Shown here: positions 1 to 64,000 of the stretch, piece after piece
Position numbering within the stretch: the stretch's first letter is position 1
How the letters are laid out: each line of letters starts with the position of its first letter
Assembly: GCA_034658935.1 (NCBI GenBank)
Contig: JAYEGE010000008.1
Location: forward strand, 3,400-67,399
From: Patescibacteria group bacterium
GTDB lineage: Bacteria > Patescibacteriota > Minisyncoccia > Phycocordibacterales > JACOZG01
Length of the DNA stretch: 64,000 nt
Direction: 5' to 3'
The notes under the pieces: model-generated
Databases searched by the model: none
What the model saw: only the letters and a program-made list of their open reading frames with translations
What the model was told of the DNA's origin: nothing
Program-made: the position numbers and the translations under genes

Positions 1-255
1 GATCTTATTCCCCGAATTCGGGCTGGCCTCGAGGTTAAGACCGAGGCAGGACCGCAAGCACTTCGGGAAGTTCACAAATCAGTAAGTATGCTCACGGGTG
101 GATCAAACGAGGGTGGTAGCGCCAAGGAGGGCCAATCGGCTCCAGTCATTGCGCCATCTGGCCCCCGCGTTGGCCGCAACGAGCCCTGCCCTTGTGGTAG
201 TGGTAAGAAATACAAGCATTGTGGCTTAGTTGAGGCCCCGGAGCACAAGGCCTAG
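1..255 (+). CDS. secA: SecA preprotein translocase ATPase, C-terminal fragment (gene start lies upstream of window)
   Basis: Frame 1 is open from base 1 to the TAG at 253-255 and ends ...[18 protein letters not shown]... This Cys-x-Cys-x8-Cys-His zinc-binding tail is characteristic of the SecA C-terminus. It is absent from the ORF track because there is no start codon inside the window. Confidence 0.6.
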
Positions 256-498
256 CCCCCGCTGTAGTAAAAGACATCTGTCCTATAAGGCAATGTCCCA
301 TAGAAAGACCGAGCCAGGGCTCCTTTTAGGAGCTTTTTGTGTGCGAGGCGTACAAAATAAGGGGTAGGGGGCTTGCGTTTTTGGCGCCTCTATGTTAGTT
401 ACTGAAGTAGGTGATTGTTCTTTGACTAGCTCTTTTTTGGTTCTCCGCAAGACGGGGACAGTTTCCTTTTTATTAACTGCACTAAACGCTTAACGTTT

Positions 499-1791
499 AT
501 GACCAAAAAGAGCAGTCTACTCTTTGGTTTTGTTCGCAATATCACTCAAACTATTTTAATACTGGCTTCGGTCGGGTTATTGGTCGTAGCGTTACCTGGG
601 CGTTTACATGCAGAGGATGGAGCAGTACTTATTGGGGACACCATTAGGCCGCTAGCTATTAGCGCTGAGTTCAGCGGTTCCCCGGTCGAAGAAAATCACA
701 ACACTGGCGAGAATGTTTTCACTACCACTGGTAGTTCTACAGATGATATTGGCGAAAATATCTTCACCACTGCTACCGCGGACGATGACAGGCCTTTGGC
801 CATTAGTGAAGAGTTTGGTGGTTCTACCACTGGTGACGACGGTGGCGAGAACACTTTCACCACTTTGGCTAATGGTGGTAGCGATGATGACCCTGAGGAC
901 TGTGTTAGTGGTTGTGGTGGAGGTAGTGGAGGCGGCCCTATCCATCGCCGCCCGGATCCCAAGCCAGTCGATCTTCCTGCCCCCTGTGTCCCATATTTAC
1001 TCGATTTCATAAAATTAGGCCGCGACAACGACAGGATCGAAGTACTGAAACTTCAATCTTTTCTGCGTACCTTTGAGGGTCTGGAGGTCCCACTCTCTGG
1101 AGTCTATGACCAGGTCACCTATGAGGCCGTTAAGGTTTTCCAATCCCGATATAGCAATGATGTTTTAGGGCCTTGGGGCATTGGCGAGTCTACCGGGTAC
1201 GTTTTTATAACCACTCGCTTGGCTATTAATAATATTTATTGTAGCCGTACCACTGCCAATAATCTTAATTTGCGTAATTTCTACCCAAGCTATGGCGAGT
1301 ACCAAGACTTGGACGAGGGGGTGATAAAAGAAACAGAAACCAATCTAGAAGACATTGACCTCCCCGTTGTTCCGATTGACCTGATGGGTCAAGCTGGTCC
1401 TGGAGAAGGGGTTCCTATACGTAATTTTTTCCAAGCGGCGGCGCTCGGCTTCCTCGATTGGTTAGATTTCAGTCATTTCCTTAATCTAGTCTTTCTACTC
1501 ATAGTTATTCTCGTGTTGTGGTGGGTCATTAAACTAAAACAAGAGATCAACGAAGTTGAACAAGATAAATTTAATACCGGCCGGCCGATTCCTCCAATAG
1601 AACTCCCCGCGGCTTCGACAGAAGACGAGCCTGACGAAATGGAAGAGGGGGTTCTCAAGGATCTAGATAACAGTGAGGGTGACGAATGGTTAGGCGATGA
1701 GATCGGAGACCAATTACCCCTTGGTGACCCCGATGATTCTGACTTACCTCTAGGCCCAGTTGAGGATTCTGAGCTTGACAATAAACAATAA
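499..1791 (+). CDS. secreted/membrane-anchored hypothetical protein with degenerate ENxFTT repeats, a putative peptidoglycan-binding-like domain, a C-terminal TM helix and an acidic tail
   Basis: N-terminal signal peptide. Three degenerate repeats (ENVFTTTGSSTDD / ENIFTTATADDD / ENTFTTLANGGSDDD). The segment LKLQSFLRTFEGLEVPLSGVYDQVTYEAVKVFQSRY resembles a PG_binding_1 motif. A hydrophobic helix FLNLVFLLIVILVLWWVI is followed by a D/E-rich tail. Confidence 0.5.
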   Translation: MTKKSSLLFGFVRNITQTILILASVGLLVVALPGRLHAEDGAVLIGDTIRPLAISAEFSGSPVEENHNTGENVFTTTGSSTDDIGENIFTTATADDDRPLAISEEFGGSTTGDDGGENTFTTLANGGSDDDPEDCVSGCGGGSGGGPIHRRPDPKPVDLPAPCVPYLLDFIKLGRDNDRIEVLKLQSFLRTFEGLEVPLSGVYDQVTYEAVKVFQSRYSNDVLGPWGIGESTGYVFITTRLAINNIYCSRTTANNLNLRNFYPSYGEYQDLDEGVIKETETNLEDIDLPVVPIDLMGQAGPGEGVPIRNFFQAAALGFLDWLDFSHFLNLVFLLIVILVLWWVIKLKQEINEVEQDKFNTGRPIPPIELPAASTEDEPDEMEEGVLKDLDNSEGDEWLGDEIGDQLPLGDPDDSDLPLGPVEDSELDNKQ

Positions 1792-1905
1792 ATACACTAG
1801 TTATTAAGAGGGAGTTCTTTTACAAAACAGGGAAGAACTGTTCTTAGGAAATGCCACGGATGTTCCGTGGCTAGTCAGGTGTTTCTCAGAGAAAGGAGGC
1901 CTGCG

Positions 1906-3777
1906 ATGGCCAGAAAGTTTACGTTGATCGCTGTGGTTTTGGGTACGGTTTTTGGTCTGGGGGCAGGATGTCCACCCCACCTCGATGTGACGCCTGTAGT
2001 GCCACTACATGTCGGCATTGAGGCGCTTGACTCCGATACTGGTGAGCCACTGGAGGTTGATGGGGCGCGACGACTTGAAGTGTCGGTTGGCACTTTGGTG
2101 CATTTTGTGCCGATAGAGGTGTCGCCTCCGGCCCAAGGCGGGGGCGTTGCCGACCAGGATGCTAGTCCGGCTGGACTAGCATCTAAGCCGAAGGGGGCTG
2201 CTTTGAACAAGCTGCCTTTTTCGGAAGCGACTTTCCATTGGCGAGTCTCGAGCGAGAGTGTTCCTCGGGAATCGACCTATGACTTCAATTACACGTTTGC
2301 AACCGCGGGCGTGTATGAAGTGGCCTTGCTCCGGGTTGACGTTCATTACGTTAACCCATTGGTGATTAGTCAGGATAAAGCCAGGTTACAAGTGGTGGTA
2401 TCAGAGGAGCCGATTGTGCTTCCTCCGATTCCTCCTCCACCGGTGCCTGACCCAGGGCCGCCATTTTTTACTGGCGGTGTTGAGATCAATGGCCTGATTT
2501 TCTTTGACGGCGAGTTCAGTCTCGGTGCCGGAGAGACTCTGCGCATTGATGGCACGGGCGTGGTTAGTGGGGGGCGTTTGCCCTACACGATCCAGGTGAT
2601 TGGTTCAGACGGAACCGTCTTGGCCGAGAGTTTGGGATTGAAGTTGGACTGGACGCCAACGGAGTCGGGTACTTACACCATCCGTGTCATCGATGCGGAT
2701 GGTCGGACGCTCGATTTGGTGATTGTGCTGATTCTGATCTGCCCACCAGATTCGCCCGTGCCACCCATTCCGCCTACCCCCACCGTTAACCTGAAAATCA
2801 ACGGTGGGGACGGGCCACTAGAGCTTGTTACTCTAGCGCCAGGAGGAGTCTCGGCCAACCTCAGGTTGTCCTGGGGTTCATCTGACGCTGAAACCTTAGT
2901 CGCCTCGAGCGCCTGGTCTGGTAGCAAGTCTCTCAGTGGAACAGAAACCGTCAACGGCTTGCCGGCAGGTGACTACCTTTTTACCTTAGCGGCGACCGGT
3001 GATGGCGGTACGGCGACGGATAGCGTGGGAGTCCACGTTGTTGATCCGGCGCCGAATCTCTATCGCCTGAGGGTGACCCATACTGGCGGTGGAGACGTTA
3101 GGATTTCTCCCGCAGGTGATGGTGGTTATGAAGAAGGAGTGGTTGTCACTCTGACGGCTGTTCCCGAAACAGGCTATCGCTTCGTTGATTGGGGGGGTGA
3201 TCTGTCGGGATCGACGAGTCCTACCTCTATCACTATGGATGGTAACAAGGCGGTTACAGCGAGCTTTGCTCGCCTGACCTACGCCATTACCGCCAGTGCT
3301 GAACTTGGAGGCAGCATCGATCCTGAGGGCATCGTAATGGTCGCCCATGGCGACGACCAGCGTTTCGATTTCGTGCCCGACCCGGGCTATGAGATATTCA
3401 TGCTCTGGGTTGACGGTTTGATGGCTGATGTGGCTCTGTCTTACACATTTACCGACATGGCGACGGGTCACAACATTAGCGTGACTTTCCGGGAAATCGT
3501 TCCCCGGCCTCTGATGGCAGAGATTGTCTCGCCGGAGAATGGCACACACCATGATGTCGGCGATGAGATAATTTTCAGGGCCGAGACAAGTGGTGGTACG
3601 CCGCCTTACACTTACCATTGGTTGTTTCCAGACGGCAGTAACGTCTGGACCGACCAGGCGGGCCTTGGACACGTGTTCGATTTCGAAATCCAGAACGGGT
3701 CTGTCTATATGCAGGCTCGAGACGGAGCCGGGCTCTTGAGTCCGGTAACCCAAACCATCATCTGGGTTTACCCGTAA
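1906..3777 (+). CDS. large secreted/lipoprotein-like protein with Pro-rich linkers, InlB-B-repeat (Listeria-Bacteroides repeat)-like beta domains and a C-terminal PKD-like domain
   Basis: ATG at 1906 (MARKFTLIAVVLGTVFGLGAGC...) gives a signal or lipoprotein-like N-terminus. PPIPPPPVPDP and PPIPPTPT act as linkers. Two repeat domains (YRLRVTHTGGGDVRISPAGDGGYEEGVVVTLTAVPETGYRFVDWGGD... and YAITASAELGGSIDPEG...) are followed by PPYTYHWLFPDGS, which resembles a PKD motif. Confidence 0.55.
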   Translation: MARKFTLIAVVLGTVFGLGAGCPPHLDVTPVVPLHVGIEALDSDTGEPLEVDGARRLEVSVGTLVHFVPIEVSPPAQGGGVADQDASPAGLASKPKGAALNKLPFSEATFHWRVSSESVPRESTYDFNYTFATAGVYEVALLRVDVHYVNPLVISQDKARLQVVVSEEPIVLPPIPPPPVPDPGPPFFTGGVEINGLIFFDGEFSLGAGETLRIDGTGVVSGGRLPYTIQVIGSDGTVLAESLGLKLDWTPTESGTYTIRVIDADGRTLDLVIVLILICPPDSPVPPIPPTPTVNLKINGGDGPLELVTLAPGGVSANLRLSWGSSDAETLVASSAWSGSKSLSGTETVNGLPAGDYLFTLAATGDGGTATDSVGVHVVDPAPNLYRLRVTHTGGGDVRISPAGDGGYEEGVVVTLTAVPETGYRFVDWGGDLSGSTSPTSITMDGNKAVTASFARLTYAITASAELGGSIDPEGIVMVAHGDDQRFDFVPDPGYEIFMLWVDGLMADVALSYTFTDMATGHNISVTFREIVPRPLMAEIVSPENGTHHDVGDEIIFRAETSGGTPPYTYHWLFPDGSNVWTDQAGLGHVFDFEIQNGSVYMQARDGAGLLSPVTQTIIWVYP

Positions 3778-3799
3778 TTCTTCCCTGTTTTCCCCTTCC

Positions 3800-3846
3800 A
3801 ACCCCTTCCTCAGCTTGCGAGCTGGGTGAAGGGGTTGCTTTTTTAT
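3800..3846 (+). terminator. rho-independent terminator (hairpin aaccccttc...gaaggggtt followed by a T-run)
   Basis: Inverted repeat followed by TTTTTTAT immediately after the stop of the 1906..3777 gene. Confidence 0.5.
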
Positions 3847-3900
3847 ATAGATGTGTTAGCTATGGAGCATTAGGGTATTAGTAATGTGTTTATAAATTAA

Positions 3901-5112
3901 ATGAATAATATGTTGAAAAATATAGGTTTAATGGCCTTGGTGGCGGTATTGACTGCTACTATGGTGCTACCTGCGAGTATTGCTGTGGCCAACGATGATT
4001 TGGCGACCAGTATTATTTCGCCAAACAATGCTGCTGTTTTTGAGGTGGGGGAAGACATCACTTTCTCTGGTCAGGCGACTGGCGGTGAGGCTCCTTACGC
4101 TTTTGTTTGGAATTTTGGTGACGGCACCGAGGGTGGCGGCCAGAATTTCACCAGGGCTTACTCTGAGGCAGGCGATATGGTAGTGACCCTTACTGTTACT
4201 GACTTCGCCGATAGTACTTCTGAAGTGAGTCATACGATTACCATCAATGAGGCGCCTGTCAATGCTCCTACCGTTGATTTGAAGGTTAATAATGAGGATG
4301 GTCCTGTAACTATCATCGAAGGCACGGTGGCCACTCTTAGTTGGTCTACCACTGACGCTACTGAGTGTGTTGCTTCTGGTGCCTGGTCTGGTGATAAGTC
4401 TATTGGTGATTCGGAGTCTTTCGATGATCTAGTTGCTGGTACTTATGCCTATATTTTGACCTGTACTGGCTTTGGCGGTTTGGCTAATGATTCGGTGACA
4501 GTAAACGTTGAGGAGATTGTTGATCCTACAGATACTACGCCTCCTACAGTGCCGACTATCACCTTCGCCTCTCATAACGAGGGTGAGACCTCAGCTGATA
4601 CTACTGCCAAGATTTCTTGGACCGAGTCTGCAGATGAGGGTTCTGGTTTAGCCGGCTACTCCTTCCTCTGGGATCATGGTTCTGACACTGCTCCTGATAG
4701 TACTATTGATTCTACTATTACCACTTATACTCAAGCTCTCGGTAATGGCACTTGGTACTTTCATATTGTCGCTCTCGACAATGCGGGCAATGTGTCTAGT
4801 CCGGTAACTCATTACGGTCCGATTACCATTGAGGTCGGGGATGTATTGCCGCCAGTGATCAGTAATATTCGAGTAACCGATATTACCCAGACTGGTGCCA
4901 CTATCCGCTGGGATACCGACAAGCCAGCTAATAGCCGGGTGATCTACGATACAGTTTCTCACTCAGACATCAGTGGCGAGTCCGAGCCTAATTTCGGTTA
5001 TGCTTTTTCGAGTGAGACCCTCAACGAGGACCCTCTTGTGACTGAGCATGCTGTAACTTTGACTGGCTTGACTGCTGATACCCAGTACTTCTTCCGCGTC
5101 TTATCTCGCTGA
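3901..5112 (+). CDS. secreted PKD-domain / fibronectin-III-like repeat protein
   Basis: Signal peptide. Canonical PKD motif APYAFVWNFGDGTEGGGQNFTRAYSEAGDMVVTLTVTD. The downstream segment VISNIRVTDITQTGATIRWDTDKPANSRVIYDT is FN3-like. Confidence 0.6.
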   Translation: MNNMLKNIGLMALVAVLTATMVLPASIAVANDDLATSIISPNNAAVFEVGEDITFSGQATGGEAPYAFVWNFGDGTEGGGQNFTRAYSEAGDMVVTLTVTDFADSTSEVSHTITINEAPVNAPTVDLKVNNEDGPVTIIEGTVATLSWSTTDATECVASGAWSGDKSIGDSESFDDLVAGTYAYILTCTGFGGLANDSVTVNVEEIVDPTDTTPPTVPTITFASHNEGETSADTTAKISWTESADEGSGLAGYSFLWDHGSDTAPDSTIDSTITTYTQALGNGTWYFHIVALDNAGNVSSPVTHYGPITIEVGDVLPPVISNIRVTDITQTGATIRWDTDKPANSRVIYDTVSHSDISGESEPNFGYAFSSETLNEDPLVTEHAVTLTGLTADTQYFFRVLSR

Positions 5113-5139
5113 CTTTCTTTTAGCGCACTGCGCACAAAC

Positions 5140-5186
5140 AAAATCACCCTGATCCGCTGTGGCGGATCAGGGTGATTTTGTTTTGT
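5140..5186 (+). terminator. rho-independent terminator (18-bp perfect hairpin aaaatcaccctgatccgc/gcggatcagggtgatttt followed by a T-run)
   Basis: Perfect inverted repeat followed by TTTTGTTTTG after the stop at 5112. Confidence 0.7.
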
Positions 5187-5214
5187 CGCTGGGTGCATGT
5201 TAGATTGAATCTAT

Positions 5215-6144
5215 ATGCCGGAATTAAAAATGCAAACAAATGTAGACCTTAGCCACTTCACTACTTTCGGAGTCGGTGGTACGGCAAGGTACTATGTACT
5301 CGCGGCGACACCGGGGGAGTTGATTCAGGCTCTTGAGTTGGCGTGCGAGAACGGCTGGCCCTATGTCGTCTTGGCGGGCGGTAGCAATATGTTGTTCCCT
5401 GATGCTGGTTACAAAGGGCTAGTAATACATTACTTGAACACTGGCGCCGAGCTAGCAATCGGCGGTACTAAAATCAAAGTGGGGGCCTCTCTCCCCCTTG
5501 CTTCGCTTGTTGATGGGGCGATAAAGGTGGGGTTGGCTGGCCTCGAGGCGCTCTCTGGTATTCCTGGTACGGTGGGGGGCGCTATTGTTGGCAATGCCGG
5601 TGCTTATGGACAGAGTATTTCCGACCACTTAACCCGAGTGGAAGTTTTCGACATGGTTTCTGGTGTGCGGCACTTAAGTAAAGGGGAGTGCGAGTTTGCT
5701 TATCGAAATAGTATTTTTAAAAAAGATCGAAACTTATTTGTGCTGCGGGCGGAATTTGGATTAGGGAGAGGGGATGGCGGGGCGCTTCACCAGAAGTCTG
5801 AAGAGATCATTGCGACCCGAGAGAAGAAATATCCACCTACTCTTAAGTGCCCAGGCAGTTTCTTCAAGAATGTGTTGGTGAAAGATGTTTCGTCGGAGTC
5901 GCTTAAGCTAATAGATCAATCAAAAATAATCGATGATAAGATCCCTACCGGCTATTTGTTAGAAGAAGTTGGCGCCAAGGATATGCGCCAAGGTGGCGCT
6001 TACGTTGCCGATTACCATAGTAATTTAATTATTAACGATGGCACAGCTAGTTATAAGGATGTGATGACCCTGTCTACCGAACTTAAAAAACTAGTCAAAG
6101 ACAAATTTAATATTACACTTGAGGAGGAGGTGCGGTTATGTTAG
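5215..6144 (+). CDS. murB: UDP-N-acetylenolpyruvoylglucosamine reductase
   Basis: FTTFGVGGTARYYVLAATPGELIQALE...VVLAGGSNMLFPDAGYKGLVI matches the MurB FAD-binding N-terminus. Length 309 aa. Confidence 0.85.
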   Translation: MPELKMQTNVDLSHFTTFGVGGTARYYVLAATPGELIQALELACENGWPYVVLAGGSNMLFPDAGYKGLVIHYLNTGAELAIGGTKIKVGASLPLASLVDGAIKVGLAGLEALSGIPGTVGGAIVGNAGAYGQSISDHLTRVEVFDMVSGVRHLSKGECEFAYRNSIFKKDRNLFVLRAEFGLGRGDGGALHQKSEEIIATREKKYPPTLKCPGSFFKNVLVKDVSSESLKLIDQSKIIDDKIPTGYLLEEVGAKDMRQGGAYVADYHSNLIINDGTASYKDVMTLSTELKKLVKDKFNITLEEEVRLC

Positions 6145-6189
6145 CTTCTTTTTTTGTACTCAAAATCGTGATAAAATGGCGCCACTAGT

Positions 6190-7605
6190 ATGGAATACAA
6201 GCCAACGATTGGGCTAGAAATCCACGCAGAGCTGAAGACCCGGACCAAGATGTTCTGTGGTTGTAAGAATGACCCAAACGAGGAGCGGCCCAATACGAAT
6301 ATCTGTCCGGTCTGTATGGCTCACCCCGGTACCCTGCCGGTGATTAATAAGGAGGCAGTGCGGCAAGTCTTGCGAGTTGGTGTAGCCCTTGGGGGCGAGT
6401 TGGCATTAAAATTTTCGGAGTTTGATCGTAAGAATTACTTCTACCCCGACATCTCTAAGGGTTATCAGATTTCTCAATACAAATACCCGTTAGTCGCTGG
6501 TGGCGAATTAGCCGGAGTGGCTATTACTCGAGTGCATCTTGAAGAAGATACTGCTACTTCTAAACACAGGGGCGATCATTCCTTGGTTGATTTCAATCGA
6601 GCCGGGGTGCCATTGATGGAGCTGGTTACCGAGCCGGTGATTAATTTGGCCAAGCAGGCGGGGGATTTTGCTCGTGAACTCCAGCTTCTCTTACGCTATC
6701 TCAACGCTTCCGACGCCAATATGGAGAAAGGGGAGATGCGGGTGGAAGCGAATATCTCGGTAAGTAAAGACGACAAATTCGGGACGAAAGTCGAAGTAAA
6801 AAATCTTAACTCCTTCAAGATCGCGGAGAAGGCGATTGAATATGAAATCAAGCGTCAGCAGGAAGTCTTAGAAGCTGGCGAGGAAGTAGTCCAGGAGACG
6901 CGTGGTTGGGATGAGACCAAGGGAGCAACTTTCTCACAAAGGAAGAAGGAATCTTCTCATGATTATCGCTATTTCCCTGAGCCAGACTTACCAAAATTAA
7001 AATTGGGTGAGGTAGAAGAGTTTAAACCGGAGAGTCTACTTAAAACTCTGCCCGAGCTACCTTGGCAGAAGCGAGAACGCTACCGAAAAGATTACGGGAT
7101 TAAAGAGAGTGATATTGAGATTTTGGTGGCCGATCCAGTACTTGATGAATTTTTCGAAGCTGTAGTAGCCGATTTAGGGAGAGACAAGCAGATGGTTCAA
7201 CTGGCGGCTAATTACCTAATCTCCGATGTCTTAGGGAAGATGAAGGTTAAGGCCGATCTTGGATTACCGCCACATGCTGATTTTACTTCGCTCATTAAGC
7301 TAGTGGCCGAGAATGAAGTCTCTTCGCGTGGCGCGAAAGATATTTTAGAAATCATGCTGGTGAGCGGGGAAGCGACTGGCCCCAAAAAAATTGCTGAAGA
7401 AAAAGGACTCTTTCAACAGAGCGACACTGATGCCTTAGGAAAAATTATTGATCGGGTTATTGATGAAAACCAAAAGGCGGCTGATGAATACAGGGCTGGC
7501 AAAGAAACTGCTTTGCAGTTCCTGGTTGGCCAGGGAATGAGACTCTCTAAAGGTTCGGCTAATCCTGGAGTGTTGAAGGAGTTGTTGGTCGAGAAGCTGA
7601 CATAG
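6190..7605 (+). CDS. gatB: Asp-tRNA(Asn)/Glu-tRNA(Gln) amidotransferase subunit B
   Basis: MEYKPTIGLEIHAELKTRTKMFCGCKNDP...NTNICPVCMAHPGTLPV is the diagnostic GatB N-terminus. Length 471 aa. Confidence 0.9.
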   Translation: MEYKPTIGLEIHAELKTRTKMFCGCKNDPNEERPNTNICPVCMAHPGTLPVINKEAVRQVLRVGVALGGELALKFSEFDRKNYFYPDISKGYQISQYKYPLVAGGELAGVAITRVHLEEDTATSKHRGDHSLVDFNRAGVPLMELVTEPVINLAKQAGDFARELQLLLRYLNASDANMEKGEMRVEANISVSKDDKFGTKVEVKNLNSFKIAEKAIEYEIKRQQEVLEAGEEVVQETRGWDETKGATFSQRKKESSHDYRYFPEPDLPKLKLGEVEEFKPESLLKTLPELPWQKRERYRKDYGIKESDIEILVADPVLDEFFEAVVADLGRDKQMVQLAANYLISDVLGKMKVKADLGLPPHADFTSLIKLVAENEVSSRGAKDILEIMLVSGEATGPKKIAEEKGLFQQSDTDALGKIIDRVIDENQKAADEYRAGKETALQFLVGQGMRLSKGSANPGVLKELLVEKLT

Positions 7606-8001
7606 AGCTAAAAATAGAGCTAAAACGGGACGATCCTAAAACCCGCAAACTAATCAAGACCTCCGCAACACTTCCTGTGGAGTCTGGTAATTAATCCCCA
7701 TGTGCGTTCTCTTGTTATTGTGGTAATTCAAGTAGGTTGGCAGGGCTTTCTTGTTCGCACACTCCAACCTCGTCTTACTAACTCTACTGCCTGCCCCCTT
7801 ACCTTGGGGATGTTGGGATTTTTAGTATATGCCATATTGTGGCTTATTTTAGCCCCTTAAGTGGTCCCAAGGCAGTGAACCATTGCGGGGAGTTGACATT
7901 TATACCAACATGATGTAGTCTTTATGTAGATACATTGTCAGGCCTGAAAAGACAACCGAGGTGTTCTCGATTGTTCTGGATGGGCCAAAAAGGAAAGGGA
8001 G

Positions 8002-8742
8002 ATGATGACGATGAGTACATCGATCACATCGACTGAAGGTTCGGGGATCACGCGGGGACAGAGGGAGTCTTGTACAGAGTTGATCACTCATGCCGCCCGT
8101 AAAGCGGCGACAGCAGCGATCAACGACCTTGAGGCCAACGGCGTACTCGACAAGGAGAACATCGAACGGGTCAGAGCCCGAGGAAACGAGGTGGTTGCCG
8201 CGATCACTGCGACAGTTAAGGCGAAATTCGCTGAGATCGCCGACAACGTCGCCGGTTACCTCCGCCTTATCTCCGGGGCTGAGACTATCACCCTCGACCC
8301 AACCGACGGGCAGGCAACCATCGCCAGGGCGGAGAATGTCTTCACTGACCGGATTGGCGGTGATTTCCGGGACTACTACGGCATTGACGTGCCTGGTCAG
8401 CCTACTATGGAGACCAAGGTCCAGGTCCACGAGATGGTCAAGGATGGCAACTTCAGGAGGATCTTTGGCGGCCTGTCAGAGAAGCTCGATGCCTTGAAGT
8501 TCGAGCAGAACCAGATCATCCAGTTCTGTCAGAAACACCGCCGGTGGCTCCGCACCGGCGGCTACGCCACCTTCTTCCTTTTCAAGGTGAAGGGTGAGTT
8601 CTTCGTGGCGCACGTCCGCTACTACGCCGGTGGCTACCTCGGGGTTGACGGGGGCCGCTTCTCGTACGACTATGTCTGGGGTGCTGACCACCGGCATCGG
8701 GTGGTCGTTCCGCAACTGCCCCTTGGCCCCTCTGACTCCTGA
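8002..8742 (+). CDS. GC-rich orphan hypothetical protein; candidate DGR target (its C-terminal 117 bp is duplicated downstream)
   Basis: Good RBS (aaaggaaagggag). No recognisable domain. Visibly higher GC than the flanks. The 3' segment 8596-8712 is identical to 9047-9163. Confidence 0.5.
   Translation: MMTMSTSITSTEGSGITRGQRESCTELITHAARKAATAAINDLEANGVLDKENIERVRARGNEVVAAITATVKAKFAEIADNVAGYLRLISGAETITLDPTDGQATIARAENVFTDRIGGDFRDYYGIDVPGQPTMETKVQVHEMVKDGNFRRIFGGLSEKLDALKFEQNQIIQFCQKHRRWLRTGGYATFFLFKVKGEFFVAHVRYYAGGYLGVDGGRFSYDYVWGADHRHRVVVPQLPLGPSDS
8596..8712 (+). repeat. 117-bp direct repeat copy A (VR-like, inside the 3' end of the 8002..8742 ORF)
   Basis: Identical base-for-base to 9047-9163 by manual alignment. 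The repeat ends 30 bp before the ORF stop. Confidence 0.85.
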
Positions 8743-9046
8743 TCCCTTGATCCTTTGTTCGCCTCTGGCGGACTCGGTCCCTCTGATTGGCCAAATTGGC
8801 TAGTCGGGGGGATTTTTGTATATTGATGGATGCATTTATTCAAATATCGCGGCTATGGCTCCGGTACAATGAATGTGTAAGGATAGGTTTGAGAGTTCTG
8901 TCGTCTAATTGATTGCAGAAGAGTAGGTCTATTTTTGCTAAACAAAAAATAATCAGTTGGTGCGATGAATTGGCGGACTTCTAGGTCCCAGATAAGATTC
9001 AATCTGTCATGATTTGGCAGATGGTATTAAAGGTGATTTATCGGCC

Positions 9047-9163
9047 GAGTTCTTCGTGGCGCACGTCCGCTACTACGCCGGTGGCTACCTCGGGGTTGAC
9101 GGGGGCCGCTTCTCGTACGACTATGTCTGGGGTGCTGACCACCGGCATCGGGTGGTCGTTCCG
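9047..9163 (+). repeat. 117-bp direct repeat copy B (TR-like position, immediately 3' of the Avd-like gene on the opposite strand)
   Basis: Identical to 8596-8712. The ORF-track ORF 9014..9319 that spans it is probably spurious. Confidence 0.85.
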
Positions 9164-9170
9164 AAACTTG

Positions 9171-9514
9171 TTATTTCTCTCGCTGCTTGTTGGCGAGAGT
9201 TTTCTTTTGCAGACCCTTTTCCCAGCCGCCGAGTTGTCTGCCCACCTCTTCTAATTTGGTTATTAAGTCAGAGTATTTGCTCGTTGCTATTATCTTGCTT
9301 TCCCAGGCTAATTGAGTGAAAAATTTTAACGAGTCTAGTTTGGCGATTGCTCTGCTTAGCACTATGATTTTGGATTCTGGTGACAGATAAATTGAAGTAA
9401 AGACAAGGTCTAGAACATCAAGAAACATTTGTTCTATCTTTTGTCTCAAACCACCCTTTCCACTCTAGGGAGGTTGCGGTGAATTGGCAGCCAGAACTGA
9501 TAAGCTTCCTTCAT
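9171..9514 (-). pseudogene. Avd-like (DGR accessory variability determinant / four-helix-bundle) gene, frameshifted near its 5' end
   Basis: The 92-aa ORF 9171..9449 (TTG start) ends ...LEEVGRQLGGWEKGLQKK and contains MFLDVLDLVFTSIYLS, resembling the C-terminal helices of Avd/bAvd-family proteins. The missing N-terminal helix (MKEAYQFWLPIHRNLPRVERVV) is encoded in another frame at 9446..9514. Confidence 0.5.
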
Positions 9515-9517
9515 TTT

Positions 9518-9540
9518 GAGAAGCACTGCCGGTGCTTCTC
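9518..9540. other. perfect 9-bp-stem hairpin (gagaagcac-tgccg-gtgcttctc) between the divergent Avd-like and RT genes
   Basis: Seen directly in the sequence. Followed by a G8 homopolymer at 9544-9551. Confidence 0.6.
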
Positions 9541-9570
9541 AAAGGGGGGGGTATTGGTAGAATTATTAGT

Positions 9571-10421
9571 ATGTTTCATAATTATCACCATATCATATCA
9601 GTCGGAAATCTTTTCCTAGCTTGGAGAGAATTTGTTCGCGGTAAAAAGAAAAGAGATAATGTGACCAAGAGGCATTGGTGGCTGATCGCTTATTACACCA
9701 TGTCATTTACCGATCTTTGTATATCTTCTTTGAACGCAGGTTTATCTATGATTCTTATTCTTGTCGCAACGGCAAGGGGACTCACAAGGCCCTCAATCGT
9801 TTTAGGACTTTTACTAGAAGAGTTTCACAAAACAACAGTCGCACTTGCTGGGTTTTAAAATGCGACATTCGTAAGTTCTTTGCCTCAATTGATCATTAAA
9901 TTCTGGTTGCTATTTTAAAGAGACATTTAGCCGACTCGGACAATATTTGGCTGCTAGACAACATTATTGGCAGTTTTTCCAGTACGGCTCCCGGCAAAGG
10001 TTTGCCTTTAGGCAATCTCACTTCCCAGCTTTTGGTGAATATTTATATGAACGAGTTTGACCAATTTATTAAACACCAACTTAAACAGAAGTATTATATC
10101 CGCTACGCTGACGATTTTGTGTTTATGCACCAGGACCGACTTGCACTCCTTGAAATATTTTCTATAATCCAAAGGTTTTTAACGCAAGAACTTAAACTAT
10201 TACTTCACTCTGATAAAATATTTTTGCAACCTGTTTCGTCCGGGGTCGATTTTCTAGGCTGGGTTCATTTCCTAGATCATCGAGTTTTGAGGACCAGCAC
10301 CAAGAGGCGAATGTTTAGGAATTTACAATTAGCTAGAGATAATGAGGAAGTTTTACAGTCATATCTTGGTTTAGTTCGCAACTTGACATCTGGGGGCGAT
10401 AGGTATATAATGACCAGGTAA
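9571..10421 (+). pseudogene. DGR-type reverse transcriptase, disrupted
   Basis: NLFLAWREFVRGKKKRDNV (RT N-terminus), DRLLHHVIYRSLYIFFERRFIYDSYSCRNGKGTHKAL, VLKCDIRKFFASIDH, PLGNLTSQLLVNIY (the LGxxxSQ motif typical of DGR RTs) and YIRYADDFVF (YADD). A frame change falls between 9660 and 9690 with about 45 aa missing relative to canonical RTs. An in-frame TAA sits at 9897-9899. Confidence 0.6.
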
Positions 10422-10522
10422 GTGTTTTTCTCACGATGTATTCTCGAGCACTCACAAGGTGTAAGGAAGGACTAGGAGAAAATGGTCGCCTTACATTTTA
10501 GTGTTAACGAAGTATAGTTCCA

Positions 10523-10810
10523 ATGGCTAAGAGATTGTATGTCGGTGGTTTGCCCTACACTACTACCGAGGAAAGTCTCCGCACTGCTTTTGCTCAAGCT
10601 GGGACCGTGGAATCCGCCAATATCATTATGGACAGGATGACCGGTCGCTCTAAGGGCTTTGGTTTCGTGGAGATGGCCACCGATGAGGAGGCCGCTAAAG
10701 CAATTGAAACGTGGAATGGTCAGGACTTCGAAGGACGTCGTCTCACCGTAAATGAGGCCCGCCCACTCGAAGAGCGACCCCCACGCCGCAATGGCGATTA
10801 CCAGGCCTAA
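10523..10810 (+). CDS. RRM-domain RNA-binding protein
   Basis: LYVGGLPYTTTEESLRTAF (RNP-2) and KGFGFVEM (RNP-1). Length 95 aa. Confidence 0.8.
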   Translation: MAKRLYVGGLPYTTTEESLRTAFAQAGTVESANIIMDRMTGRSKGFGFVEMATDEEAAKAIETWNGQDFEGRRLTVNEARPLEERPPRRNGDYQA

Positions 10811-10821
10811 GGCCTAGTAAC

Positions 10822-10856
10822 AAAACTCCCCCGCCAGTCGGGGGAGTTTTGTTTTG
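10822..10856 (+). terminator. rho-independent terminator (aaaactcccccg / cgggggagtttt followed by a T-run)
   Basis: Perfect 12-bp hairpin followed by TTTTGTTTTG. Confidence 0.7.
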
Positions 10857-10878
10857 CCTGAGAATAACCAGGCGAGGC

Positions 10879-10906
10879 TTGACAAAATGATTTTATAGTA
10901 TATAAT
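10879..10906 (+). promoter_or_regulatory. sigma70-like promoter TTGACA-N16-TATAAT
   Basis: Consensus -35 at 10879-10884 and consensus -10 at 10901-10906, upstream of the SPFH gene. Confidence 0.45.
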
Positions 10907-10980
10907 GGGGGGCAGTATAGAGTAATGAGAAGATGCGGCGTGTAGCTGTATCACTGAGGTCTTTGAAAGGGAGAAATCCA

Positions 10981-12363
10981 ATGGTAGCGAGAATTGTTGT
11001 GTTTTTGTTGTTGGCGGCCGTGTTTGTCGGCGGAGGGGAACTTTGGCAATCAGCCATCGCTCCGGAGATGTCCACGGATCTGGCATTGGCCCAGGTCAAC
11101 GGCGGCGACGCTGACGCAGTCGCCCTGCGTACTTATGAACAGGCGGCCCGCTCCATCACGGTGCTGCAGTGGGCGAGTATTGTTGTTCTCATACTCGCCT
11201 GTTTCGCTGGGCCGCTGTACCGCGAGCTCACCGGGACTCAGAAGAGCAAGGCGCTTTTCGGCGAAGGTTGCCGCGGTGGAGGCATGGGTGATGCGGCCAG
11301 ATCGTTCTTATTCGTATTGTTCGTTGGGGCCTTGTTGGCTTCCAGCGGATGTCGCCAGCCCTACGATGTGCCCGAGTACGTGGAGGTGGCCACCAACGAG
11401 ACCGCCTTTGTCGTACCCCTTGAAGGGGATACAGCGAAGCAGGTCGCTTTTGATTCAGCGGAGCAGTTGGATCAACACAAGGTGGCCGCCAAGCGAATCC
11501 GGATTACTCACCGCTTCAACCAGACGGGCCGTTATTTTTGGTCCGGCGAGTGGATTGACAATATCCGGGTGATCAAGGTCAGTCGAACACCGATCACCCG
11601 AGAGTGGGTGACTGGCGATGACAGAGGAACCGGCAACAAGGATGAAGCAATTTGGGCCGAGAGCTCAGATTCAGTCGGTTTCTCAACCGGCATCACTTGT
11701 ACCGGTATGGTGTCGGAAGCCGATACCGCGCTGTTTCTCTACAGCTACAACGGCCAATCACTGGCTCAGGTGATGGACACTGAAGTCCGGGCGCGAGTTC
11801 AGATGCTCTTGTCCGAGTTCTCCGCCAAGTACGTGATGGATGCCCTGCGGAATAAGAAGGGTGATATGATGACTGTCATCCGCGAAGGCGTTGTGCCCTT
11901 CTTCAAAGATAAGGGAATGGATATCACGACTATCGGCCAGTTCGGCGGCTTCGCTTATGAAAACCCGGCCATCCAAGAGGCGATCGATAAAGTCTTCATC
12001 GCCCAGCAAGAGAAGCAGGTTGCCAACGCACAGCTTGTTGCTCAAGAAGACAAGAACAAGCGATTGAAGATGGAGGGCGAGGGTGAAGCGGCCAAGCTAC
12101 GCGAGATGGCCAAGGGGCGCAAAGACGCGGCCATCACCGAGGCCGAAGGTCGAGCTTCAGCCATTGCCATGATCGCCGCCGCCACCAAGGAAGCCGGGCA
12201 AGACCCGCTCTTTTTGGAGATCCGTAGACTTGAGGTGGAACTCGAACGGATTAAGCGCTGGGATGGCAGGTATCCGTCCTACATGATGACAATGGGGGGC
12301 GACGGCGCCGGTCTGGGATTACTCCTGAATGTCCCGGGGCCAACGGTGGCCGCCGCCGATTAA
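10981..12363 (+). CDS. SPFH/band-7 (prohibitin/stomatin/HflK-like) membrane protein with an N-terminal two-TM extension
   Basis: The C-terminal region EAIDKVFIAQQEKQVANAQLVAQEDKNKRLKMEGEGEAAKLREMAKGRKDAAITEAEGRA is a typical SPFH coiled-coil region. Start chosen at the ATG at 10981 because of its RBS (aaagggag); the ORF track starts at 10933. Confidence 0.65.
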   Translation: MVARIVVFLLLAAVFVGGGELWQSAIAPEMSTDLALAQVNGGDADAVALRTYEQAARSITVLQWASIVVLILACFAGPLYRELTGTQKSKALFGEGCRGGGMGDAARSFLFVLFVGALLASSGCRQPYDVPEYVEVATNETAFVVPLEGDTAKQVAFDSAEQLDQHKVAAKRIRITHRFNQTGRYFWSGEWIDNIRVIKVSRTPITREWVTGDDRGTGNKDEAIWAESSDSVGFSTGITCTGMVSEADTALFLYSYNGQSLAQVMDTEVRARVQMLLSEFSAKYVMDALRNKKGDMMTVIREGVVPFFKDKGMDITTIGQFGGFAYENPAIQEAIDKVFIAQQEKQVANAQLVAQEDKNKRLKMEGEGEAAKLREMAKGRKDAAITEAEGRASAIAMIAAATKEAGQDPLFLEIRRLEVELERIKRWDGRYPSYMMTMGGDGAGLGLLLNVPGPTVAAAD

Positions 12364-12453
12364 TTTCTCCCTATTGCAGGAAGGAGGTGTCTTATGGCCC
12401 TTAAGCGTTGGATCATTCCGGAAGTGGCCCATTGCGTAAAAGGCTGCTGGCAC

Positions 12454-12491
12454 GGCCCCACGAGAACTTGTTCTCGTGGGGCCCTTTTTTT
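12454..12491 (+). terminator. rho-independent terminator (ggccccacgagaa / ttctcgtggggcc followed by T8)
   Basis: 13-bp hairpin followed by TTTTTTTG. Confidence 0.7.
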
Positions 12492-12505
12492 GTTATCCTT
12501 TGTGC

Positions 12506-13477
12506 ATGGAAGAAACGATTCTCAATTTCGCCGAACAATTCAAATGGGAGCCAGAAATAAATAATAGTGAATCACTTGGAGGAAGAACCTCCAAGTGGAT
12601 AGTTTGTGGGATGGGCGGTTCTCATCTGGCCGCAGGGCTGATGAGAGTCCATAATCCCCGGCTCGACTTATTGATTCATCGTGATTATGGTCTGCCCCGT
12701 GTACCCGATTATTTTCTCGAAGGCAGTTTAATTATTCTCAGCTCCTATTCTGGTAATACCGAAGAGATTTTAGATGCTGGTAAGGTGGCCCTAGAGCGGG
12801 GCTTGAATTTGGCGGTCATAAGTACTGATGGGGCATTACTTGAATTTGCTGAAGCTAATCAGTTGCCCTATGTTCAATCGCCAAGTTCTGACAAGCTCCA
12901 GCCGCGCATGGCCCTAGGCTATAGCTTAAAAGCGATGGCGAAATTAATTGGTAATGACGACATCTCGGTTCAGTTGAGTGCGTTGGCTGATACTCTTGAG
13001 CCGGCAGAATTACGACCGGCAGGGGAGAAGCTAGCCGAGCAGATTAAGGGTAAGATTCCCCTCTTTTATTCCTCTGTTGCCAACCTGCCCCTGGCTTATA
13101 ATTGGAAGATCAAATTCAATGAGACGGCTAAGGCGCCAGCTTTCTACAATGTTCTGCCAGAGGCGAACCATAATGAGATGGCTGGTTTCAATGGTGTTCT
13201 CGCCCAGCAGGATTTAAATCAGAAATTCTTTACTCTTTTTCTTACTGATCCCAATGACGAGCTACGCCTCGCTAAACGCTTTCAAGTCTTGGCTGAGATG
13301 TATCGAGATTGGGGGGTATCAACAGAAGAAGTGCCCCTATCGGGGGGCACTTCTTGGCAACGCATCTTTAACTCCTTAGTCTTAGCTGACTGGGCCGCCT
13401 ACCATCTGGCCACCTTGAATGGTGATGATCCAGAAGCGGTACCAATGATCGAAGAGTTCAAGAAATTAATTGGCTGA
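12506..13477 (+). CDS. bifunctional phosphoglucose/phosphomannose isomerase (SIS-domain, archaeal-type PGI/PMI)
   Basis: WIVCGMGGSHLAAGL (SIS motif) and SSYSGNTEEIL (the SxSGNTxE signature of the PGI/PMI family). Start placed at MEETILNF because the GTG at 12476 lies inside the terminator hairpin. Confidence 0.75.
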   Translation: MEETILNFAEQFKWEPEINNSESLGGRTSKWIVCGMGGSHLAAGLMRVHNPRLDLLIHRDYGLPRVPDYFLEGSLIILSSYSGNTEEILDAGKVALERGLNLAVISTDGALLEFAEANQLPYVQSPSSDKLQPRMALGYSLKAMAKLIGNDDISVQLSALADTLEPAELRPAGEKLAEQIKGKIPLFYSSVANLPLAYNWKIKFNETAKAPAFYNVLPEANHNEMAGFNGVLAQQDLNQKFFTLFLTDPNDELRLAKRFQVLAEMYRDWGVSTEEVPLSGGTSWQRIFNSLVLADWAAYHLATLNGDDPEAVPMIEEFKKLIG

Positions 13478-14629
13478 AGCTGGGGGAATAGGGAAAGGCA
13501 TCATCCCTTCAGGCATACCTGGAGGCATTTGAGGCATCGGCATATCGCTGAAGGCCTCGCTCATGGTACCGAAGGACTCACCAAACATTGCCCCAAGTAC
13601 TTCTTGGATGGTCTGGCCGTCACTGGGCGCTTCAATATTTACTGGTTCATTGTGGTTGTTGAAACTTGCCGAGAAATTGACTGTCCCGTTAATGATCGCG
13701 ACATCTTCAGGATCGCCAGCCCAGAGTTGGGTATTATCGAAGACCATCTCGAGATTCATCTTGTGAGGCAGGTAGTCACTTTTCGCTAGCCAAATATCTC
13801 CGACTAGATCGGGCAAGGTATCTATTACTCTGCCTATTATCGCTAAGACCTCAGCCTTATCTTGTTGGCTCTCGACGGTATACTCACTTGGGTATTCGGT
13901 AACCAATAGGTCGAAAGACCTGGCGATTAACCTCTTTAGACTATCCTTGTCGAGGTCAATGGCGTAATGCCAAGTTGCTTCGCCGTCAATGTTCCCACTG
14001 TCAATGAGTTCGCCGAGACTGATTACTTTCTCCTCCTTCCAGATTCCGATCAGTTTGAGAGCGATCTCCTTAGTCTTCTCGTCCATGTTCTCTATGCTGT
14101 GGTCCACTCCGAGTCGGTCTTCCAGATCTTGTCTGTCGATTTTTATCCAGCGATCAGAGAGGAAGCTGGCCCCAAAGGCAGCTAAGAGTGGAAATTGTCC
14201 TATCTTAACGTAGGTGATCCCGTCGATGGTGCGGCTCTCGCCGCCTACTTTAAAACTGGCCAGTTCGTTACTGCTAGTTAGCTCGGCGGTTACTTGGACG
14301 CTAGATTTTATATTGTCTAAATCTGACCAATCACTCTGGCCATTTGCATTTATCTTGACATCGCCGCTTAGTGGCTCGTCCTTCTCGTCCCCCTCTTGTC
14401 GGACTTCTCCTCGGAGGCCGATTTCCTGTTGGTAGGTTAAGGTTTTAAGCGACCAGATACCCTCCCACATTTTGGCTTCAGCCGCCGATGCCCCTGAGTT
14501 GGACCTGAAGACGCTAGTTACCTTATTGAATGATTCTGGCTGGGCAAAATAGGCATAGGCGCCTCCTCCGATCAGCAGAAGGATGATTGTGATGATGATC
14601 AGGGGTGCTCCTCCGCGTTGTTTGTTCAT
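13466..14629 (-). CDS. hypothetical secreted/membrane-anchored protein with a Pro/Met-rich C-terminus
   Basis: N-terminal TM/signal segment (LIIITIILLLIGGGAYAYF). No recognisable domain. Confidence 0.45.
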   Translation of the reverse strand: MNKQRGGAPLIIITIILLLIGGGAYAYFAQPESFNKVTSVFRSNSGASAAEAKMWEGIWSLKTLTYQQEIGLRGEVRQEGDEKDEPLSGDVKINANGQSDWSDLDNIKSSVQVTAELTSSNELASFKVGGESRTIDGITYVKIGQFPLLAAFGASFLSDRWIKIDRQDLEDRLGVDHSIENMDEKTKEIALKLIGIWKEEKVISLGELIDSGNIDGEATWHYAIDLDKDSLKRLIARSFDLLVTEYPSEYTVESQQDKAEVLAIIGRVIDTLPDLVGDIWLAKSDYLPHKMNLEMVFDNTQLWAGDPEDVAIINGTVNFSASFNNHNEPVNIEAPSDGQTIQEVLGAMFGESFGTMSEAFSDMPMPQMPPGMPEGMMPFPIPPASAN

Positions 14630-14704
14630 CTTAGTACTTGGTTATTTTTGTTGTATAATAATGCTTACAAGCGGTAGTCTACCAATAATCTATTAATTAG
14701 ACCA

Positions 14705-15499
14705 ATGAGCTATTTACTTTTTGATTTGGGGGCAACCAATCTGCGAATGGCCGCAGTCTCTGAAGCCGATTGGAGCAAGGGGGAGTTGGGGGAGAAGAAG
14801 ATGGTTGCCCATTCGGGTGGCACTGAGCCCACCCTGACCATAATGCAGCAATTGATGGAGGAGCTTAAACCAGCCGATGGCTATAGCCTAATGGCTGGGG
14901 GGATCACTCGTAAATTATCTGCCTTAGTGCCGGAACTAACTCAGGCTGCTGGTCGCCCTCTCTACTTGGAGAATGATGCTGCCTTGGTTGGTTTAGGGGA
15001 GGCTCTGACTGGTGCTGGGCGAGGACATGGCATTGTGGCTTATGTGACGGTTAGTTCTGGTGTCGGTGGAGTGAGGATAGTTGATGGAATGATCGATCGC
15101 AAGGCGGTTGGCTTTGAGCCTGGTTATCAAGTTATTAATTACGACGGCGAGCCCAAAGTTTTAGAGCAGATTGTGTCTGGTTTTGGTATTAAGGAACGAC
15201 TCGGTAAGGACCCCAGCACAATTGAGGATGATAAGTTTTGGTTGGAGATGTCCCAGGTCTTGGCTTATGGGCTCTACAACATGATTCTCCATTGGTCACC
15301 CGAGGTGGTGGTAGTGGGCGGAGCGATGATGGGTTCACCGGGGATAATTTTAGGTGAGGTGAAGAAGACCCTGGCCGATATTAACCGGCTGCCTTCCTTG
15401 CCAGAAATTGTCCCAGCCGAACTGGGGGAGTGGGGCGGGCTCCACGGGGCAGCTGCCTATTTGCGCCACGAACTTGAGGATCAAGTAGAAGAGGAGTAG
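14705..15499 (+). CDS. ROK-family sugar kinase/regulator-like protein
   Basis: LLFDLGATNLRMA (ATPase phosphate-1 motif), ENDAALVGLGEA and GVGGVRIVDG (ROK signature-like). Confidence 0.6.
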   Translation: MSYLLFDLGATNLRMAAVSEADWSKGELGEKKMVAHSGGTEPTLTIMQQLMEELKPADGYSLMAGGITRKLSALVPELTQAAGRPLYLENDAALVGLGEALTGAGRGHGIVAYVTVSSGVGGVRIVDGMIDRKAVGFEPGYQVINYDGEPKVLEQIVSGFGIKERLGKDPSTIEDDKFWLEMSQVLAYGLYNMILHWSPEVVVVGGAMMGSPGIILGEVKKTLADINRLPSLPEIVPAELGEWGGLHGAAAYLRHELEDQVEEE

Positions 15500-15543
15500 A
15501 TTTGGGTACTTGCTTTTTCATATATACCTGATATAATAACGAC

Positions 15544-16090
15544 GGCTTGGTGCCGGGCAATTAATCCAATGTTTGGCGTTGGGTAGGAAAGTCCGGACAC
15601 AGCGATTCCTTTATTTAATAAGGGATGGGAATGGTAGCGGCTCCGATGCTCCATAGGGAACTATAGAGTTCGGAGCTCCGACCCTCGATGTAATATCGGG
15701 GCGTCGGAGGTAACGCCCGTCCTCCGATGGACATCGGAGAGGGATGCGAGCAGAGACGTCGAGGGCGAGAGCCTAAGACCCCTTCAGGGTGATGCTCATG
15801 GAGACGTGAGCTTGAAACGGCAAAATTCCTACCTCTGTGCAAGGTCGTGCCCAGCACCACTTTCAGAAAAGTGGTGCTGGGAGTGCCGCTATAGGCGATT
15901 GGCGACAATCGTCACAGATAAATGATTGCCACCAATTTTGTTCACCACAAGTGAGTACAAAATTGAGTGCTCCGACTTTACGTCGGAGTTAAACCCCGAC
16001 GACCTGTCGGTATCGGGGTACTCGATTTTGCGTCCACCTGCGGTGGGCAAAATCGGCACAGAATCCGGCTTATGAGCACCAAGCCACCAA
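15544..16090 (+). ncRNA. rnpB: RNase P RNA (bacterial type), unusually long, about 545 nt
   Basis: Contains AGGAAAGTCCGG (P4 5' strand), ATAGGG and ACAGAATCCGGCTTAT (P4 3' strand). The P1 stem pairs ggcttggtgc (15544-15553) with gcaccaagcc (16076-16085). A terminator hairpin lies at about 16107-16135. Confidence 0.7.
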
Positions 16091-16155
16091 AAATCAAGAC
16101 TCCTCGCTCCAAGCGGGGAGTTTTGCTACCATGATAATTATAATCAACTAATACT

Positions 16156-17832
16156 GTGGAGAGATTATGGCGCTGGTTTAATAAGGGTTGGGGCGGCTTG
16201 CATGAGGCTGCCCTGGTTTTGGCGCTCTCGGCTCTCGCTTCGCAACTCCTCGCTCTGATCCGCGATCGCCTCTTGGCCGCTAGTTTTGGCGCCGGTCGAG
16301 AGCTCGATATTTATTACGCCGCTTTCCGCTTACCAGACTTAGTTTACGTCTCGATCGCTTCTTTCATCTCTGTCGCCGTTGTTATTCCCCTATTGGCCGA
16401 GAAGGAGAAGTCGGGGGATACTGCGGCAAGTAAGAAACTACTAAATAATATTTTTACCGCCTTCATCTTGGTGATGTTGGTAGTCAGCTTGATCCTATTT
16501 ATTGTGATGCCTTGGTTGGCGCCCTTAGTCGCCCCCGGCTTTGATGCTGGTTCCGCAGACCTATTAACCACCTTAAGTCGCATCCTCCTGCTCTCACCAT
16601 TTTTGCTGGGTCTATCTAATCTCTTTAGCGCAGTCACCCAATCACTTCGCCGCTTCTTTATCTACGCTCTCAGCCCAGTCCTCTACAACGTTGGCATTAT
16701 TATTGGCATTGTCTTTTTCGAGCCGCATCTGGGCTTGCCTGGCTTGGCTTGGGGTGTTGCCTTGGGGGCCCTTCTCCACCTGGCTATCCAATGGCCGACT
16801 GTTTGGCAACACGGCTTCTTCCCCCGCTTAATTCGCCACCTGGATTGGCGGGAATTACGCCGGGTGATTTGGCTCTCCCTGCCTCGGACTCTTGGCTTGG
16901 GGGCAGTGCAGTTAACCACTCTCGCCCTAGTGGCCATTGCCTCGCTCATCGGGACTGGGGCTATTGCCGTCTTCAATTTCGCTAATAATCTCCAGGCTGT
17001 CCCTCTAGCAATTATCGGTGTTAGCTATTCGGTGGCCGCCTTTCCCACGCTAGTAAATCTTTTTGCTAGTGGCGAGCGTGATAAGTTCAAACTACAGATC
17101 AGTACCGCCATCCGACATATTCTCTTTTGGGCTCTACCAGCAACGATACTCTTTATCGTCTTGCGGGCCCAAATTGTCCGGGTGATTTTAGGTAGTGGCC
17201 GCTTCTCTTGGGACGATACTCGCTTAACGGCCGCGGCCATGGCTTTATTCATTGTCTCCTTGGCTGCCCAAAGCCTGGTCCTGGTTCTAGTTCGGGCCTA
17301 TTATTCTGCTGGCCAGACTCGACGCCCCCTACTCGTTAACGTGCTCTCGGCCATCTTAACTATTCTATTAGCTTTCGTCTTTTGGCGGATCTTTATCTCC
17401 TCTGCTCAGCCGCTCTTTTTCCTAGAAGGCTTATTGCGGGTGAGAGATATATCTGGCACCGCCGTCTTGGCTTTGCCGCTAGCCTTTACCCTCGGCTCAC
17501 TACTTAATATTTGGTTCCTTTGGCAGTTGTTCCAACGAGACTTCGGTCGCTTCCCCAAGATGGTAGATAAGGCCCTGGGGCAATCGGTGGCGGCTTCTTT
17601 GGGCGGCGGCCTCACCGCCTATATTGCCCTTAATTTGCTCGACAATGTTCTAGATCTTAATACCTTTGTCGGTATCTTCACTCAAGGATTCGTGGCGGGT
17701 ATTTTAGGCCTGCTAGCCTTTACCTTAATCCTTTGGAAATTGAAAAATAAGGAGCTTAAAGAAATCACTAAATCCCTACACAATAAATTCTGGCAATCCC
17801 GCCCCATCGCCCCCGAACCAGAGGGGCTATAG
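16156..17832 (+). CDS. murJ: lipid II flippase MurJ (MviN family)
   Basis: N-terminal LIRDRLLAASFGAGRELDIYYAAFRLPDL matches the MurJ motif. About 14 predicted TM helices. Length 558 aa. Confidence 0.75.
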   Translation: MERLWRWFNKGWGGLHEAALVLALSALASQLLALIRDRLLAASFGAGRELDIYYAAFRLPDLVYVSIASFISVAVVIPLLAEKEKSGDTAASKKLLNNIFTAFILVMLVVSLILFIVMPWLAPLVAPGFDAGSADLLTTLSRILLLSPFLLGLSNLFSAVTQSLRRFFIYALSPVLYNVGIIIGIVFFEPHLGLPGLAWGVALGALLHLAIQWPTVWQHGFFPRLIRHLDWRELRRVIWLSLPRTLGLGAVQLTTLALVAIASLIGTGAIAVFNFANNLQAVPLAIIGVSYSVAAFPTLVNLFASGERDKFKLQISTAIRHILFWALPATILFIVLRAQIVRVILGSGRFSWDDTRLTAAAMALFIVSLAAQSLVLVLVRAYYSAGQTRRPLLVNVLSAILTILLAFVFWRIFISSAQPLFFLEGLLRVRDISGTAVLALPLAFTLGSLLNIWFLWQLFQRDFGRFPKMVDKALGQSVAASLGGGLTAYIALNLLDNVLDLNTFVGIFTQGFVAGILGLLAFTLILWKLKNKELKEITKSLHNKFWQSRPIAPEPEGL

Positions 17833-17876
17833 GAATCCTTTGATTTCTTGCTGTTTTCCAGTAGAGTCTATAGGCA

Positions 17877-19712
17877 ATGTCAACTGATAATATTAGGAAT
17901 TTTTCAATAATCGCTCATATCGATCACGGCAAGTCGACCTTGTCTGATCGGCTTTTAGAAGTGACAGAAACGGTGGAGAAACGGAAGATGAAAGATCAGG
18001 TGCTTGATCAAATGGATTTGGAGCGCGAGCGGGGGATTACCATTAAAATGCAGCCAGTGCGGATGGAGTACCATTCGCAGAATCAAGATTCAGGAATTAA
18101 GATTCAAGAATCGTACATCTTAAATCTCATCGACACTCCGGGGCATATCGATTTCTCTTACGAGGTTTCCCGGTCCTTGAGGGCGGTGGAGGGGGTGTTA
18201 CTTTTAGTTGATGCTACCCAGGGTGTCCAGGCTCAAACCTTCACTGTTCTTGAAATGGCCCGGGAGGCCGGCTTAGTTATCATCCCAGTGATTAATAAGA
18301 TTGACTTGCCGGTGGCTCAGGTGGAAGAGGTTAAGGAAGAAATTGTTGAATTGCTCGATTGCGATCCTGATTCAATTATCGCCGTATCTGGTAAGACGGG
18401 GGATGGTGCGCCCGAACTCCTAGAGGAGATTGTTAAGAAGATTCCCCCTCCCCAAAGCGAAGCGGTGTCAGGTAAGTCGGGCGTCAGGTCCCTTGTTTTT
18501 GACTCTGAGTTCTCGACTCACCAGGGGGTGATTGCTTATGTCCGAGTTATGGACGGCGAAATTAAGAAGGGCGACAAATTATCCTTTGTCGCTGGTGGAG
18601 AGAAATTCCCAGTGCTTGAGCTCGGCACCTTCCAGCCAGAGAAGCGTCCAGTTGATAAATTATCGGCCGGAGAAATTGGTTATCTAATGACCGGTATTCG
18701 CCAAGTTGGTCAGGCTAAAGTGGGGGACACTATCATTGATCCAACTCGCCCCCTGCCGGCCATTCCCGGCTATGTTGAACCCCGTCCAGTGGTCTGGGCC
18801 TCGGTTTACCCGGAGGGGCAAGACGATTTCAATAATCTCAAGCAGGCCCTAGAGCGTCTTCAGCTCTCTGACGCCTCACTGTCTTTTGCTGAGGAATCTT
18901 CTAACGCCTTGGGGCGCGGTTTCCGTTGTGGTTTCTTGGGTCTACTCCATCTAGAGATTATCACCGAGAGATTAAAAAGAGAATTTTCTTTGGAGCTAGT
19001 AATAGCTACGCCGACTATCGGCTACCGGATTAAAAATATGCGGACAGGTAAATCTGAATCTGTCTACTCGCCCCATCTTTTCCCCGATGCGTCATCTGCC
19101 GCGGAACAAGAGGTCCATGAGCCTTGGGTTTCGGCTAAAATTATTACTCCGCCGGAATATCTCAATGCCATCATCAAATTATTTAATGATCACGAGATCG
19201 CCCTGCTCTCGACTATCAACCTAAGTAGTAGTCGGGTGATGGTGGAGGTGGAAATGCCCTTGCGTGAATTGATGCGCAATTTCTTCGATAACCTAAAAAG
19301 CGTTTCCTCAGGCTTTGCCTCCTTCTCCTATCAATTGTCTGATGAACGTTTGGCCGATGTTACTCGTCTAGACATCTTGGTTAATAATCAGGTGGTGCCA
19401 GCTTTCTCGCGGGTGATCTCGCGGCGGCGGGCCCAGACTGAGGCCGAGGCGGCGGTAGAAAGATTGAGAAAGATTATGCCCAAACAACTCATCGTTGTTA
19501 AGCTCCAGGCTAAGGCCTTAGGTAGAATTTTGGCTGCTCGCTCTATTTCTGCTCTCCGCAAGGACGTTACTGGCTACCTATATGGTGGTGACGTTACTCG
19601 TAAGAAAAAGCTCCTGGAGAAGCAGAAGAAGGGTAAAAAGAAAATGCAGGCGCGAGGAAGCGTTAATATCCCGGCGTCTGTTTTCTTGAAGATGGTTTCT
19701 TCGGAGAAGTAG
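17877..19712 (+). CDS. lepA: elongation factor 4 (LepA)
   Basis: IRNFSIIAHIDHGKSTLSDRLLE G1 motif. Length 611 aa. Confidence 0.95.
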   Translation: MSTDNIRNFSIIAHIDHGKSTLSDRLLEVTETVEKRKMKDQVLDQMDLERERGITIKMQPVRMEYHSQNQDSGIKIQESYILNLIDTPGHIDFSYEVSRSLRAVEGVLLLVDATQGVQAQTFTVLEMAREAGLVIIPVINKIDLPVAQVEEVKEEIVELLDCDPDSIIAVSGKTGDGAPELLEEIVKKIPPPQSEAVSGKSGVRSLVFDSEFSTHQGVIAYVRVMDGEIKKGDKLSFVAGGEKFPVLELGTFQPEKRPVDKLSAGEIGYLMTGIRQVGQAKVGDTIIDPTRPLPAIPGYVEPRPVVWASVYPEGQDDFNNLKQALERLQLSDASLSFAEESSNALGRGFRCGFLGLLHLEIITERLKREFSLELVIATPTIGYRIKNMRTGKSESVYSPHLFPDASSAAEQEVHEPWVSAKIITPPEYLNAIIKLFNDHEIALLSTINLSSSRVMVEVEMPLRELMRNFFDNLKSVSSGFASFSYQLSDERLADVTRLDILVNNQVVPAFSRVISRRRAQTEAEAAVERLRKIMPKQLIVVKLQAKALGRILAARSISALRKDVTGYLYGGDVTRKKKLLEKQKKGKKKMQARGSVNIPASVFLKMVSSEK

Positions 19713-19715
19713 GGC

Positions 19716-19823
19716 CTAGAGAAGGGCTGGAATATAGAGCATAACCATGCCGATGATGGTCAGAGCGCCGATAATAATCCAGATTATTTGGAGGCCTTTC
19801 TTGTGTTTTTTATTCAGTAACAT
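19716..19823 (-). CDS. possible 35-aa single-TM small protein (MLLNKKHKKGLQIIWIIIGALTIIGMVMLYIPALL)
   Basis: Short ORF of my own translation from the reverse strand. No homology support. Confidence 0.25.
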   Translation of the reverse strand: MLLNKKHKKGLQIIWIIIGALTIIGMVMLYIPALL

Positions 19824-19844
19824 TAGGTTATAGTATAGCCGAGG

Positions 19845-20222
19845 ATGAGGAAATTTCAAACAAGGAATTGGGGCAGGCGGATAATCTACTCCAAGTGGGC
19901 AGTGGCCGTGTTAATCGTCCTCGTGCTTCTATTACTCCGCTCGGTTATCTTAACCTGGCAACGTGAGCGCTTGGCGGGAGATGGATTGACGGAGGTTAGG
20001 GAACAGGTGGCGGCTTTGGAGGTGCGTAAGGAGCAATTGGCTGCCGATTTGGCCTTGCTCGAAACTGAGCGCGGGGTAGAAGAACGCATCCGCCGTCAAT
20101 TTGCAGTTGCCAAGGAGGGGGAGAAGGTAATGACGGTGGTTTTGCCAGACCGCCCAGCAGATTCTGCTGCTCCCTCAGCCATTTTGCCCTGGTGGCAGCC
20201 GCTATTAGACTTGTTTGATTAA
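19845..20222 (+). CDS. FtsB/DivIC-like septum formation initiator (TM plus coiled coil)
   Basis: N-terminal TM helix followed by the coiled coil LEVRKEQLAADLALLETERGVEERIRRQFAVAKEGEKVMTV. Confidence 0.5.
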   Translation: MRKFQTRNWGRRIIYSKWAVAVLIVLVLLLLRSVILTWQRERLAGDGLTEVREQVAALEVRKEQLAADLALLETERGVEERIRRQFAVAKEGEKVMTVVLPDRPADSAAPSAILPWWQPLLDLFD

Positions 20223-20321
20223 GGTTAGAGTTTTTGTATGATTGCGGCGGGCCTTGCCTCGCCGTAGCCGCGAGGTAGATTTGGCGAAGCCCGACTTCGC
20301 TAGAGCTACGTCGTGGCGAAG

Positions 20322-20392
20322 GCGGGTATAGTTTAGTGGTAGAACACGACCTTCCCAAGGTTGAAACGGGGGTTCGATTCCCCCTACCCGCA
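20322..20392 (+). tRNA. tRNA-Gly (anticodon CCC)
   Basis: Manually folded cloverleaf: acceptor gcgggta/tacccgc, anticodon loop ttCCCaa, T-loop ggttcgattcc. No encoded CCA. Confidence 0.8.
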
Positions 20393-20477
20393 CTTTTGTT
20401 GAGAAAAGAAAAAGCCCCCCTGATCCGCTGTAGCGAATCGGGAGGGCGTCGAGGTTTAAGTGCCTCTGTGTCTGTGA

Positions 20478-20852
20478 AGGTTAGTCCCGCCTCTTCGGCG
20501 TACCCATACGTTTTCTACTGCTTCGATAGGGTGGCACTCAGTTACCTACGGCGATGGCCTCTTTGTAGCGGTGGCATATGATGGCACCAATAGCGCGATG
20601 ACTTCACCTGACGGCATTACTTGGACAGCTCGTGCGACCGCGGAAGTAAATTTTTGGTACAGTGTTACCTACGGCAATGGCACCTTCGTGGCAACGGCTG
20701 GTTCTGGCACCAACCGTGTCATGACCTCAGGAAAAGCCGATCTCTACGACAATCCACACGATAATATCTACCAAGGTGGTATGTCCATCATGGGCGGTAA
20801 CGTCGGCATGGGAACAACCACTGACATTCCACGAGGCTCAACCTCGTGGTAA
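20478..20852 (+). pseudogene. 5'-truncated fragment of a repeat protein (WxSVTYGNGxFVA tandem repeats)
   Basis: The open frame starts right after a stop, with no ATG or RBS. It contains GWHSVTYGDGLFVAVAYDG...ITWTARATAEVNFWYSVTYGNGTFVATAGSG. The ORF track gives it a GTG start at 20571. It sits between tRNA-Gly and the IS-like element. Confidence 0.4.
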
Positions 20853-21583
20853 GATAGGGTTATGTCTAGGCAGATTGAGTTCTCGGTTGACGAATTTTAT
20901 CATCTCTATAATCGCGGTAATGATAAACGCGATATTTTTTTAAGCTCGGCCGACAGGCGTCGCTTTACTGCTTTATTATATCTCTCCAACTCTTGCCACT
21001 CCTTCCACTTCGAGGAACTAAAAAATGCCCCATTTGATTTTGATCGTGGGGCGGCTCTGGTCGATATCGGGGCCTATTGTTTAATGACCAACCATTACCA
21101 CTTGTTAGTCCGAGAACGTCAAGAAAATGGTATCAGTCAATTTATGCATCGTCTGTCCACTGGCTACACCATGTATTTTAACAAGAGGTGGCAACGTCGC
21201 GGTTCGTTATTCGAAGGTCGTTTCCGCGCCAACCATGCCGGTGAGGACAGGTACCTTCATTATTTATTTGCCTATATTCATCTTAATCCGGTCAAAATGA
21301 TTCAAGCGGATTGGCGGGTGATTGGTTTGAAAGACAAAGCATCGGCCAAAGATTTTCTCGGCCAATATTTATACTCGAGTTATCAAGATTGTCTTGGTTT
21401 GAAGCGTGAGAGTGGCAAACTGCTTGCTCGAGAGGCTTTTCCTGACTATTTCTCCGAATCGAATGAGTTTGATAGTTTTTTATCTGATTGGTTGAATTAC
21501 CATGACCACGAGGTTGAGCCTCGTGGGGAGAGGGGGCTAAAGTGACTTGACCTTTTAAGATTCCACGAGGCTCAACCTCGTGG
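20829..21583 (+). mobile_element. IS200/IS605-like mini-element 1 (Y1/HUH transposase gene bounded by palindrome ccacgagg-ctcaa-cctcgtgg)
   Basis: Identical hairpins at 20829-20849 and 21563-21583, both within the direct repeat attccacgaggctcaacctcgtggt(a/t)aag. An inverted copy lies at 21506-21526. Total length 755 bp. Confidence 0.65.
20862..21545 (+). CDS. Y1 HUH transposase (IS200-like / RAYT-like)
   Basis: CLMTNHYHLLV (HUH motif) and YLFAYIHLNPVK (catalytic Tyr motif). Length 227 aa. Paralogous to 43120.. and 57321.. Confidence 0.7.
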   Translation: MSRQIEFSVDEFYHLYNRGNDKRDIFLSSADRRRFTALLYLSNSCHSFHFEELKNAPFDFDRGAALVDIGAYCLMTNHYHLLVRERQENGISQFMHRLSTGYTMYFNKRWQRRGSLFEGRFRANHAGEDRYLHYLFAYIHLNPVKMIQADWRVIGLKDKASAKDFLGQYLYSSYQDCLGLKRESGKLLAREAFPDYFSESNEFDSFLSDWLNYHDHEVEPRGERGLK

Positions 21584-21635
21584 TTAAGCTTGTCGGGCTT
21601 CCATTCCCGGCCAAAGATTAGTAGCATTTTAGTAA

Positions 21636-21923
21636 ATGGCTATTGATTTTATTAAAAAACAGGAGGATTTTACTTGTGAGCATTGTGGAGTGCTGGTGGA
21701 GGGAAGTGGTTATACTAATCATTGTCCTCATTGCCTATGGTCTAAGCATGTTGATATAAATCCCGGGGACAGGGCGGCTGATTGTGGTGGCTTGATGCCG
21801 CCTGTGGGCTATGAATCTGAAGATGGCACCTACACTCTGACTCATCGTTGCGAAACTTGTGGTCATGAGAAGCGTAATAAGGTGTCGTCGGGAGACGATC
21901 TCGCTCTGCTTGCCGGGCTATGA
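21636..21923 (+). CDS. small zinc-ribbon protein, RNHCP-domain-like
   Basis: CEHCGVLVEGSGYTNHCPHCLWSKHVD...CETCGH. The TNHCPHC motif and four Cys pairs support the call. Confidence 0.45.
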   Translation: MAIDFIKKQEDFTCEHCGVLVEGSGYTNHCPHCLWSKHVDINPGDRAADCGGLMPPVGYESEDGTYTLTHRCETCGHEKRNKVSSGDDLALLAGL

Positions 21924-21937
21924 TATGATTTTAGTCT

Positions 21938-22189
21938 ATGGCAAAACAAGTAACAATTTATAGTACTCCTGCCTGCGGCTATTGCCGCATGGCTAAGGAG
22001 TTTTTTAAAGAAGAAAATATCGAATATACCGAGTACGATGTTCAAGCCGACCCCAGTAAGGCTCAAGAGATGATTAAGAAATCGGGCCAGATGGGCGTGC
22101 CGGTAATCGTTGTTTCTGGGGAGGGGAGTGAGGAGCAGATGTTTGTTGGCTTCGATCGACAGGCTCTAAGCGAGGCGCTTGGTATATAG
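21938..22189 (+). CDS. glutaredoxin-like protein
   Basis: VTIYSTPACGYCRMAKEFF shows a CxxC thioredoxin fold. Length 83 aa. Confidence 0.75.
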   Translation: MAKQVTIYSTPACGYCRMAKEFFKEENIEYTEYDVQADPSKAQEMIKKSGQMGVPVIVVSGEGSEEQMFVGFDRQALSEALGI

Positions 22190-22224
22190 TTTATCCGCCC
22201 AAATGCGAAGCTTTTGGCAGGGCG

Positions 22225-22444
22225 GTTTGCTTGCCCTCGTAGCCCCGACGCCTTTGCATAGGGGTCGGGGTCCCGACTGAAGCAAGGCGAACGTCGGGAT
22301 TCAATGATAGACTTTGTGCGAAGTGGTTTGCTTGCCCTCGTAGCCCCGACGCCCTTGCATAGGGGTCGGGGTCCCGACTGAAGCAAGGCGAACGTCGGGA
22401 TTCAATGATAGACTTTGTGCGAAGTGGTTTGCTTGCCCTCGTAG
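22225..22444 (+). repeat. 101-bp tandem repeat (2.2 copies) whose 5' 18 bp equals the first 10 nt of tRNA-Arg plus its 8-nt leader
   Basis: Unit starts at 22225, 22326 and 22427, so the period is 101 bp. Each unit has two hairpins with cccgac/gtcggg stems. Confidence 0.8.
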
Positions 22445-22506
22445 TTCAATGGATAGAACGGCCCCCTCCTAAGGGGCAGATGCAGGTTCGACTCCTGCCG
22501 AGGGCA
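22435..22506 (+). tRNA. tRNA-Arg (anticodon CCT)
   Basis: Manual fold: acceptor gccctcg/cgagggc, anticodon loop ctCCTaa, T-loop ggttcgactcc. Confidence 0.8.
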
Positions 22507-22665
22507 AAAAATAAAAGAGACTTATGCGTATGTATGAGGCGACTGTTATTTTTTAGCCCTCGGCAGGAGTCGGGGTCGAGAGTACTTAGATTTTTGCGAA
22601 TGCCTGGAGTAAAAAGCTTAGTAACTCGTGACCGACTCCCCCTCCTCCACCCTATTTTATATACT

Positions 22666-22694
22666 TGACAAAAAGGCTAGTGTATGCTAGTATA
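22666..22694 (+). promoter_or_regulatory. possible promoter TTGACA-N17-TAGTAT
   Basis: Consensus -35. The -10 hexamer is weak. Confidence 0.3.
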
Positions 22695-22771
22695 CTAGCA
22701 GTTCTTCGAAATCGGCAATTGACTGCGGTTGATTGCCACTTTTACTCTTTTTTCCAGGGAGGAAAAATATC

Positions 22772-23458
22772 ATGTTGCCGAATCCTTTTCCGGTAGTGTT
22801 GGAGTTCGAGGTCGCAAGGAACGCGAACCACAGGGCAAGGGGGGCAAAGCAAATTGCCGCCTTTGGCCGCAATGGGGACAAATTTGTCTCTGATCGTGAC
22901 GGCAGACACCAGCCTCGTGCTGGTGAGACCTGGTTGTGTCGAGCGCACACCCAGATCGGGCGGATCAAGCGCCGGGGTCATCGAGACGGGCGTCTCATCC
23001 TCGTTGTCTTGGAGGCACGGTTGACGGCCAAGACCAAAACCCTCGTCTTCTCATACGATGAGGACGAGTGGGTGCGTCTCGGCGCGGTGAAGGATGATTG
23101 TTTTCATCGGATATCTGATGTCACGCCGCCTTTTTGGAGGCGCGCGGGCGAGTTTGTCTGCCGAGCGGTGCTTGACCTAGAAGGCTGTGGTGACGATGAA
23201 GAGCCCCAGCCTCGGCGTATTGGCTTCGACGAGGAGAATCGGCCGATCTTCCTCGTCGTCCCTGAACGCCCCTCAGAGGAGGAGGCCCGAATATTGTGGG
23301 CGGCTAGGGTGGCGAAGAGTAATGAGCCGCATCGGCAAGCTCGTCTGAGGGCAGTGAAGGATCGCATCCCCGTGGAGGACGCGGTAGCGAGGATTTGCCT
23401 CGGTGGCAGCCTCTTCAACGGAGTTATTACGGCAGGGCCCGAAACCAAATCAGCCTAA
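22772..23458 (+). CDS. GC-rich, Arg-rich orphan hypothetical protein
   Basis: ATG at 22772 has a GGGAGG RBS. No recognisable domain. GC content is clearly above the flanks. Confidence 0.4.
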   Translation: MLPNPFPVVLEFEVARNANHRARGAKQIAAFGRNGDKFVSDRDGRHQPRAGETWLCRAHTQIGRIKRRGHRDGRLILVVLEARLTAKTKTLVFSYDEDEWVRLGAVKDDCFHRISDVTPPFWRRAGEFVCRAVLDLEGCGDDEEPQPRRIGFDEENRPIFLVVPERPSEEEARILWAARVAKSNEPHRQARLRAVKDRIPVEDAVARICLGGSLFNGVITAGPETKSA

Positions 23459-23479
23459 AGGGGGTGATCGCATCTAGTG

Positions 23480-23535
23480 CCCCCGTGAGACCCCGTCTGT
23501 AAAAAGACGGATTATCTCACGGGGGTTTCTTTGCG
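23480..23535 (+). terminator. rho-independent terminator (nested hairpin cccccgtgaga...tctcacggggg followed by a T-run)
   Basis: Inverted repeat followed by TTTCTTTG. Confidence 0.55.
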
Positions 23536-23552
23536 TCTAATTTTGTTATAAG

Positions 23553-23849
23553 ATGAACCACATGAGTCCGGAGGAGAAGAAGTTGCTTGAAGAGGCAGTT
23601 GGTCTATCACGCGAAAATAATAAGATGCTCCATCGCTTGCAGAGTGCCATGCGTTGGGGTCGTTTCTATTCCATCCTTAAGTGGGTCATTATTGTCGGCT
23701 TCACTTTTGGAGTCTATTATTATCTCCAGCCGTATTTGATTGGCCTTATTGATGCCTACCAAGCCGTGTCAGAAGGATTAGATGAGGTTAGGGAGGCGGG
23801 GAGTAATCTACCCGACTTCTCTGGTTTGCTTGATAGATTCGGTCAATAA
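23553..23849 (+). CDS. small hypothetical membrane protein
   Basis: One TM helix (WVIIVGFTFGVYYYL). Confidence 0.4.
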   Translation: MNHMSPEEKKLLEEAVGLSRENNKMLHRLQSAMRWGRFYSILKWVIIVGFTFGVYYYLQPYLIGLIDAYQAVSEGLDEVREAGSNLPDFSGLLDRFGQ

Positions 23850-23862
23850 GTAACAAAGCCTC

Positions 23863-24126
23863 ATGGCCTATGTCTATATTCTTCGCTGCGATGGCAATCG
23901 TTATTATGTGGGCAGTGCAGTTGATTTACAAAAGAGGCTTAAACATCATGATAGAGGTCTAACTCCCTCGACAAAAAGATTAGGAAATTGCCACTTGGTT
24001 TTGTCTCAAGAGTACGAAACCTTGATTGATGCTAGATTAGTGGAGGGTAAAATTAAGAAGTTGAAAAGAAAAGATTACATCGCTAGAATGGTAAAAGATG
24101 GCGTAATCAAAGTAATGCCTCGGTAG
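23863..24126 (+). CDS. GIY-YIG nuclease family protein (small stand-alone)
   Basis: MAYVYILRCDGNRYYVGSAVDLQKRLKHHDRG shows the GIY-YIG motifs. Its 3' end overlaps tRNA-Phe by 10 nt. Confidence 0.75.
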   Translation: MAYVYILRCDGNRYYVGSAVDLQKRLKHHDRGLTPSTKRLGNCHLVLSQEYETLIDARLVEGKIKKLKRKDYIARMVKDGVIKVMPR

Positions 24127-24188
24127 CTCAGTGGTAGAGCGCCTGCCTGAAGAGCAGGGCGTCGGTGGTTCAATTCCGCCCCGAGGCA
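24117..24188 (+). tRNA. tRNA-Phe (anticodon GAA)
   Basis: Manual fold: acceptor gcctcgg/ccgaggc, anticodon loop ctGAAga (G37 is atypical for Phe), T-loop ggttcaattcc. Confidence 0.7.
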
Positions 24189-24189
24189 C

Positions 24190-24352
24190 ACTCGTACTTA
24201 CTTGGTAGCTTGTCCCGACCGGTTTGCGTGCGTCGGGAAGCGCCTGCCCCCGACGTTTCAGTCGGGGCGGAGCTGAAGAGCAGGGCGTCGGTGGTTCCCC
24301 GCCCGACACGCAAGACGAGCTTGCGAGTCGTTGCGGGCGGGAATTCCGCCCC
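24190..24352 (+). repeat. degenerate tRNA-Phe-like copy (anticodon arm through 3' end plus CCA) interrupted by three small GC-rich hairpins
   Basis: agcgcctgc[ccccgacgtttcagtcggggcggag]ctgaagagcagggcgtcggtggttc[44-nt hairpin]aattccgccccgaggcacca. The D-arm region is replaced by the hairpin tcccgac...gtcggga. Confidence 0.6.
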
Positions 24353-24466
24353 GAGGCACCACTTGTATCCCCGTCTTACTATTTACTTCTCAGCTATAGT
24401 TTGTTATAATCCTTTTAGTATTAGATGGTAGGTCTATGTCTCTTGGCAGGAATAGGGAGTTTAGTT

Positions 24467-24676
24467 ATGGCAGGAAATGAACAGCCAAAGAAAGACGGTG
24501 GAGTGCTTGGCAATGTTCAAGTGTTTAATCGGTTCACCCCCAGAGGTCCCGGTCCCGAAAGGCTTGAGTACGGCGTGCAACTTCTTCCTGATGGTGGGGT
24601 CGGCGTCTTTATCGGCGGAAATTTGGTCAGTAGAGATGATCTCCTAAAGATCGCCGGCGCGGTCGAAAGGTGCTGA
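24467..24676 (+). CDS. hypothetical small protein
   Basis: ORF only, with no support beyond its length. The ORF track starts it at 24425. Confidence 0.3.
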   Translation: MAGNEQPKKDGGVLGNVQVFNRFTPRGPGPERLEYGVQLLPDGGVGVFIGGNLVSRDDLLKIAGAVERC

Positions 24677-24700
24677 CTCACTATGTTTCCGGTGAGGCCA

Positions 24701-24731
24701 AAAAGGCGGCTATCGAAAGCCGCCTTTTTTG
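24701..24731. terminator. bidirectional rho-independent terminator (aaaaggcggct-atcgaa-agccgcctttttt)
   Basis: Hairpin flanked by an A-run and a T-run between convergent genes. Confidence 0.65.
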
Positions 24732-24744
24732 ATGTCCCAAGTTC

Positions 24745-25200
24745 TTAAAGTGACTTAACCTTCAAGCTCTGATTTTTCTGCTTATCTATTTTAGGCAAGC
24801 GGAGGGTTAAGAGGCCGTGTTTTTCGATGGCTTCGGCTTCCTCTACCTCGATTTCAGTTGGTAGGGAAATGGCGCGAGTGAAAGAGCCCCAATAGAGCTC
24901 TCGTTGAAAATAGTCTTCGGTATTTACCTCGCGAGTCACCTCTCGCCGCCCCCTGATAGTCACCATCTCACGAGTAATATTAACGTCAAGATCTTCTGGT
25001 TTTACTCCGGCCACCATTGCTCGAATGATGATCTCCGATGGCGTCTGGTAGACATCAACTGCCAGCTCTCCTTCTTCCTCGGCTTCATCCTTCCAGGTTG
25101 GTTGATCGGTGGTCTCCTCGCTCGAGATATCTAATTCCAGTTCATCTCCGTCTAGGGCGACACTGCCAGTTAGACGTTCAAAGAAAGATCTTTTTTTCAT
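24745..25200 (-). CDS. Hsp20/alpha-crystallin family small heat-shock protein
   Basis: The alpha-crystallin domain pattern (AVDVYQTPSEIIIRAMVAGVKPEDLDVNI...GLLTLRLPK) is present. Confidence 0.8.
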   Translation of the reverse strand: MKKRSFFERLTGSVALDGDELELDISSEETTDQPTWKDEAEEEGELAVDVYQTPSEIIIRAMVAGVKPEDLDVNITREMVTIRGRREVTREVNTEDYFQRELYWGSFTRAISLPTEIEVEEAEAIEKHGLLTLRLPKIDKQKNQSLKVKSL

Positions 25201-25202
25201 AA

Positions 25203-25910
25203 TTATTTTTTGTAAATGTGTTTAACTTTCTCAAAGAATAAGATAACCAAAACAGCGACTAGCCAAAGGATGAAAAAGATAGACAGGATCTGGCCTGTGT
25301 CACTAGAAATTATAAAGTAGTTGAAAATAGCGTGCAAGACGACGGCCGTTAATAAACCCCAAAAGAGATAGAGTCTTTTGCGTGCCGCTTGCCCGTAGAA
25401 GGCCAAGCCGATAAAGCCGCCGACCAGGGCCGAGGAGACAATGTGTACCAAGGTGGCGCCTAGGAAACGGAAATTACCAGTGAGAAGGAAGCTCATCCCG
25501 CCCATCGCTCCATCTTGCATAGCGCTCCAGATGAAGAGGCTATTTTCTAAAGCGGCGAAGCCGATTGCCCCAGTGATCATATAGACCATGGCGTCGACTG
25601 GCTCATCATAGGAGCGATTATGAAAGGCGACTAGATAGACAGCGCCAAATTTTAGTATTTCTTCGATGGCGGACCATATTAGGACCCCCCCGATTAACCA
25701 ACTTTGGTTGCCGAGATCAAAGGGGAAGTAGCCGTAGAGCCCCTTCTCTAGTAAGTAGGCCGGGATAACTGCTACTGCGCCGACGACAAAGACTAAAGCT
25801 AAAAGCCCGCGGGGCTCGGGGTGCCGCCTATCTTCTTTAAGCCAGAACCAAAGCCAAATCAAGGCTGGTAAGAGGCCGAGAATGGCGGCTGAGATTATTT
25901 GATTGGCCAT
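25203..25910 (-). CDS. PrsW-family intramembrane protease-like membrane protein
   Basis: Multi-TM protein with EEILKFGAVYL (the EExxK motif) and FAALENSLF (the FxxxE/N motif). Confidence 0.5.
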   Translation of the reverse strand: MANQIISAAILGLLPALIWLWFWLKEDRRHPEPRGLLALVFVVGAVAVIPAYLLEKGLYGYFPFDLGNQSWLIGGVLIWSAIEEILKFGAVYLVAFHNRSYDEPVDAMVYMITGAIGFAALENSLFIWSAMQDGAMGGMSFLLTGNFRFLGATLVHIVSSALVGGFIGLAFYGQAARKRLYLFWGLLTAVVLHAIFNYFIISSDTGQILSIFFILWLVAVLVILFFEKVKHIYKK

Positions 25911-28147
25911 GGCGCGATAATAAGTGGTCTATCTTCCCCCATTAGTCCCCAGATTTCCTCAGTGATAAAGGGCATGAAAGGGTGGAGGAGTTTTAATTGT
26001 TGTTTAAGTAAGTGGACTAACAAAGTTTTAGCCGTTGGTGCATCTCGGCCCTCTTTAATGCGTTGTTTGCAGTTCTCAATAATAATATCAGCAAAAGTGT
26101 GCCAAAAATAGTGATAGATTTTCTCACCAGCTAAATAGAAGCGGTGATTTTCCATGTCCACAGTAATTCCAGTGGCTAGTTCTTTGAAATCATCGATTGT
26201 TTTCCGGTCTTCTGTTGGTGCCGAGTCATACTCAAAATCGCCAAGTCGTTCGTCGTCGTCGTTTTCCATTACAAACCTAGAGGCATTCCAAATCTTATTG
26301 GCAAAATGTTTGTAAGCTTTGATTTTGTCGGGCCAGATTTTGGAGTCATTGCCAGGGGCAGTACCAATAATAAGTGACATCCGACTAGCGTCAGCTCCAT
26401 ATTGCTCTATCATCTCTAGGGGGTCGATAGCATTGCCGAGTGATTTGGATAATTTGCGGTTCTTTTGGTCTCGCACTAGGCCGTGGAGATAAACAGTGCG
26501 GAAGGGGACATCGCCGAGCAAGAAGCCCGACATGAGGATCATTCGAGCAACCCAAAAAAAGAGAATGTCGTAGCCAGTCTCAAGAATGGTGGTAGGGTGA
26601 AATAACTCCAAGTCTGTGGGCGTGCCCCGCGAAGCTTTAACGGAGTGGGGCCAACCTAAGGTCGAAAATGTCCACAGTCCAGAAGAAAACCAGGTGTCTA
26701 ATGTGTCAGGGTCTTGTTCTAGTTCTTGCTTGCAATCTGGGCAAGTACTCAACTTTTCAATGCTGACGATCGGCCCCGCGCATTTTTTGCAGTCTTGACC
26801 TTTGACATTTGAGCTTTGGATTTCCGATTTACGGTAGTAAACCGGTACCCCGTGCCCATACCAGATTTGACGAGAGATGCACCAATCGTGGAGATTGTCG
26901 ATCCAATGATGATAAGTTTTAGCAAAGTGGTCGGGGATAATATTGATTTGGCCACCATCCACTACCTTTTTCATCACCTCCTTAAGAGTAATCATTTGTC
27001 CTTTCCCAATCCCCTTAATTTTGTCAGTAGAGAAAGGGAAGGGCTTTTCAACGGCCACGAACCATTGTTGCATGATCTGGGGCTCTATTAAGCCATTGGT
27101 GCGCTCTGCCCGGGCGATATTGTGGGTGTAGGGCTCTTCTTTCCCTAATAGTCCCTTTTTTCTTAGCTTTTCGACTAATTTAGGTCTAGCCTCGGTGATT
27201 TTTAGGCCAGCAAACTCCCCGGCGATGGGCAGGAGTTTGCCGTATTTATCAATAATCTGCTCTTTGTCTAGGTTGTGGCGTTCAGCAATGGCAAAGTCGG
27301 CATTAGAGTGCCAAGGAGTAATTGTCATTACTCCGGTGCCGAATTCCATATCTATAGACTCGTCCTTAATGATGGTGGCGGTGATTGGCCCGTTGATCCA
27401 CTCTAAATCTATCTTCTGCCCATGCTTGTACTCGGCATAGCGCTTATCTCCGGGGTGCATAACCACATACTTGTCACCGAATTTAGTTTCTGGCCTTGCC
27501 GTACCGATGGTAAAGGGTCCGTATTTGAAATAATAGAAGTTCGCTTTCTCCTCTTCGTAGACTACTTCATCATCAGAGATCGTTGTTTGGCCCTTGGGGT
27601 CCCAATTAACGATTCGGTGTCCGCGGTAGATGAGCCCCGCGTCGTACATTTGCTTAAAGGCGGTCCTGACGGCCAAGGAGCGCTGCTCATCGAGGGTGAA
27701 GGCCTCTCTCGTCCAGTCTAGAGAGGAGCCCATCTTTTTAGTTTGATTGATGATGGTGTTGTGGCTCTCTTGAGCGAAAGCGTTGACTCTCTTTAGGAAT
27801 TCTTCTCGGCCTAAGTCATGGCGATTTAGCTTTTCTTTCTTTCGAATTTCCTTTTCTACCTTTGATTGGGTGGCGATGGCGGCGTGATCGGTGCCTGGCA
27901 GCCAAAGAGTATATTTGCCACGCATTCGGGCAAAGCGCGTCATGATGTCCTCGATGGTTAGCATGGCGGCGTGGCCCATATGGAGCTCGCCGGTGACGTT
28001 TGGCGGCGGCAAAGCCATGGAGAATTTCTCATCTGTCGGCGTGGCCCCGTTAGAACCGGGCGTAAAAAACCCGCCTTCTTCCCATTGGCGGTAAATTCGC
28101 CCTTCAGTTTCCCCTGGGTCGTAGGGTTTTAGCAGTTTTTCATCCAT
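25895..28147 (-). CDS. valS: valine--tRNA ligase
   Basis: PPPNVTGELHMGHA (HIGH region) and KLSKSLGN (KMSKS). The likely start is MDEKLLKPYDP at 28147; the ORF track extends to 28225. Confidence 0.85.
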   Translation of the reverse strand: MDEKLLKPYDPGETEGRIYRQWEEGGFFTPGSNGATPTDEKFSMALPPPNVTGELHMGHAAMLTIEDIMTRFARMRGKYTLWLPGTDHAAIATQSKVEKEIRKKEKLNRHDLGREEFLKRVNAFAQESHNTIINQTKKMGSSLDWTREAFTLDEQRSLAVRTAFKQMYDAGLIYRGHRIVNWDPKGQTTISDDEVVYEEEKANFYYFKYGPFTIGTARPETKFGDKYVVMHPGDKRYAEYKHGQKIDLEWINGPITATIIKDESIDMEFGTGVMTITPWHSNADFAIAERHNLDKEQIIDKYGKLLPIAGEFAGLKITEARPKLVEKLRKKGLLGKEEPYTHNIARAERTNGLIEPQIMQQWFVAVEKPFPFSTDKIKGIGKGQMITLKEVMKKVVDGGQINIIPDHFAKTYHHWIDNLHDWCISRQIWYGHGVPVYYRKSEIQSSNVKGQDCKKCAGPIVSIEKLSTCPDCKQELEQDPDTLDTWFSSGLWTFSTLGWPHSVKASRGTPTDLELFHPTTILETGYDILFFWVARMILMSGFLLGDVPFRTVYLHGLVRDQKNRKLSKSLGNAIDPLEMIEQYGADASRMSLIIGTAPGNDSKIWPDKIKAYKHFANKIWNASRFVMENDDDERLGDFEYDSAPTEDRKTIDDFKELATGITVDMENHRFYLAGEKIYHYFWHTFADIIIENCKQRIKEGRDAPTAKTLLVHLLKQQLKLLHPFMPFITEEIWGLMGEDRPLIIAPWPIK

Positions 28148-28381
28148 TGACTGTATTTTACCCCGAAAATGTCGGTTTGAGAAGTTAACTTCATTAAGGT
28201 GCACTCTATACTGGAGGGTAGCCAACGAATGGGCGAAGTTTTGGGTTGAGTACCTACTAAAATTCTGTCAGTACTTAGTGGTCGATGGTATTTAATTCCA
28301 GGCTTCGCCTTTGTTGTGTAAATAGATTAGACCTTTGGTGAGTTAATTGTTTATAAACATTAAATTAAGTAACAAATAGAT

Positions 28382-29197
28382 ATGAAGAAAATTTTACTAA
28401 GCTTGGGCGTAGTTGCTTTTGCCGCTGCCCTCGTCGCTGGTGGCACCGGAGCTTTCTTCTCTGATGAGGAAGTTTCGTCCGGCAACACCTTTACCGCTGG
28501 ATCAATTGATCTCGGTATCGACAATGAGAGTTATTATAATGGTGAGGCTAACCCAGGCACTTCATGGTTAGAGGTCGCCTTTGACCTCGATGATGGCGCA
28601 GGTCCTTCTACCGATGGTAAGTACCTCTTCTTCGAATTTGATGACCTTAAGCCGGGAGATTATGGTGAAGATACTATCTCTATCCACGTCAATAATAACG
28701 AATCTTGGCTCTGTGCTGACGTTACTTTGACCAGTGATGATGATAATGCTCTAACTGAGCCTGAAGAGGATGATGGAGATGATACTGACGGCGTAGGTGA
28801 GGGTGAATTGGCCAGTGCGGTTGAGTTCATCTGGTGGGCAGACGATGGCGACAATGTCCTTGAGGACAATGAGACCCTATTGCCAGCTGGTACCTTGGGC
28901 GAATTGGGTGTTGATGGAACTGCTTCCATCACTCTCGCTGACTCTCACGTGAATATCTGGGGCGATGATGGTCCTGTTGCGGGATCTTCTACCCGCTACG
29001 TTGGTAAGGCTTGGTGTTTCGGTGAATTTACCATTAATCCTGTAGCTGAGGGCGACAATGACCCATTGGTAGACCCAGGATTCACCTGTAATGGCGCTAA
29101 CGAGAACAATATCACTCAGACCGACAGTATGACCGCTGATATTGGTTTCCGGGCAGTCCAGGCTCGTCACAATGCAGACTTCTCCTGCCGGGACTAG
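28382..29197 (+). CDS. TasA/camelysin-like secreted protein with a SipW-cognate-class signal peptide
   Basis: N-terminus AALVAGGTGAFFSDEEVSSGNTFTAGSIDL matches the SipW-cognate signal/N-domain pattern (GGTxAxFxD...TFxAGxLDL). Confidence 0.6.
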   Translation: MKKILLSLGVVAFAAALVAGGTGAFFSDEEVSSGNTFTAGSIDLGIDNESYYNGEANPGTSWLEVAFDLDDGAGPSTDGKYLFFEFDDLKPGDYGEDTISIHVNNNESWLCADVTLTSDDDNALTEPEEDDGDDTDGVGEGELASAVEFIWWADDGDNVLEDNETLLPAGTLGELGVDGTASITLADSHVNIWGDDGPVAGSSTRYVGKAWCFGEFTINPVAEGDNDPLVDPGFTCNGANENNITQTDSMTADIGFRAVQARHNADFSCRD

Positions 29198-29266
29198 ATC
29201 GAGATACCTGACAATAACGTCTAGTCTTTGACTAAACGGTAACTATTACTGATTAACAAAAACCCC

Positions 29267-30667
29267 ATGAAGAAAAGAATCCTATTAAGTCTAGGGGTCG
29301 TGGCCGTAATGGCTGCAGCGGTGGCTGGTGGCACCGGTGCTTTCTACGCTGACCATGAGGTCTCCGCGGGGAACACCTTTACTGCCGGGGCCATTGACCT
29401 CAAGATAGACAACGAGAGCTACTACAACGGGGCTGTCTCTGAAGAAACGACCTGGTTAGAACCGGCCGATCTTGATGAGGGGAAATTATTTTTCAACTTC
29501 AACGATCTTAAGCCGGATGACGAGGGCGAGGATACGATCTCTATTCATGTCAACAATAACGATGCTTGGCTATGTCTAGATATGACCTCGACCTCTAATG
29601 ATGACATCTCATCCAATGAGCCGGAGCTGGATACTTCTGATCCAGAAGACGATCCTAATGATACTTGGGACGGCGAATTGGCGGGTCTTATCGAGATGGT
29701 CTGGTGGGTAGATGATGGTGATAATGTGCTAGAGACTGGGGAAGATCTATTGTCTGACGATGTGCAGACCATCACTGAGCTCTTTGGTGATGACAAGACT
29801 TTCTCAGTGGGTTTGGCTGATGCCTTCAATAATGTTTGGACTGGCGAGGCTGGTCCAGCAAATGGCGGCGAAACTTATTATCTTGGTAAGGCTTGGTGCT
29901 ATGGTGATATGACCTTGGCCCCTGTCTCCCAAGACGGTCTAGACAGTTCTGGTCCACTTGATGGGCGCGGTTCTGGCTTTAATTGTGACGGTAGTCTGCT
30001 AGGCAACGAGTCTCAGACTGACGGCACAACTTTGGATGTAGCCTTTAGGGCTACTCAGGCTAGACATAATCCCACCTTCACTTGTAACGGTAATCAGCCG
30101 CGTACGGCGACGGTTACTGTGATTAAGGAGATTGTCAACGATAACGGAGGCGATAACGTAATTGATGACTTCCAATTGTATGTTGATAACGGTACCGTCG
30201 CCACTCCTGTAACCTCAGGCGTTTCTACTCTAGTGGTGGATGGCGATTATATCGTGAGCGAAACTGGAGTTTCTGGCTACGTGGCTTCCTTCAGTGGTGA
30301 TTGTGATGCTAATGGCCGATTGATGTTAATGCCTGGTGACAATAAGACTTGTACCATCACCAACAACGATCTCCCGGCCAATATTACGTTGATTAAAGAA
30401 GTGATAAATGATGATGGGGGCCAAGATGACCCAACGCAATTTAGGCTTCTAGTTGACGGTAATTTGGTTCCAAACAACACCTCGGTTGCGGTCGACTCTA
30501 ATGTCGCTCATACAATCGACGAGGATAATCGTCCTGGTTATCACTTTGTCAGTATCACTGGTAGCCCTGAGTGCCCAGATGTTCTTGGTGGCACAGCTAC
30601 TCTTGATGAGGGCAAAGTGATTACTTGTACGATCACTAACGACGATGACTACCCTGGTACTAACTAG
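29267..30667 (+). CDS. TasA/camelysin-like secreted protein paralog with two C-terminal Ig-like repeats (...CTITNDD)
   Basis: N-terminus AAVAGGTGAFYADHEVSAGNTFTAGAIDL. The C-terminus carries two repeats of about 95 aa, TVIKEIVNDNGG...SGYVASFSGDCDANG...CTITNND and TLIKEVINDDGG...CTITNDD. Confidence 0.6.
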   Translation: MKKRILLSLGVVAVMAAAVAGGTGAFYADHEVSAGNTFTAGAIDLKIDNESYYNGAVSEETTWLEPADLDEGKLFFNFNDLKPDDEGEDTISIHVNNNDAWLCLDMTSTSNDDISSNEPELDTSDPEDDPNDTWDGELAGLIEMVWWVDDGDNVLETGEDLLSDDVQTITELFGDDKTFSVGLADAFNNVWTGEAGPANGGETYYLGKAWCYGDMTLAPVSQDGLDSSGPLDGRGSGFNCDGSLLGNESQTDGTTLDVAFRATQARHNPTFTCNGNQPRTATVTVIKEIVNDNGGDNVIDDFQLYVDNGTVATPVTSGVSTLVVDGDYIVSETGVSGYVASFSGDCDANGRLMLMPGDNKTCTITNNDLPANITLIKEVINDDGGQDDPTQFRLLVDGNLVPNNTSVAVDSNVAHTIDEDNRPGYHFVSITGSPECPDVLGGTATLDEGKVITCTITNDDDYPGTN

Positions 30668-30753
30668 TACCTAGGTTCTGTTGAAGTCTTACTCTCTTGC
30701 TCCAGCCTGGGAAACGGGTTGGGCCAGAGGGCTAAGGCCTGAACGCCTTAAGT

Positions 30754-31281
30754 ATGAAAACTTTATTAAACGTTGGTTATTACGTGTTTATCGCCTTGGT
30801 GGTTGTCATCGGCCTCCTGCTGGTGTCTTCCTATTTCCAGTTTACTGACTCTTACCAGCTTAAAGTGGTCAAGTCTGGCTCAATGGAGCCGGCCATTAAG
30901 ACGGGTAGTTTGGTTTTGATCAGCCCAGCCAGGACTTATGGTGAGGGTGACGTTATCACTTTTGGTCGCGATGTTGGGTCTGCGGTCCCGACAACCCATA
31001 GGATTATTGGGGTGCGGGCAGAGGGCGGGACGATGCTCTATAAGACTAAGGGTGATGCCAATGAGGAGGCCGATCTCAACGAAGTTGCTCGGCGCGAGAT
31101 AATTGGTCGAGTGAATTTGAGTATTCCCATATTAGGTTATTTGTTAGATTTTGCTCGTCAGCCGATAGGCTTTGTTTTACTCATTGTCTTGCCGGCGATC
31201 ATGGTTGCGGTGGATGAGGTTTACAAAATCGTGAAGGAGATTAAAAAGATGCGTCAAAAGCGTCAAGAACATGCTGTTTAA
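30754..31281 (+). CDS. signal peptidase I, SipW-like (archaeal/eukaryotic S26B type)
   Basis: N-terminal TM helix followed by VVKSGSMEPAIKTGSLVLI, which is the SGSMEP catalytic-Ser motif of SipW-type peptidases. Length 175 aa. Confidence 0.7.
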   Translation: MKTLLNVGYYVFIALVVVIGLLLVSSYFQFTDSYQLKVVKSGSMEPAIKTGSLVLISPARTYGEGDVITFGRDVGSAVPTTHRIIGVRAEGGTMLYKTKGDANEEADLNEVARREIIGRVNLSIPILGYLLDFARQPIGFVLLIVLPAIMVAVDEVYKIVKEIKKMRQKRQEHAV

Positions 31282-33736
31282 AACAAAATCAATCGCTAGT
31301 TGTTTGATCGGAGTTGCTGTTGTTGCAGTCCTAGTCCTTCTGTCGTCCGCAGCCCTGGCCTATTACCAGGACCCAGAGGTGGGGGGCTTGGTGGGGCAGG
31401 CCACGGACCTAGACTTCATTTTAGACGTGGGGGAGTGGGCGCCGGGGGCCGATGTTGATGATTTGGAGCCGGGTGAGTCTGTCGCTCGTCTGATTAGATT
31501 GGTCGATGACGCTCCTCGCCCCTCGACTCCCTTTTGGTACCAGGTAACTGCTCTCGAGACTGGGGGTAATCCTGATTTTTGTGCGGCACTCCAATTAGAC
31601 GCCCAGGTAGACGGTGTCCCGGTCTACGATGGCCCGTTACTTAGTTTGGCTGTGGGTTTTCCACTAGCTTTCGACCCCCTGGCCTCAATTTGGGATATGC
31701 GGGTGTATTTGCCACTCGGTTCACCATCGTTAGATGATCGGCAATGCGATTTCGATTTTGTCTTTCAGGGTTGGCAGGAGCGCTTCGATGTTTTTCCAGA
31801 GGGCTATCATGATGAAGAAGTGTCCTCCAATCAGCTCTCGACTCCAGAGACACGTCAGTGTTTGATGATCAATTTTGAAACGGATGCTAATGATGCTCCG
31901 ATTGAAACTGGGCAGAGAATTAACGATGAATATTCTCCATGGGGCGTACTGATAGATGCACATAATAATAACCATCGTCACCCGGATGAGGCCATTATAT
32001 TTGACTCCGATTTACCCACTGGTCGTGATATAGATTTAGGTACTCCTAATGAAGACTTTGGTGGACCTGGCATCGGTGCTGGTGGACGTCTTGGTACACT
32101 TGGGGCCAATTTCCTTGCTCAGCATAATTTCTTGATCATTGCCGAGAACGATGAAGACGCTAACGGCGATGGCTTAGTTGATGACCCCGACGATGAAAAT
32201 GATGGCGGTTATTTGGGCTTCACCTTCGATCAACCTTCTTGGGTCAAAGAGTTGCGCCTTTTCGATATTGAGGAGCAGGGGGCCGAGGTCCAACTTTACG
32301 ATGAGGCCGGGATCAATTTCTCCACCATCGCCGTACCTCCTCTTGGTGATAACTCGGCGCAATTGGTGTATATCGACCAGGAGAATGTTAAGGAATTGCG
32401 CGTGTCTCTACCGGGCTCGGGTGCGGTGGATGATATCTGTGTCGATGTGCCACCCCCTCCAATACTCGGCTGTAGTCCTGGTTTCTGGAAAAATCATACT
32501 GAGATCTGGTTTGACCTAAATGACCCTTATGATGTTAGCCTCTTAGCCTACTTGGAAGCACAGGGAGATGGGGCCGAAGATCGACGTTATGGAGCTACCG
32601 CCCACCTGAATGCTGAATTCCCAGAGGTTGCTGTTGGGTGTGCTGAGGAAATGCCTCCAGGTACGCCACCACCACCTCCACCATCTTTCCCCGTCGTGTT
32701 AAACGAATTTCTACCGCGGCCACGAGGCGAGGACTATGGTTTTGATTTCGGTAATGATTCCAGTGTCATGCCGCAGGGCGAATGGGTGGAGCTCTACAAT
32801 AATGGTGACCAGGTATATGACCTAAGCGGTTGGTATGTTTGGGATGCCAGCAGCGATGAAAACAATAAGATTATGATTACTGTCGCCAATACCGTACCAG
32901 CCGCTACTGAGATTGCCCCCCACGATTGGTTGGTTGTGTATCTCAATCAGGCGGTCATGAATAATAACGGCGATGAAATTCGACTATATGATGGTGCTGA
33001 TGAATTAGTCGATGCTCATAGTTATAGCGGCGGTAATTATTGTGAACAAGAGCCGACACCAGGAGAGGGTAATGATACTGGCCCGAGCGAGGAGGAGTGC
33101 AATGCCGTTCCGCCGAATAAATCTTACGCCCGCATTCCTGATGGCGTTGGGGCTTGGGTGGACCCCGTTCCAACTCCGGGCGCTCCCAATATTCCAGATG
33201 ACCCAGCACTTGGTATTACCATAGAAATTGCCTTGGATGCTGTTGTGGACTTGGCTGAGAACTTCATTGTTCCATTGCGTGATATTAAGATCGTCAAGAC
33301 TACTAGCAGTGGAGGAGGTGGGTCGTCTTCGGCAGTAGTGACAGCAGCTGAAGTCGCCGATGGCCCAGCGACAGGGGGGCCGGTGGCCGTTAGTGAAGAT
33401 GACACCATGTCGGTTAGTGATACCCCAAACGCCGCAGATATTATTGAGGCAATAGATGCGTTAGGAGGCACTCCGGCAGAAGCCGTTGAGGCCGCCGAAG
33501 GTCCAGTGACGGGGGAGGCAACCGCCGTCGACGAGGGCGATACTGTATCTGCTGGCGTCACCGAGTCGGCAATGCCGGCAACCCCGGCGGACAGTAGTGC
33601 GTCTGCTGAGCCAGCGGTCCCTAGCGCCCCTGAACCAGCTCCGACCCCGGCTTCAGCGCTACCACCACCAGCCCCTGTTCCAGCCGCCGGTGGTGGTGCG
33701 GGTGCGTCTGGCGATAATCAATCAAGTGATGAATAA
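31271..33736 (+). CDS. large secreted protein with a SipW-cognate-like N-terminus, a lamin-tail domain (LTD) and a Pro/Ala/Ser-rich tail
   Basis: SSAALAYYQDPEVGG...ATDLDF is SipW-cognate-like. NEFLPRPRGEDYGFDFGNDSSVMPQGEWVELYNNGDQVYDLSGWYVWD...GDEIRLYDGADELVDAHSY matches the LTD pattern. Length 821 aa. Confidence 0.55.
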   Translation: MLFKTKSIASCLIGVAVVAVLVLLSSAALAYYQDPEVGGLVGQATDLDFILDVGEWAPGADVDDLEPGESVARLIRLVDDAPRPSTPFWYQVTALETGGNPDFCAALQLDAQVDGVPVYDGPLLSLAVGFPLAFDPLASIWDMRVYLPLGSPSLDDRQCDFDFVFQGWQERFDVFPEGYHDEEVSSNQLSTPETRQCLMINFETDANDAPIETGQRINDEYSPWGVLIDAHNNNHRHPDEAIIFDSDLPTGRDIDLGTPNEDFGGPGIGAGGRLGTLGANFLAQHNFLIIAENDEDANGDGLVDDPDDENDGGYLGFTFDQPSWVKELRLFDIEEQGAEVQLYDEAGINFSTIAVPPLGDNSAQLVYIDQENVKELRVSLPGSGAVDDICVDVPPPPILGCSPGFWKNHTEIWFDLNDPYDVSLLAYLEAQGDGAEDRRYGATAHLNAEFPEVAVGCAEEMPPGTPPPPPPSFPVVLNEFLPRPRGEDYGFDFGNDSSVMPQGEWVELYNNGDQVYDLSGWYVWDASSDENNKIMITVANTVPAATEIAPHDWLVVYLNQAVMNNNGDEIRLYDGADELVDAHSYSGGNYCEQEPTPGEGNDTGPSEEECNAVPPNKSYARIPDGVGAWVDPVPTPGAPNIPDDPALGITIEIALDAVVDLAENFIVPLRDIKIVKTTSSGGGGSSSAVVTAAEVADGPATGGPVAVSEDDTMSVSDTPNAADIIEAIDALGGTPAEAVEAAEGPVTGEATAVDEGDTVSAGVTESAMPATPADSSASAEPAVPSAPEPAPTPASALPPPAPVPAAGGGAGASGDNQSSDE

Positions 33737-35135
33737 ATTAACCCACATCTTATCCTTAGCCTGGCTCCTTGTGGCCATGAGTTGCGCCGGTACAGCTTTG
33801 GCTGATACCCGGCTGGAAGTTACCTTTGATCCTAATCCGCTCTTTGACGTCGGCAATTTTATTCCTGGCGATGAGGAGGAGGGCATAGTTACGGTGGGTA
33901 ATTTAACTGAAGTAAATCAGCAGGTGATTGCAGAGGCTATTAACGTCGACGACCCAGACACCTTGGGTCAGATGATTTCTCTGGAGATTCGTGACGGTGC
34001 TGACAATCAAATTTTTAGCGACGAGTTGGCCGAGTTCTTAAGAATAGGTGAAGTGGACTTAGCCGAGCTCCTTGCTAGCGATAGCCAGACTTTTGTTTTC
34101 ACTGCGAGATTTGAAGATACCGAAGATAATACTTGGCAAGAATCGAGCCTAGCTTTTGATCTATGTATCGGGTTCCGTGGGGATGACCAATCTATGAATT
34201 GTGGAGGGACGGTGATCGGCGAGGAACAGGATCTTGATTCCGGCGACCTCGACGGTGATACTCCTGGCGGCGGCACTGTGAGCGGCGGCCGCCGACTCAC
34301 TATCCATGACGAGCGAGTGGAGAGCATTAACGCCCCAGCTGGCACCGCTGTAATCACTTGGCGAACTAATCTCCTGGCCACCAGTCAGGTCATCTATGGT
34401 CTGTCTGAAGTCGGCCCCTATACTCTTGATCTTGAAGCGATTAATTTTGGCTATTCATCGATGACACCCGAGGACCCTATTAAGGTCCTCGATCATACAA
34501 TGACTATTGGAGGTTTGGTGCCGGGAGCCGTCTATGATTACCGAGTGGTTTCGCGCGCCTCTCCGCCAACTATTAGCCCGGCGCACCAATTTACGGTGCC
34601 GGCCTCTGACGGCACGCCTCCTTCGGAATTATTGGCACTAGTCCCCGGAAATGTTTTGCCGGCTGGTGTTAACTCACCGACGGGCGTAGGGGATCAGGAC
34701 GAAGGCGGCTCATCGCCATCCTCCTCTGGGTTGGTAGACGATAGCGTTGGTGCGGCCGGTCTTGATGGCGGGGGAGATAAGACTGGAGTAGATGGTAATG
34801 CCACCGACACTGGCAATCTTGCTGCTGCCCTGTTTGCCTTCCCAGAGGACTTGGCGGCGTTTCTAGACTGTGCCTGGGCTTGGCTGATCGCTCTCTTAAT
34901 AATCTATATTGTTTGGCGCTTGTGGCGGGCCTATCACCCTCATTATCGCTCTAGCGCTGTTTCGAGCAAAGACTTAGCCATAGACAGGTCTCATTTCTTT
35001 ATGGTTGCCATCGTCGCGGCTGGTATAATCTTGGCCCTGATGGATAGGTATTGCGCTCTCTGGCCACTAATAATCGTCTTCATTATTTTCCTAATCATTC
35101 GTATTAAATTGGGCGGCAGGCAGGTGGCGGCTTAG
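33729..35135 (+). CDS. secreted protein with a C-terminal membrane anchor
   Basis: Start placed at MNKLTHILSLAWLLVAMSCAGTALA, which is a signal peptide. The ORF track begins upstream, overlapping the previous gene. C-terminal TM helices are present. Confidence 0.5.
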   Translation: MNKLTHILSLAWLLVAMSCAGTALADTRLEVTFDPNPLFDVGNFIPGDEEEGIVTVGNLTEVNQQVIAEAINVDDPDTLGQMISLEIRDGADNQIFSDELAEFLRIGEVDLAELLASDSQTFVFTARFEDTEDNTWQESSLAFDLCIGFRGDDQSMNCGGTVIGEEQDLDSGDLDGDTPGGGTVSGGRRLTIHDERVESINAPAGTAVITWRTNLLATSQVIYGLSEVGPYTLDLEAINFGYSSMTPEDPIKVLDHTMTIGGLVPGAVYDYRVVSRASPPTISPAHQFTVPASDGTPPSELLALVPGNVLPAGVNSPTGVGDQDEGGSSPSSSGLVDDSVGAAGLDGGGDKTGVDGNATDTGNLAAALFAFPEDLAAFLDCAWAWLIALLIIYIVWRLWRAYHPHYRSSAVSSKDLAIDRSHFFMVAIVAAGIILALMDRYCALWPLIIVFIIFLIIRIKLGGRQVAA

Positions 35136-36416
35136 CTATTGGCCCAGGCGGAGATTGCCCTTAGCGACAAGGGAAGCCCCGATGTTGCATCGGGGTTCTT
35201 CGCTGTTTAAGGCTCTAAAATAGCCTGCGGCGGCGATCATGGTGGCATTATCGGTTGCCAGGGTGACGTCGGGGAAGAGTACTTTAATTGAGCTATTTTG
35301 GCCCTCTAGGGCCTGTCCCAAAGCTTGCTTGAGGCTTTTGTTGGCCATGACTCCACCGGCGGCAATAAAGGTTTTTGGCCCGTGTTTCTCGGCCGCTTTA
35401 AGGGTTTTGTGGACCAAGACGTCAATTACTGCTTGCTGAAATTCAGCCGCGATGGCCGCCTTGGTGGTTTGATCCAGCTCTTCTGCTCCGCCGAGTTTTT
35501 TGACCAAATAAAGTACCGCCGTTTTGAGCCCTGAAAAGGAAAAATCAAAATCCTTAGAATTAATCATCGGCCTCGGCAGCCCCCACTTGCACTTGGACAT
35601 TGAATGTCCAAGTGGCCCATTCTGACCTGGACATTCAATGTCCAGGTGGTTCTTAGCTAGTTTAGAAATTTCTGGTCCGCCCGGGTAGGGCAGGTCGAGG
35701 ATGCGAGCTACCTTGTCGAAGGCTTCACCGGCGGCATCATCGCGGGTCTGGCCGATAATTTCGTAATCAAGCCAATCGCGCATCAGTACCAACTCCGTAT
35801 GCCCCCCACTTACTATCAACCCCAAAACAGGAAACTCTATTTTTTTGGACTTTGGACTTCGCAATTTGAATTTCCTGTCAGTTATCAGAACTGACAGCAA
35901 GTGTCCTTCTAAGTGATTGATGGGCACCAACGGTTTGCCCCAAGCGAGAGCAAGGGCTTTGGCCGCGTTGATTCCCACCCATAGGGCTGGTTCTAGTCCG
36001 GGGCCTTCAGTGACAGCGATGACGTCAATATCTGACACCTCATTGGCGTCGAGAAAAGCCAGCAGTTTTTCAGCCAACTCTGGCTCACGTTCTAAAATCT
36101 CTTTAATTTCTTCCCGTATTTCTTTCTCAAGTTTGTTGGCCCCGTTTTCTTTTTTTGAACCCCGTCTCGCCGTCGGGCAGGTTTGAACTTTGAACTTTGA
36201 CATTTCTAGTGCCCTCTTCAGTAGGGGCACTAGGCGTTTAGCGTGTTCGCGTTTGGCCAGCATGGGCACCACACCACCGTAGAGGGTGTGTAAGTCTACT
36301 TGCGAATGGACGGCTTCGGCTAGAACTTCAAAAACAGGCCGCTCGAAGCCGCCTTTAGCTGACACTATACTAACCGCTGTCTCGTCGCAGCTTGTTTCAA
36401 TCGCGAGTATTTTCAT
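35136..36416 (-). CDS. tsaD: tRNA N6-adenosine threonylcarbamoyltransferase TsaD, carrying three insertions
   Basis: MKILAIETSCDETAVSIV, HLEGHLLS, VSGGHTELV and DFSFSGLKT are all present. At 426 aa it is longer than the roughly 340 aa typical. Confidence 0.85.
   Translation of the reverse strand: MKILAIETSCDETAVSIVSAKGGFERPVFEVLAEAVHSQVDLHTLYGGVVPMLAKREHAKRLVPLLKRALEMSKFKVQTCPTARRGSKKENGANKLEKEIREEIKEILEREPELAEKLLAFLDANEVSDIDVIAVTEGPGLEPALWVGINAAKALALAWGKPLVPINHLEGHLLSVLITDRKFKLRSPKSKKIEFPVLGLIVSGGHTELVLMRDWLDYEIIGQTRDDAAGEAFDKVARILDLPYPGGPEISKLAKNHLDIECPGQNGPLGHSMSKCKWGLPRPMINSKDFDFSFSGLKTAVLYLVKKLGGAEELDQTTKAAIAAEFQQAVIDVLVHKTLKAAEKHGPKTFIAAGGVMANKSLKQALGQALEGQNSSIKVLFPDVTLATDNATMIAAAGYFRALNSEEPRCNIGASLVAKGNLRLGQ
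35585..35646. repeat. pair of perfect palindromes (25 nt cacttggacattgaatgtccaagtg and 21 nt cctggacattcaatgtccagg) inserted in-frame within tsaD
   Basis: Seen directly in the sequence. Together they encode the extra peptide HLDIECPGQNGPLGHSMSKCK, which is absent from canonical TsaD. Confidence 0.75.
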
Positions 36417-36667
36417 ATGGTCGGCGAATCGAGTGGACTATAATTGAAAATGTGCGAACCTTTTTTAAGCGAAACGCCTGCGGCGTTTCGCAAAATCCCA
36501 AACTGCTCAGGCGGGGCGGGAAGGAAAGGGGTTGAAGGGGAAAGGAATTCCCGCCCTCCGAAAAAATTTCGCAGCGTTCTTTGAAAATTCCAAATCCCTT
36601 AATGAGTTAATCATAACTCATTTCAGAAAATTTTTCAACAAAAAATATTCTGATTCGGTGGTAAGCT

Positions 36668-36707
36668 TAGAATAGAAAAAGGGCTACTCACATTTGTGAA
36701 TAGCCCT
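36668..36707 (-). terminator. rho-independent terminator for the 36727..38139 gene (hairpin gggctactcaca/tgtgaatagccc, with a T-run on the minus strand)
   Basis: Imperfect 12-bp hairpin. On the minus strand it is followed by TTTTTCTATTC. Confidence 0.5.
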
Positions 36708-36726
36708 TGCCAGATCAGAAAACTGG

Positions 36727-38139
36727 TTAGCGTTCTGCCCTGGTATAGAAAGTGAAATCGAGAGCCGACTTCTGTTTCAAGTGTCGCGCTTTCTGGTGGA
36801 GCTTATCTGCTTGCTCGTTCTCTCCGAGGTATTCGGCGAGCGCGGATGCTACTCCGAAGCTTCTGTTGTCGACGGCACATTCGATGGCACCCCGCATTAA
36901 ACGATGCAAGGATTCTTCGAACTTTGCCCGTTCGCACAGCGTGACTTCAAAACTGCAGAGACGAAAGTATCGGCCGAAGCGTGCCAGGATGATCGATGCT
37001 TTGGCGGCTTGTCCGCGCGCCAAACAATTCACCAACATGTCCTCAAAGCACTCCTGGCCTTCTTCCGACCTACACCAATCCCAGCGGCTTGAAGCCAAGG
37101 ACTCCAGCATCTCGAGATATCCCTCGTCGGTAATCTTAAGATGGTGTCCGAGCCAGGTGTAGCGAAGGGTGTCGCCGTCTTCAGACAACAGGTTTTTGAG
37201 GTCGCGCACCAAACACTGCCGGCTTGTTTCTTCAACAACCTTTCGGTTGCTGAGATACTTGCCGTCGATTTTGAGATTCTTCCACCATTCAACGATGCAA
37301 ACAGTGACAAAGTTCTCACGCATGCGCATCTGAAGCATCTGACGCCACAAGTCCTCAAGTTCTTCGATTGTAAAGTACTTAAGCGCATGGTCGATGACCA
37401 GCTGAAGCGACTTGTCCGGCATAAGCCCGGACAGACGGTTCTTATCCTCATCGGTTTGCTCGACTTTGGCAATTTCCTCTTGGGGAATTACTGCCGTAAG
37501 AAGACCGACGGGATCCTTACTACAACCGCCGTGATACACAATGGTCGCAGCGAGTACCTTTTTGTAATACTCGTTGTCAGCGAGATGCGTCCGAACAGCA
37601 AGCATGGCTGAAGCCCAGATGCCGCCGTAGGAAAATTGCTTAACCTTCGGCGTTGACCACTGAGCAAGCATGGCATCAATGATGCGACGCACCAAAGTTT
37701 GCGTTTGCTTGGAATCGAGTTTGAGTCGATTCACTTCCTCTTGAAAGTTGACCCCTTTCGTAACTTGCCCGTCGTTGGCAACGAGCCAAACAGCAAGTCG
37801 ATCGGGAGTATGCGCGTGTGGAGCGAAAACCACATTGCGAACACCATCAGGATACAGAGAATCTAGCGTAACCATAACACCATCTCCTTGAGCGTGCTCC
37901 ATGCCATTAGGCTGAGCGTGCTCCGTTTGAGTTATGAGGGCTTCAAAAGCCCTCTGACCATGATCCCTGCGCAACATTGCCAGGAATCTTGCTGCTTTCG
38001 CCTGCCTACGAGGCCAGCGAGTTGAAGCCAATTCATATGCCTTGTTTGGAGTTTCTGTCCGTGCAAGGTGTATGAGCTCCGCATGTCGCAGAGCAGGCTT
38101 CGCGAGCTTCTGAAGCTCTTCTGAAGTATACTCCGGCAT
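36727..38139 (-). CDS. GC-rich orphan hypothetical protein (470 aa, cytoplasmic, no recognisable domain)
   Basis: Long clean ORF with no signal peptide and no motif I can recognise. GC is clearly above the genome background. It is flanked by a terminator and tRNA-Val. Confidence 0.5.
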   Translation of the reverse strand: MPEYTSEELQKLAKPALRHAELIHLARTETPNKAYELASTRWPRRQAKAARFLAMLRRDHGQRAFEALITQTEHAQPNGMEHAQGDGVMVTLDSLYPDGVRNVVFAPHAHTPDRLAVWLVANDGQVTKGVNFQEEVNRLKLDSKQTQTLVRRIIDAMLAQWSTPKVKQFSYGGIWASAMLAVRTHLADNEYYKKVLAATIVYHGGCSKDPVGLLTAVIPQEEIAKVEQTDEDKNRLSGLMPDKSLQLVIDHALKYFTIEELEDLWRQMLQMRMRENFVTVCIVEWWKNLKIDGKYLSNRKVVEETSRQCLVRDLKNLLSEDGDTLRYTWLGHHLKITDEGYLEMLESLASSRWDWCRSEEGQECFEDMLVNCLARGQAAKASIILARFGRYFRLCSFEVTLCERAKFEESLHRLMRGAIECAVDNRSFGVASALAEYLGENEQADKLHQKARHLKQKSALDFTFYTRAER

Positions 38140-38341
38140 GCGATTTCTCCTTTCTTTGTCAAAGATCTAATTCTCATCTTATCGTTAGTTTTGAACTCCG
38201 AAATATGGAAAATGAGAATAATATATCTTAGCATAATTCATATTGTGTGTCAAGCCCCAAACAAAAACAGAAATTCGTTAGAATTTCTGTAATAAATCAA
38301 AATGATTTTTTTCCTTTTCCGAAAATTTGCAAAATCCTGTT

Positions 38342-38418
38342 TGGTGGGCGATACAGGGCTCGAACCTGTGACCTTCTCAACGTCAATGAGACGCTCTAGC
38401 CAACTGAGCTAATCGCCC
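38342..38418 (-). tRNA. tRNA-Val (anticodon GAC), CCA encoded
   Basis: Reverse complement folds as gggcgat...ttGACgt...ggttcgagcc...atcgccc-a-cca. Confidence 0.8.
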
Positions 38419-38501
38419 CTCACCCAGAAAGCTTTTGCTCTTATTTTGCCTCCGCTTTCTGCTATTTGCCTAACTACATTTGGCGTCTCTATCTTACCTT
38501 A

Positions 38502-39059
38502 TTATGGCCCATCTCGCAAAATAATCTCGCTATTTCTAGCCCCCGTCTCGGCCTCTACCCGATTCATTATTCTCTCTTGGATGAATATGTTGGTTGGCGA
38601 AATGGCATTTAGAATGAGCCATAGGGCCGCTGGTATGGTGGCGATCTTCCAGGTCCAAGAATATTTTCTGCCCAAGAGGCCTCCCAGGACGACCATTAAG
38701 AGGTCGCCGATCAATCTATTGCCCCAATGTTCGTGATTGTCTTTCCAATGAGAAACTATTTGTCCGACTACCCCTTTCTCCATGGCTAGCTCCATGGCCT
38801 CCCAACTCATGGCGATGATTAAGATAACTAAGATATATTCTCCGATGGCTAAGGATTTGCTCTTTACAAAAAACTTAGCCAGCAGGGCGGCGATGATGAT
38901 GCCAGATAGAAAATGCTGAATGGACCACAGATCAAAGATGGCAACGTTGCGGTTACCGAGTAGGCAAGGCAAATCGGGTTGGTCAGTAATGAAGAGGTGG
39001 AGGGCGGCGAGAGCTAAAAATAAAACCACCGTTATTGTGGTTGTCCGATGTCTAGTCAT
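38502..39059 (-). CDS. hypothetical integral membrane protein
   Basis: Four to five TM helices. No recognised domain. Confidence 0.45.
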   Translation of the reverse strand: MTRHRTTTITVVLFLALAALHLFITDQPDLPCLLGNRNVAIFDLWSIQHFLSGIIIAALLAKFFVKSKSLAIGEYILVILIIAMSWEAMELAMEKGVVGQIVSHWKDNHEHWGNRLIGDLLMVVLGGLLGRKYSWTWKIATIPAALWLILNAISPTNIFIQERIMNRVEAETGARNSEIILRDGP

Positions 39060-39106
39060 ATCTATTTTATTATACAGTTTTTATATGGAAGTTTCTCTAT
39101 TGGTTA

Positions 39107-39361
39107 GTGGTCGCAACAACAGGCGAAGATGCTGGGATCTTAGTAAAACAGCTTAAAGAAATGGGATTTGAGGGCTTGATAATCGGCAACCCAGCCCTCG
39201 GCCTCGAGGAGTTCTTGGAGATAGCAAGGGATTATCTATACGGAGTCGAAAATTACCCGGGCGTTGGAGGCCTAACAACCTTCGATGAAAATGGAGATGT
39301 TGTTAAACCAATCATGCTGAAAACGATAAAGGACGGGGAAATAATGCCGTACGAGGAATAG
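39107..39361 (+). pseudogene. C-terminal fragment of a periplasmic substrate-binding protein (LivK-like)
   Basis: Only 84 aa, with GLTTFDENGDVVKPIMLKTIKDG typical of branched-chain amino-acid SBP C-termini. No N-terminal domain is present. Confidence 0.35.
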
Positions 39362-39388
39362 AAAAGCCAGGCAAAACCTGGCTTTTTT
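39362..39388 (+). terminator. rho-independent terminator (agccagg-caaaa-cctggct followed by T6)
   Basis: Hairpin followed by TTTTTT. Confidence 0.65.
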
Positions 39389-39413
39389 ACGATTTGCCGC
39401 TTGCAGCAATTTT

Positions 39414-39486
39414 TGACCCCACCGGGAATCGAACCCGGATTACCGGCTTGAAAAGCCGATGTCCTAACCGTTAGACGATGGGGCCC
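39414..39486 (-). tRNA. tRNA-Glu (anticodon TTC)
   Basis: Reverse complement ggccccatcgtctaacggttaggacatcggctTTTCaagccgg...ggttcgattcccggtggggtca. The D-arm matches bacterial tRNA-Glu. Confidence 0.8.
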
Positions 39487-39591
39487 CACTACGCTGAAAC
39501 TACGCGGGGCAAGCCCTAAGTAGACAACATGTAGACGCAAATAATAACATTTTTTGTCAAAAAAGTAAAAAGATGGTAGATTGATCGCACT

Positions 39592-39676
39592 GGAGGCGTG
39601 GCAGAGTGGTCTATCGCGCCGCACTCGAAATGCGGTTGGGAGCAATCCCTCGGGGGTTCGAATCCTCCCGCCTCCG
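39592..39676 (+). tRNA. tRNA-Ser (anticodon CGA), long variable arm
   Basis: ggaggcg...ccgcaCTCGAAAtgcgg...long variable arm...gggggttcgaatcctcc-cgcctcc-g. Confidence 0.75.
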
Positions 39677-39720
39677 TCCTCGCCACGACGTGGTTTTAAC
39701 GAAGTCGAGACGAGTCATTG

Positions 39721-39745
39721 TCAAGGTCGGACCTTGCCACGGGCG
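39721..39745. repeat. solitary degenerate copy of the element-3 terminal palindrome (tgtcaaggtcggaccttgccacg)
   Basis: Matches cactgtcaaggtc(c/g)gaccttgacagtg of 57229-57255 and 57996-58022, with a mutated 3' arm. Confidence 0.55.
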
Positions 39746-39998
39746 GCCTAGGGGGTTGTCTGTGTACTTAACATTTTGCTATTTTTGATAAAATCAATTT
39801 GATAAAATCAATATTGGCATGAGTATTTAATCTACTGGATATAAAAGAAATCTAGGGCAGCGGCAGCAAGTTGAAGCATCGTGTCGAGTTGGAGAAAGAT
39901 AGATCAAAATAGAAGTAGCCCTCCGCGAGGAGGGCTGCTCTTGTATCAAAGTTGATCAGATAGGTAATGAGGGCGCCTATCTGGCGGCAATTACCAGT

Positions 39999-40313
39999 AT
40001 GACTGAGGGGCAGGTATATGTGATCGGCACTGACACTTCTGGCTGTGATGATCAGAATGCTTATTGTGATACTAACGTGACTGCCGACGATACCTGTGTT
40101 AACCTGGCGGGGTTGGTCACGGAGGGGTATATCGGGTCAGTGCCTATTGGTCCTGATGGCGATGACACTTGGGTGGCGGGGCAGACTGGCTATACACTCT
40201 CAAAGGCCTCAACTGGCATTCTCATTATAGAGGACTGTGAATCTGAAAACGCCACCGAGATTTCCATCTTACGACAAAAAAAAAGTCAGAAAAAGGGCGG
40301 GGATACGTCTTAG
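39999..40313 (+). CDS. hypothetical protein
   Basis: ORF only. Confidence 0.3.
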   Translation: MTEGQVYVIGTDTSGCDDQNAYCDTNVTADDTCVNLAGLVTEGYIGSVPIGPDGDDTWVAGQTGYTLSKASTGILIIEDCESENATEISILRQKKSQKKGGDTS

Positions 40314-40336
40314 TATTGGTATGAGTATTTCACAAC

Positions 40337-40657
40337 ATGAATTATTCCGCGCCAATATTAATCGCTGGCTTTGTCGGTGGTGCTTTGCGGGGAATTGTTG
40401 GGTATATTAAGTACCAGACAAAATATAAGAACGTTGATTTTAAGCCCTGGCATTTTGCTGGAATGACCGCTACGGCTGGAGTCGTGGGCCTATTGGCCGC
40501 TTGGGCCACTAAAGATTTAGGGGTGTCGTTCGCGGGGGTTGAAGAACTTCCAAGTTCCGTTGCTTTTATTATTGGTTATGCCGGGGGAGATTTCATTGAG
40601 AACCTCTTCAAAATTATCTCCGGTAAATCCGTCCTATATTCGATTGGTAACTCCTAA
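40337..40657 (+). CDS. hypothetical small membrane protein
   Basis: Three predicted TM helices. Confidence 0.35.
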   Translation: MNYSAPILIAGFVGGALRGIVGYIKYQTKYKNVDFKPWHFAGMTATAGVVGLLAAWATKDLGVSFAGVEELPSSVAFIIGYAGGDFIENLFKIISGKSVLYSIGNS

Positions 40658-40670
40658 TCTCTGCGGTGGC

Positions 40671-41735
40671 CTAGTTGCTAGGTTTGTTTTCGGTCAGCCA
40701 GTTCTTAAACCATTCGAGGCATTTTTCTGGGTCGCGAGGTTTGTCATCTCCTAACTCAAATGTGCCGCCAGCAGCTCTATCGTGACCACCTCCTAAGTCG
40801 GTTTTTTCCATTAGTTCGCGGGAGTTGGCTGAGCCGGGCTGGGAGCGAGCGGAAATACTGCACTCGCTATTTTCGTCGGGAGTGATAACAATGCCCCAGG
40901 GGTATCCCTCGATTACCCTGAGGTAATGACTCATATAGATGTGACTAGCACTACTGATCTCGTTGTCACTGTAGCCTTGTTTAGTGATGACTGAGCGAGG
41001 CAAGAAACTAGACTGCCAATTACCCCAGCCCGCCGTTTGATTGTGTGCCGTGTTGGCAATCAGCATCTGGATTAATTTAAAGACACGATCGGGGATCAGA
41101 CGGTAGCGAGATTGGAACTCGCCAATACTATTGATCCCAGCTATCTTTAGTAGATTTCGAACTATATCAAAAATATATCCATCTTTCAGTTTTAAGAAGG
41201 AGAAATTTCCTGTGTCACCTAATATACCCAGGAGTAGGGTTTCGGCTAAGGGTTTATTGATCTCGATTTCTGCCTGGAAGAGTTGGTAGATAATAGAGGT
41301 GGTGGCTGGCGCATCTGGTACCACGGTGGCTAAAGTAAACTCATCTACTGATGAGGAATGGTGATCAATACATATTGTCTGAGCCGGTAGCTTTGCTTTT
41401 AGTTTCTCGACTTGGCCGGTGAAGCGATAATGCTGGCTACCGTCGAGTGTGATTAGAAGGTCGGTGTCTTCTAGGTTATTTGCTAAGTCGTCAACAAATT
41501 TGATTTGATCAAAATATTGAAAACTGGCGAACCGCTCCACTACTCGACCGGTAATGATTATTTCCACCGTCTTATCTGGTTGTTTCTGTAGAATGATTTG
41601 ATAAAGCGCTAAGACGGAGGCGATAGCGTCATCGTCGGGGGAGATATGGGCAGTTATGGCAATACGTTTGGCATTTCCCACCAATTGCCAAAAATGTTTA
41701 TTGAAAGTGGGATGCACCTCCCGGTATAATTCCAT
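40671..41735 (-). CDS. DHH-family phosphoesterase (NrnA-like nanoRNase/pAp phosphatase)
   Basis: HISPDDDAIASVLAL, DHHSSS and the DHHA1 motif GGGHDRAAGG. Confidence 0.75.
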   Translation of the reverse strand: MELYREVHPTFNKHFWQLVGNAKRIAITAHISPDDDAIASVLALYQIILQKQPDKTVEIIITGRVVERFASFQYFDQIKFVDDLANNLEDTDLLITLDGSQHYRFTGQVEKLKAKLPAQTICIDHHSSSVDEFTLATVVPDAPATTSIIYQLFQAEIEINKPLAETLLLGILGDTGNFSFLKLKDGYIFDIVRNLLKIAGINSIGEFQSRYRLIPDRVFKLIQMLIANTAHNQTAGWGNWQSSFLPRSVITKQGYSDNEISSASHIYMSHYLRVIEGYPWGIVITPDENSECSISARSQPGSANSRELMEKTDLGGGHDRAAGGTFELGDDKPRDPEKCLEWFKNWLTENKPSN

Positions 41736-41739
41736 TTTT

Positions 41740-43044
41740 CTATTTTATTAGTTTAATCTTTGCTCCCAATTTCTTGAGTCGATTGGCGAGATCCTCATAG
41801 CCCCGATTGATTGAGTAGATATTGCGGAGGATGGATGTGCCCTTGGCGGCCAACATCCCAATAAGTATCAAGGCGGCTGGTCTTAGGGCTGGCGGGCAGA
41901 TGATTTCAGCGGGACGGAGAGCCGTTGGCCCTTTGATATAGACGCGGTAGGGGTCAGCCAAGATAATATCTGCTCCGAGTTTGGTCAATTCCATGTAGTA
42001 AATGGCGCGGTTCTCGTAGACCCAATCATGAATTAAAGTGGCGCCATTAGCTTGGGTGGCGATGGGGACAAAGAAGGGGAGATTATCGATATTGATTCCT
42101 GGGAAAGGTAAAGGGTGGATCTTCTCCTCTAAGGCCTTGAGTTTGGAAACTTTGGTGCTGATATCAACTAATTTGGCGAAGCCGTTGTCGCTGAGATAGG
42201 GCTTAGACAGGCTGTAGAGGAAACCCATTTTCTTCAGTTTCAGCAGTTCTAGTTCTAAGAAATTTATTGGACAACGCTTGATATTGATCTCTGAATTAGT
42301 GGTAGCGGCAATGGCCAAGAAGAGCATTGATTCAATCGGGTCTTCACTAAGGGTAAATTCGATGTTGCGGTTTATCTCTTTTTGCCCCGACACACTGATG
42401 GTGCTAGTGCCCAGGCCTCCCACTTTACAACCAAGAGCCAAGAGGAAGTGGCCCAAGTCCTGGACCATGTAATTAGCGGTGGCAAATTTAATGAAGGTGG
42501 TGCCTGGCAAACCGGCAGCAGCCATCATGGCGTTTTCAGTAACAGTATCGCCGGCCTCGTAAAGAACTATTTCTGACGCTTTTAATTTTTTGGCACTAAC
42601 TTCGTGGCGGTCGTCTTTGGAGATTATTTTTACTCCCAGGTTTTCTAGGGCGTAGAGATGTGGTCGGACACTGCGTGCGCCAAGCTTGCAGCCGCCAGGG
42701 TGGGGAAGAGTGAAAGATTGTTCCCAATGGATGAGGGGGCCGAGGAACATGAGGATACTTCGTGTTTTGGTGGCGGCCTCTTGGTCAAGCCTACTGAGTT
42801 TTAATTTCTTGGGAGGATTAATAATCAGATTGTCTCCTTTCCAATTGATTCTAACTCCGATACTTTTCAAGACTTCAATTAGCCTATTGACCTCCTCGAT
42901 ATGAGGGACCCGCTTGAGGGTGGTGGTGCCGTGGTTTAAGAGTGAGGCGCAGAGTAAAGCCACGGCCGAGTTTTTTGCCGTTTTAGTTACCACGGTTCCT
43001 GAGAGTTTTTGCCCCCCTTCAATTTGTAGATTTAAAGTATCCAT
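41740..43044 (-). CDS. murA: UDP-N-acetylglucosamine 1-carboxyvinyltransferase
   Basis: MDTLNLQIEGGQKLSGTVVTKTAKNSAVALLCASLL shows the MurA N-terminus and EPSP-synthase fold. Length 434 aa. Confidence 0.85.
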   Translation of the reverse strand: MDTLNLQIEGGQKLSGTVVTKTAKNSAVALLCASLLNHGTTTLKRVPHIEEVNRLIEVLKSIGVRINWKGDNLIINPPKKLKLSRLDQEAATKTRSILMFLGPLIHWEQSFTLPHPGGCKLGARSVRPHLYALENLGVKIISKDDRHEVSAKKLKASEIVLYEAGDTVTENAMMAAAGLPGTTFIKFATANYMVQDLGHFLLALGCKVGGLGTSTISVSGQKEINRNIEFTLSEDPIESMLFLAIAATTNSEINIKRCPINFLELELLKLKKMGFLYSLSKPYLSDNGFAKLVDISTKVSKLKALEEKIHPLPFPGINIDNLPFFVPIATQANGATLIHDWVYENRAIYYMELTKLGADIILADPYRVYIKGPTALRPAEIICPPALRPAALILIGMLAAKGTSILRNIYSINRGYEDLANRLKKLGAKIKLIK

Positions 43045-43071
43045 TGCGCTATTCTAACATGCATTCCAACC

Positions 43072-43825
43072 TGTGCAACACTTAGTGTTGCACAAATGAG
43101 CTGAGCTTACTAAACTGTAGTGGATATGCGTCGGATCAAAATCAGTCCAGGAGAATGTTACCATCTTTATAATAGAGGCAATAATAAGCAGAACATATTC
43201 CGTGATAATCGTGATCGAGCCCGCCTCCTCTTCCTTTTGATAGGTTTGCAATCCGAACTATCTTTCAAAAATATCAGTCGATTAGTTTCAGCTTTAACTA
43301 AAAGACCAAAACTTATCTTGAATGCTCGAGTTGTCTCTGAGGTTAGTGCAGCTCGTTACGTTGATCTAATTAGTTTTGTCTTAATGCCCAACCATTTTCA
43401 TTTAATTGTTTTTGAACGCAAAGAAGGTGGTATTGCTAAATACATGCAACGAGCGCTCAACGCCTATACAAAATATTTTAATACTCGGTATAAAAAAATG
43501 GGCATGTATTTGGGGGGACATACCAAGCCGTTCATATCGAAGACAATGATCAGCTTCTTTATGCTTCTGCCTATCTCCACAGAAATGCTCACCAATTACC
43601 AGTTTGGACTGGTCGCTCGGCGGAGTATCCTTGGTCAAGTTATAGTGATTACGTCGGAAATAATCGGTGGGGGGAGCTTTTAAACCGGCGAATGATTATG
43701 GAACAATTTGTCGACGGTAACGAATACCGACAGTGGGTTGAGACCAGTAGTGCCAAGGACCAAGATTGGGAATTTCAAGAGGGGAACTAAATTGTGCAAC
43801 ACTGTGCAACACTTAGTGTTGCACA
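43072..43825 (+). mobile_element. IS200/IS605-like mini-element 2 (palindrome tgtgcaacac-tta-gtgttgcaca at both ends)
   Basis: Hairpins at 43072-43094 and 43803-43825, plus an extra half-copy at 43793-43802. Total length 754 bp. Confidence 0.65.
43120..43790 (+). pseudogene. Y1 HUH transposase paralog, frameshifted
   Basis: The N-terminal part (CYHLYNRGNNKQNIF...LMPNHFHLIV) is in one frame. The C-terminal part (...LLYASAYLHRNAHQLPVWTGRSAEYPWSSY...) is in another. The switch falls at the A7/G6 homopolymers around 43500-43520. Confidence 0.6.
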
Positions 43826-43829
43826 GAAA

Positions 43830-44762
43830 CTATTTTGTTAGGTGTAAAAAGCTGTAGAGGTCCTCGAGGGCCTTAACGGCATCGCCGGCGGCAATATTGT
43901 TTTGGTGATAACGTCCGTCCGTGCAGTCGCCGGCCGCCCAGATGCCAGTGATCGAAGTTCGCTGAGTGCGTGGGTCGACGATGATTTGATCATTTTGGTT
44001 CAATTCAAGCAAATCTTTAGCGAAATAGGTAGCCGGCACCAGGCCGATTTCGACGAAGACACCTCCAGTCTTTAATTCGTGAGCTTTTCCCGTTATCGTG
44101 TCTTTATAAGTCAATGATTCGATGAATTGGCCACCCTTAAATTCAGTGACCTCAGCATTGGTAATGATTTTAAATTTTGGATCCTTTTTGACTTTCTCAA
44201 TTGTGATCTTGTCTGCTCTGAATTTTTCACTGCGGTTCAATAAGGTTACGCTCTTGCAATAAGCTAGGAGCTGGGCCGCTGATTCAAAGGCAGCATTGCC
44301 GCCACCAATTACCACCACATCCTTGCCAGCAAAAAGGGGGCCGTCGCACGAAGCGCAATAGGTAATACCTTTTTGATCAAATTCTTTTGCTCCGGGGGCG
44401 GTCAGGCGGCGTCTATCGGCGCCGGTCGCGATTAAGACGGTTTTGGTGTTGAATTGTTCGCCGCTGTCAATCTCCACCGTGAATTGGTTGTTGCTTTGAG
44501 CGATCTTTTGCACCTTGTGTCCGAACATCACTTTCAAATCTGGCCCCTCGTAAGATGTTAAGTGTTCTTTAAGGCTAATGGCCAATTCTGTTCCAGAGAT
44601 TTTTTTAGTCCCTACCCAGTTTTGGATATCGGTTGAGACTGCAGATTGCCCACCCCATTTAAAAGCAATAGAGAGTGTTTTTAGTTTTTTTCGTGCGGCG
44701 TAGATGCCGGCAGCAGCCCCACCTGGGCCGCCGCCAATGACGATTAAATCATAAGTATCCAT
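43830..44762 (-). CDS. trxB: thioredoxin-disulfide reductase
   Basis: DLIVIGGGPGGAAAGIYAAR (FAD binding), CASCDG redox motif and VVVIGGGNAAFE (NADPH binding). Confidence 0.85.
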   Translation of the reverse strand: MDTYDLIVIGGGPGGAAAGIYAARKKLKTLSIAFKWGGQSAVSTDIQNWVGTKKISGTELAISLKEHLTSYEGPDLKVMFGHKVQKIAQSNNQFTVEIDSGEQFNTKTVLIATGADRRRLTAPGAKEFDQKGITYCASCDGPLFAGKDVVVIGGGNAAFESAAQLLAYCKSVTLLNRSEKFRADKITIEKVKKDPKFKIITNAEVTEFKGGQFIESLTYKDTITGKAHELKTGGVFVEIGLVPATYFAKDLLELNQNDQIIVDPRTQRTSITGIWAAGDCTDGRYHQNNIAAGDAVKALEDLYSFLHLTK

Positions 44763-44785
44763 ATTTACTTATTTAAAAGAAACTG

Positions 44786-45925
44786 TTATTTCTTGTTGCG
44801 ACGTAAGAAAGCGGGGATAGAAGACCAATCATCCTCCTCTTCCTCGATATCTGACTGTTTTGGTATTTTTTCTGGTTCTGGGTTGGCGGCCACCTTTTCT
44901 TTAATTTTTCCGTTTTTGTTGTCATCGATTATTTTGTTATCGAGGTCGATCGCTGGTTTGCGTTTGGCATTCTCGGGGAAGCCAGAGGCAATGACTGTTA
45001 CCTTAATTTCATTTTTGCCTAATTTATTATCACGGATCGCTCCGAAAATAACTTTGGCGTTGGGATCAATCGAGGCGATGATCAACTTAGCAGCCTCCTG
45101 GATCTCGAACATGGTCATATTGTCGTCGCCGGCGATAGCGAAGAGGACGCCCTTGGCTCCATCAATGGAGATGTCTAGTAGGGGAGAATTGACTGCTGCC
45201 CGGGCCGCCTCGATGGCACGATTTTCGCCACTTGAGCGGCCGATGCCCATAAGGGCGGAGCCGGCATTCTGCATGATGGAACGAATGTCGGCGAAGTCGA
45301 CGTTAATAATGCCGGGCATTGTGATTAGGTCTGAGATACCCTCGACTGCTTGACGAAGGACCTCGTCACACATTCCAAAGGCTGAAGCGCAAGAGGTGTT
45401 CTTGTCGATCAAAGAAAGCAACCGATCGTTGGGAATAGCGATAATCGCGTCTACCTCTTTGCGCAGGGTCTCGATTCCTCCTTCAGCAATCTGCATTCGT
45501 TGTTGGCCCTCAAAGAAGAATGGTTTAGTAACTACTGCCACTGTTAAGATGCCCTGATCCTTGGCCGCTTTGGCCACTATAGGGAGGGCGCCGGTGGCTG
45601 TGCCGCCACCTTCACCGCCAGCCAAGAAGATCATGTCGGCCCCTTTAATGACATCCTGGACGTCCTCCAGGCTCTCCTCAGCTGCTTTGTGTCCAACCTC
45701 GGGGTCCATCCCCGCCCCTAGGCCACGAGTTAGGTCCTTACCGATATGGAGCTTCTTTTTAGCTAGCGAATGATGGAGTCTCTGGGCGTCGGTGTCGATG
45801 GCGGTGAAATCTAGCCCCTTAACGTTAGAGCGGGCCATATGACTTATGGCATTAATACCGGAATTACCAACACCAATTACCTTGATTCTAGCGAAAGCCT
45901 CGATATCTGGTTCAATTTTGGCCAT
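44786..45925 (-). CDS. ftsZ: cell division protein FtsZ
   Basis: IKVIGVGNSGINAI and the tubulin signature GGGTATG. Confidence 0.9.
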   Translation of the reverse strand: MAKIEPDIEAFARIKVIGVGNSGINAISHMARSNVKGLDFTAIDTDAQRLHHSLAKKKLHIGKDLTRGLGAGMDPEVGHKAAEESLEDVQDVIKGADMIFLAGGEGGGTATGALPIVAKAAKDQGILTVAVVTKPFFFEGQQRMQIAEGGIETLRKEVDAIIAIPNDRLLSLIDKNTSCASAFGMCDEVLRQAVEGISDLITMPGIINVDFADIRSIMQNAGSALMGIGRSSGENRAIEAARAAVNSPLLDISIDGAKGVLFAIAGDDNMTMFEIQEAAKLIIASIDPNAKVIFGAIRDNKLGKNEIKVTVIASGFPENAKRKPAIDLDNKIIDDNKNGKIKEKVAANPEPEKIPKQSDIEEEEDDWSSIPAFLRRNKK

Positions 45926-45984
45926 ATATAGACTCTAGGTTAACAGAAGAAGCGGAAAAAGCAAAGGCTCTTCTCTGGCTATAT

Positions 45985-47151
45985 TTAGGGCCACAATTCC
46001 TTTAGCCAATGGAGGAAATTTTTTCCTGCTGCGCCGATCGCTTTGACGCTTTCTATGTTCCCAGCTGGATCATTACTAAGTCCCCAGAGACAGAGTCCGT
46101 AAGCCACTACCCAGGTGGAGTCTCGGATTTGGTTTTTTAGAGGACCGACCTCGCTTGGGTCGAATATTTTGGCTGGCAACTTTAGTTGGTTTTTGGCCAA
46201 TTTTTCTAGGTCATTAGCGCTGGCGCCTCCACCAACAATAATGATTCCTGCTGGCAATAACCCATTACGGCCGATTTTTTTAAGATGGGCTTCAATCAAT
46301 TCCATCATGTCCGATAACCTAGCTTCAATGATCTCGTCTAGTTTGCGCTTAGCATTTGTGGTGGTGGTGTTGCCGACTTTCATTCTCTCGGCTTCATCAA
46401 GGGGGACTCGCAATCCGAGAGCAATGTCGTTAGTGACGTCGTTGGACCCTATGGGGAAAACTTGGAGTGAGACTAAATGATCGTCTTCAAAGGTGACCAG
46501 GGATGTAGTTTGGGAGCCGATATTAACTAAAACACAGCCGGCTGCTTTCTGTGTTCCCATTAGGGTAGGGGTGCTGGCCGCTAGAGGTGAGGCCACCACG
46601 TCTTCAACTACTAAGCCAGCTGCGGTAGCAACTCTGATCAGGTCGTTCAGGTGTTGGGTTAGGCAATGAATGAAGAGAGTTCTGACTTCTAATTTCTGTC
46701 CTTTCCAACCCAGGGGGCGACCGGGCACCTTCTTGCCATCTATTTTGAAGGCGATTGGGAGAGCGTAGATTACTTTACGATTAGTAAAATCACCAAGATT
46801 GGATTCGCTGACCTCCATTGCTCGCTCGACCTCGTTTTCAGTGACTTCTAAGTCGGCCTTAGTAACAGCGACTTGTCCCTCAACGATTTTAGATTCCAAG
46901 GTGATGCCTCCTATTCCTAAGATGACTTTTTTAATCTTAGTTTTGGTCTGGCGCTCGGCTTCGCGGACCGCCGCCCGGACACTCTCAGTTGCTTCTTCAA
47001 AATTAACAACGTAACCCCGCTTTAAGCCTCGGGATTCACGTTTAACTTGAGTTAGAACTCGTGGCGCTCTATGTCCGCCGCCCCACTCGCAAACCACCAA
47101 CCTTATAGTTGCTGTCCCGATGTCTAATCCGGCGATGATGTTTTTGGACAT
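45985..47151 (-). CDS. ftsA: cell division protein FtsA
   Basis: MSKNIIAGLDIGTATIRLVV matches the actin-like N-terminus. Start moved to 47151; the ORF track extends to 47187. Confidence 0.8.
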   Translation of the reverse strand: MSKNIIAGLDIGTATIRLVVCEWGGGHRAPRVLTQVKRESRGLKRGYVVNFEEATESVRAAVREAERQTKTKIKKVILGIGGITLESKIVEGQVAVTKADLEVTENEVERAMEVSESNLGDFTNRKVIYALPIAFKIDGKKVPGRPLGWKGQKLEVRTLFIHCLTQHLNDLIRVATAAGLVVEDVVASPLAASTPTLMGTQKAAGCVLVNIGSQTTSLVTFEDDHLVSLQVFPIGSNDVTNDIALGLRVPLDEAERMKVGNTTTTNAKRKLDEIIEARLSDMMELIEAHLKKIGRNGLLPAGIIIVGGGASANDLEKLAKNQLKLPAKIFDPSEVGPLKNQIRDSTWVVAYGLCLWGLSNDPAGNIESVKAIGAAGKNFLHWLKELWP

Positions 47152-47494
47152 GTTGAGTAAAAAATTTGGCGAGCACCTGCTCTTCATGTTCCATCTTACT
47201 ACCGTGAGCGTATCCTTTCAAATGTAAAAGGCCGTGGATAAATAAAAAGATGGTGTAATCAGTTGGTTTCCACCCAAGCTTCTCTGCTTCTTGGGTTATT
47301 AATGCTTCAACCATCAAGATTTCCCCGTCTGTGTCTGTCAGTGGAAAACTTAAAATATTTGCTGGTTTGTCTTTGTGGCGATAAAGACGATTAAGCTCCC
47401 GAGAAACCCGGGAGCTAACAAAGGCGAGGCTTAACTCGTAACGTGGTCCGAGGACGTGGTCCTTAAGAGCTTTAACGTCGGCGGAATCTATCAT
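47069..47494 (-). CDS. ybeY: rRNA maturation endoribonuclease YbeY
   Basis: HGLLHLKGYAH matches the HGxLHLxGYDH zinc motif. The ORF 3' end overlaps the ftsA 5' end by about 83 nt. Confidence 0.7.
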   Translation of the reverse strand: MIDSADVKALKDHVLGPRYELSLAFVSSRVSRELNRLYRHKDKPANILSFPLTDTDGEILMVEALITQEAEKLGWKPTDYTIFLFIHGLLHLKGYAHGSKMEHEEQVLAKFFTQHVQKHHRRIRHRDSNYKVGGLRVGRRT

Positions 47495-47714
47495 TCTTAA
47501 TCTTCCCCAGCTTCTTTAGACGTTCGTAGGTGGCGGTACGCTCTAGGCGTTTGAGGGCGGCTTGTTTTTTCTTCTGAGCAGAGAGAGGGCGCTTCTGGGA
47601 TTTGAGGGATTTAACCTGTCTGACTATGCCGGAGGCGTTCATCCGTCGACTAAAGCGCCGCATAGCGCTACTGGTAGACTCGCTTCCCTCTCGTTTAACT
47701 TCCACGTTTATCAT
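47472..47714 (-). CDS. rpsU: 30S ribosomal protein S21-like
   Basis: 80-aa basic protein (MINVEVKREGSESTSSAMRRFSRRMNASGIVRQVK...) with a bS21-like pattern. Confidence 0.55.
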   Translation of the reverse strand: MINVEVKREGSESTSSAMRRFSRRMNASGIVRQVKSLKSQKRPLSAQKKKQAALKRLERTATYERLKKLGKIKNDRFRRR

Positions 47715-47749
47715 GAGGCCAGATTAACACATTAAGGGTAAATGGGCAA

Positions 47750-49081
47750 TTATTTAAGTTTCTTCAAATATTCAGCCAACTTCTCTATTTTGACTACGTC
47801 CTGAGAGCGGCTCTGGAGATTACGGACGATTACCGTCCCGTCTACGGCCTCTTTTTGCCCCAAGATCATTACGTTGGGCACTCCCATCTTCTCGGCGATG
47901 GCCAATTGAGCGCCAAGGGAATCTTTAGAGATCGATTGGGCTAGAGGAACCCTGGCTTTGCGTAGAACCTCAATGATTGCCAGGCATTTTAACTTAGCCT
48001 CGAAGCTCAATTGGATGAAGAAGACTTTTGGTTTTTTTAGAATACGCGGGTCAAGTTTTTTGTTCTGTGCGGACATTAGTACTCGGTCTACGCCAATAGC
48101 TACTCCAACACCCGGCACATCCTTCTTGTGTCCTAGGGCGCGAGCTAGGTAATCGTAGCGCCCGCCACCAGCTACCGACAAAGGCGATGCTTGTTTTTTA
48201 TCAACTTCACCGTCTTGGTCTTTCTCGGCGTCGCCCGCCTCCTCCGCCTCACTGATTTCAAAAACAGTTCGAGAGTAATAATCTAAACCGCGTACCAGGT
48301 TATTATTGATCTCATAGACGATGTCCATCATCTCTAGATATTCCAATACTTCGCGGAAATGGCTTTTGCAAGCATTGCAGAGGAAGCTCACGGTAGACGG
48401 TGCCCCCCCCTTGGTCTCTTGACAACCCGGGCGCTTGCAGTCGAGTAGGCGTAGGGGATTAGTTTTTAGTCGCTCACGACAGTCGGCGCAAATTTTCTTA
48501 ACGTTCTTGCGGTAATAAGCAACTAGTTCGCGGCGGTAATTCTGTCGACATTCTTTGTCCCCGATGCTATTGATCTCTAGTTTTAGATTTTTTAGGCCCG
48601 CTTCCTCCAGTATTAACATTGTTACTCGGATAATTGTGGCGTCATTAATACTCTTGGGACTGCCAATAGTTTCTAGGCCGAATTGGTAGAATTGACGGTA
48701 ACGTCCTCGCTGTGGCCTATCGTGACGGAAATAAGGGCCGTAATAATAAAGATTTACTGGTTGAGGTTGCGATTGGAGGCCGTTCTCAAAATAAGCTCGC
48801 ATTATCCCGGCGGTTCCCTCGGGCCTCATGGCCAGTTGATCTCCGCCTTTTGTTTTTAATTTATAGATTTCTTTTTGAACAATATCGGTGTCGGTGCCAA
48901 CGCTAGAGCTGTAGATCAATTCTTTTTCCAGCATCGGTGTCTCGATCGGAGAGAAGCCGTAATACATTGCGATCTCAGCGGCTCGCTCAAAAAAACCTTG
49001 GTAGGAATAGTATTTTTCCCCCAAGAGATCGCGCATTCCTTTGGGCGCCTGAAGATTATCCGCAACTTCTTTTTTACTCAT
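47750..49081 (-). CDS. hisS: histidine--tRNA ligase
   Basis: GMRDLLGEKYYSYQGFFERAAEIAMYYGFSPIETPMLE and motif 3 AGGGRYDYLARALG. Confidence 0.8.
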   Translation of the reverse strand: MSKKEVADNLQAPKGMRDLLGEKYYSYQGFFERAAEIAMYYGFSPIETPMLEKELIYSSSVGTDTDIVQKEIYKLKTKGGDQLAMRPEGTAGIMRAYFENGLQSQPQPVNLYYYGPYFRHDRPQRGRYRQFYQFGLETIGSPKSINDATIIRVTMLILEEAGLKNLKLEINSIGDKECRQNYRRELVAYYRKNVKKICADCRERLKTNPLRLLDCKRPGCQETKGGAPSTVSFLCNACKSHFREVLEYLEMMDIVYEINNNLVRGLDYYSRTVFEISEAEEAGDAEKDQDGEVDKKQASPLSVAGGGRYDYLARALGHKKDVPGVGVAIGVDRVLMSAQNKKLDPRILKKPKVFFIQLSFEAKLKCLAIIEVLRKARVPLAQSISKDSLGAQLAIAEKMGVPNVMILGQKEAVDGTVIVRNLQSRSQDVVKIEKLAEYLKKLK

Positions 49082-49103
49082 AGATATAAACTTAGGGGTT
49101 TTA

Positions 49104-49691
49104 TTAATAATTACCCGGGGCCCCGGGTAAGATTGCCAAACGGGCTGGTGGGAAGAGGCGGACTAGGGCCCGGCCAGTGATCATCTCTCCAGGCAGGGCC
49201 CCCCAATTGCGGGAGTCAAAACTAACATCACGATTATCTCCCATGACAAAATACTCGTTGTCCTTGAGGGAGAGCTCGGTGTCGATCAAGGGGTTCTCTG
49301 GGCTCTGAAGGTATGGTTCATCCACATTAATTATTTGTCCGTCGCGCAGAATGTTGATCTTATTATTAGTGATTACTATCTGTTCGCCAGGCAAACCGAT
49401 GATTCGTTTGATGAAGAACTTCTTTGGGTTTTTGGGGTAGCGGAAAATAATAACTTCTCCTCGTGTTGGTTTGCGAAAGAGGTAAGAGGCCTCATCAACG
49501 ATCAAATACTCCTTGTCCTCAAAAGTTGGGTACATTGAGGCCCCGCTGACGATGAAGGGTTGAGCAATATAAGTTCGGATGGGGATGACAATAATCAGAG
49601 TGAGGATGACCATCTTGATTACTTCCCAGGCGGTAGACTTAAAATTGCTAGACATGAGACCCAGTTTATTACAAATAAATGGCTGAGGCAA
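49104..49691 (-). CDS. lepB: signal peptidase I (bacterial type)
   Basis: SGASMYPTF (Ser box) and GDNRDVSFDSRNWG (box E). Confidence 0.85.
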   Translation of the reverse strand: MPQPFICNKLGLMSSNFKSTAWEVIKMVILTLIIVIPIRTYIAQPFIVSGASMYPTFEDKEYLIVDEASYLFRKPTRGEVIIFRYPKNPKKFFIKRIIGLPGEQIVITNNKINILRDGQIINVDEPYLQSPENPLIDTELSLKDNEYFVMGDNRDVSFDSRNWGALPGEMITGRALVRLFPPARLAILPGAPGNY

Positions 49692-49692
49692 A

Positions 49693-50532
49693 TTACAAAT
49701 TATTGTAAGTTTTCACTAAATTAGTAAAAAGTGAAGCGACAGTAAGTGGCCCGACTCCACCGGGGACAGGGGAGATCGCTCCAACGATGTCTTTGATGTT
49801 TTCGAAATCAGTATCGCCGATTAGCCCATCTTTTGTCCTGGTAATTCCAACATCGATGACCGTAGACTTTTTTTCAGTATTGAGATGTCCAGCTTTCAAC
49901 AATTTTGCCTGGCCGGTTGCTACAACGATCAAGTCGGCCGTCTTGGTGTGAGCAGATAAATCGGTGGTGCCTCGGTGGCAAACGGTGACGGTGGCGCCGA
50001 GATTGCCTAAAGCTAAGGCGGTGGGTCGGCCGACTAGGGCCGAGCGCCCAATGACTACCACGTCTTTGCCGTCGATCGGGATCTGATAATAATCAAGCAG
50101 GGTTAGGATGGCCTTAGTGGTGGCTGGCAGGAAACCACTTTGATCTCCGGCCTTAACCTTTTCGGTGTTCGTGGTGGTTAGGCCATCGACATCTTTCTGG
50201 GGCGAGATTTTCTCAATCAATTCATTGGCCTCTAGATTTTCGGGGATAGGTAATTGGAGGATAATGCCGTGAGTTTTTTGATCGGCATTCAGCTTTGTTA
50301 TTGTCTCGGTGATTTCATTTTGCCGCACGTCCTCGGGAAATTTGTAGAGATTAACTTCTGCTCCGATCTTTTCACCAAAAAGCTGCTTCTGCTTAATATA
50401 GACTCCTGAGGCCGGATTATCGCCGATCTGGAGGATGGCTAGCCCAGGCACGCTTTCAAACCCAGCTATTCGCTTAGCTAGCTCGCCGGCGATCTCGTCT
50501 CGGGCCTTATTTCCGTCCAATATTAGGGCCAT
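49693..50532 (-). CDS. folD: bifunctional methylenetetrahydrofolate dehydrogenase/cyclohydrolase
   Basis: MALILDGNKARDEIAGELAKRI...PGLAILQIGDNPASGVYIKQK. Start placed at the Met at 50532, because the ORF-track N-terminal extension overlaps pth. Confidence 0.85.
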   Translation of the reverse strand: MALILDGNKARDEIAGELAKRIAGFESVPGLAILQIGDNPASGVYIKQKQLFGEKIGAEVNLYKFPEDVRQNEITETITKLNADQKTHGIILQLPIPENLEANELIEKISPQKDVDGLTTTNTEKVKAGDQSGFLPATTKAILTLLDYYQIPIDGKDVVVIGRSALVGRPTALALGNLGATVTVCHRGTTDLSAHTKTADLIVVATGQAKLLKAGHLNTEKKSTVIDVGITRTKDGLIGDTDFENIKDIVGAISPVPGGVGPLTVASLFTNLVKTYNNL

Positions 50533-50617
50533 ATAACCGCACTTTACCATTTTTTGAATCTTCTGTCTAATAATCTGTGGCGTCCGATCCAACCTTGTTA
50601 TATTATATACTGAAGGC

Positions 50618-51223
50618 ATGTCATATATCATAGTTGGTTTGGGGAACCCGGGGGAGGGGTATGAAGGGACTCGGCATAATGTCGGGCGGATGGTTTTGGA
50701 GAAGCTGAGGAAGGGGCAAGATTGGCCTGAGTGGAAACTCGATAAGAAGATAAGGTCATTGGTGAGCAAGGGGAAAATGGGAGTAGGGGAGAAGGCTCAG
50801 GCCGTAACTTTGGCGATGCCCGAGACGATGATGAATAATTCTGGCAAGGCGCTGGTGTCCTTAGTGGAGTCTAAGAAGCAAGCTGAGAAGCTGGTGGTAG
50901 TTTACGACGATCTCGATTTAGCTCTGGGTGCGATGAAGGTGAGTTGGAATAGGGGAGACGGCGGTCATCGTGGGTTGGCTAGTATCATTAGGTTGCTCAA
51001 GACGCGCGAGTTTGTGCGAGTGAGGATTGGCGTTTCGCCAACAACGCCGGGGGGCAAATTAAAGAAACCGCCTACTGAGACAAAAGTCTTGGATTTTATC
51101 CTTGGCGATTTCCGAGATAAGGAGAAAATAGTATTCAAAAAAGTCGCCAAATGTGCCGTTGAGGCTCTTACCACTATCGTCGCTGATGGCCGAGAGCGAG
51201 CGATGAATCAATTTAATAAATAA
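50618..51223 (+). CDS. pth: peptidyl-tRNA hydrolase
   Basis: IIVGLGNPGEGYEGTRHNVG. Confidence 0.85.
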   Translation: MSYIIVGLGNPGEGYEGTRHNVGRMVLEKLRKGQDWPEWKLDKKIRSLVSKGKMGVGEKAQAVTLAMPETMMNNSGKALVSLVESKKQAEKLVVVYDDLDLALGAMKVSWNRGDGGHRGLASIIRLLKTREFVRVRIGVSPTTPGGKLKKPPTETKVLDFILGDFRDKEKIVFKKVAKCAVEALTTIVADGRERAMNQFNK

Positions 51224-51329
51224 AGACTTCAAATAAATAATCCCCGGTATGAGCTCAGCTCGTACCGGGGACGGTCTCAAAGAGACCAACTATTGACAGG
51301 ATCTCGCAAGTAATTTTTCCACAAATAAA

Positions 51330-51610
51330 AAGGGTCCGGGGCAAGCTGATGCTCGTCCCGGACCACACACAGTGTACCCGATGTCGGTTTTGTTGACGGA
51401 GAAAGTCGGGTTGTTTCTCCATCTCACCGCTGTTACTTGCCGACGCCATGACCACGGACCGTCCTCGTGGCGTCGACACCTAGCCTGCGTTACTACGCGC
51501 CCGCTCGGCGGGGGGAGCCAAGCGCGTTGTTCGGAGCTCCGTCCACATTCCTCGCAGATCGCTGGTGGCTTTCCTTCCTGGTGCATGATGGCGCCGTTCA
51601 ACCTATATTA
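51330..51610. other. GC-rich non-coding island (about 280 bp) between pth and rpsA; possible structured RNA, identity unresolved
   Basis: GC is far above the flanks. The hairpin ggtccggg-N16-cccggacc sits at about 51337-51370. Only short overlapping ORFs with no support are present. Confidence 0.3.
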
Positions 51611-51709
51611 TTTGTCAAGCCTTTCTGTTGGTCGGCACTTGTTTTGAGGCCCAAAACAGCAAAATACGGCTCAATTGAGCCGTATTTCGGAGAATTTCTC
51701 GTGGTTTAT

Positions 51710-52969
51710 TTACTTGGTTTTAGGTTGCTCCATTTCCGTGGCAGCTCCTGGCGCGGAAATCTTCTTCTCGCCAAAAAGCATGGTCATTTTTTGGTTCTTG
51801 GGATCAAAAATGTTGATGGTCAGAGCATAGGTCTTGCCCAACTCCAATTTTTGACGCAATTCATCCTCACTAATGAATTCTGAGATATGAACTAAGCCAG
51901 CGACGCCCTCTTCAATACTCACTAAGGCGCCGTGCTTATTGTGTCGTATAACTACCCCCTTAACTGTATCGCCCTTTTTATACTTACCTTCGGCGTCTAA
52001 CCAAGGGTTACGTTTCAGAGCCTTAACCGAGAGAGAGACCTTGTCGTCTTTGACCTCAATGATCTTGGCCTTGATTTTGTCTCCAGGGTGGAACATCTCA
52101 CGGAGATTCTCAACCAGGGACCAATCGACTTCCGAGATATGAACTAGGCCTTCGAATCCTTCTTCGATCTTCACGAAGACGCCGAAGTCTACTACGCCAG
52201 TTACCTCACCCTCTACTACGTCACCGAGAGTATATTTGGAAACAATTTCCTTGCGACTCTTGGACCCGAGCTCCTTTTCAGAGAAAATCAGCTTGCCCTC
52301 CTTGGGGTCAGCACTGATCAAGTAGACGGTCAAACTCTGAGTGATCAATTTCCTGAGTTCTTCGGCGATCTTATCTTTATCGCCGTCTGCTACTTTGGGG
52401 TAATGTTCTGGCTTTAATTGTGAAGCGGGAATGAAGCCATCTAGTCCTTGCCACTCAACCATCAATCCGCCCCGATTGGCGTTCTTGATGGCCAAGTTAA
52501 AGGTGGCGTTGGTGTCTATCGCCTGCTTGGCCTCAGCCCAGACGATTGCCTGCTTGGCCTCCTGGAGTGAGAGCTCAATATAGCCTCCTTCGCCCTCGGG
52601 AGTGACCACTTTGGCGCTGATGGCGTCGCCGGTATTTATTTCTTTGATGATATTGCGGGCGTTCAAGTACTCACGGCCGAAAATAATGCCGGTGCCGAAT
52701 GGGGGGATATCTACATAAACCGCCATTTTCGACTTGCCGATAACTGTGCCCTCGACGAGTGTTTTCTCGAGGGGTTTATCTGGCGCACCTTTAAGCATCT
52801 CAGCCATTGCGCCCGTTGGCCCGTCCGAATGGACGGAAAGTTCCGTCCGGGCGGGCGCCGCAATTGCCACAGCCTCATCGGTTATAGCACTGTCTTTCTC
52901 TAATGTCTCATCTGTACTAGACATGGCCGTATAGTATAAGGGTTTTTGGGGGATTAGCAAGTTGTCCAC
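51710..52969 (-). CDS. rpsA: 30S ribosomal protein S1 (short, four S1 domains)
   Basis: Repeated S1 domains (GDVVEGEVTGVVDFGVFVKIEEGFEGLVHISEV..., GTVIGKSKMAVYVDI...). Confidence 0.85.
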   Translation of the reverse strand: MDNLLIPQKPLYYTAMSSTDETLEKDSAITDEAVAIAAPARTELSVHSDGPTGAMAEMLKGAPDKPLEKTLVEGTVIGKSKMAVYVDIPPFGTGIIFGREYLNARNIIKEINTGDAISAKVVTPEGEGGYIELSLQEAKQAIVWAEAKQAIDTNATFNLAIKNANRGGLMVEWQGLDGFIPASQLKPEHYPKVADGDKDKIAEELRKLITQSLTVYLISADPKEGKLIFSEKELGSKSRKEIVSKYTLGDVVEGEVTGVVDFGVFVKIEEGFEGLVHISEVDWSLVENLREMFHPGDKIKAKIIEVKDDKVSLSVKALKRNPWLDAEGKYKKGDTVKGVVIRHNKHGALVSIEEGVAGLVHISEFISEDELRQKLELGKTYALTINIFDPKNQKMTMLFGEKKISAPGAATEMEQPKTK

Positions 52970-53062
52970 TCCACTCCCACCGCTTCTTGGGGTTCTGTTG
53001 TATACTAAATTTATTATATATGTGAAAATTAATAATGTATATTAACAATTCGATGTTTAAAT

Positions 53063-53674
53063 ATGTCTAAAGTCCATAAAGTTATAGGTATAATCGCTCT
53101 GATAGTGTTGGCGATTTGGGTCTGGAATGTTTATCGCGCGCCTGCGCCAGAGGGAGACAGCCAAGCTGCCCAGATTTCACTCATTGATGTTATTAGGAAG
53201 CAATTCACCGGCGCTAAGGAGGCGCCGGCCGAACCAATTGGCAGAGACATGATTGGTAGCTGTACTAAGGAGCAGGAGGCCGGTTTTAGAGAGTGGTGTC
53301 GAAATGTGCACGATACTTGGTATACAGACGTTTATTTACCTTGGTTCAATAATGTCCATCAGCCTTGGCTAGAGGCCAGGGAGACGGCCATTGCAGCCTA
53401 CCAAGCGGCTTATCAGGAATATCTTGATGCTTGGAACGCTTGGTATGCACGTAAACTTGCTTGTAATATTGCGACTGGGGTTGTTTCCACGGTGTCTCTT
53501 GGCGGCGGCGCAGTTATTGAGGTGGTGCGTTGCGCGACTGATCATGAGCCTCAACCACCGGGACCACCGGTTATTCCTCCTCAGCCAACTCCTCCACAAC
53601 GACCGATTGCCCCTCCGGATCTTCAGGGTTGCGCAGGAATAAATCCAGGCAGTGGCGGTCTGTGCGGATTTTAG
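53063..53674 (+). CDS. hypothetical Trp-rich protein with an N-terminal TM anchor and a Pro-rich C-terminus
   Basis: ORF and TM helix only. Confidence 0.4.
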   Translation: MSKVHKVIGIIALIVLAIWVWNVYRAPAPEGDSQAAQISLIDVIRKQFTGAKEAPAEPIGRDMIGSCTKEQEAGFREWCRNVHDTWYTDVYLPWFNNVHQPWLEARETAIAAYQAAYQEYLDAWNAWYARKLACNIATGVVSTVSLGGGAVIEVVRCATDHEPQPPGPPVIPPQPTPPQRPIAPPDLQGCAGINPGSGGLCGF

Positions 53675-53700
53675 ATTTGTGCTGATGTAGGGTATTTCGG

Positions 53701-54399
53701 ATGTTTGACAAAACGCTCCGATGGCCATTGGGGGGTTTTGTTTTGGCTTCAGATTTGCTAAAATATAGGCATATGGTGATTAATCACTATGGCTTAGGGA
53801 TGATTAAAATCCAGCAAGGGGAGCTGGCAGTTGCTTTTAATCCGATTGATGAAGTGCCCAAGGGGCGCAACGATATCAAGGTGGTAAATTTTGGCGCTGA
53901 CATTGCCCTAGTGAGTCTCAACCAGCCTGGCTATAACGGAGCCGCTCGAGTGGCTCGTGGAGACCGCGCCCTTTTCTTAGTTAACAGTCCAGGCGAGTAT
54001 GAAGTTGGCGGCACTTTCATCCGGGGTTTGCCAACGGCCGGCCCAGAGGGTCAGAACAATACCATTTACCTATTAACGATTGACCAGATCCGCCTTGTTC
54101 ATTTGGGGGCCCTGGTTGACCCTAAATTACCAGATGACGTCACTGAGAAATTAGGCAGTGTAGATGTTCTCTTTGTGCCGGTCGGCAATGGTTCTCTTTT
54201 GAATCCCAAGCAGGCGGCTCAAGTTGTTGCCACCCTAGCTCCTGAGTTGGTGGTCCCGGTAGATTACGACGCCAAAACTCTTCCTATTTTCTTGAAAGAG
54301 ATGGGGGCCGAGAAAGAACAGCCAAATGAGAGTTTAACTCTCAAGCGTAAAGACTTGATCGGTGGATCTACCCGAGTAAATATAATTAAATCTTTTTAA
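53701..54399 (+). CDS. MBL-fold metal-dependent hydrolase-like protein
   Basis: VHLGALVDP...VDVLFVPVGNGSLLNPKQAAQVVATLAPELVVPVDYD resembles the UPF0173 / beta-lactamase-fold family. Confidence 0.5.
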   Translation: MFDKTLRWPLGGFVLASDLLKYRHMVINHYGLGMIKIQQGELAVAFNPIDEVPKGRNDIKVVNFGADIALVSLNQPGYNGAARVARGDRALFLVNSPGEYEVGGTFIRGLPTAGPEGQNNTIYLLTIDQIRLVHLGALVDPKLPDDVTEKLGSVDVLFVPVGNGSLLNPKQAAQVVATLAPELVVPVDYDAKTLPIFLKEMGAEKEQPNESLTLKRKDLIGGSTRVNIIKSF

Positions 54400-54408
54400 T
54401 TTAATAAG

Positions 54409-54693
54409 ATGTCCGCCTTAAATTATCTTGATAATCTTCGAGCTCGACCAGAACGTGAACGGCGACATCTTGCCTGGCTCTTCGCCTCATTAATTACGGC
54501 GTTGATCGTGGGAGTTTGGTTGCTCAATCTTTATCTTACCGGGGCTTGGGGGCTCTCGGCCGGGCAATCTGGAAAAGCAGTAAACGGTACTTCTTGGCGG
54601 CAGACCCAGAGTGTTAGATGGCATAATATCCAGGCCGGCATTGTTGAGGGTTGGCGGGTGATTATTAAACGGGAAGCACCGCCAGCTGAATAA
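54409..54693 (+). CDS. hypothetical small membrane protein
   Basis: One TM helix. Confidence 0.35.
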
Positions 54694-54697
54694 AAAT

Positions 54698-57178
54698 ATG
54701 GCTGAAGAAGAAAAAAAAGGAAAAATCGTTCCGGTGGACATCTCTCAGGAGATGCAAGAGTCCTATATCGATTACGCCATGAGCGTGATTGTTGATCGAG
54801 CCTTGCCCGACGCTCGTGATGGCTTGAAGCCGGTTTTAAGGAGGATCCTCTTCTCGATGCATGAACTCGGTCTGACTTCTAGTGCTAAGTTTCGTAAATC
54901 AGCCTTGGTAGTTGGTGATGTGCTAGGTAAATACCATCCTCACGGTGACCCGGCCTGTTATGGCGCCCTGGTTCGTATGGCCCAGGACTTTAGCATGCTC
55001 CACCCACTCGTCACGGGTCAGGGTAATTTTGGTTCCATCGACGGGGATCCACCGGCGGCTATGCGTTATACCGAGGTTAAGATGGCGCCATTGGCCACTC
55101 AATTATTGCGCGACATTGAGAAGGACACGGTAGATTTTGTCCCCAATTATGATAATACTCGCAAGGAGCCATCTGTTCTGCCTTCAGCCGTCCCCAATCT
55201 TCTTCTAAATGGAACTCTCGGTATTGCCGTGGGTATGGCCACTAAAATCCCGCCACATAATTTGCGGGAGATGATGTCGGCCTTGATTCACCTGATCGAG
55301 CATCAAGATGCCACTACTGAGGACCTAATGAAGTTTGTTAAAGGGCCCGATTTCCCTACTGGCGGTCTAATTTTCGATGAACAAAGCATTGAGCAAGCTT
55401 CTGCTACTGGCCGCGGTGGGGTACTTACTCGAGGTGAGATGGAGATCATTGAGCCGAAGAGCGGCTTCTTCCAGATCGTAATTTCATCGATGCCCTACCA
55501 GGTCAATAAGGCCGCCTTGATTGTTAAGTTGGCCGACTTGGTGCGAGAGAAGAAGATAGAAGGGGTCAAAGATATCCGCGATGAATCTACTACTCTAGAC
55601 GATATTAGGATTGTTATTGAGTTAAAGAGCGGCGCTTTTCCACAAAAGATCGTTAACGCTATTTATAAGGCGACAGAGATGGAGTCGATGTTTCATTACA
55701 ATATGTTGGCTTTGGTGGACGGAGTCCCCAAATTGCTCTCACTCCATACCCTATTAGAGGAATTTCTAGGCCATCGGCGAGAGATTATTACTCGTCGGTC
55801 TAAGTTTGATCTCAGCAAAGCAGAGGAACGTGAGCATATTCTGCTCGGTCTCAAGAAGGCGATCGATATTATAGATAAGGTTATCGCAACAATCAAAAAA
55901 TCAGTTGATGCGCCAGAGGCTCATCGTAATTTGGTTAAGAAATTTAGTTTTTCTGAGAAGCAGGCCACCGCTATTCTTGAGATGCGACTGCAGAAATTAG
56001 CTGGTCTAGAAATCAAGAAGATTTTGGAAGAGCTGAAGGAAAAGCAGGCTCTGATCAAGTATTTGAAAGAGCTCTTGGCTAGCCCCAAGAAGCTGGATGA
56101 AGTAATCAAGACTGAATTTGAAGAGATCCGCGACAAGTATGGCATTGACCGCAAGACTAAAGTTATTAGCCAAGGAGTTAAAGAAATCAAAACCGAAGAC
56201 TTAGTGCCTGAGAAAGAGAATGTATTAGTGGTCACTGCTGGGGGCTATATTAAGCGGACTGACCCAAGTGAGTATCGAGCCCAGCGGCGCGGTGGTAAGG
56301 GGGTAATCGATTTAGACACCAAAGAAGAAGATTTTGTCTCCATTTTCCTGTCTGCCAATACCCATAGCGATCTGCTTTTCTTTACTGATCTGGGCAAGGC
56401 TTACCAAATCAAGATGTACAATATCCCAGAAGGTAAGCGAGCGACGCGCGGTAAGTCAATCATGAACTTCTTGCCGCTGTCAGATACTGAGAAGGTTACT
56501 TCAGTTCTGCCGGTGCCTAAAGGCACCGAACCTGCCCGCCATGCTTCGCTCGGCGATTCGGGCGGGGGCAAGCCAGCCGCACTAATGATGGTGACGACCA
56601 AGGGCCTGGCCAAGAAGGTGGCCATTAGGAGCTTCGCTGATGTCAGGCGGACGGGGATTATTGCCATCAGATTAGGTAGGGGCGATTCCTTATTATCTGC
56701 TCTCCTCATAGAGAAGGGCGATGAGGTGATTGTCGCTTCTCGTGAGGGCCAGGCGATCCGCTTTAAGGCTGGTGATGTTAGGGAGATGGGGCGGACAGCG
56801 GCTGGTGTACGGGCGGTCAAGCTTAAGGGCAATGATGTTATGGTTGGCGCCAGTGTTATTAAAATGGCCGACAAGGGGGGTTCTTTCTTGGTCCTCACTT
56901 CTACTGGTTATGGGAAGAAGTCTAAATTATCTGAATATAAGGTACAGAAGCGCGGTGGCTCGGGTATTAAAACAGCTAAGCTTACTACTAAGACAGGACA
57001 CTTAATAGACGGTAAGGTTATTTACGAGAATGAGGAAGAGTTGATTGCAATCACTAAGCAGGGGCAGATCATCCGGATTAAACTCGATGAGATCCCAATA
57101 CTCGGACGTCAAACTCAGGGCGTCCGCATCATGCGCCCCAAGAGTGGGGATAGTTTAGCTTCCCTCACCTTCCTCTAA
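54698..57178 (+). CDS. gyrA: DNA gyrase subunit A
   Basis: [26 protein letters not shown] and [11 protein letters not shown]. The C-terminal beta-pinwheel repeats are present. Length 826 aa. Confidence 0.9.
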
Positions 57179-57228
57179 ATAAGGGGAGATGGGCATGCGC
57201 TCTCATACCTGGCGTTATTTCGCACACC

Positions 57229-58022
57229 CACTGTCAAGGTCCGACCTTGACAGTGAAGTTATCCCCCTAAAACAGGGGGTATATCTTTGGCAAGGTCCGA
57301 CCTTGGGGTAGAATTGACCAATGACTAGGAGGTTTAAGTTTGCTCCTGGAGAGTATTACCATATTTATAATCGAGGCAATGATCGCCGCAGTATTTTCCT
57401 ATCTGGCAAAGACCGTGATCGCTTTCTCGCTCTGCTTTACGTTTGCAATAGTGGCGAGGTTCTCCATCTGAGTGATTACCCCCAAACCTCCCTGCTGAAA
57501 TTGCTGAGTCTGCCTAGGTCTTCAGTATTGGCAGATATCGGTGCCTATTGTTTGATGCCAAACCATTTCCACTTATTGGTACGGGAGAACGAGGAGGGTG
57601 GCATTAGCCGCTTGATGCAGAAATTACTGACTGCTTACACCATGTATTTTAATCGTAAGCATCAACACACCGGCTCTTTGTTTGAGGGTCGCTTTCGAGC
57701 CAGACACGTTAGCGACGATCGACATTTGCAGTATCTCTTCGCCTATATTCATCTCAATCCTGTTAAGGTTAGAGACCCTGACAATTGGGAGAAAAAAACT
57801 ATTCTCGATACGGATGAAGCGGTACGTTTTTTGAATACCTACCCGTACTCTAGTTTTCTCGATTATCTCGGTCGGAATAGGGGAGAGGGGGCAATCATAA
57901 ACCCGTCGGCTTTCCCAGAGTATTTTTCGGTGCCGTCTGATTTCTCCGATTTTGTACAGGATTGGATGAGTTTTGACGAAGAGGAGGATCTCACCACTGT
58001 CAAGGTCGGACCTTGACAGTGA
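57229..58022 (+). mobile_element. IS200/IS605-like mini-element 3 (palindrome cactgtcaaggtc-c/g-gaccttgacagtg at both ends)
   Basis: Hairpins at 57229-57255 and 57996-58022 lie within 40-bp direct repeats. An extra partial hairpin is at 57291-57305. Total length 794 bp. Confidence 0.65.
57321..58016 (+). CDS. Y1 HUH transposase (IS200-like / RAYT-like)
   Basis: CLMPNHFHLLV (HUH motif) and YLFAYIHLNPVK (Tyr motif). Length 231 aa. About 60% similar to the 20862 copy. Confidence 0.7.
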   Translation: MTRRFKFAPGEYYHIYNRGNDRRSIFLSGKDRDRFLALLYVCNSGEVLHLSDYPQTSLLKLLSLPRSSVLADIGAYCLMPNHFHLLVRENEEGGISRLMQKLLTAYTMYFNRKHQHTGSLFEGRFRARHVSDDRHLQYLFAYIHLNPVKVRDPDNWEKKTILDTDEAVRFLNTYPYSSFLDYLGRNRGEGAIINPSAFPEYFSVPSDFSDFVQDWMSFDEEEDLTTVKVGP

Positions 58023-58074
58023 ATAATCCCCAGAGGGCGGCTTTGTTTTAAGATAAAAGAGGTATAATTGAATT

Positions 58075-58605
58075 ATGTTTTCCGATCCTGCCCAGAATGT
58101 GGCGGCTTTTGGTTTGACCGAAGGAATGCGTGTAGTCGAGTTCGGTGCTGGTTCTGGTGCCTATACGTTAGCTATGGCCGAGCGAGTTGGTAGTACTGGC
58201 AAGGTCTACGCTATTGATGTGCAAAGCGAGTTGCTCTCCCGTCTCGATAATTTAGTCAAGGAAAAGAGGAGGAGTAATATCGAAATTGTTCGGGCTAATA
58301 TTGAGCGCCAGGGAGGTTCGGGCTTAGCAGATAATCTTGCTGACGTTGTTTTGTTGACCAATGTCCTCTTCCAATCTGATGCCAAATACAGCATGGTCTT
58401 GGAGGCCAAGCGAGTACTTAGGCCAGGTGGTCAGGCAATTATTATTGACTGGCAAGGCTCTTTCTCTCAGCTCGGGCCAACGCCAGAGCAGGTTATTAAA
58501 CCGGAAGAGGCCAAGCAGATTTTTGACCAGGCTGGCCTAAAGTTTGATCGCGATTTTTCTGCCGGCGATCATCATTATGGCATGATCTTCAATAAACAAT
58601 CATGA
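58075..58605 (+). CDS. class I SAM-dependent methyltransferase
   Basis: VVEFGAGSGAYTLAMAE (motif I) and VLLTNVLFQ. Confidence 0.7.
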   Translation: MFSDPAQNVAAFGLTEGMRVVEFGAGSGAYTLAMAERVGSTGKVYAIDVQSELLSRLDNLVKEKRRSNIEIVRANIERQGGSGLADNLADVVLLTNVLFQSDAKYSMVLEAKRVLRPGGQAIIIDWQGSFSQLGPTPEQVIKPEEAKQIFDQAGLKFDRDFSAGDHHYGMIFNKQS

Positions 58606-59918
58606 ATACCTTCCAATTAGTCATTCTCGGCATCTTCATTTTTCTGGCCATCTTTGCGGTCCTCGTTTTCTCGGGCATTATTCCTTTGGGGGTTGGTTTT
58701 GGTGGCTCGGATCCAGTGGAACTGGTTTGGTGGGGGACGGTACCGTCTCGGGCCCAAGGCCTCGATCTCTCGATCAGAACTTTCAATGCGGAGCACAAGG
58801 ATCAAATTTCGGTTAGATATGTCCAGAAGGATAGTCGGACCTTAGAACAGGAGTTAATTGGGGCCTTGGCGTCTGGTCGGGGGCCCGATCTTATCCTGGC
58901 GCCCCATGAATTAATCATTAGACATGCTGACAAGTTACGTCTCTTCTCCTATGAGTCTATCAGCCAGCGGAAATTTATAGATACTTTTGCTCAAGAGGCT
59001 AGGTTGTGGCTCTACCCAGAGGGGATTCTGGCCCTACCGATGTATATAGATCCATTGGTGCTCTATTATAATCGAGACCTATTTACCACAGCGCGTTTGC
59101 CGTCTCCTCCGCGCACTTGGGAAGAGCTCAGGGATCAGGCCCAGGCTCTGACCCAGACTGACGAGCGTGACAATATATCTCAAAGCGCCATTGCTTTGGG
59201 TGGCTTTAATAATATTGCCTTGGCTAAAGATATTTTGGTCGCTTTGATTATGCAGGCAGGTAACCCCTTGGTCATGCAAGGGGATTCGGAATTCGAGGTG
59301 ACCCTGCGTAATACTCTGGGCTATGCAGAGGCGCCGGCCGGAGGGGCGCTCGCCTTCTTCAATAAGTTTAGCGACTCAGCCAACTCTCTGTATTCTTGGA
59401 ACAGTGCCTTGCCTGAGGCGCGGTCGATGTTTACTCGGAGTGGTCTGGCGATGTATTTGGGTTATGCCAGTGAGCTCAATCTTATTCGCCGGCAGAATCC
59501 CCAACTTAATTTTGATGTCACCACGGTGCCTCAGTCGGCGAGGGCCAATACTGCAGATATTACCTTGGGGCGGCTTTACGGCTTGGCGGCACTGAAATCC
59601 TCCCCGCATGCCACCCACGCCGCCCAGGCCATCTTGTTCTTAGAAGCTCCGGACTTTCTCCAATCATGGTCGGAGGTTGTGGAATTGCCGCCAGCGCGGC
59701 TGGATCTCTTGCGTAATAAACCACAAGACCCGGCCCAAAGTGTGTTCTACGACTCAGCCATTATCGCCCGTGGCTGGTATGATTTTGATCCCCAGGCCAG
59801 TGGCGAAATCATACGAGAGCTGGCTGAGAGCGTTAGGCAGGGGAGGGCTCAGACGGGCGAGGCGCTAAGTCTGGCCCACCAACAATTAACCAATTTGATC
59901 CCAAATTTTGGCCAATAA
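58602..59918 (+). CDS. extracellular solute-binding protein (ABC transporter, family 1-like) with an N-terminal TM anchor
   Basis: N-terminal TM helix, then the VELVWWGTV...WEEL pattern typical of sugar SBPs. Confidence 0.55.
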   Translation: MNTFQLVILGIFIFLAIFAVLVFSGIIPLGVGFGGSDPVELVWWGTVPSRAQGLDLSIRTFNAEHKDQISVRYVQKDSRTLEQELIGALASGRGPDLILAPHELIIRHADKLRLFSYESISQRKFIDTFAQEARLWLYPEGILALPMYIDPLVLYYNRDLFTTARLPSPPRTWEELRDQAQALTQTDERDNISQSAIALGGFNNIALAKDILVALIMQAGNPLVMQGDSEFEVTLRNTLGYAEAPAGGALAFFNKFSDSANSLYSWNSALPEARSMFTRSGLAMYLGYASELNLIRRQNPQLNFDVTTVPQSARANTADITLGRLYGLAALKSSPHATHAAQAILFLEAPDFLQSWSEVVELPPARLDLLRNKPQDPAQSVFYDSAIIARGWYDFDPQASGEIIRELAESVRQGRAQTGEALSLAHQQLTNLIPNFGQ

Positions 59919-59920
59919 AT

Positions 59921-60355
59921 ATGTTATTTTTTTCTCGACTCAGTAATAAGTCCTGGCTTGCGATATCCTGCTTCCTGCTTGTCCTCGTGGTTTTATTATT
60001 GACCCCGGCTCTGACCTTTGCTCAGGATGGGATTGTTCCCTGTAAGGACGGGTGCGGCTTCGCAGATCTCATACAGCTTATAAAAAATCTCTTAGGTTGG
60101 TTTGTGATGATTGCTGTGCCGGTGGCTACCATGATGATTGTCTATGCTGGCGCCCTGCTTGTCACTGCCCCGACAGATACCGGTAAGCGCGTTAAGGCTA
60201 AAAGTGTTTTCAAGGTGGCAGTCATCGGCTTGGTTGCTGTCTTGGCCGCCTGGCTGATCGTTGATACAATATTAAATGAGTTAACTGGCACGGGGATTGA
60301 TCAGAGAACAGAAAATATATCATCCTCTGCGCCACCACTCCTTAGACAGTCATGA
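59921..60355 (+). CDS. VirB2/TrbC-like small pilin-family membrane protein (paralog 1)
   Basis: Signal peptide ending ALTFA, followed by two hydrophobic helices (LGWFVMIAVPVATMMIVYAGALLV and FKVAVIGLVAVLAAWLIV). Confidence 0.55.
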   Translation: MLFFSRLSNKSWLAISCFLLVLVVLLLTPALTFAQDGIVPCKDGCGFADLIQLIKNLLGWFVMIAVPVATMMIVYAGALLVTAPTDTGKRVKAKSVFKVAVIGLVAVLAAWLIVDTILNELTGTGIDQRTENISSSAPPLLRQS

Positions 60356-60798
60356 TCAAAAGAAAAGCATTTTTACACCACCTAAGTGTGTTACTGGCCA
60401 CGTTTATGGTGTTTGGCCTGTTTTCTACTGCTGGCGTTGCCTTAGCGGGTCCCCTTGGGGGCGGCGAGACGAGTGAGTCATCCGGTGGTTTAACCAATCC
60501 ACTTGAGCCTGCCGGCATAGATAGTATTCCCCTTCTTATAGATAAAATCTTAGAGATAGTTGTTAAGGTGGGATTACCGATTGTGGCGATAGCGATAATC
60601 TACACTGGTTTCCTTTTTGTCTCGGCCCGAGGCGATCCCAGCAAATTAACTACAGCCAAGGACGCCTTTAAATACACCATCATCGGCGCTGCTATTGTCT
60701 TGGGGGCCGCCGTCATTTCTGCGGCTATCAATGCGACAGTGGACGAGATAAGGTCTGATGCTACCGTGCTTATTAATATTTTCTCAAATATTGTATGA
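60352..60798 (+). CDS. VirB2/TrbC-like small pilin-family membrane protein (paralog 2)
   Basis: Signal peptide ending GVALAG and two TM helices (FKYTIIGAAIVLGAAVISAAI). Its start overlaps the stop of the previous gene. Confidence 0.55.
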   Translation: MIKRKAFLHHLSVLLATFMVFGLFSTAGVALAGPLGGGETSESSGGLTNPLEPAGIDSIPLLIDKILEIVVKVGLPIVAIAIIYTGFLFVSARGDPSKLTTAKDAFKYTIIGAAIVLGAAVISAAINATVDEIRSDATVLINIFSNIV

Positions 60799-61145
60799 AG
60801 AGATTATATCCCAGCCTATTGATTGCTCTTATCGCTTTGCCTGCGGTGGCCTTGGCGACTGATCGCACTATTGCCCAAATAATCAAAGAGACCCTCATCC
60901 GTGATTTGGCTCCCCCCGTTGTTGTCCTTATTCTTACATTGGCGCTAGTTTATTTCTTCGCTGGAGTTGCTAAGTATATTGGCAAGGCTGGCGAGAGCAA
61001 AGATCGGGAAGAGGGTAAGAAGATGATGGTCTACGGCATTATTGGTCTGGCGGTAATGATCGCAGTCTGGGGACTTGTTGCTCTGCTGGTGAATACCTTT
61101 TTCCCTGGGGGGCCTCCTGACGCTATCCCCACCCTTACGTTGTAA
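60795..61145 (+). CDS. VirB2/TrbC-like small pilin-family membrane protein (paralog 3)
   Basis: Signal peptide ending VALA and two TM helices (MMVYGIIGLAVMIAVWGLVALLV). Confidence 0.55.
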   Translation: MKRLYPSLLIALIALPAVALATDRTIAQIIKETLIRDLAPPVVVLILTLALVYFFAGVAKYIGKAGESKDREEGKKMMVYGIIGLAVMIAVWGLVALLVNTFFPGGPPDAIPTLTL

Positions 61146-61239
61146 TTCATAGCCCAGATTAGAGGGTGTGGTACAATTTGAATAGTTAGTATAATTATAA
61201 AAGGTCGTTTTTAGGTATTATTATTGTTATTAAAAAAAT

Positions 61240-61587
61240 ATGAGTAAAGTTGGAAAATGGTTCATGGGGATAGGAGTTTTCGCCCTTCCTATGTTGGCAG
61301 CTGCCGAAAATTTGGAAGATACCGTGGGCACTGTTGATTCATTGCTGCGATCTGTCATCCCTATAATTATGGTTTTGGCCATCCTCTACTTCTTCTGGGG
61401 ATTGGTCAAGTACATCCAGGCCGCCGGGGATGCTGGTAAGGCCTCAGAAGGGAAGAGCATCATGATCTATGGTATTATTGCCCTTTTCGTGATGTCAGCC
61501 ATTTGGGGTTTGGTAGGATTACTGTCTGAGACTTTTGTCTCTGATGGTGGCGATGCTCCTGATTCGGCAGATCTACTTCCCACATAA
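61240..61587 (+). CDS. VirB2/TrbC-like small pilin-family membrane protein (paralog 4)
   Basis: Signal peptide ending LAAA and two TM helices (IMIYGIIALFVMSAIWGLVGLL). Confidence 0.55.
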   Translation: MSKVGKWFMGIGVFALPMLAAAENLEDTVGTVDSLLRSVIPIIMVLAILYFFWGLVKYIQAAGDAGKASEGKSIMIYGIIALFVMSAIWGLVGLLSETFVSDGGDAPDSADLLPT

Positions 61588-61624
61588 TCTTTCTAATGAT
61601 TAGTGGCGACAGCTAAAACTTATC

Positions 61625-61864
61625 TTGGACTCACTCTTAACCAAAATAAATACCGAACTTCTGAACCCGTTTATTGCCCTGCTTTTTGCTCTTGCTTTAG
61701 TCTTTTTCCTCTATGGTGTGTATGAGTATGTCAAAGGGGCTGATAGTGGAACAATTAGGGAAACGGGGAAGATGCATATGATTTGGGGGGTTGTTGGTAT
61801 GGCCATCATGGTTTCAGCTTTTGGGATCATGGGAGTGATCTGCAAGACGATTGGTAGTTGTTGA
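61625..61864 (+). CDS. VirB2/TrbC-like small pilin-family membrane protein (paralog 5, short)
   Basis: Two TM helices (MIWGVVGMAIMVSAFGIMGVI). Confidence 0.5.
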   Translation: MDSLLTKINTELLNPFIALLFALALVFFLYGVYEYVKGADSGTIRETGKMHMIWGVVGMAIMVSAFGIMGVICKTIGSC

Positions 61865-61875
61865 TCGACAATAAC

Positions 61876-61971
61876 ATGACTGTGAGTAAAATCGGAAAAT
61901 GGTTTCTGGGTATGGGGCTTCTCGCTCCGCCTATGTTGGCGCTCGCCGCTGACGATGATTTATATGGATAA
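61876..61971 (+). pseudogene. 5' fragment (31 codons, signal peptide only) of a pilin paralog
   Basis: MTVSKIGKWFLGMGLLAPPMLALAADDDLYG* closely parallels the N-terminus of the 61240 gene (MSKVGKWFMGIGVFALPMLAAAEN). Confidence 0.4.
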
Positions 61972-61973
61972 AA

Positions 61974-62009
61974 CGTCCCGGTCCGCCATGGCGGACCGGG
62001 GCGTTTTTG
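61974..62009 (+). terminator. rho-independent terminator (cccggtccgcc-at-ggcggaccggg followed by a T-run)
   Basis: 11-bp perfect hairpin followed by GCGTTTTTG. Confidence 0.7.
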
Positions 62010-62082
62010 TTTGAGAACAAAAAAAGCGAGGGCGGCATTTCCTTTCGGAAACGTAGCTCTCGCTTGTGTACAGGGGAGTGGC

Positions 62083-63048
62083 CTATTGGCGCAATATCTG
62101 TATCGCCCCATTCGATACTTGATTACCTGCTACTGACTCGTCGGTTCTCCAATGCCCGACGTAGTCCTGCCCCCCGGCCCTCCTTTCGAGGACCATGTTA
62201 CCCCAGCCGCCTGGTTCTCTCCAGTCACCAGACATACTGGAGGCTGGGCCGGATATCTCGACGTAGCCTCTGCCCTTGGGGGTTAGATATTGGAAGGACA
62301 GATTTCTTCGGCCCCCCTCCATATGCTCGATCTTGTGCCGAGTCATCATCTCTCCGTCTTCGTCGTAGACAACCATGACCCACTTTGGCTCGGCCAGCCG
62401 AGCCCTCTCGATCGCTTCGACTCTGGCGTCTGCTACTTTCGCCGCCTCCCATCGTGTTTGTACTGGTTGGGAGGAGAGGAGTAGGGCCAAGAGGATAGTT
62501 ATGCTATTGAGCCATATGCCCGCACGACGAAAGTGGAGGGAAAAGGCTGCCCAGCCCACCAATAAGACGAAGAAGGAAAACCAACCTTCGTCCCACCAAG
62601 TCTGCCACGTCTCCCACCTAACTTTGCGTTCTGGGTGGAAGTAGATGGTGCCCAGGGCTACTGCCCAGAAGACAGCGGCGAGCCAATAAGTCCTGACGAT
62701 GCCCTGTCGGGTTTCAGCCGCTTCCGCCGCATCTTCTGCAGCTGCTGGGGTCCCCGCGGTCCTTGCTTCGCGGGCTCTTTTTCTGGTGCCTCCGATCGAA
62801 ACTACGACGCTGATGATAAGAGCAAGGGCCAGCACGGGGCCTACAAAACTCATGATGATTCCCCACGAGATCTCTGTGCCCGTGCTTGCTACACCCACAG
62901 TCGTTGCCGCGCTCGCACTTGTTCCTGTTGTGCCGCCTGTGTTTACCTCCTCGCTACCTCCTTGCGCGGCGTTCAAGATCAAGAGAATGCCGATGACGAT
63001 TGCCACAACAATGATGGCAATCACTTTGATCCACTTATTTCTCGTCAT
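62083..63048 (-). CDS. GC-rich hypothetical membrane protein
   Basis: N-terminal TM helix, a Thr/Gly/Ser/Ala-rich linker and further TM helices. No recognised domain. Confidence 0.45.
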   Translation of the reverse strand: MTRNKWIKVIAIIVVAIVIGILLILNAAQGGSEEVNTGGTTGTSASAATTVGVASTGTEISWGIIMSFVGPVLALALIISVVVSIGGTRKRAREARTAGTPAAAEDAAEAAETRQGIVRTYWLAAVFWAVALGTIYFHPERKVRWETWQTWWDEGWFSFFVLLVGWAAFSLHFRRAGIWLNSITILLALLLSSQPVQTRWEAAKVADARVEAIERARLAEPKWVMVVYDEDGEMMTRHKIEHMEGGRRNLSFQYLTPKGRGYVEISGPASSMSGDWREPGGWGNMVLERRAGGQDYVGHWRTDESVAGNQVSNGAIQILRQ

Positions 63049-63301
63049 TTCTCAGTCTCCCTTTCAGTTTTTTGTTTTCCTTGATCTTTGCCAAGAGAAG
63101 CCCGGGAAGTTCTGTAAAAGCAACTGGTATAATCACTAGCCCTTGAGCCAGCAACACCATGCTCTGTAGGAGTCTCCATAGGCCCCGTTTTTTCTGTAGT
63201 CGACCGTTAGCTGCACGACAGAGACTGTCGATCAGAGGATAGCTGAGGTCAAGCCCCAGCGATACCATCAACACGATGAGAAACCGTATCCAGAATTCCA
63301 T
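63035..63301 (-). CDS. small hypothetical membrane protein
   Basis: Two TM helices. Overlaps the upstream gene by 14 nt. Confidence 0.35.
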   Translation of the reverse strand: MEFWIRFLIVLMVSLGLDLSYPLIDSLCRAANGRLQKKRGLWRLLQSMVLLAQGLVIIPVAFTELPGLLLAKIKENKKLKGRLRNDEK

Positions 63302-63539
63302 GAGAGTACCTCCCGTATCTTCTACTCAGTAGAGCCCTAGGGCTCGAAATTCAGGTCTTTTGTCAAGGAACCACTCCTCGATGCTACCCCCAGTGTAGCA
63401 TATATATGTCGTATTTGTCAAGTATAGGGTTGACAAGATCATCTAATTATGATAGACTAGGGGCAGTTACCAATCCAGTATCTTATGCCTATGTTGGTGT
63501 AGATATGGGGTGATCGGACCTTAACATAAGGGGTTATGC

Positions 63540-64000
63540 CATGTTTCTGAATATCCTGTTGGGTGTGTTGTTGTTCTCGGCAAGTGTAATCGTACTCATC
63601 GGGGTGCTCTGGGTTTCTGCCCTGCACAAGATCCATGCTTCATTCGTGGCGCACGGGACGATTGAATTGGTGATGGCCGGCGAGACCCTCTTCAAGGTTC
63701 TCGCCAACGTGCCGGGTTATTACTATGACCCGATTACAAAGAGAATGAGAAAACTAGCGGTAGGCGAAGAAGACCCAAATGAGGGCAAGATTGCTAGTTA
63801 CTTGCGTAGAAGGTGGGGTTTTTTCTGGGTAAGTATCCTGTATCCAATGCGCCAAGTCCATCGTTTTGTCCTGGCATCCCCAGACAAACTGGAAAGTCAG
63901 GGGCGTCAGGTGGAGACTGGAGTTGCGGCCCCCGGTGAAGTGCGGAAGCGGCTGTTGGCTCAACCCAATAGGCTTACAGAGTTCTTGCTCTGGCAGATCC
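63540..64000 (+). CDS. hypothetical membrane protein, 3' end outside window
   Basis: ATG at 63540 opens a frame (MFLNILLGVLLFSASVIVLIGVLWV...) that runs to the window end without a stop. It is absent from the ORF track for that reason. Confidence 0.35.

Follow-up and report, generated by a model that had tools for sequence, protein, structure and literature searches.

The question that we address here is what kind of structure a tandem array of five small membrane proteins builds in a Patescibacteria chromosome when no T4SS gene lies near it. The array is found at 59921–61864, on the + strand of a 64 kb stretch of DNA that is called the window in the following. We will argue, as the fairly probable reading, that the region is the pilin part of an operon, the membrane-stored pilins of which serve a T4SS from another part of the genome and have a solute-binding-protein-like protein (SBP) as surface partner. 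Tandem divergent VirB2-like pilin arrays have already been published in Patescibacteria (PMC12102498; Wang 2023, PMC10633639), and the array is thus of a known kind. As many as 441 VirB2-like arrays have been counted, with a mean paralog identity of 25% (PMC12102498), and the six-pilin array of Southlakia epibionticum, located within a T4SS cluster, is essential (Wang 2023, PMC10633639). The function of the T4SS and pilin array of Patescibacteria has been termed completely unknown (PMC11665869). The present array is in itself a further example of the published pattern; what is possibly new is that its SBP and methyltransferase partners are invariable across the Paceibacteria.

As the initial annotation of this DNA had described, there are five consecutive genes of 79–148 aa, and two pairs of them have overlapping stop and start codons. 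Gene 1 (59921–60355, 144 aa) is a pilin of type A1, with a signal peptide, an IVPCKDGCGF motif and a hairpin of two transmembrane (TM) helices. It shares a 4-nt overlap (ATGA) with gene 2 (60352–60798, 148 aa), a type A2 pilin in which the signal peptide is followed by a Gly/Ser-rich mature N-terminus and a two-TM hairpin. Gene 2 overlaps in the same way with gene 3 (60795–61145, 116 aa), a type B pilin with a signal peptide and a hairpin. An AT-rich gap of 94 nt (61146–61239) separates these from gene 4 (61240–61587, 115 aa), which is also of type B and of the same build, and gene 5 (61625–61864, 79 aa), a type C pilin that starts with TTG and is a leaderless two-TM hairpin. All five are read from the + strand and form the 3′ part of an operon, the first gene of which encodes a class I SAM-dependent methyltransferase (58075–58605, +, 176 aa; Pfam Methyltransf_31/11/25, UbiE-type matches). 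Its stop codon overlaps the start of the SBP gene by 4 nt. The SBP (58602–59918, +, 438 aa) is membrane-anchored by an N-terminal TM helix and has a MalE-like two-lobe domain, and gene 1 starts 2 nt past its stop codon.

We now turn to the family to which the five proteins belong. The curated gathering cutoff of PF18895 (T4SS_pilin), applied to the whole-protein score, is 26.6 bits, and all five proteins exceed it, with 44.6, 35.5, 39.1, 43.6 and 28.1 bits for genes 1–5, respectively. Judged by these scores, the matches are not due to chance. The initial annotation had named a lack of pilin-family matches as grounds for giving up its proposal, and the opposite is found. In the PF04956 (TrbC/VirB2) search that it had recommended, the best match, that of gene 2 (23.3 bits, E 7.4e-5), is below the cutoff of 27.9 bits. 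Precomputed ‘weak’ TrbC matches exist at array positions 1–2 of the loci L002, L004, L005, L088 and L089. The profile NF045849 (Mbov_0395 pilin-like), with a cutoff of 40 bits, also yields sub-threshold matches only, of 20–27 bits for genes 1, 3, 4 and 5 and 9.8 bits for gene 2, the E-values being ~1e-6 for genes 1, 4 and 5. Gene 4 has 241 homologues with E ≤ 1e-3, and PF18895 is present in all 120 among the matches listed. When a profile of these homologues is run against the PDB sequences, the top match is TraM of pKM101, a VirB2 homologue (E 0.0067), in an alignment that is collinear over the end of the signal peptide and TM1. The corresponding profiles built from type A pilins, and those built from the six window peptides, give only spurious GPCR and photosystem matches, and gene 2 has a faint DctQ-like match (E 0.017). 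Fold searches do not discriminate for a plain helical hairpin, as SYCE3 scores as high as the pilin, and Foldseek with the pilin hairpin returns no matches. The original proposal of VirB2/TrbC-like pilin paralogs in a CPR-type genome is thus supported by the five PF18895 matches, the TraM match and the arrays in the literature.

According to hydropathy and, for gene 4, an AlphaFold model (pLDDT 83; helices 2–21, 25–61 and 65–101), genes 1–4 encode a signal peptide followed by a two-helix hairpin. The cleavage-site check that had been suggested gives, by eye, putative A-x-A-type sites in all four, namely TFA↓Q, ALA↓G, ALA↓T and AAA↓E, and the window also encodes a signal peptidase I (49104–49691). 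The predicted features of genes 1–4 are those of a VirB2-type pilin, i.e. a cleavable signal peptide and two TM helices with a short loop, while gene 5 has the hairpin only. The claim that each gene encodes a signal peptide holds therefore for genes 1–4 but not for gene 5, which has an in-frame stop 8 codons 5′ of its start and only two hydrophobic segments by hydropathy. A conserved G-rich second helix had also been claimed, and this was overstated; the conserved pattern that we find in the pilins is M-x-x-G-x-x-A/G...G. Another option considered was that gene 5 is a 5′-truncated pseudogene. This can be ruled out, because leaderless orthologues of 78–110 aa end most arrays (in 52 of 69, the terminal gene encodes two hydrophobic segments), and the orthologue in the closest relative, locus L006, has an ATG at the homologous codon. 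Gene 5 is a conserved leaderless subunit with a PrgF-like architecture.

The order of the paralog types, A1, A2, B, B, C, is kept across 80 species-level loci. Gene 1 is best matched by the first gene of the array in 58 of 67 loci, and gene 5 by the last one in 63 of 66. For gene 2, the best match is the second gene in 42 of 67 loci and the first in another 24. A gene at the same position in another species is 47–68% identical, whereas paralogs of the same array are 19–42% identical, with a mean of 26.7% and the maximum of 42% between genes 3 and 4. Since the genes are closer to their positional counterparts elsewhere than to their own neighbours, the paralogs are, on these identities, ancient types fixed in position and not recent diversifications. 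The best-conserved sequence of the array is that of gene 4, which is 68% identical to its L006 orthologue. At positions 1–2, on the other hand, the exposed N-terminal part of the type A pilins varies between ~30 and more than 800 residues across species, and extracellular N-terminal regions of 600–850 aa occur in type A pilins of other species. The divergence of the N-termini had been taken as a hint of diversification. The variation is real, mostly at the type A positions, but the paralogs are not freely diversifying. Their fixed order favours a heteromeric assembly of specialised subunits over antigenic variation.

The module, in the order methyltransferase, SBP and pilins, is located downstream of gyrA, as it is in every one of the 80 Paceibacteria loci with enough downstream sequence. 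All related loci with enough downstream sequence have the SBP gene followed by 4–7 pilin genes, and in nearly all of the 80 loci the gene directly 5′ of it is that of the methyltransferase; in L002 and L006, methyltransferase and SBP are fused into a single ORF of 615 aa. The complete chromosomes OZ244961.1 and OZ246398.1 (L018 and L085) are among the carriers of the module. The SBP has the SBP_bac_1/SBP_bac_8 domain and the two-lobe fold of a family-1 protein, with 61.3 bits for PF01547 and 57.6 bits for PF13416. Its AF2 model (pLDDT 95, helix 3–24) is closest in the PDB to oligosaccharide SBPs such as Atu4361, MalE and the cyclodextrin-binding protein (Foldseek, E ~1e-22). No ABC permease or ATPase gene adjoins the SBP gene in the window or in any related locus, where its neighbours are the genes for the methyltransferase and the pilins. 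One clade has the SBP and the first pilin, A1, as a single fused protein (P0126 and P0128). These two fusion proteins are 51% identical to each other and have the same context, and one fusion contig was recovered in 3 samples. The operon is chromosomal and vertically inherited, of Paceibacteria type (CPR/Patescibacteria). An origin of the array from a mobile element is ruled out by the housekeeping block in which it lies, the conserved gene order and the GC content, which is not unusual. An Rfam scan of 58000–64000 gives no matches, and DnaA boxes are not clustered in the window (9 one-mismatch sites, compared to 13 expected).

It is important to point out that the window contains no genes for VirB4, VirB6, VirB3/PrgI or VirD4 among the 40 long ORFs scanned with Pfam, in agreement with the initial annotation, which had reported no VirB4, VirB6 or VirB11 gene. 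In the window 49 ORFs reach 150 aa, and the scan covered 40 of them; the others are mostly shadow ORFs inside scanned genes. In the 80 related loci, none of VirB4, VirB6, VirB3/PrgI and VirD4 recurs within 8 kb of the SBP gene. There are also no T4SS genes on a 25.8 kb Logan contig that ends ~1.3 kb past the window and is identical to it over the 6 kb compared (58001–64000). The link to a T4SS rests therefore on the family membership and on other classes. Of 3,035 Patescibacteria assemblies, 2,417 have VirB4, which in Paceibacteria is near dnaA. In Nomurabacteria genomes, virB4 is accompanied by a row of genes that match VirB2/PrgF profiles and lie at a distance from it. Name matches of the related loci to a published VirB4 table cover 5 genomes, 3 positive and 2 negative, which is too few to decide. 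The two scored VirB4-negative, Kaiserbacteria CG10_..._49_17 and Athens0416_74 (L020 and L077), are draft MAGs, and both have the module.

The gap before gene 4 holds two −10-like boxes, TGGTACAAT (ending at 61177) and TATAAT (61190–61195), and also AAGGTCGTTT at 61201–61210. Genes 4–5 probably have an internal promoter and their 5′ UTR here, as the sequence and its counterparts elsewhere suggest: the largest gap within the array precedes the penultimate gene in 53 of 69 arrays, and GGTC[GA] is enriched in gaps of this largest type (17 of 61, compared to 5.5 expected). A consensus promoter scan lists no + strand site at 61146–61239. The possibility that AAGGTCGTTT is a genome-wide promoter motif was also considered, and it is ruled out by the lack of enrichment in the window.

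At the other end of the array there is a 31-codon ORF (61876–61971, +) that consists only of a type-B-like signal peptide and the residues ADDDLYG. It had been described as a duplicate of a paralog's signal peptide followed by a strong terminator, and both descriptions are correct. The fragment repeats, in diverged form, the region of gene 4 that encodes the signal peptide, with ~75% nucleotide identity over ~65 nt and 14 of 21 residues in common, and its best matches in other loci are the signal peptides of type B pilins; the ORF at 61858–61971 has no PF18895 match. The terminator is a bidirectional intrinsic hairpin (61966–62012) common to the array and the convergent gene at 62083–63048 (−). 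It has a folding energy of −33.3 kcal mol−1 (z −5.6), a value reached by 0 of 200 shuffles, and is followed by a U-run on the + strand, the scan listing the − strand too. In L006 the 31-codon ORF is absent and the terminator is directly 3′ of the type C gene, while L005 and L016 have a full sixth pilin at this position. The fragment is thus most likely a lineage-specific relic, left either by a partial duplication or by the loss of a sixth pilin. With its signal peptide and short tail it has the look of a pheromone precursor, but a functional gene for a secreted heptapeptide was rejected since it is absent from the closest relative and no conservation is evident.

How does the array compare with known systems? 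The published Patescibacteria arrays, such as those counted in PMC12102498 and SEML1_0014-0019 of Ca. Southlakia epibionticum ML1, resemble it in being PF18895 members, in consisting of 5–6 small signal-peptide-plus-hairpin proteins in tandem with ~25% paralog identity, and in being chromosomal, without relaxase, in a monoderm host. However, they are defined by proximity to virB4, and the ML1 array is beside VirB6/VirB4, whereas the array in the window is near no T4SS gene, is joined, downstream of gyrA, to the genes of a methyltransferase and an SBP, and has a leaderless last subunit. The published array text does not contain ‘solute’, ‘substrate-binding’ or ‘gyrA’, and a full-text literature search returned no paper on the SBP/gyrA link. 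With the diderm VirB2/TrbC/TraM pilins (PF04956; T-pilus, RP4, pKM101 N-pilus 8CW4) the window pilins share the signal peptide, the two hydrophobic helices with a short polar Lys-containing loop between them, and a mature length of ~70–100 residues. The sequence-profile similarity to them is weak, with scores below the family cutoff, and those systems have one pilin instead of several fixed paralog types; the window, moreover, gives no evidence of a cyclisation or acetylation enzyme or of VirB5, and the host is without outer membrane.

PrgF of pCF10 (75 aa) is, like gene 5, a leaderless two-TM hairpin with a charged loop. The two align collinearly from end to end, but not significantly (5.5–6.2 bits, hhalign probability 2%), and the same is true for the type B and type C profiles against PrgF in hhalign and hmmsearch. 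PrgF is, furthermore, a single gene inside a T4SS operon. The CONJScan PrgF profile matches 627 Patescibacteria proteins, some of them in runs beside VirB2 matches. To the Mbov_0395-type pilin-like proteins of monoderm MPF-FATA systems, genes 1, 4 and 5 have the sub-threshold similarity given above. The archaeal Ced/Ted DNA-import pilins (8DFT, Pyrobaculum) belong to an MPF-FATA-related branch, the nearest to Patescibacteria VirB4, but they are only 8% identical to the window pilins, with a fold match no better than to unrelated hairpins.

In the mechanism that we propose, the products of genes 1–4 would be inserted by Sec and then cleaved by signal peptidase I, while that of gene 5 would enter the membrane without a leader. 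The cytoplasmic membrane would thus store all five pilins as N-out/C-out hairpins. From this pool, an ATPase of VirB4 type and a channel of VirB6/PrgI type, encoded at another site in the genome (in Paceibacteria, usually near dnaA), would build a heteromeric pilus or conduit of a monoderm-type Patescibacteria T4SS. The type B pilin of gene 4 is probably the bulk subunit and a candidate for the major one, because it is preceded by a promoter-like gap of its own and is the most strongly conserved, and types A1 and A2 are probably adaptor subunits, the N-termini of which would bear exposed modules. The roles of the SBP and the methyltransferase are ones that we infer. Placed on the outer face beside A1, or fused to it, the SBP may act as a recognition unit for a glycan or other ligand, in contact with the host surface or in the capture of a host-derived molecule.

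Different readings of the locus have to be weighed against this. It is, in our view, extremely improbable that the ORFs have nothing to do with pilins and encode generic hydrophobic membrane peptides of small size, or are decaying remnants. It is true that short hydrophobic proteins draw many weak Pfam matches to unrelated membrane families, that the gene prediction for the Logan contig missed gene 5 and that fold searches are non-specific. However, with all five proteins above the curated PF18895 cutoff, the PF18895-bearing homologues of gene 4, and order, length classes and start position conserved over 80 loci, gene 5 included, this reading is, at the level of family membership, already refuted by the sequences; ‘remnant’ fits the ORF at 61876–61971 only. 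Quite unlikely, too, although with somewhat more in its favour, are interchangeable and rapidly diversifying major pilins that serve antigenic or host-range variation, as has been suggested for VirB2 paralogs in Bartonella and Anaplasma. Such an interpretation has been raised for Patescibacteria (PMC12102498), and it agrees with the low mean identity of the paralogs, their variable mature N-termini and the duplicated signal-peptide fragment, which shows that duplication occurs. The virB2 paralogs of Bartonella, Anaplasma and Rickettsia, which are thought to serve antigenic variation, are likewise several genes in a row with divergent exposed parts. The window paralogs, in contrast, are ancient, position-fixed and structurally differentiated. 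The closer identity to same-position genes than to neighbours, the constancy of the first and last positions and the leaderless type all speak against variation, and the positional orthology together with the leaderless type is better explained by fixed, non-redundant subunits than by a variation cassette.

The more serious competitor is a module that works independently of any T4SS, in which the hairpin proteins form a membrane ring, pore or short fibre with an orphan SBP, as an organelle for adhesion or for uptake of something like a host oligosaccharide. The strict adjacency and translational coupling of SBP and pilins in 80 loci, the SBP::pilin fusion, the lack of ABC permease and ATPase genes around the SBP gene in all loci, the distance from virB4, the two module-bearing draft genomes scored VirB4-negative and the faint DctQ-like match of gene 2 are all in line with it. 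We nevertheless consider it rather unlikely. In Saccharimonadia and Microgenomatia, PF18895 members are found inside the T4SS cluster, by VirB6/VirB4, and are essential. The similarity to VirB2 (TraM, TrbC) is weak but specific, most Patescibacteria have VirB4, and the VirB4-negative calls stem from incomplete MAGs. Nor do the genes of the module include a large membrane subunit of transporter type.

In the sole Patescibacteria species tested, epibiotic growth requires the T4SS and its pilin array. An SBP in a conserved pilin operon hints at how the pilins meet their target. If the link between SBP and pilins is functional, it opens testable questions on the ligand of the SBP, on whether the SBP is located on the filament and on the dependence of the module on VirB4. 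A further, tentative and on balance doubtful suggestion is that the methyltransferase–SBP–pilin operon encodes a distinct Paceibacteria surface apparatus, in which the oligosaccharide-type SBP would be carried by the VirB2-like hairpin subunits, through a covalent link in one clade. It would be either a T4SS-independent device for adhesion or uptake or a ligand-recognising head for the T4SS pilus. If true, either version would give a first concrete clue to the binding partner of these essential pilins.

The array consists of five consecutive genes on the forward strand: gene 1 (59921-60355, 144 aa), gene 2 (60352-60798, 148 aa), gene 3 (60795-61145, 116 aa), gene 4 (61240-61587, 115 aa) and gene 5 (61625-61864, 79 aa, TTG start). 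The two pairs with overlapping stop and start codons reported in the initial annotation are found as 4-nt overlaps (ATGA) at the gene 1/2 and gene 2/3 junctions, while gene 4 is preceded by an AT-rich gap of 94 nt and gene 5 by a gap of 37 nt. Gene 1 starts 2 nt past the stop of a gene for a solute-binding-protein (SBP)-like protein (58602-59918, +, 438 aa, SBP_bac_1/SBP_bac_8 domains), which in turn overlaps by 4 nt the gene of a class I SAM methyltransferase directly upstream (58075-58605, +, 176 aa). According to hydropathy, genes 1-4 have three hydrophobic segments, that is, a signal peptide and two helices, helix 1 of genes 1 and 2 appearing as two adjoining segments. Gene 5 has only two such segments, and an in-frame stop lies 8 codons 5' of its start. 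The description of every gene as encoding a signal peptide is thus right for genes 1-4 but wrong for gene 5. On all other points the initial observation stands. The AlphaFold model of gene 4 (pLDDT 83) is helical, with a signal-peptide helix followed by a long helical hairpin; Foldseek returned no match to it.

Gene 4 has 241 homologues at E <= 1e-3, and PF18895 (T4SS_pilin) is present in 120/120 of those listed; several, from Paceibacterota, Yonathbacteria and similar groups, carry the NCBI name 'pilin'. A profile of these homologues gives only two matches among all PDB sequences, the top one being the pKM101 N-pilus protein TraM (8CW4, E 0.0067), which is homologous to VirB2 and aligns collinearly from the signal-peptide end through helix 1. 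The family put forward initially, PF04956 (TrbC/VirB2), is matched by gene 2 only, at 23.3 against a threshold of 27.9, and the NCBIfam model for the mycoplasma ICE 'pilin-like conjugal transfer protein' matches 4/5 genes below its cutoff (E 3e-6 to 3e-4). The pilin HMM built in this analysis finds only the five array genes in the window.

Arrays of this kind have been described. In 3,035 genomes of Patescibacteria, profile searches (PF18895, PF04956, CONJScan) yielded 441 'VirB2 arrays' of 2-11 pilin genes each, with a mean paralog identity of 25% (PMC12102498, Microbial Genomics 2025). The window array, with a mean of 26.7% and a maximum of 42%, matches this pattern and belongs as such to the published kind, as the initial annotation had supposed for CPR genomes. 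The PF18895 membership and this divergence support a VirB2/TrbC-like pilin array: the finding is real and its core interpretation is correct. That the genes merely encode generic peptides is highly improbable.

We compared the array with related loci in other genomes (L-numbers below; L006 is from the closest relative). The top match of gene 1 is at array position 1 in 58/67 loci, that of gene 2 at position 2 in 42/67 and at position 1 in 24, that of gene 4 penultimate in 37/64, and that of gene 5 last in 63/66. The window pilins are 47-68% identical to the same-position genes of L006 and 19-42% to their own neighbours. On this basis three pilin types are distinguished. In type A (genes 1 and 2, or A1 and A2) the mature N-termini are longer and vary, and there are weak TrbC matches; type B (genes 3 and 4) is the best conserved in sequence; and type C (gene 5) is leaderless. 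In A1, a motif (I/L)VPC...C.F precedes helix 1. The final array gene has two hydrophobic segments in 52/69 arrays (78-110 aa), and the L006 type C gene has ATG at the codon where the window has TTG, which indicates that gene 5 is a true subunit and is conserved. It has the same architecture as PrgF of pCF10, a leaderless hairpin of 75 aa; direct comparisons with PrgF align collinearly but fall short of significance. In some species, type A proteins carry N-terminal regions of 600-850 aa with fn3- or PhoD-N-like repeats before the same C-terminal hairpin.

Several further features of the arrays were observed. Pilin-domain proteins of 589-929 aa occur at L068 1472-6407, L021 9335-11548, L052 10158-11966 and L040 8479-10248, with large extracellular regions N-terminal to the PF18895 hairpin, some having fn3- or PhoD-N-like repeats; in L040 the extension is C-terminal. 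Cysteine pairs are conserved on the predicted outer face (window 59990-60070 and 61840-61864; L006 4170-4192): the pair of A1 pilins belongs to their (I/L)VPC...C.F motif, and the C-terminus of type C reads C-x4-5-C, as ICKTIGSC (window) and ICNTINC (L006). At the gene 4 site, type B is preceded in 53/69 arrays by a conserved AT-rich gap containing -10-like boxes. Just past the preceding stop codon, about 20/69 arrays have the DnaA-box-like octamer TATCCACA in this gap (for example L019 5218, L023 4746, L031 10033, L037 10066), and in array regions it is about three times as dense as over the loci as a whole. These gaps are likewise enriched in GGTC[GA] (17/61 versus 5.5 expected). In the window, AAGGTCGTTT occurs at 61201-61210 and TATCCACA is absent.

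The coupling of the array to the SBP and methyltransferase genes is widespread. Three loci with gene-4 homologues have, in the same order, an S1 protein, a metallo-beta-lactamase-fold protein, GyrA, the methyltransferase, the SBP and 4-5 pilins. A scan with an SBP alignment, using one genome per species, gave 80 loci from Kaiser-, Vogel-, Nomura-, Giovannonibacteria and other Paceibacteria; identity is 31-55% for the SBP and 51-75% for GyrA. Every locus with enough downstream sequence has 4-7 pilin-HMM ORFs after the SBP gene, usually at a spacing of -77 to +93 nt (one exception, 2,198 nt), and within stretches of +/-8 kb this single downstream run accounts for all pilin matches. In nearly all 80 loci the SBP gene is preceded by that of the methyltransferase. 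Some 9 kb downstream of the array in L004, on a 617 kb Paceibacterota chromosome, a further PF18895 protein of at least 277 aa follows ClpB (19558-20351).

At its N-terminus the SBP-like protein carries a TM helix, and the closest solved folds to its model (pLDDT 95) are oligosaccharide-binding ABC receptors (E ~1e-22), namely Atu4361, MalE and cyclodextrin- and sophoro-oligosaccharide-binding proteins. No permease or ATPase gene adjoins its gene in the window. In two proteins the SBP is in frame with the first (A1) pilin, in the context methyltransferase, [SBP::A1], A2 and so on: P0126 (L088 6001-7653, 550 aa, on a Logan contig present in three samples) and P0128 (L089 518-2167, 549 aa, a JGI metagenome). 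The two are 51% identical over their full length, junction included, so the fusion has been kept over substantial divergence, and an assembly error is unlikely. The arrangement makes topological sense: an N-terminal anchor is followed by the SBP and then the VPC...C.F loop, both outside, after which helix 1 crosses inward and helix 2, past a cytoplasmic loop, crosses back out. The SBP and the pilin N-terminus thereby share the outer face. This suggests that the SBP and A1 are physically associated also where separate genes encode them. In L002/L006 (537-2384) the methyltransferase is joined to the SBP N-terminus in one 615-aa ORF, which would tether the enzyme to the cytoplasmic membrane face. 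Candidate substrates such as the lysines of the pilin loop or a lipid are pure guesswork.

At the 3' end, a 31-codon ORF (61876-61971, +) codes for a signal peptide like those of type B, followed by seven residues. Compared with the signal-peptide part of gene 4, it is about 75% identical in DNA over some 65 nt and has 14/21 residues in common, in agreement with its original description as a duplicate from one paralog, and its top matches in other loci are type-B pilin signal peptides. L006 has no such sequence, the terminator coming straight after the type C gene, and L005/L016 have one more complete pilin 3' of that gene. Most simply, it is read as a partial duplication that has decayed, or as what is left of a sixth pilin. 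The strong terminator noted 3' of it is a hairpin at 61966-62012 (dG -33.3 kcal/mol, z -5.6, U-run), which also terminates the convergent gene 62083-63048. This gene and 63035-63301 (both -) encode membrane proteins of 321 and 88 aa without a Pfam family or a homologue in the 80 related loci; they share the bidirectional terminator and mark the variable 3' border of the conserved block. None of the genes 3' of the array has a counterpart in any of the 80 loci, so the conserved block ends with the array.

The window is otherwise an ordinary CPR chromosome, with GatB, MurB, MurJ, LepA, HisRS, TsaD, FtsZ, FtsA, FolD, a class I (I/L/M/V-type) aminoacyl-tRNA synthetase, signal peptidase I, S1 protein, GyrA and six tRNAs. 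It also has three diverged ORFs (187-231 aa) for IS200-like Y1 transposases (PF01797), at 57321-58016, 20862-21545 and 43120-43683, DNA similarity being seen only between the first and third (68% over 235 nt). The 57321 copy lies between gyrA and the methyltransferase and has no homologue at that position in the 80 loci; its sole homologue there is about 7 kb upstream of the SBP gene in L025. A second cluster, putatively for surface fibres, spans 28382-35135. It comprises two camelysin/TasA-like (Peptidase_M73) proteins, one with an added SpaA-like domain, alongside a small S26 signal peptidase resembling SipW (30754-31281), a lamin-tail-domain protein of 821 aa and a protein of 512 aa whose Pur_ac_phosph_N domain is purple-acid-phosphatase N-terminal-like.

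A 2025 review calls the Patescibacteria T4SSs the only monoderm ones with potential pili, and in Southlakia epibionticum a six-pilin array inside the T4SS cluster is essential (Wang et al. 2023, PMC10633639). We consider it probable that the VirB2-like subunits made by the operon form a pool in the membrane for the monoderm-type T4SS, which most Patescibacteria encode elsewhere. Type B would then be the bulk subunit, with type A serving as adaptors and type C as a PrgF-like component; the SBP may act as a recognition module on the outer face. VirB4 was found in 2,417 of the 3,035 assemblies, in Paceibacteria usually close to dnaA/dnaN, and the published arrays are apparently those 'near virB4' (Fig. 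S9 legend and Table S3; PMC12102498); published tables for Nomurabacteria have 'VirB2, PrgF, PrgF' profile runs about 240 genes from virB4. By name, only five genomes with a homologue of gene 4 or of the SBP could be linked to entries in the published VirB4 table. Nomurabacteria ..._42_19, which has the module (L044), is VirB4-positive, as are Athens0714_16 and Zambryskibacteria RIFOXYD1_FULL_40_13, which hold a gene-4 homologue; Kaiserbacteria CG10_..._49_17 (L020) and Athens0416_74 (L077), both drafts, have the module and are scored negative.

The weak point of the T4SS-pool reading is that no T4SS gene lies near the module. None of the VirB4, VirB6, VirB11 and VirD4 families is found in the 40 long window ORFs scanned, which bears out the reported absence of the first three, and the related loci have no recurrent VirB4-like large ORF, their sole recurrent Walker-A protein being IF-2. 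The main rival, a T4SS-independent device of SBP and hairpins for uptake or adhesion, seems unlikely to us. Antigenic variation is more doubtful still: the hint of diversifying paralogs stands for the variable exposed part of type A, but the same-position identities exceeding those between neighbours speak against free diversification. Old, ordered and differentiated paralogs argue against such a cassette and for heteromeric assembly.

The words 'solute', 'substrate-binding' and 'gyrA' are absent from the text of PMC12102498, and a further full-text literature search gave nothing on an SBP/gyrA-pilin link. In the literature searched, three things appear undescribed: that the array is invariantly coupled, downstream of gyrA, to a methyltransferase and an orphan SBP of the oligosaccharide type; that the paralog types, one of them leaderless, come in a fixed order; and that SBP::pilin fusions exist. 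Together, the module coupling, the fixed order and the fusions provide a testable handle on the function of Patescibacteria pilins.
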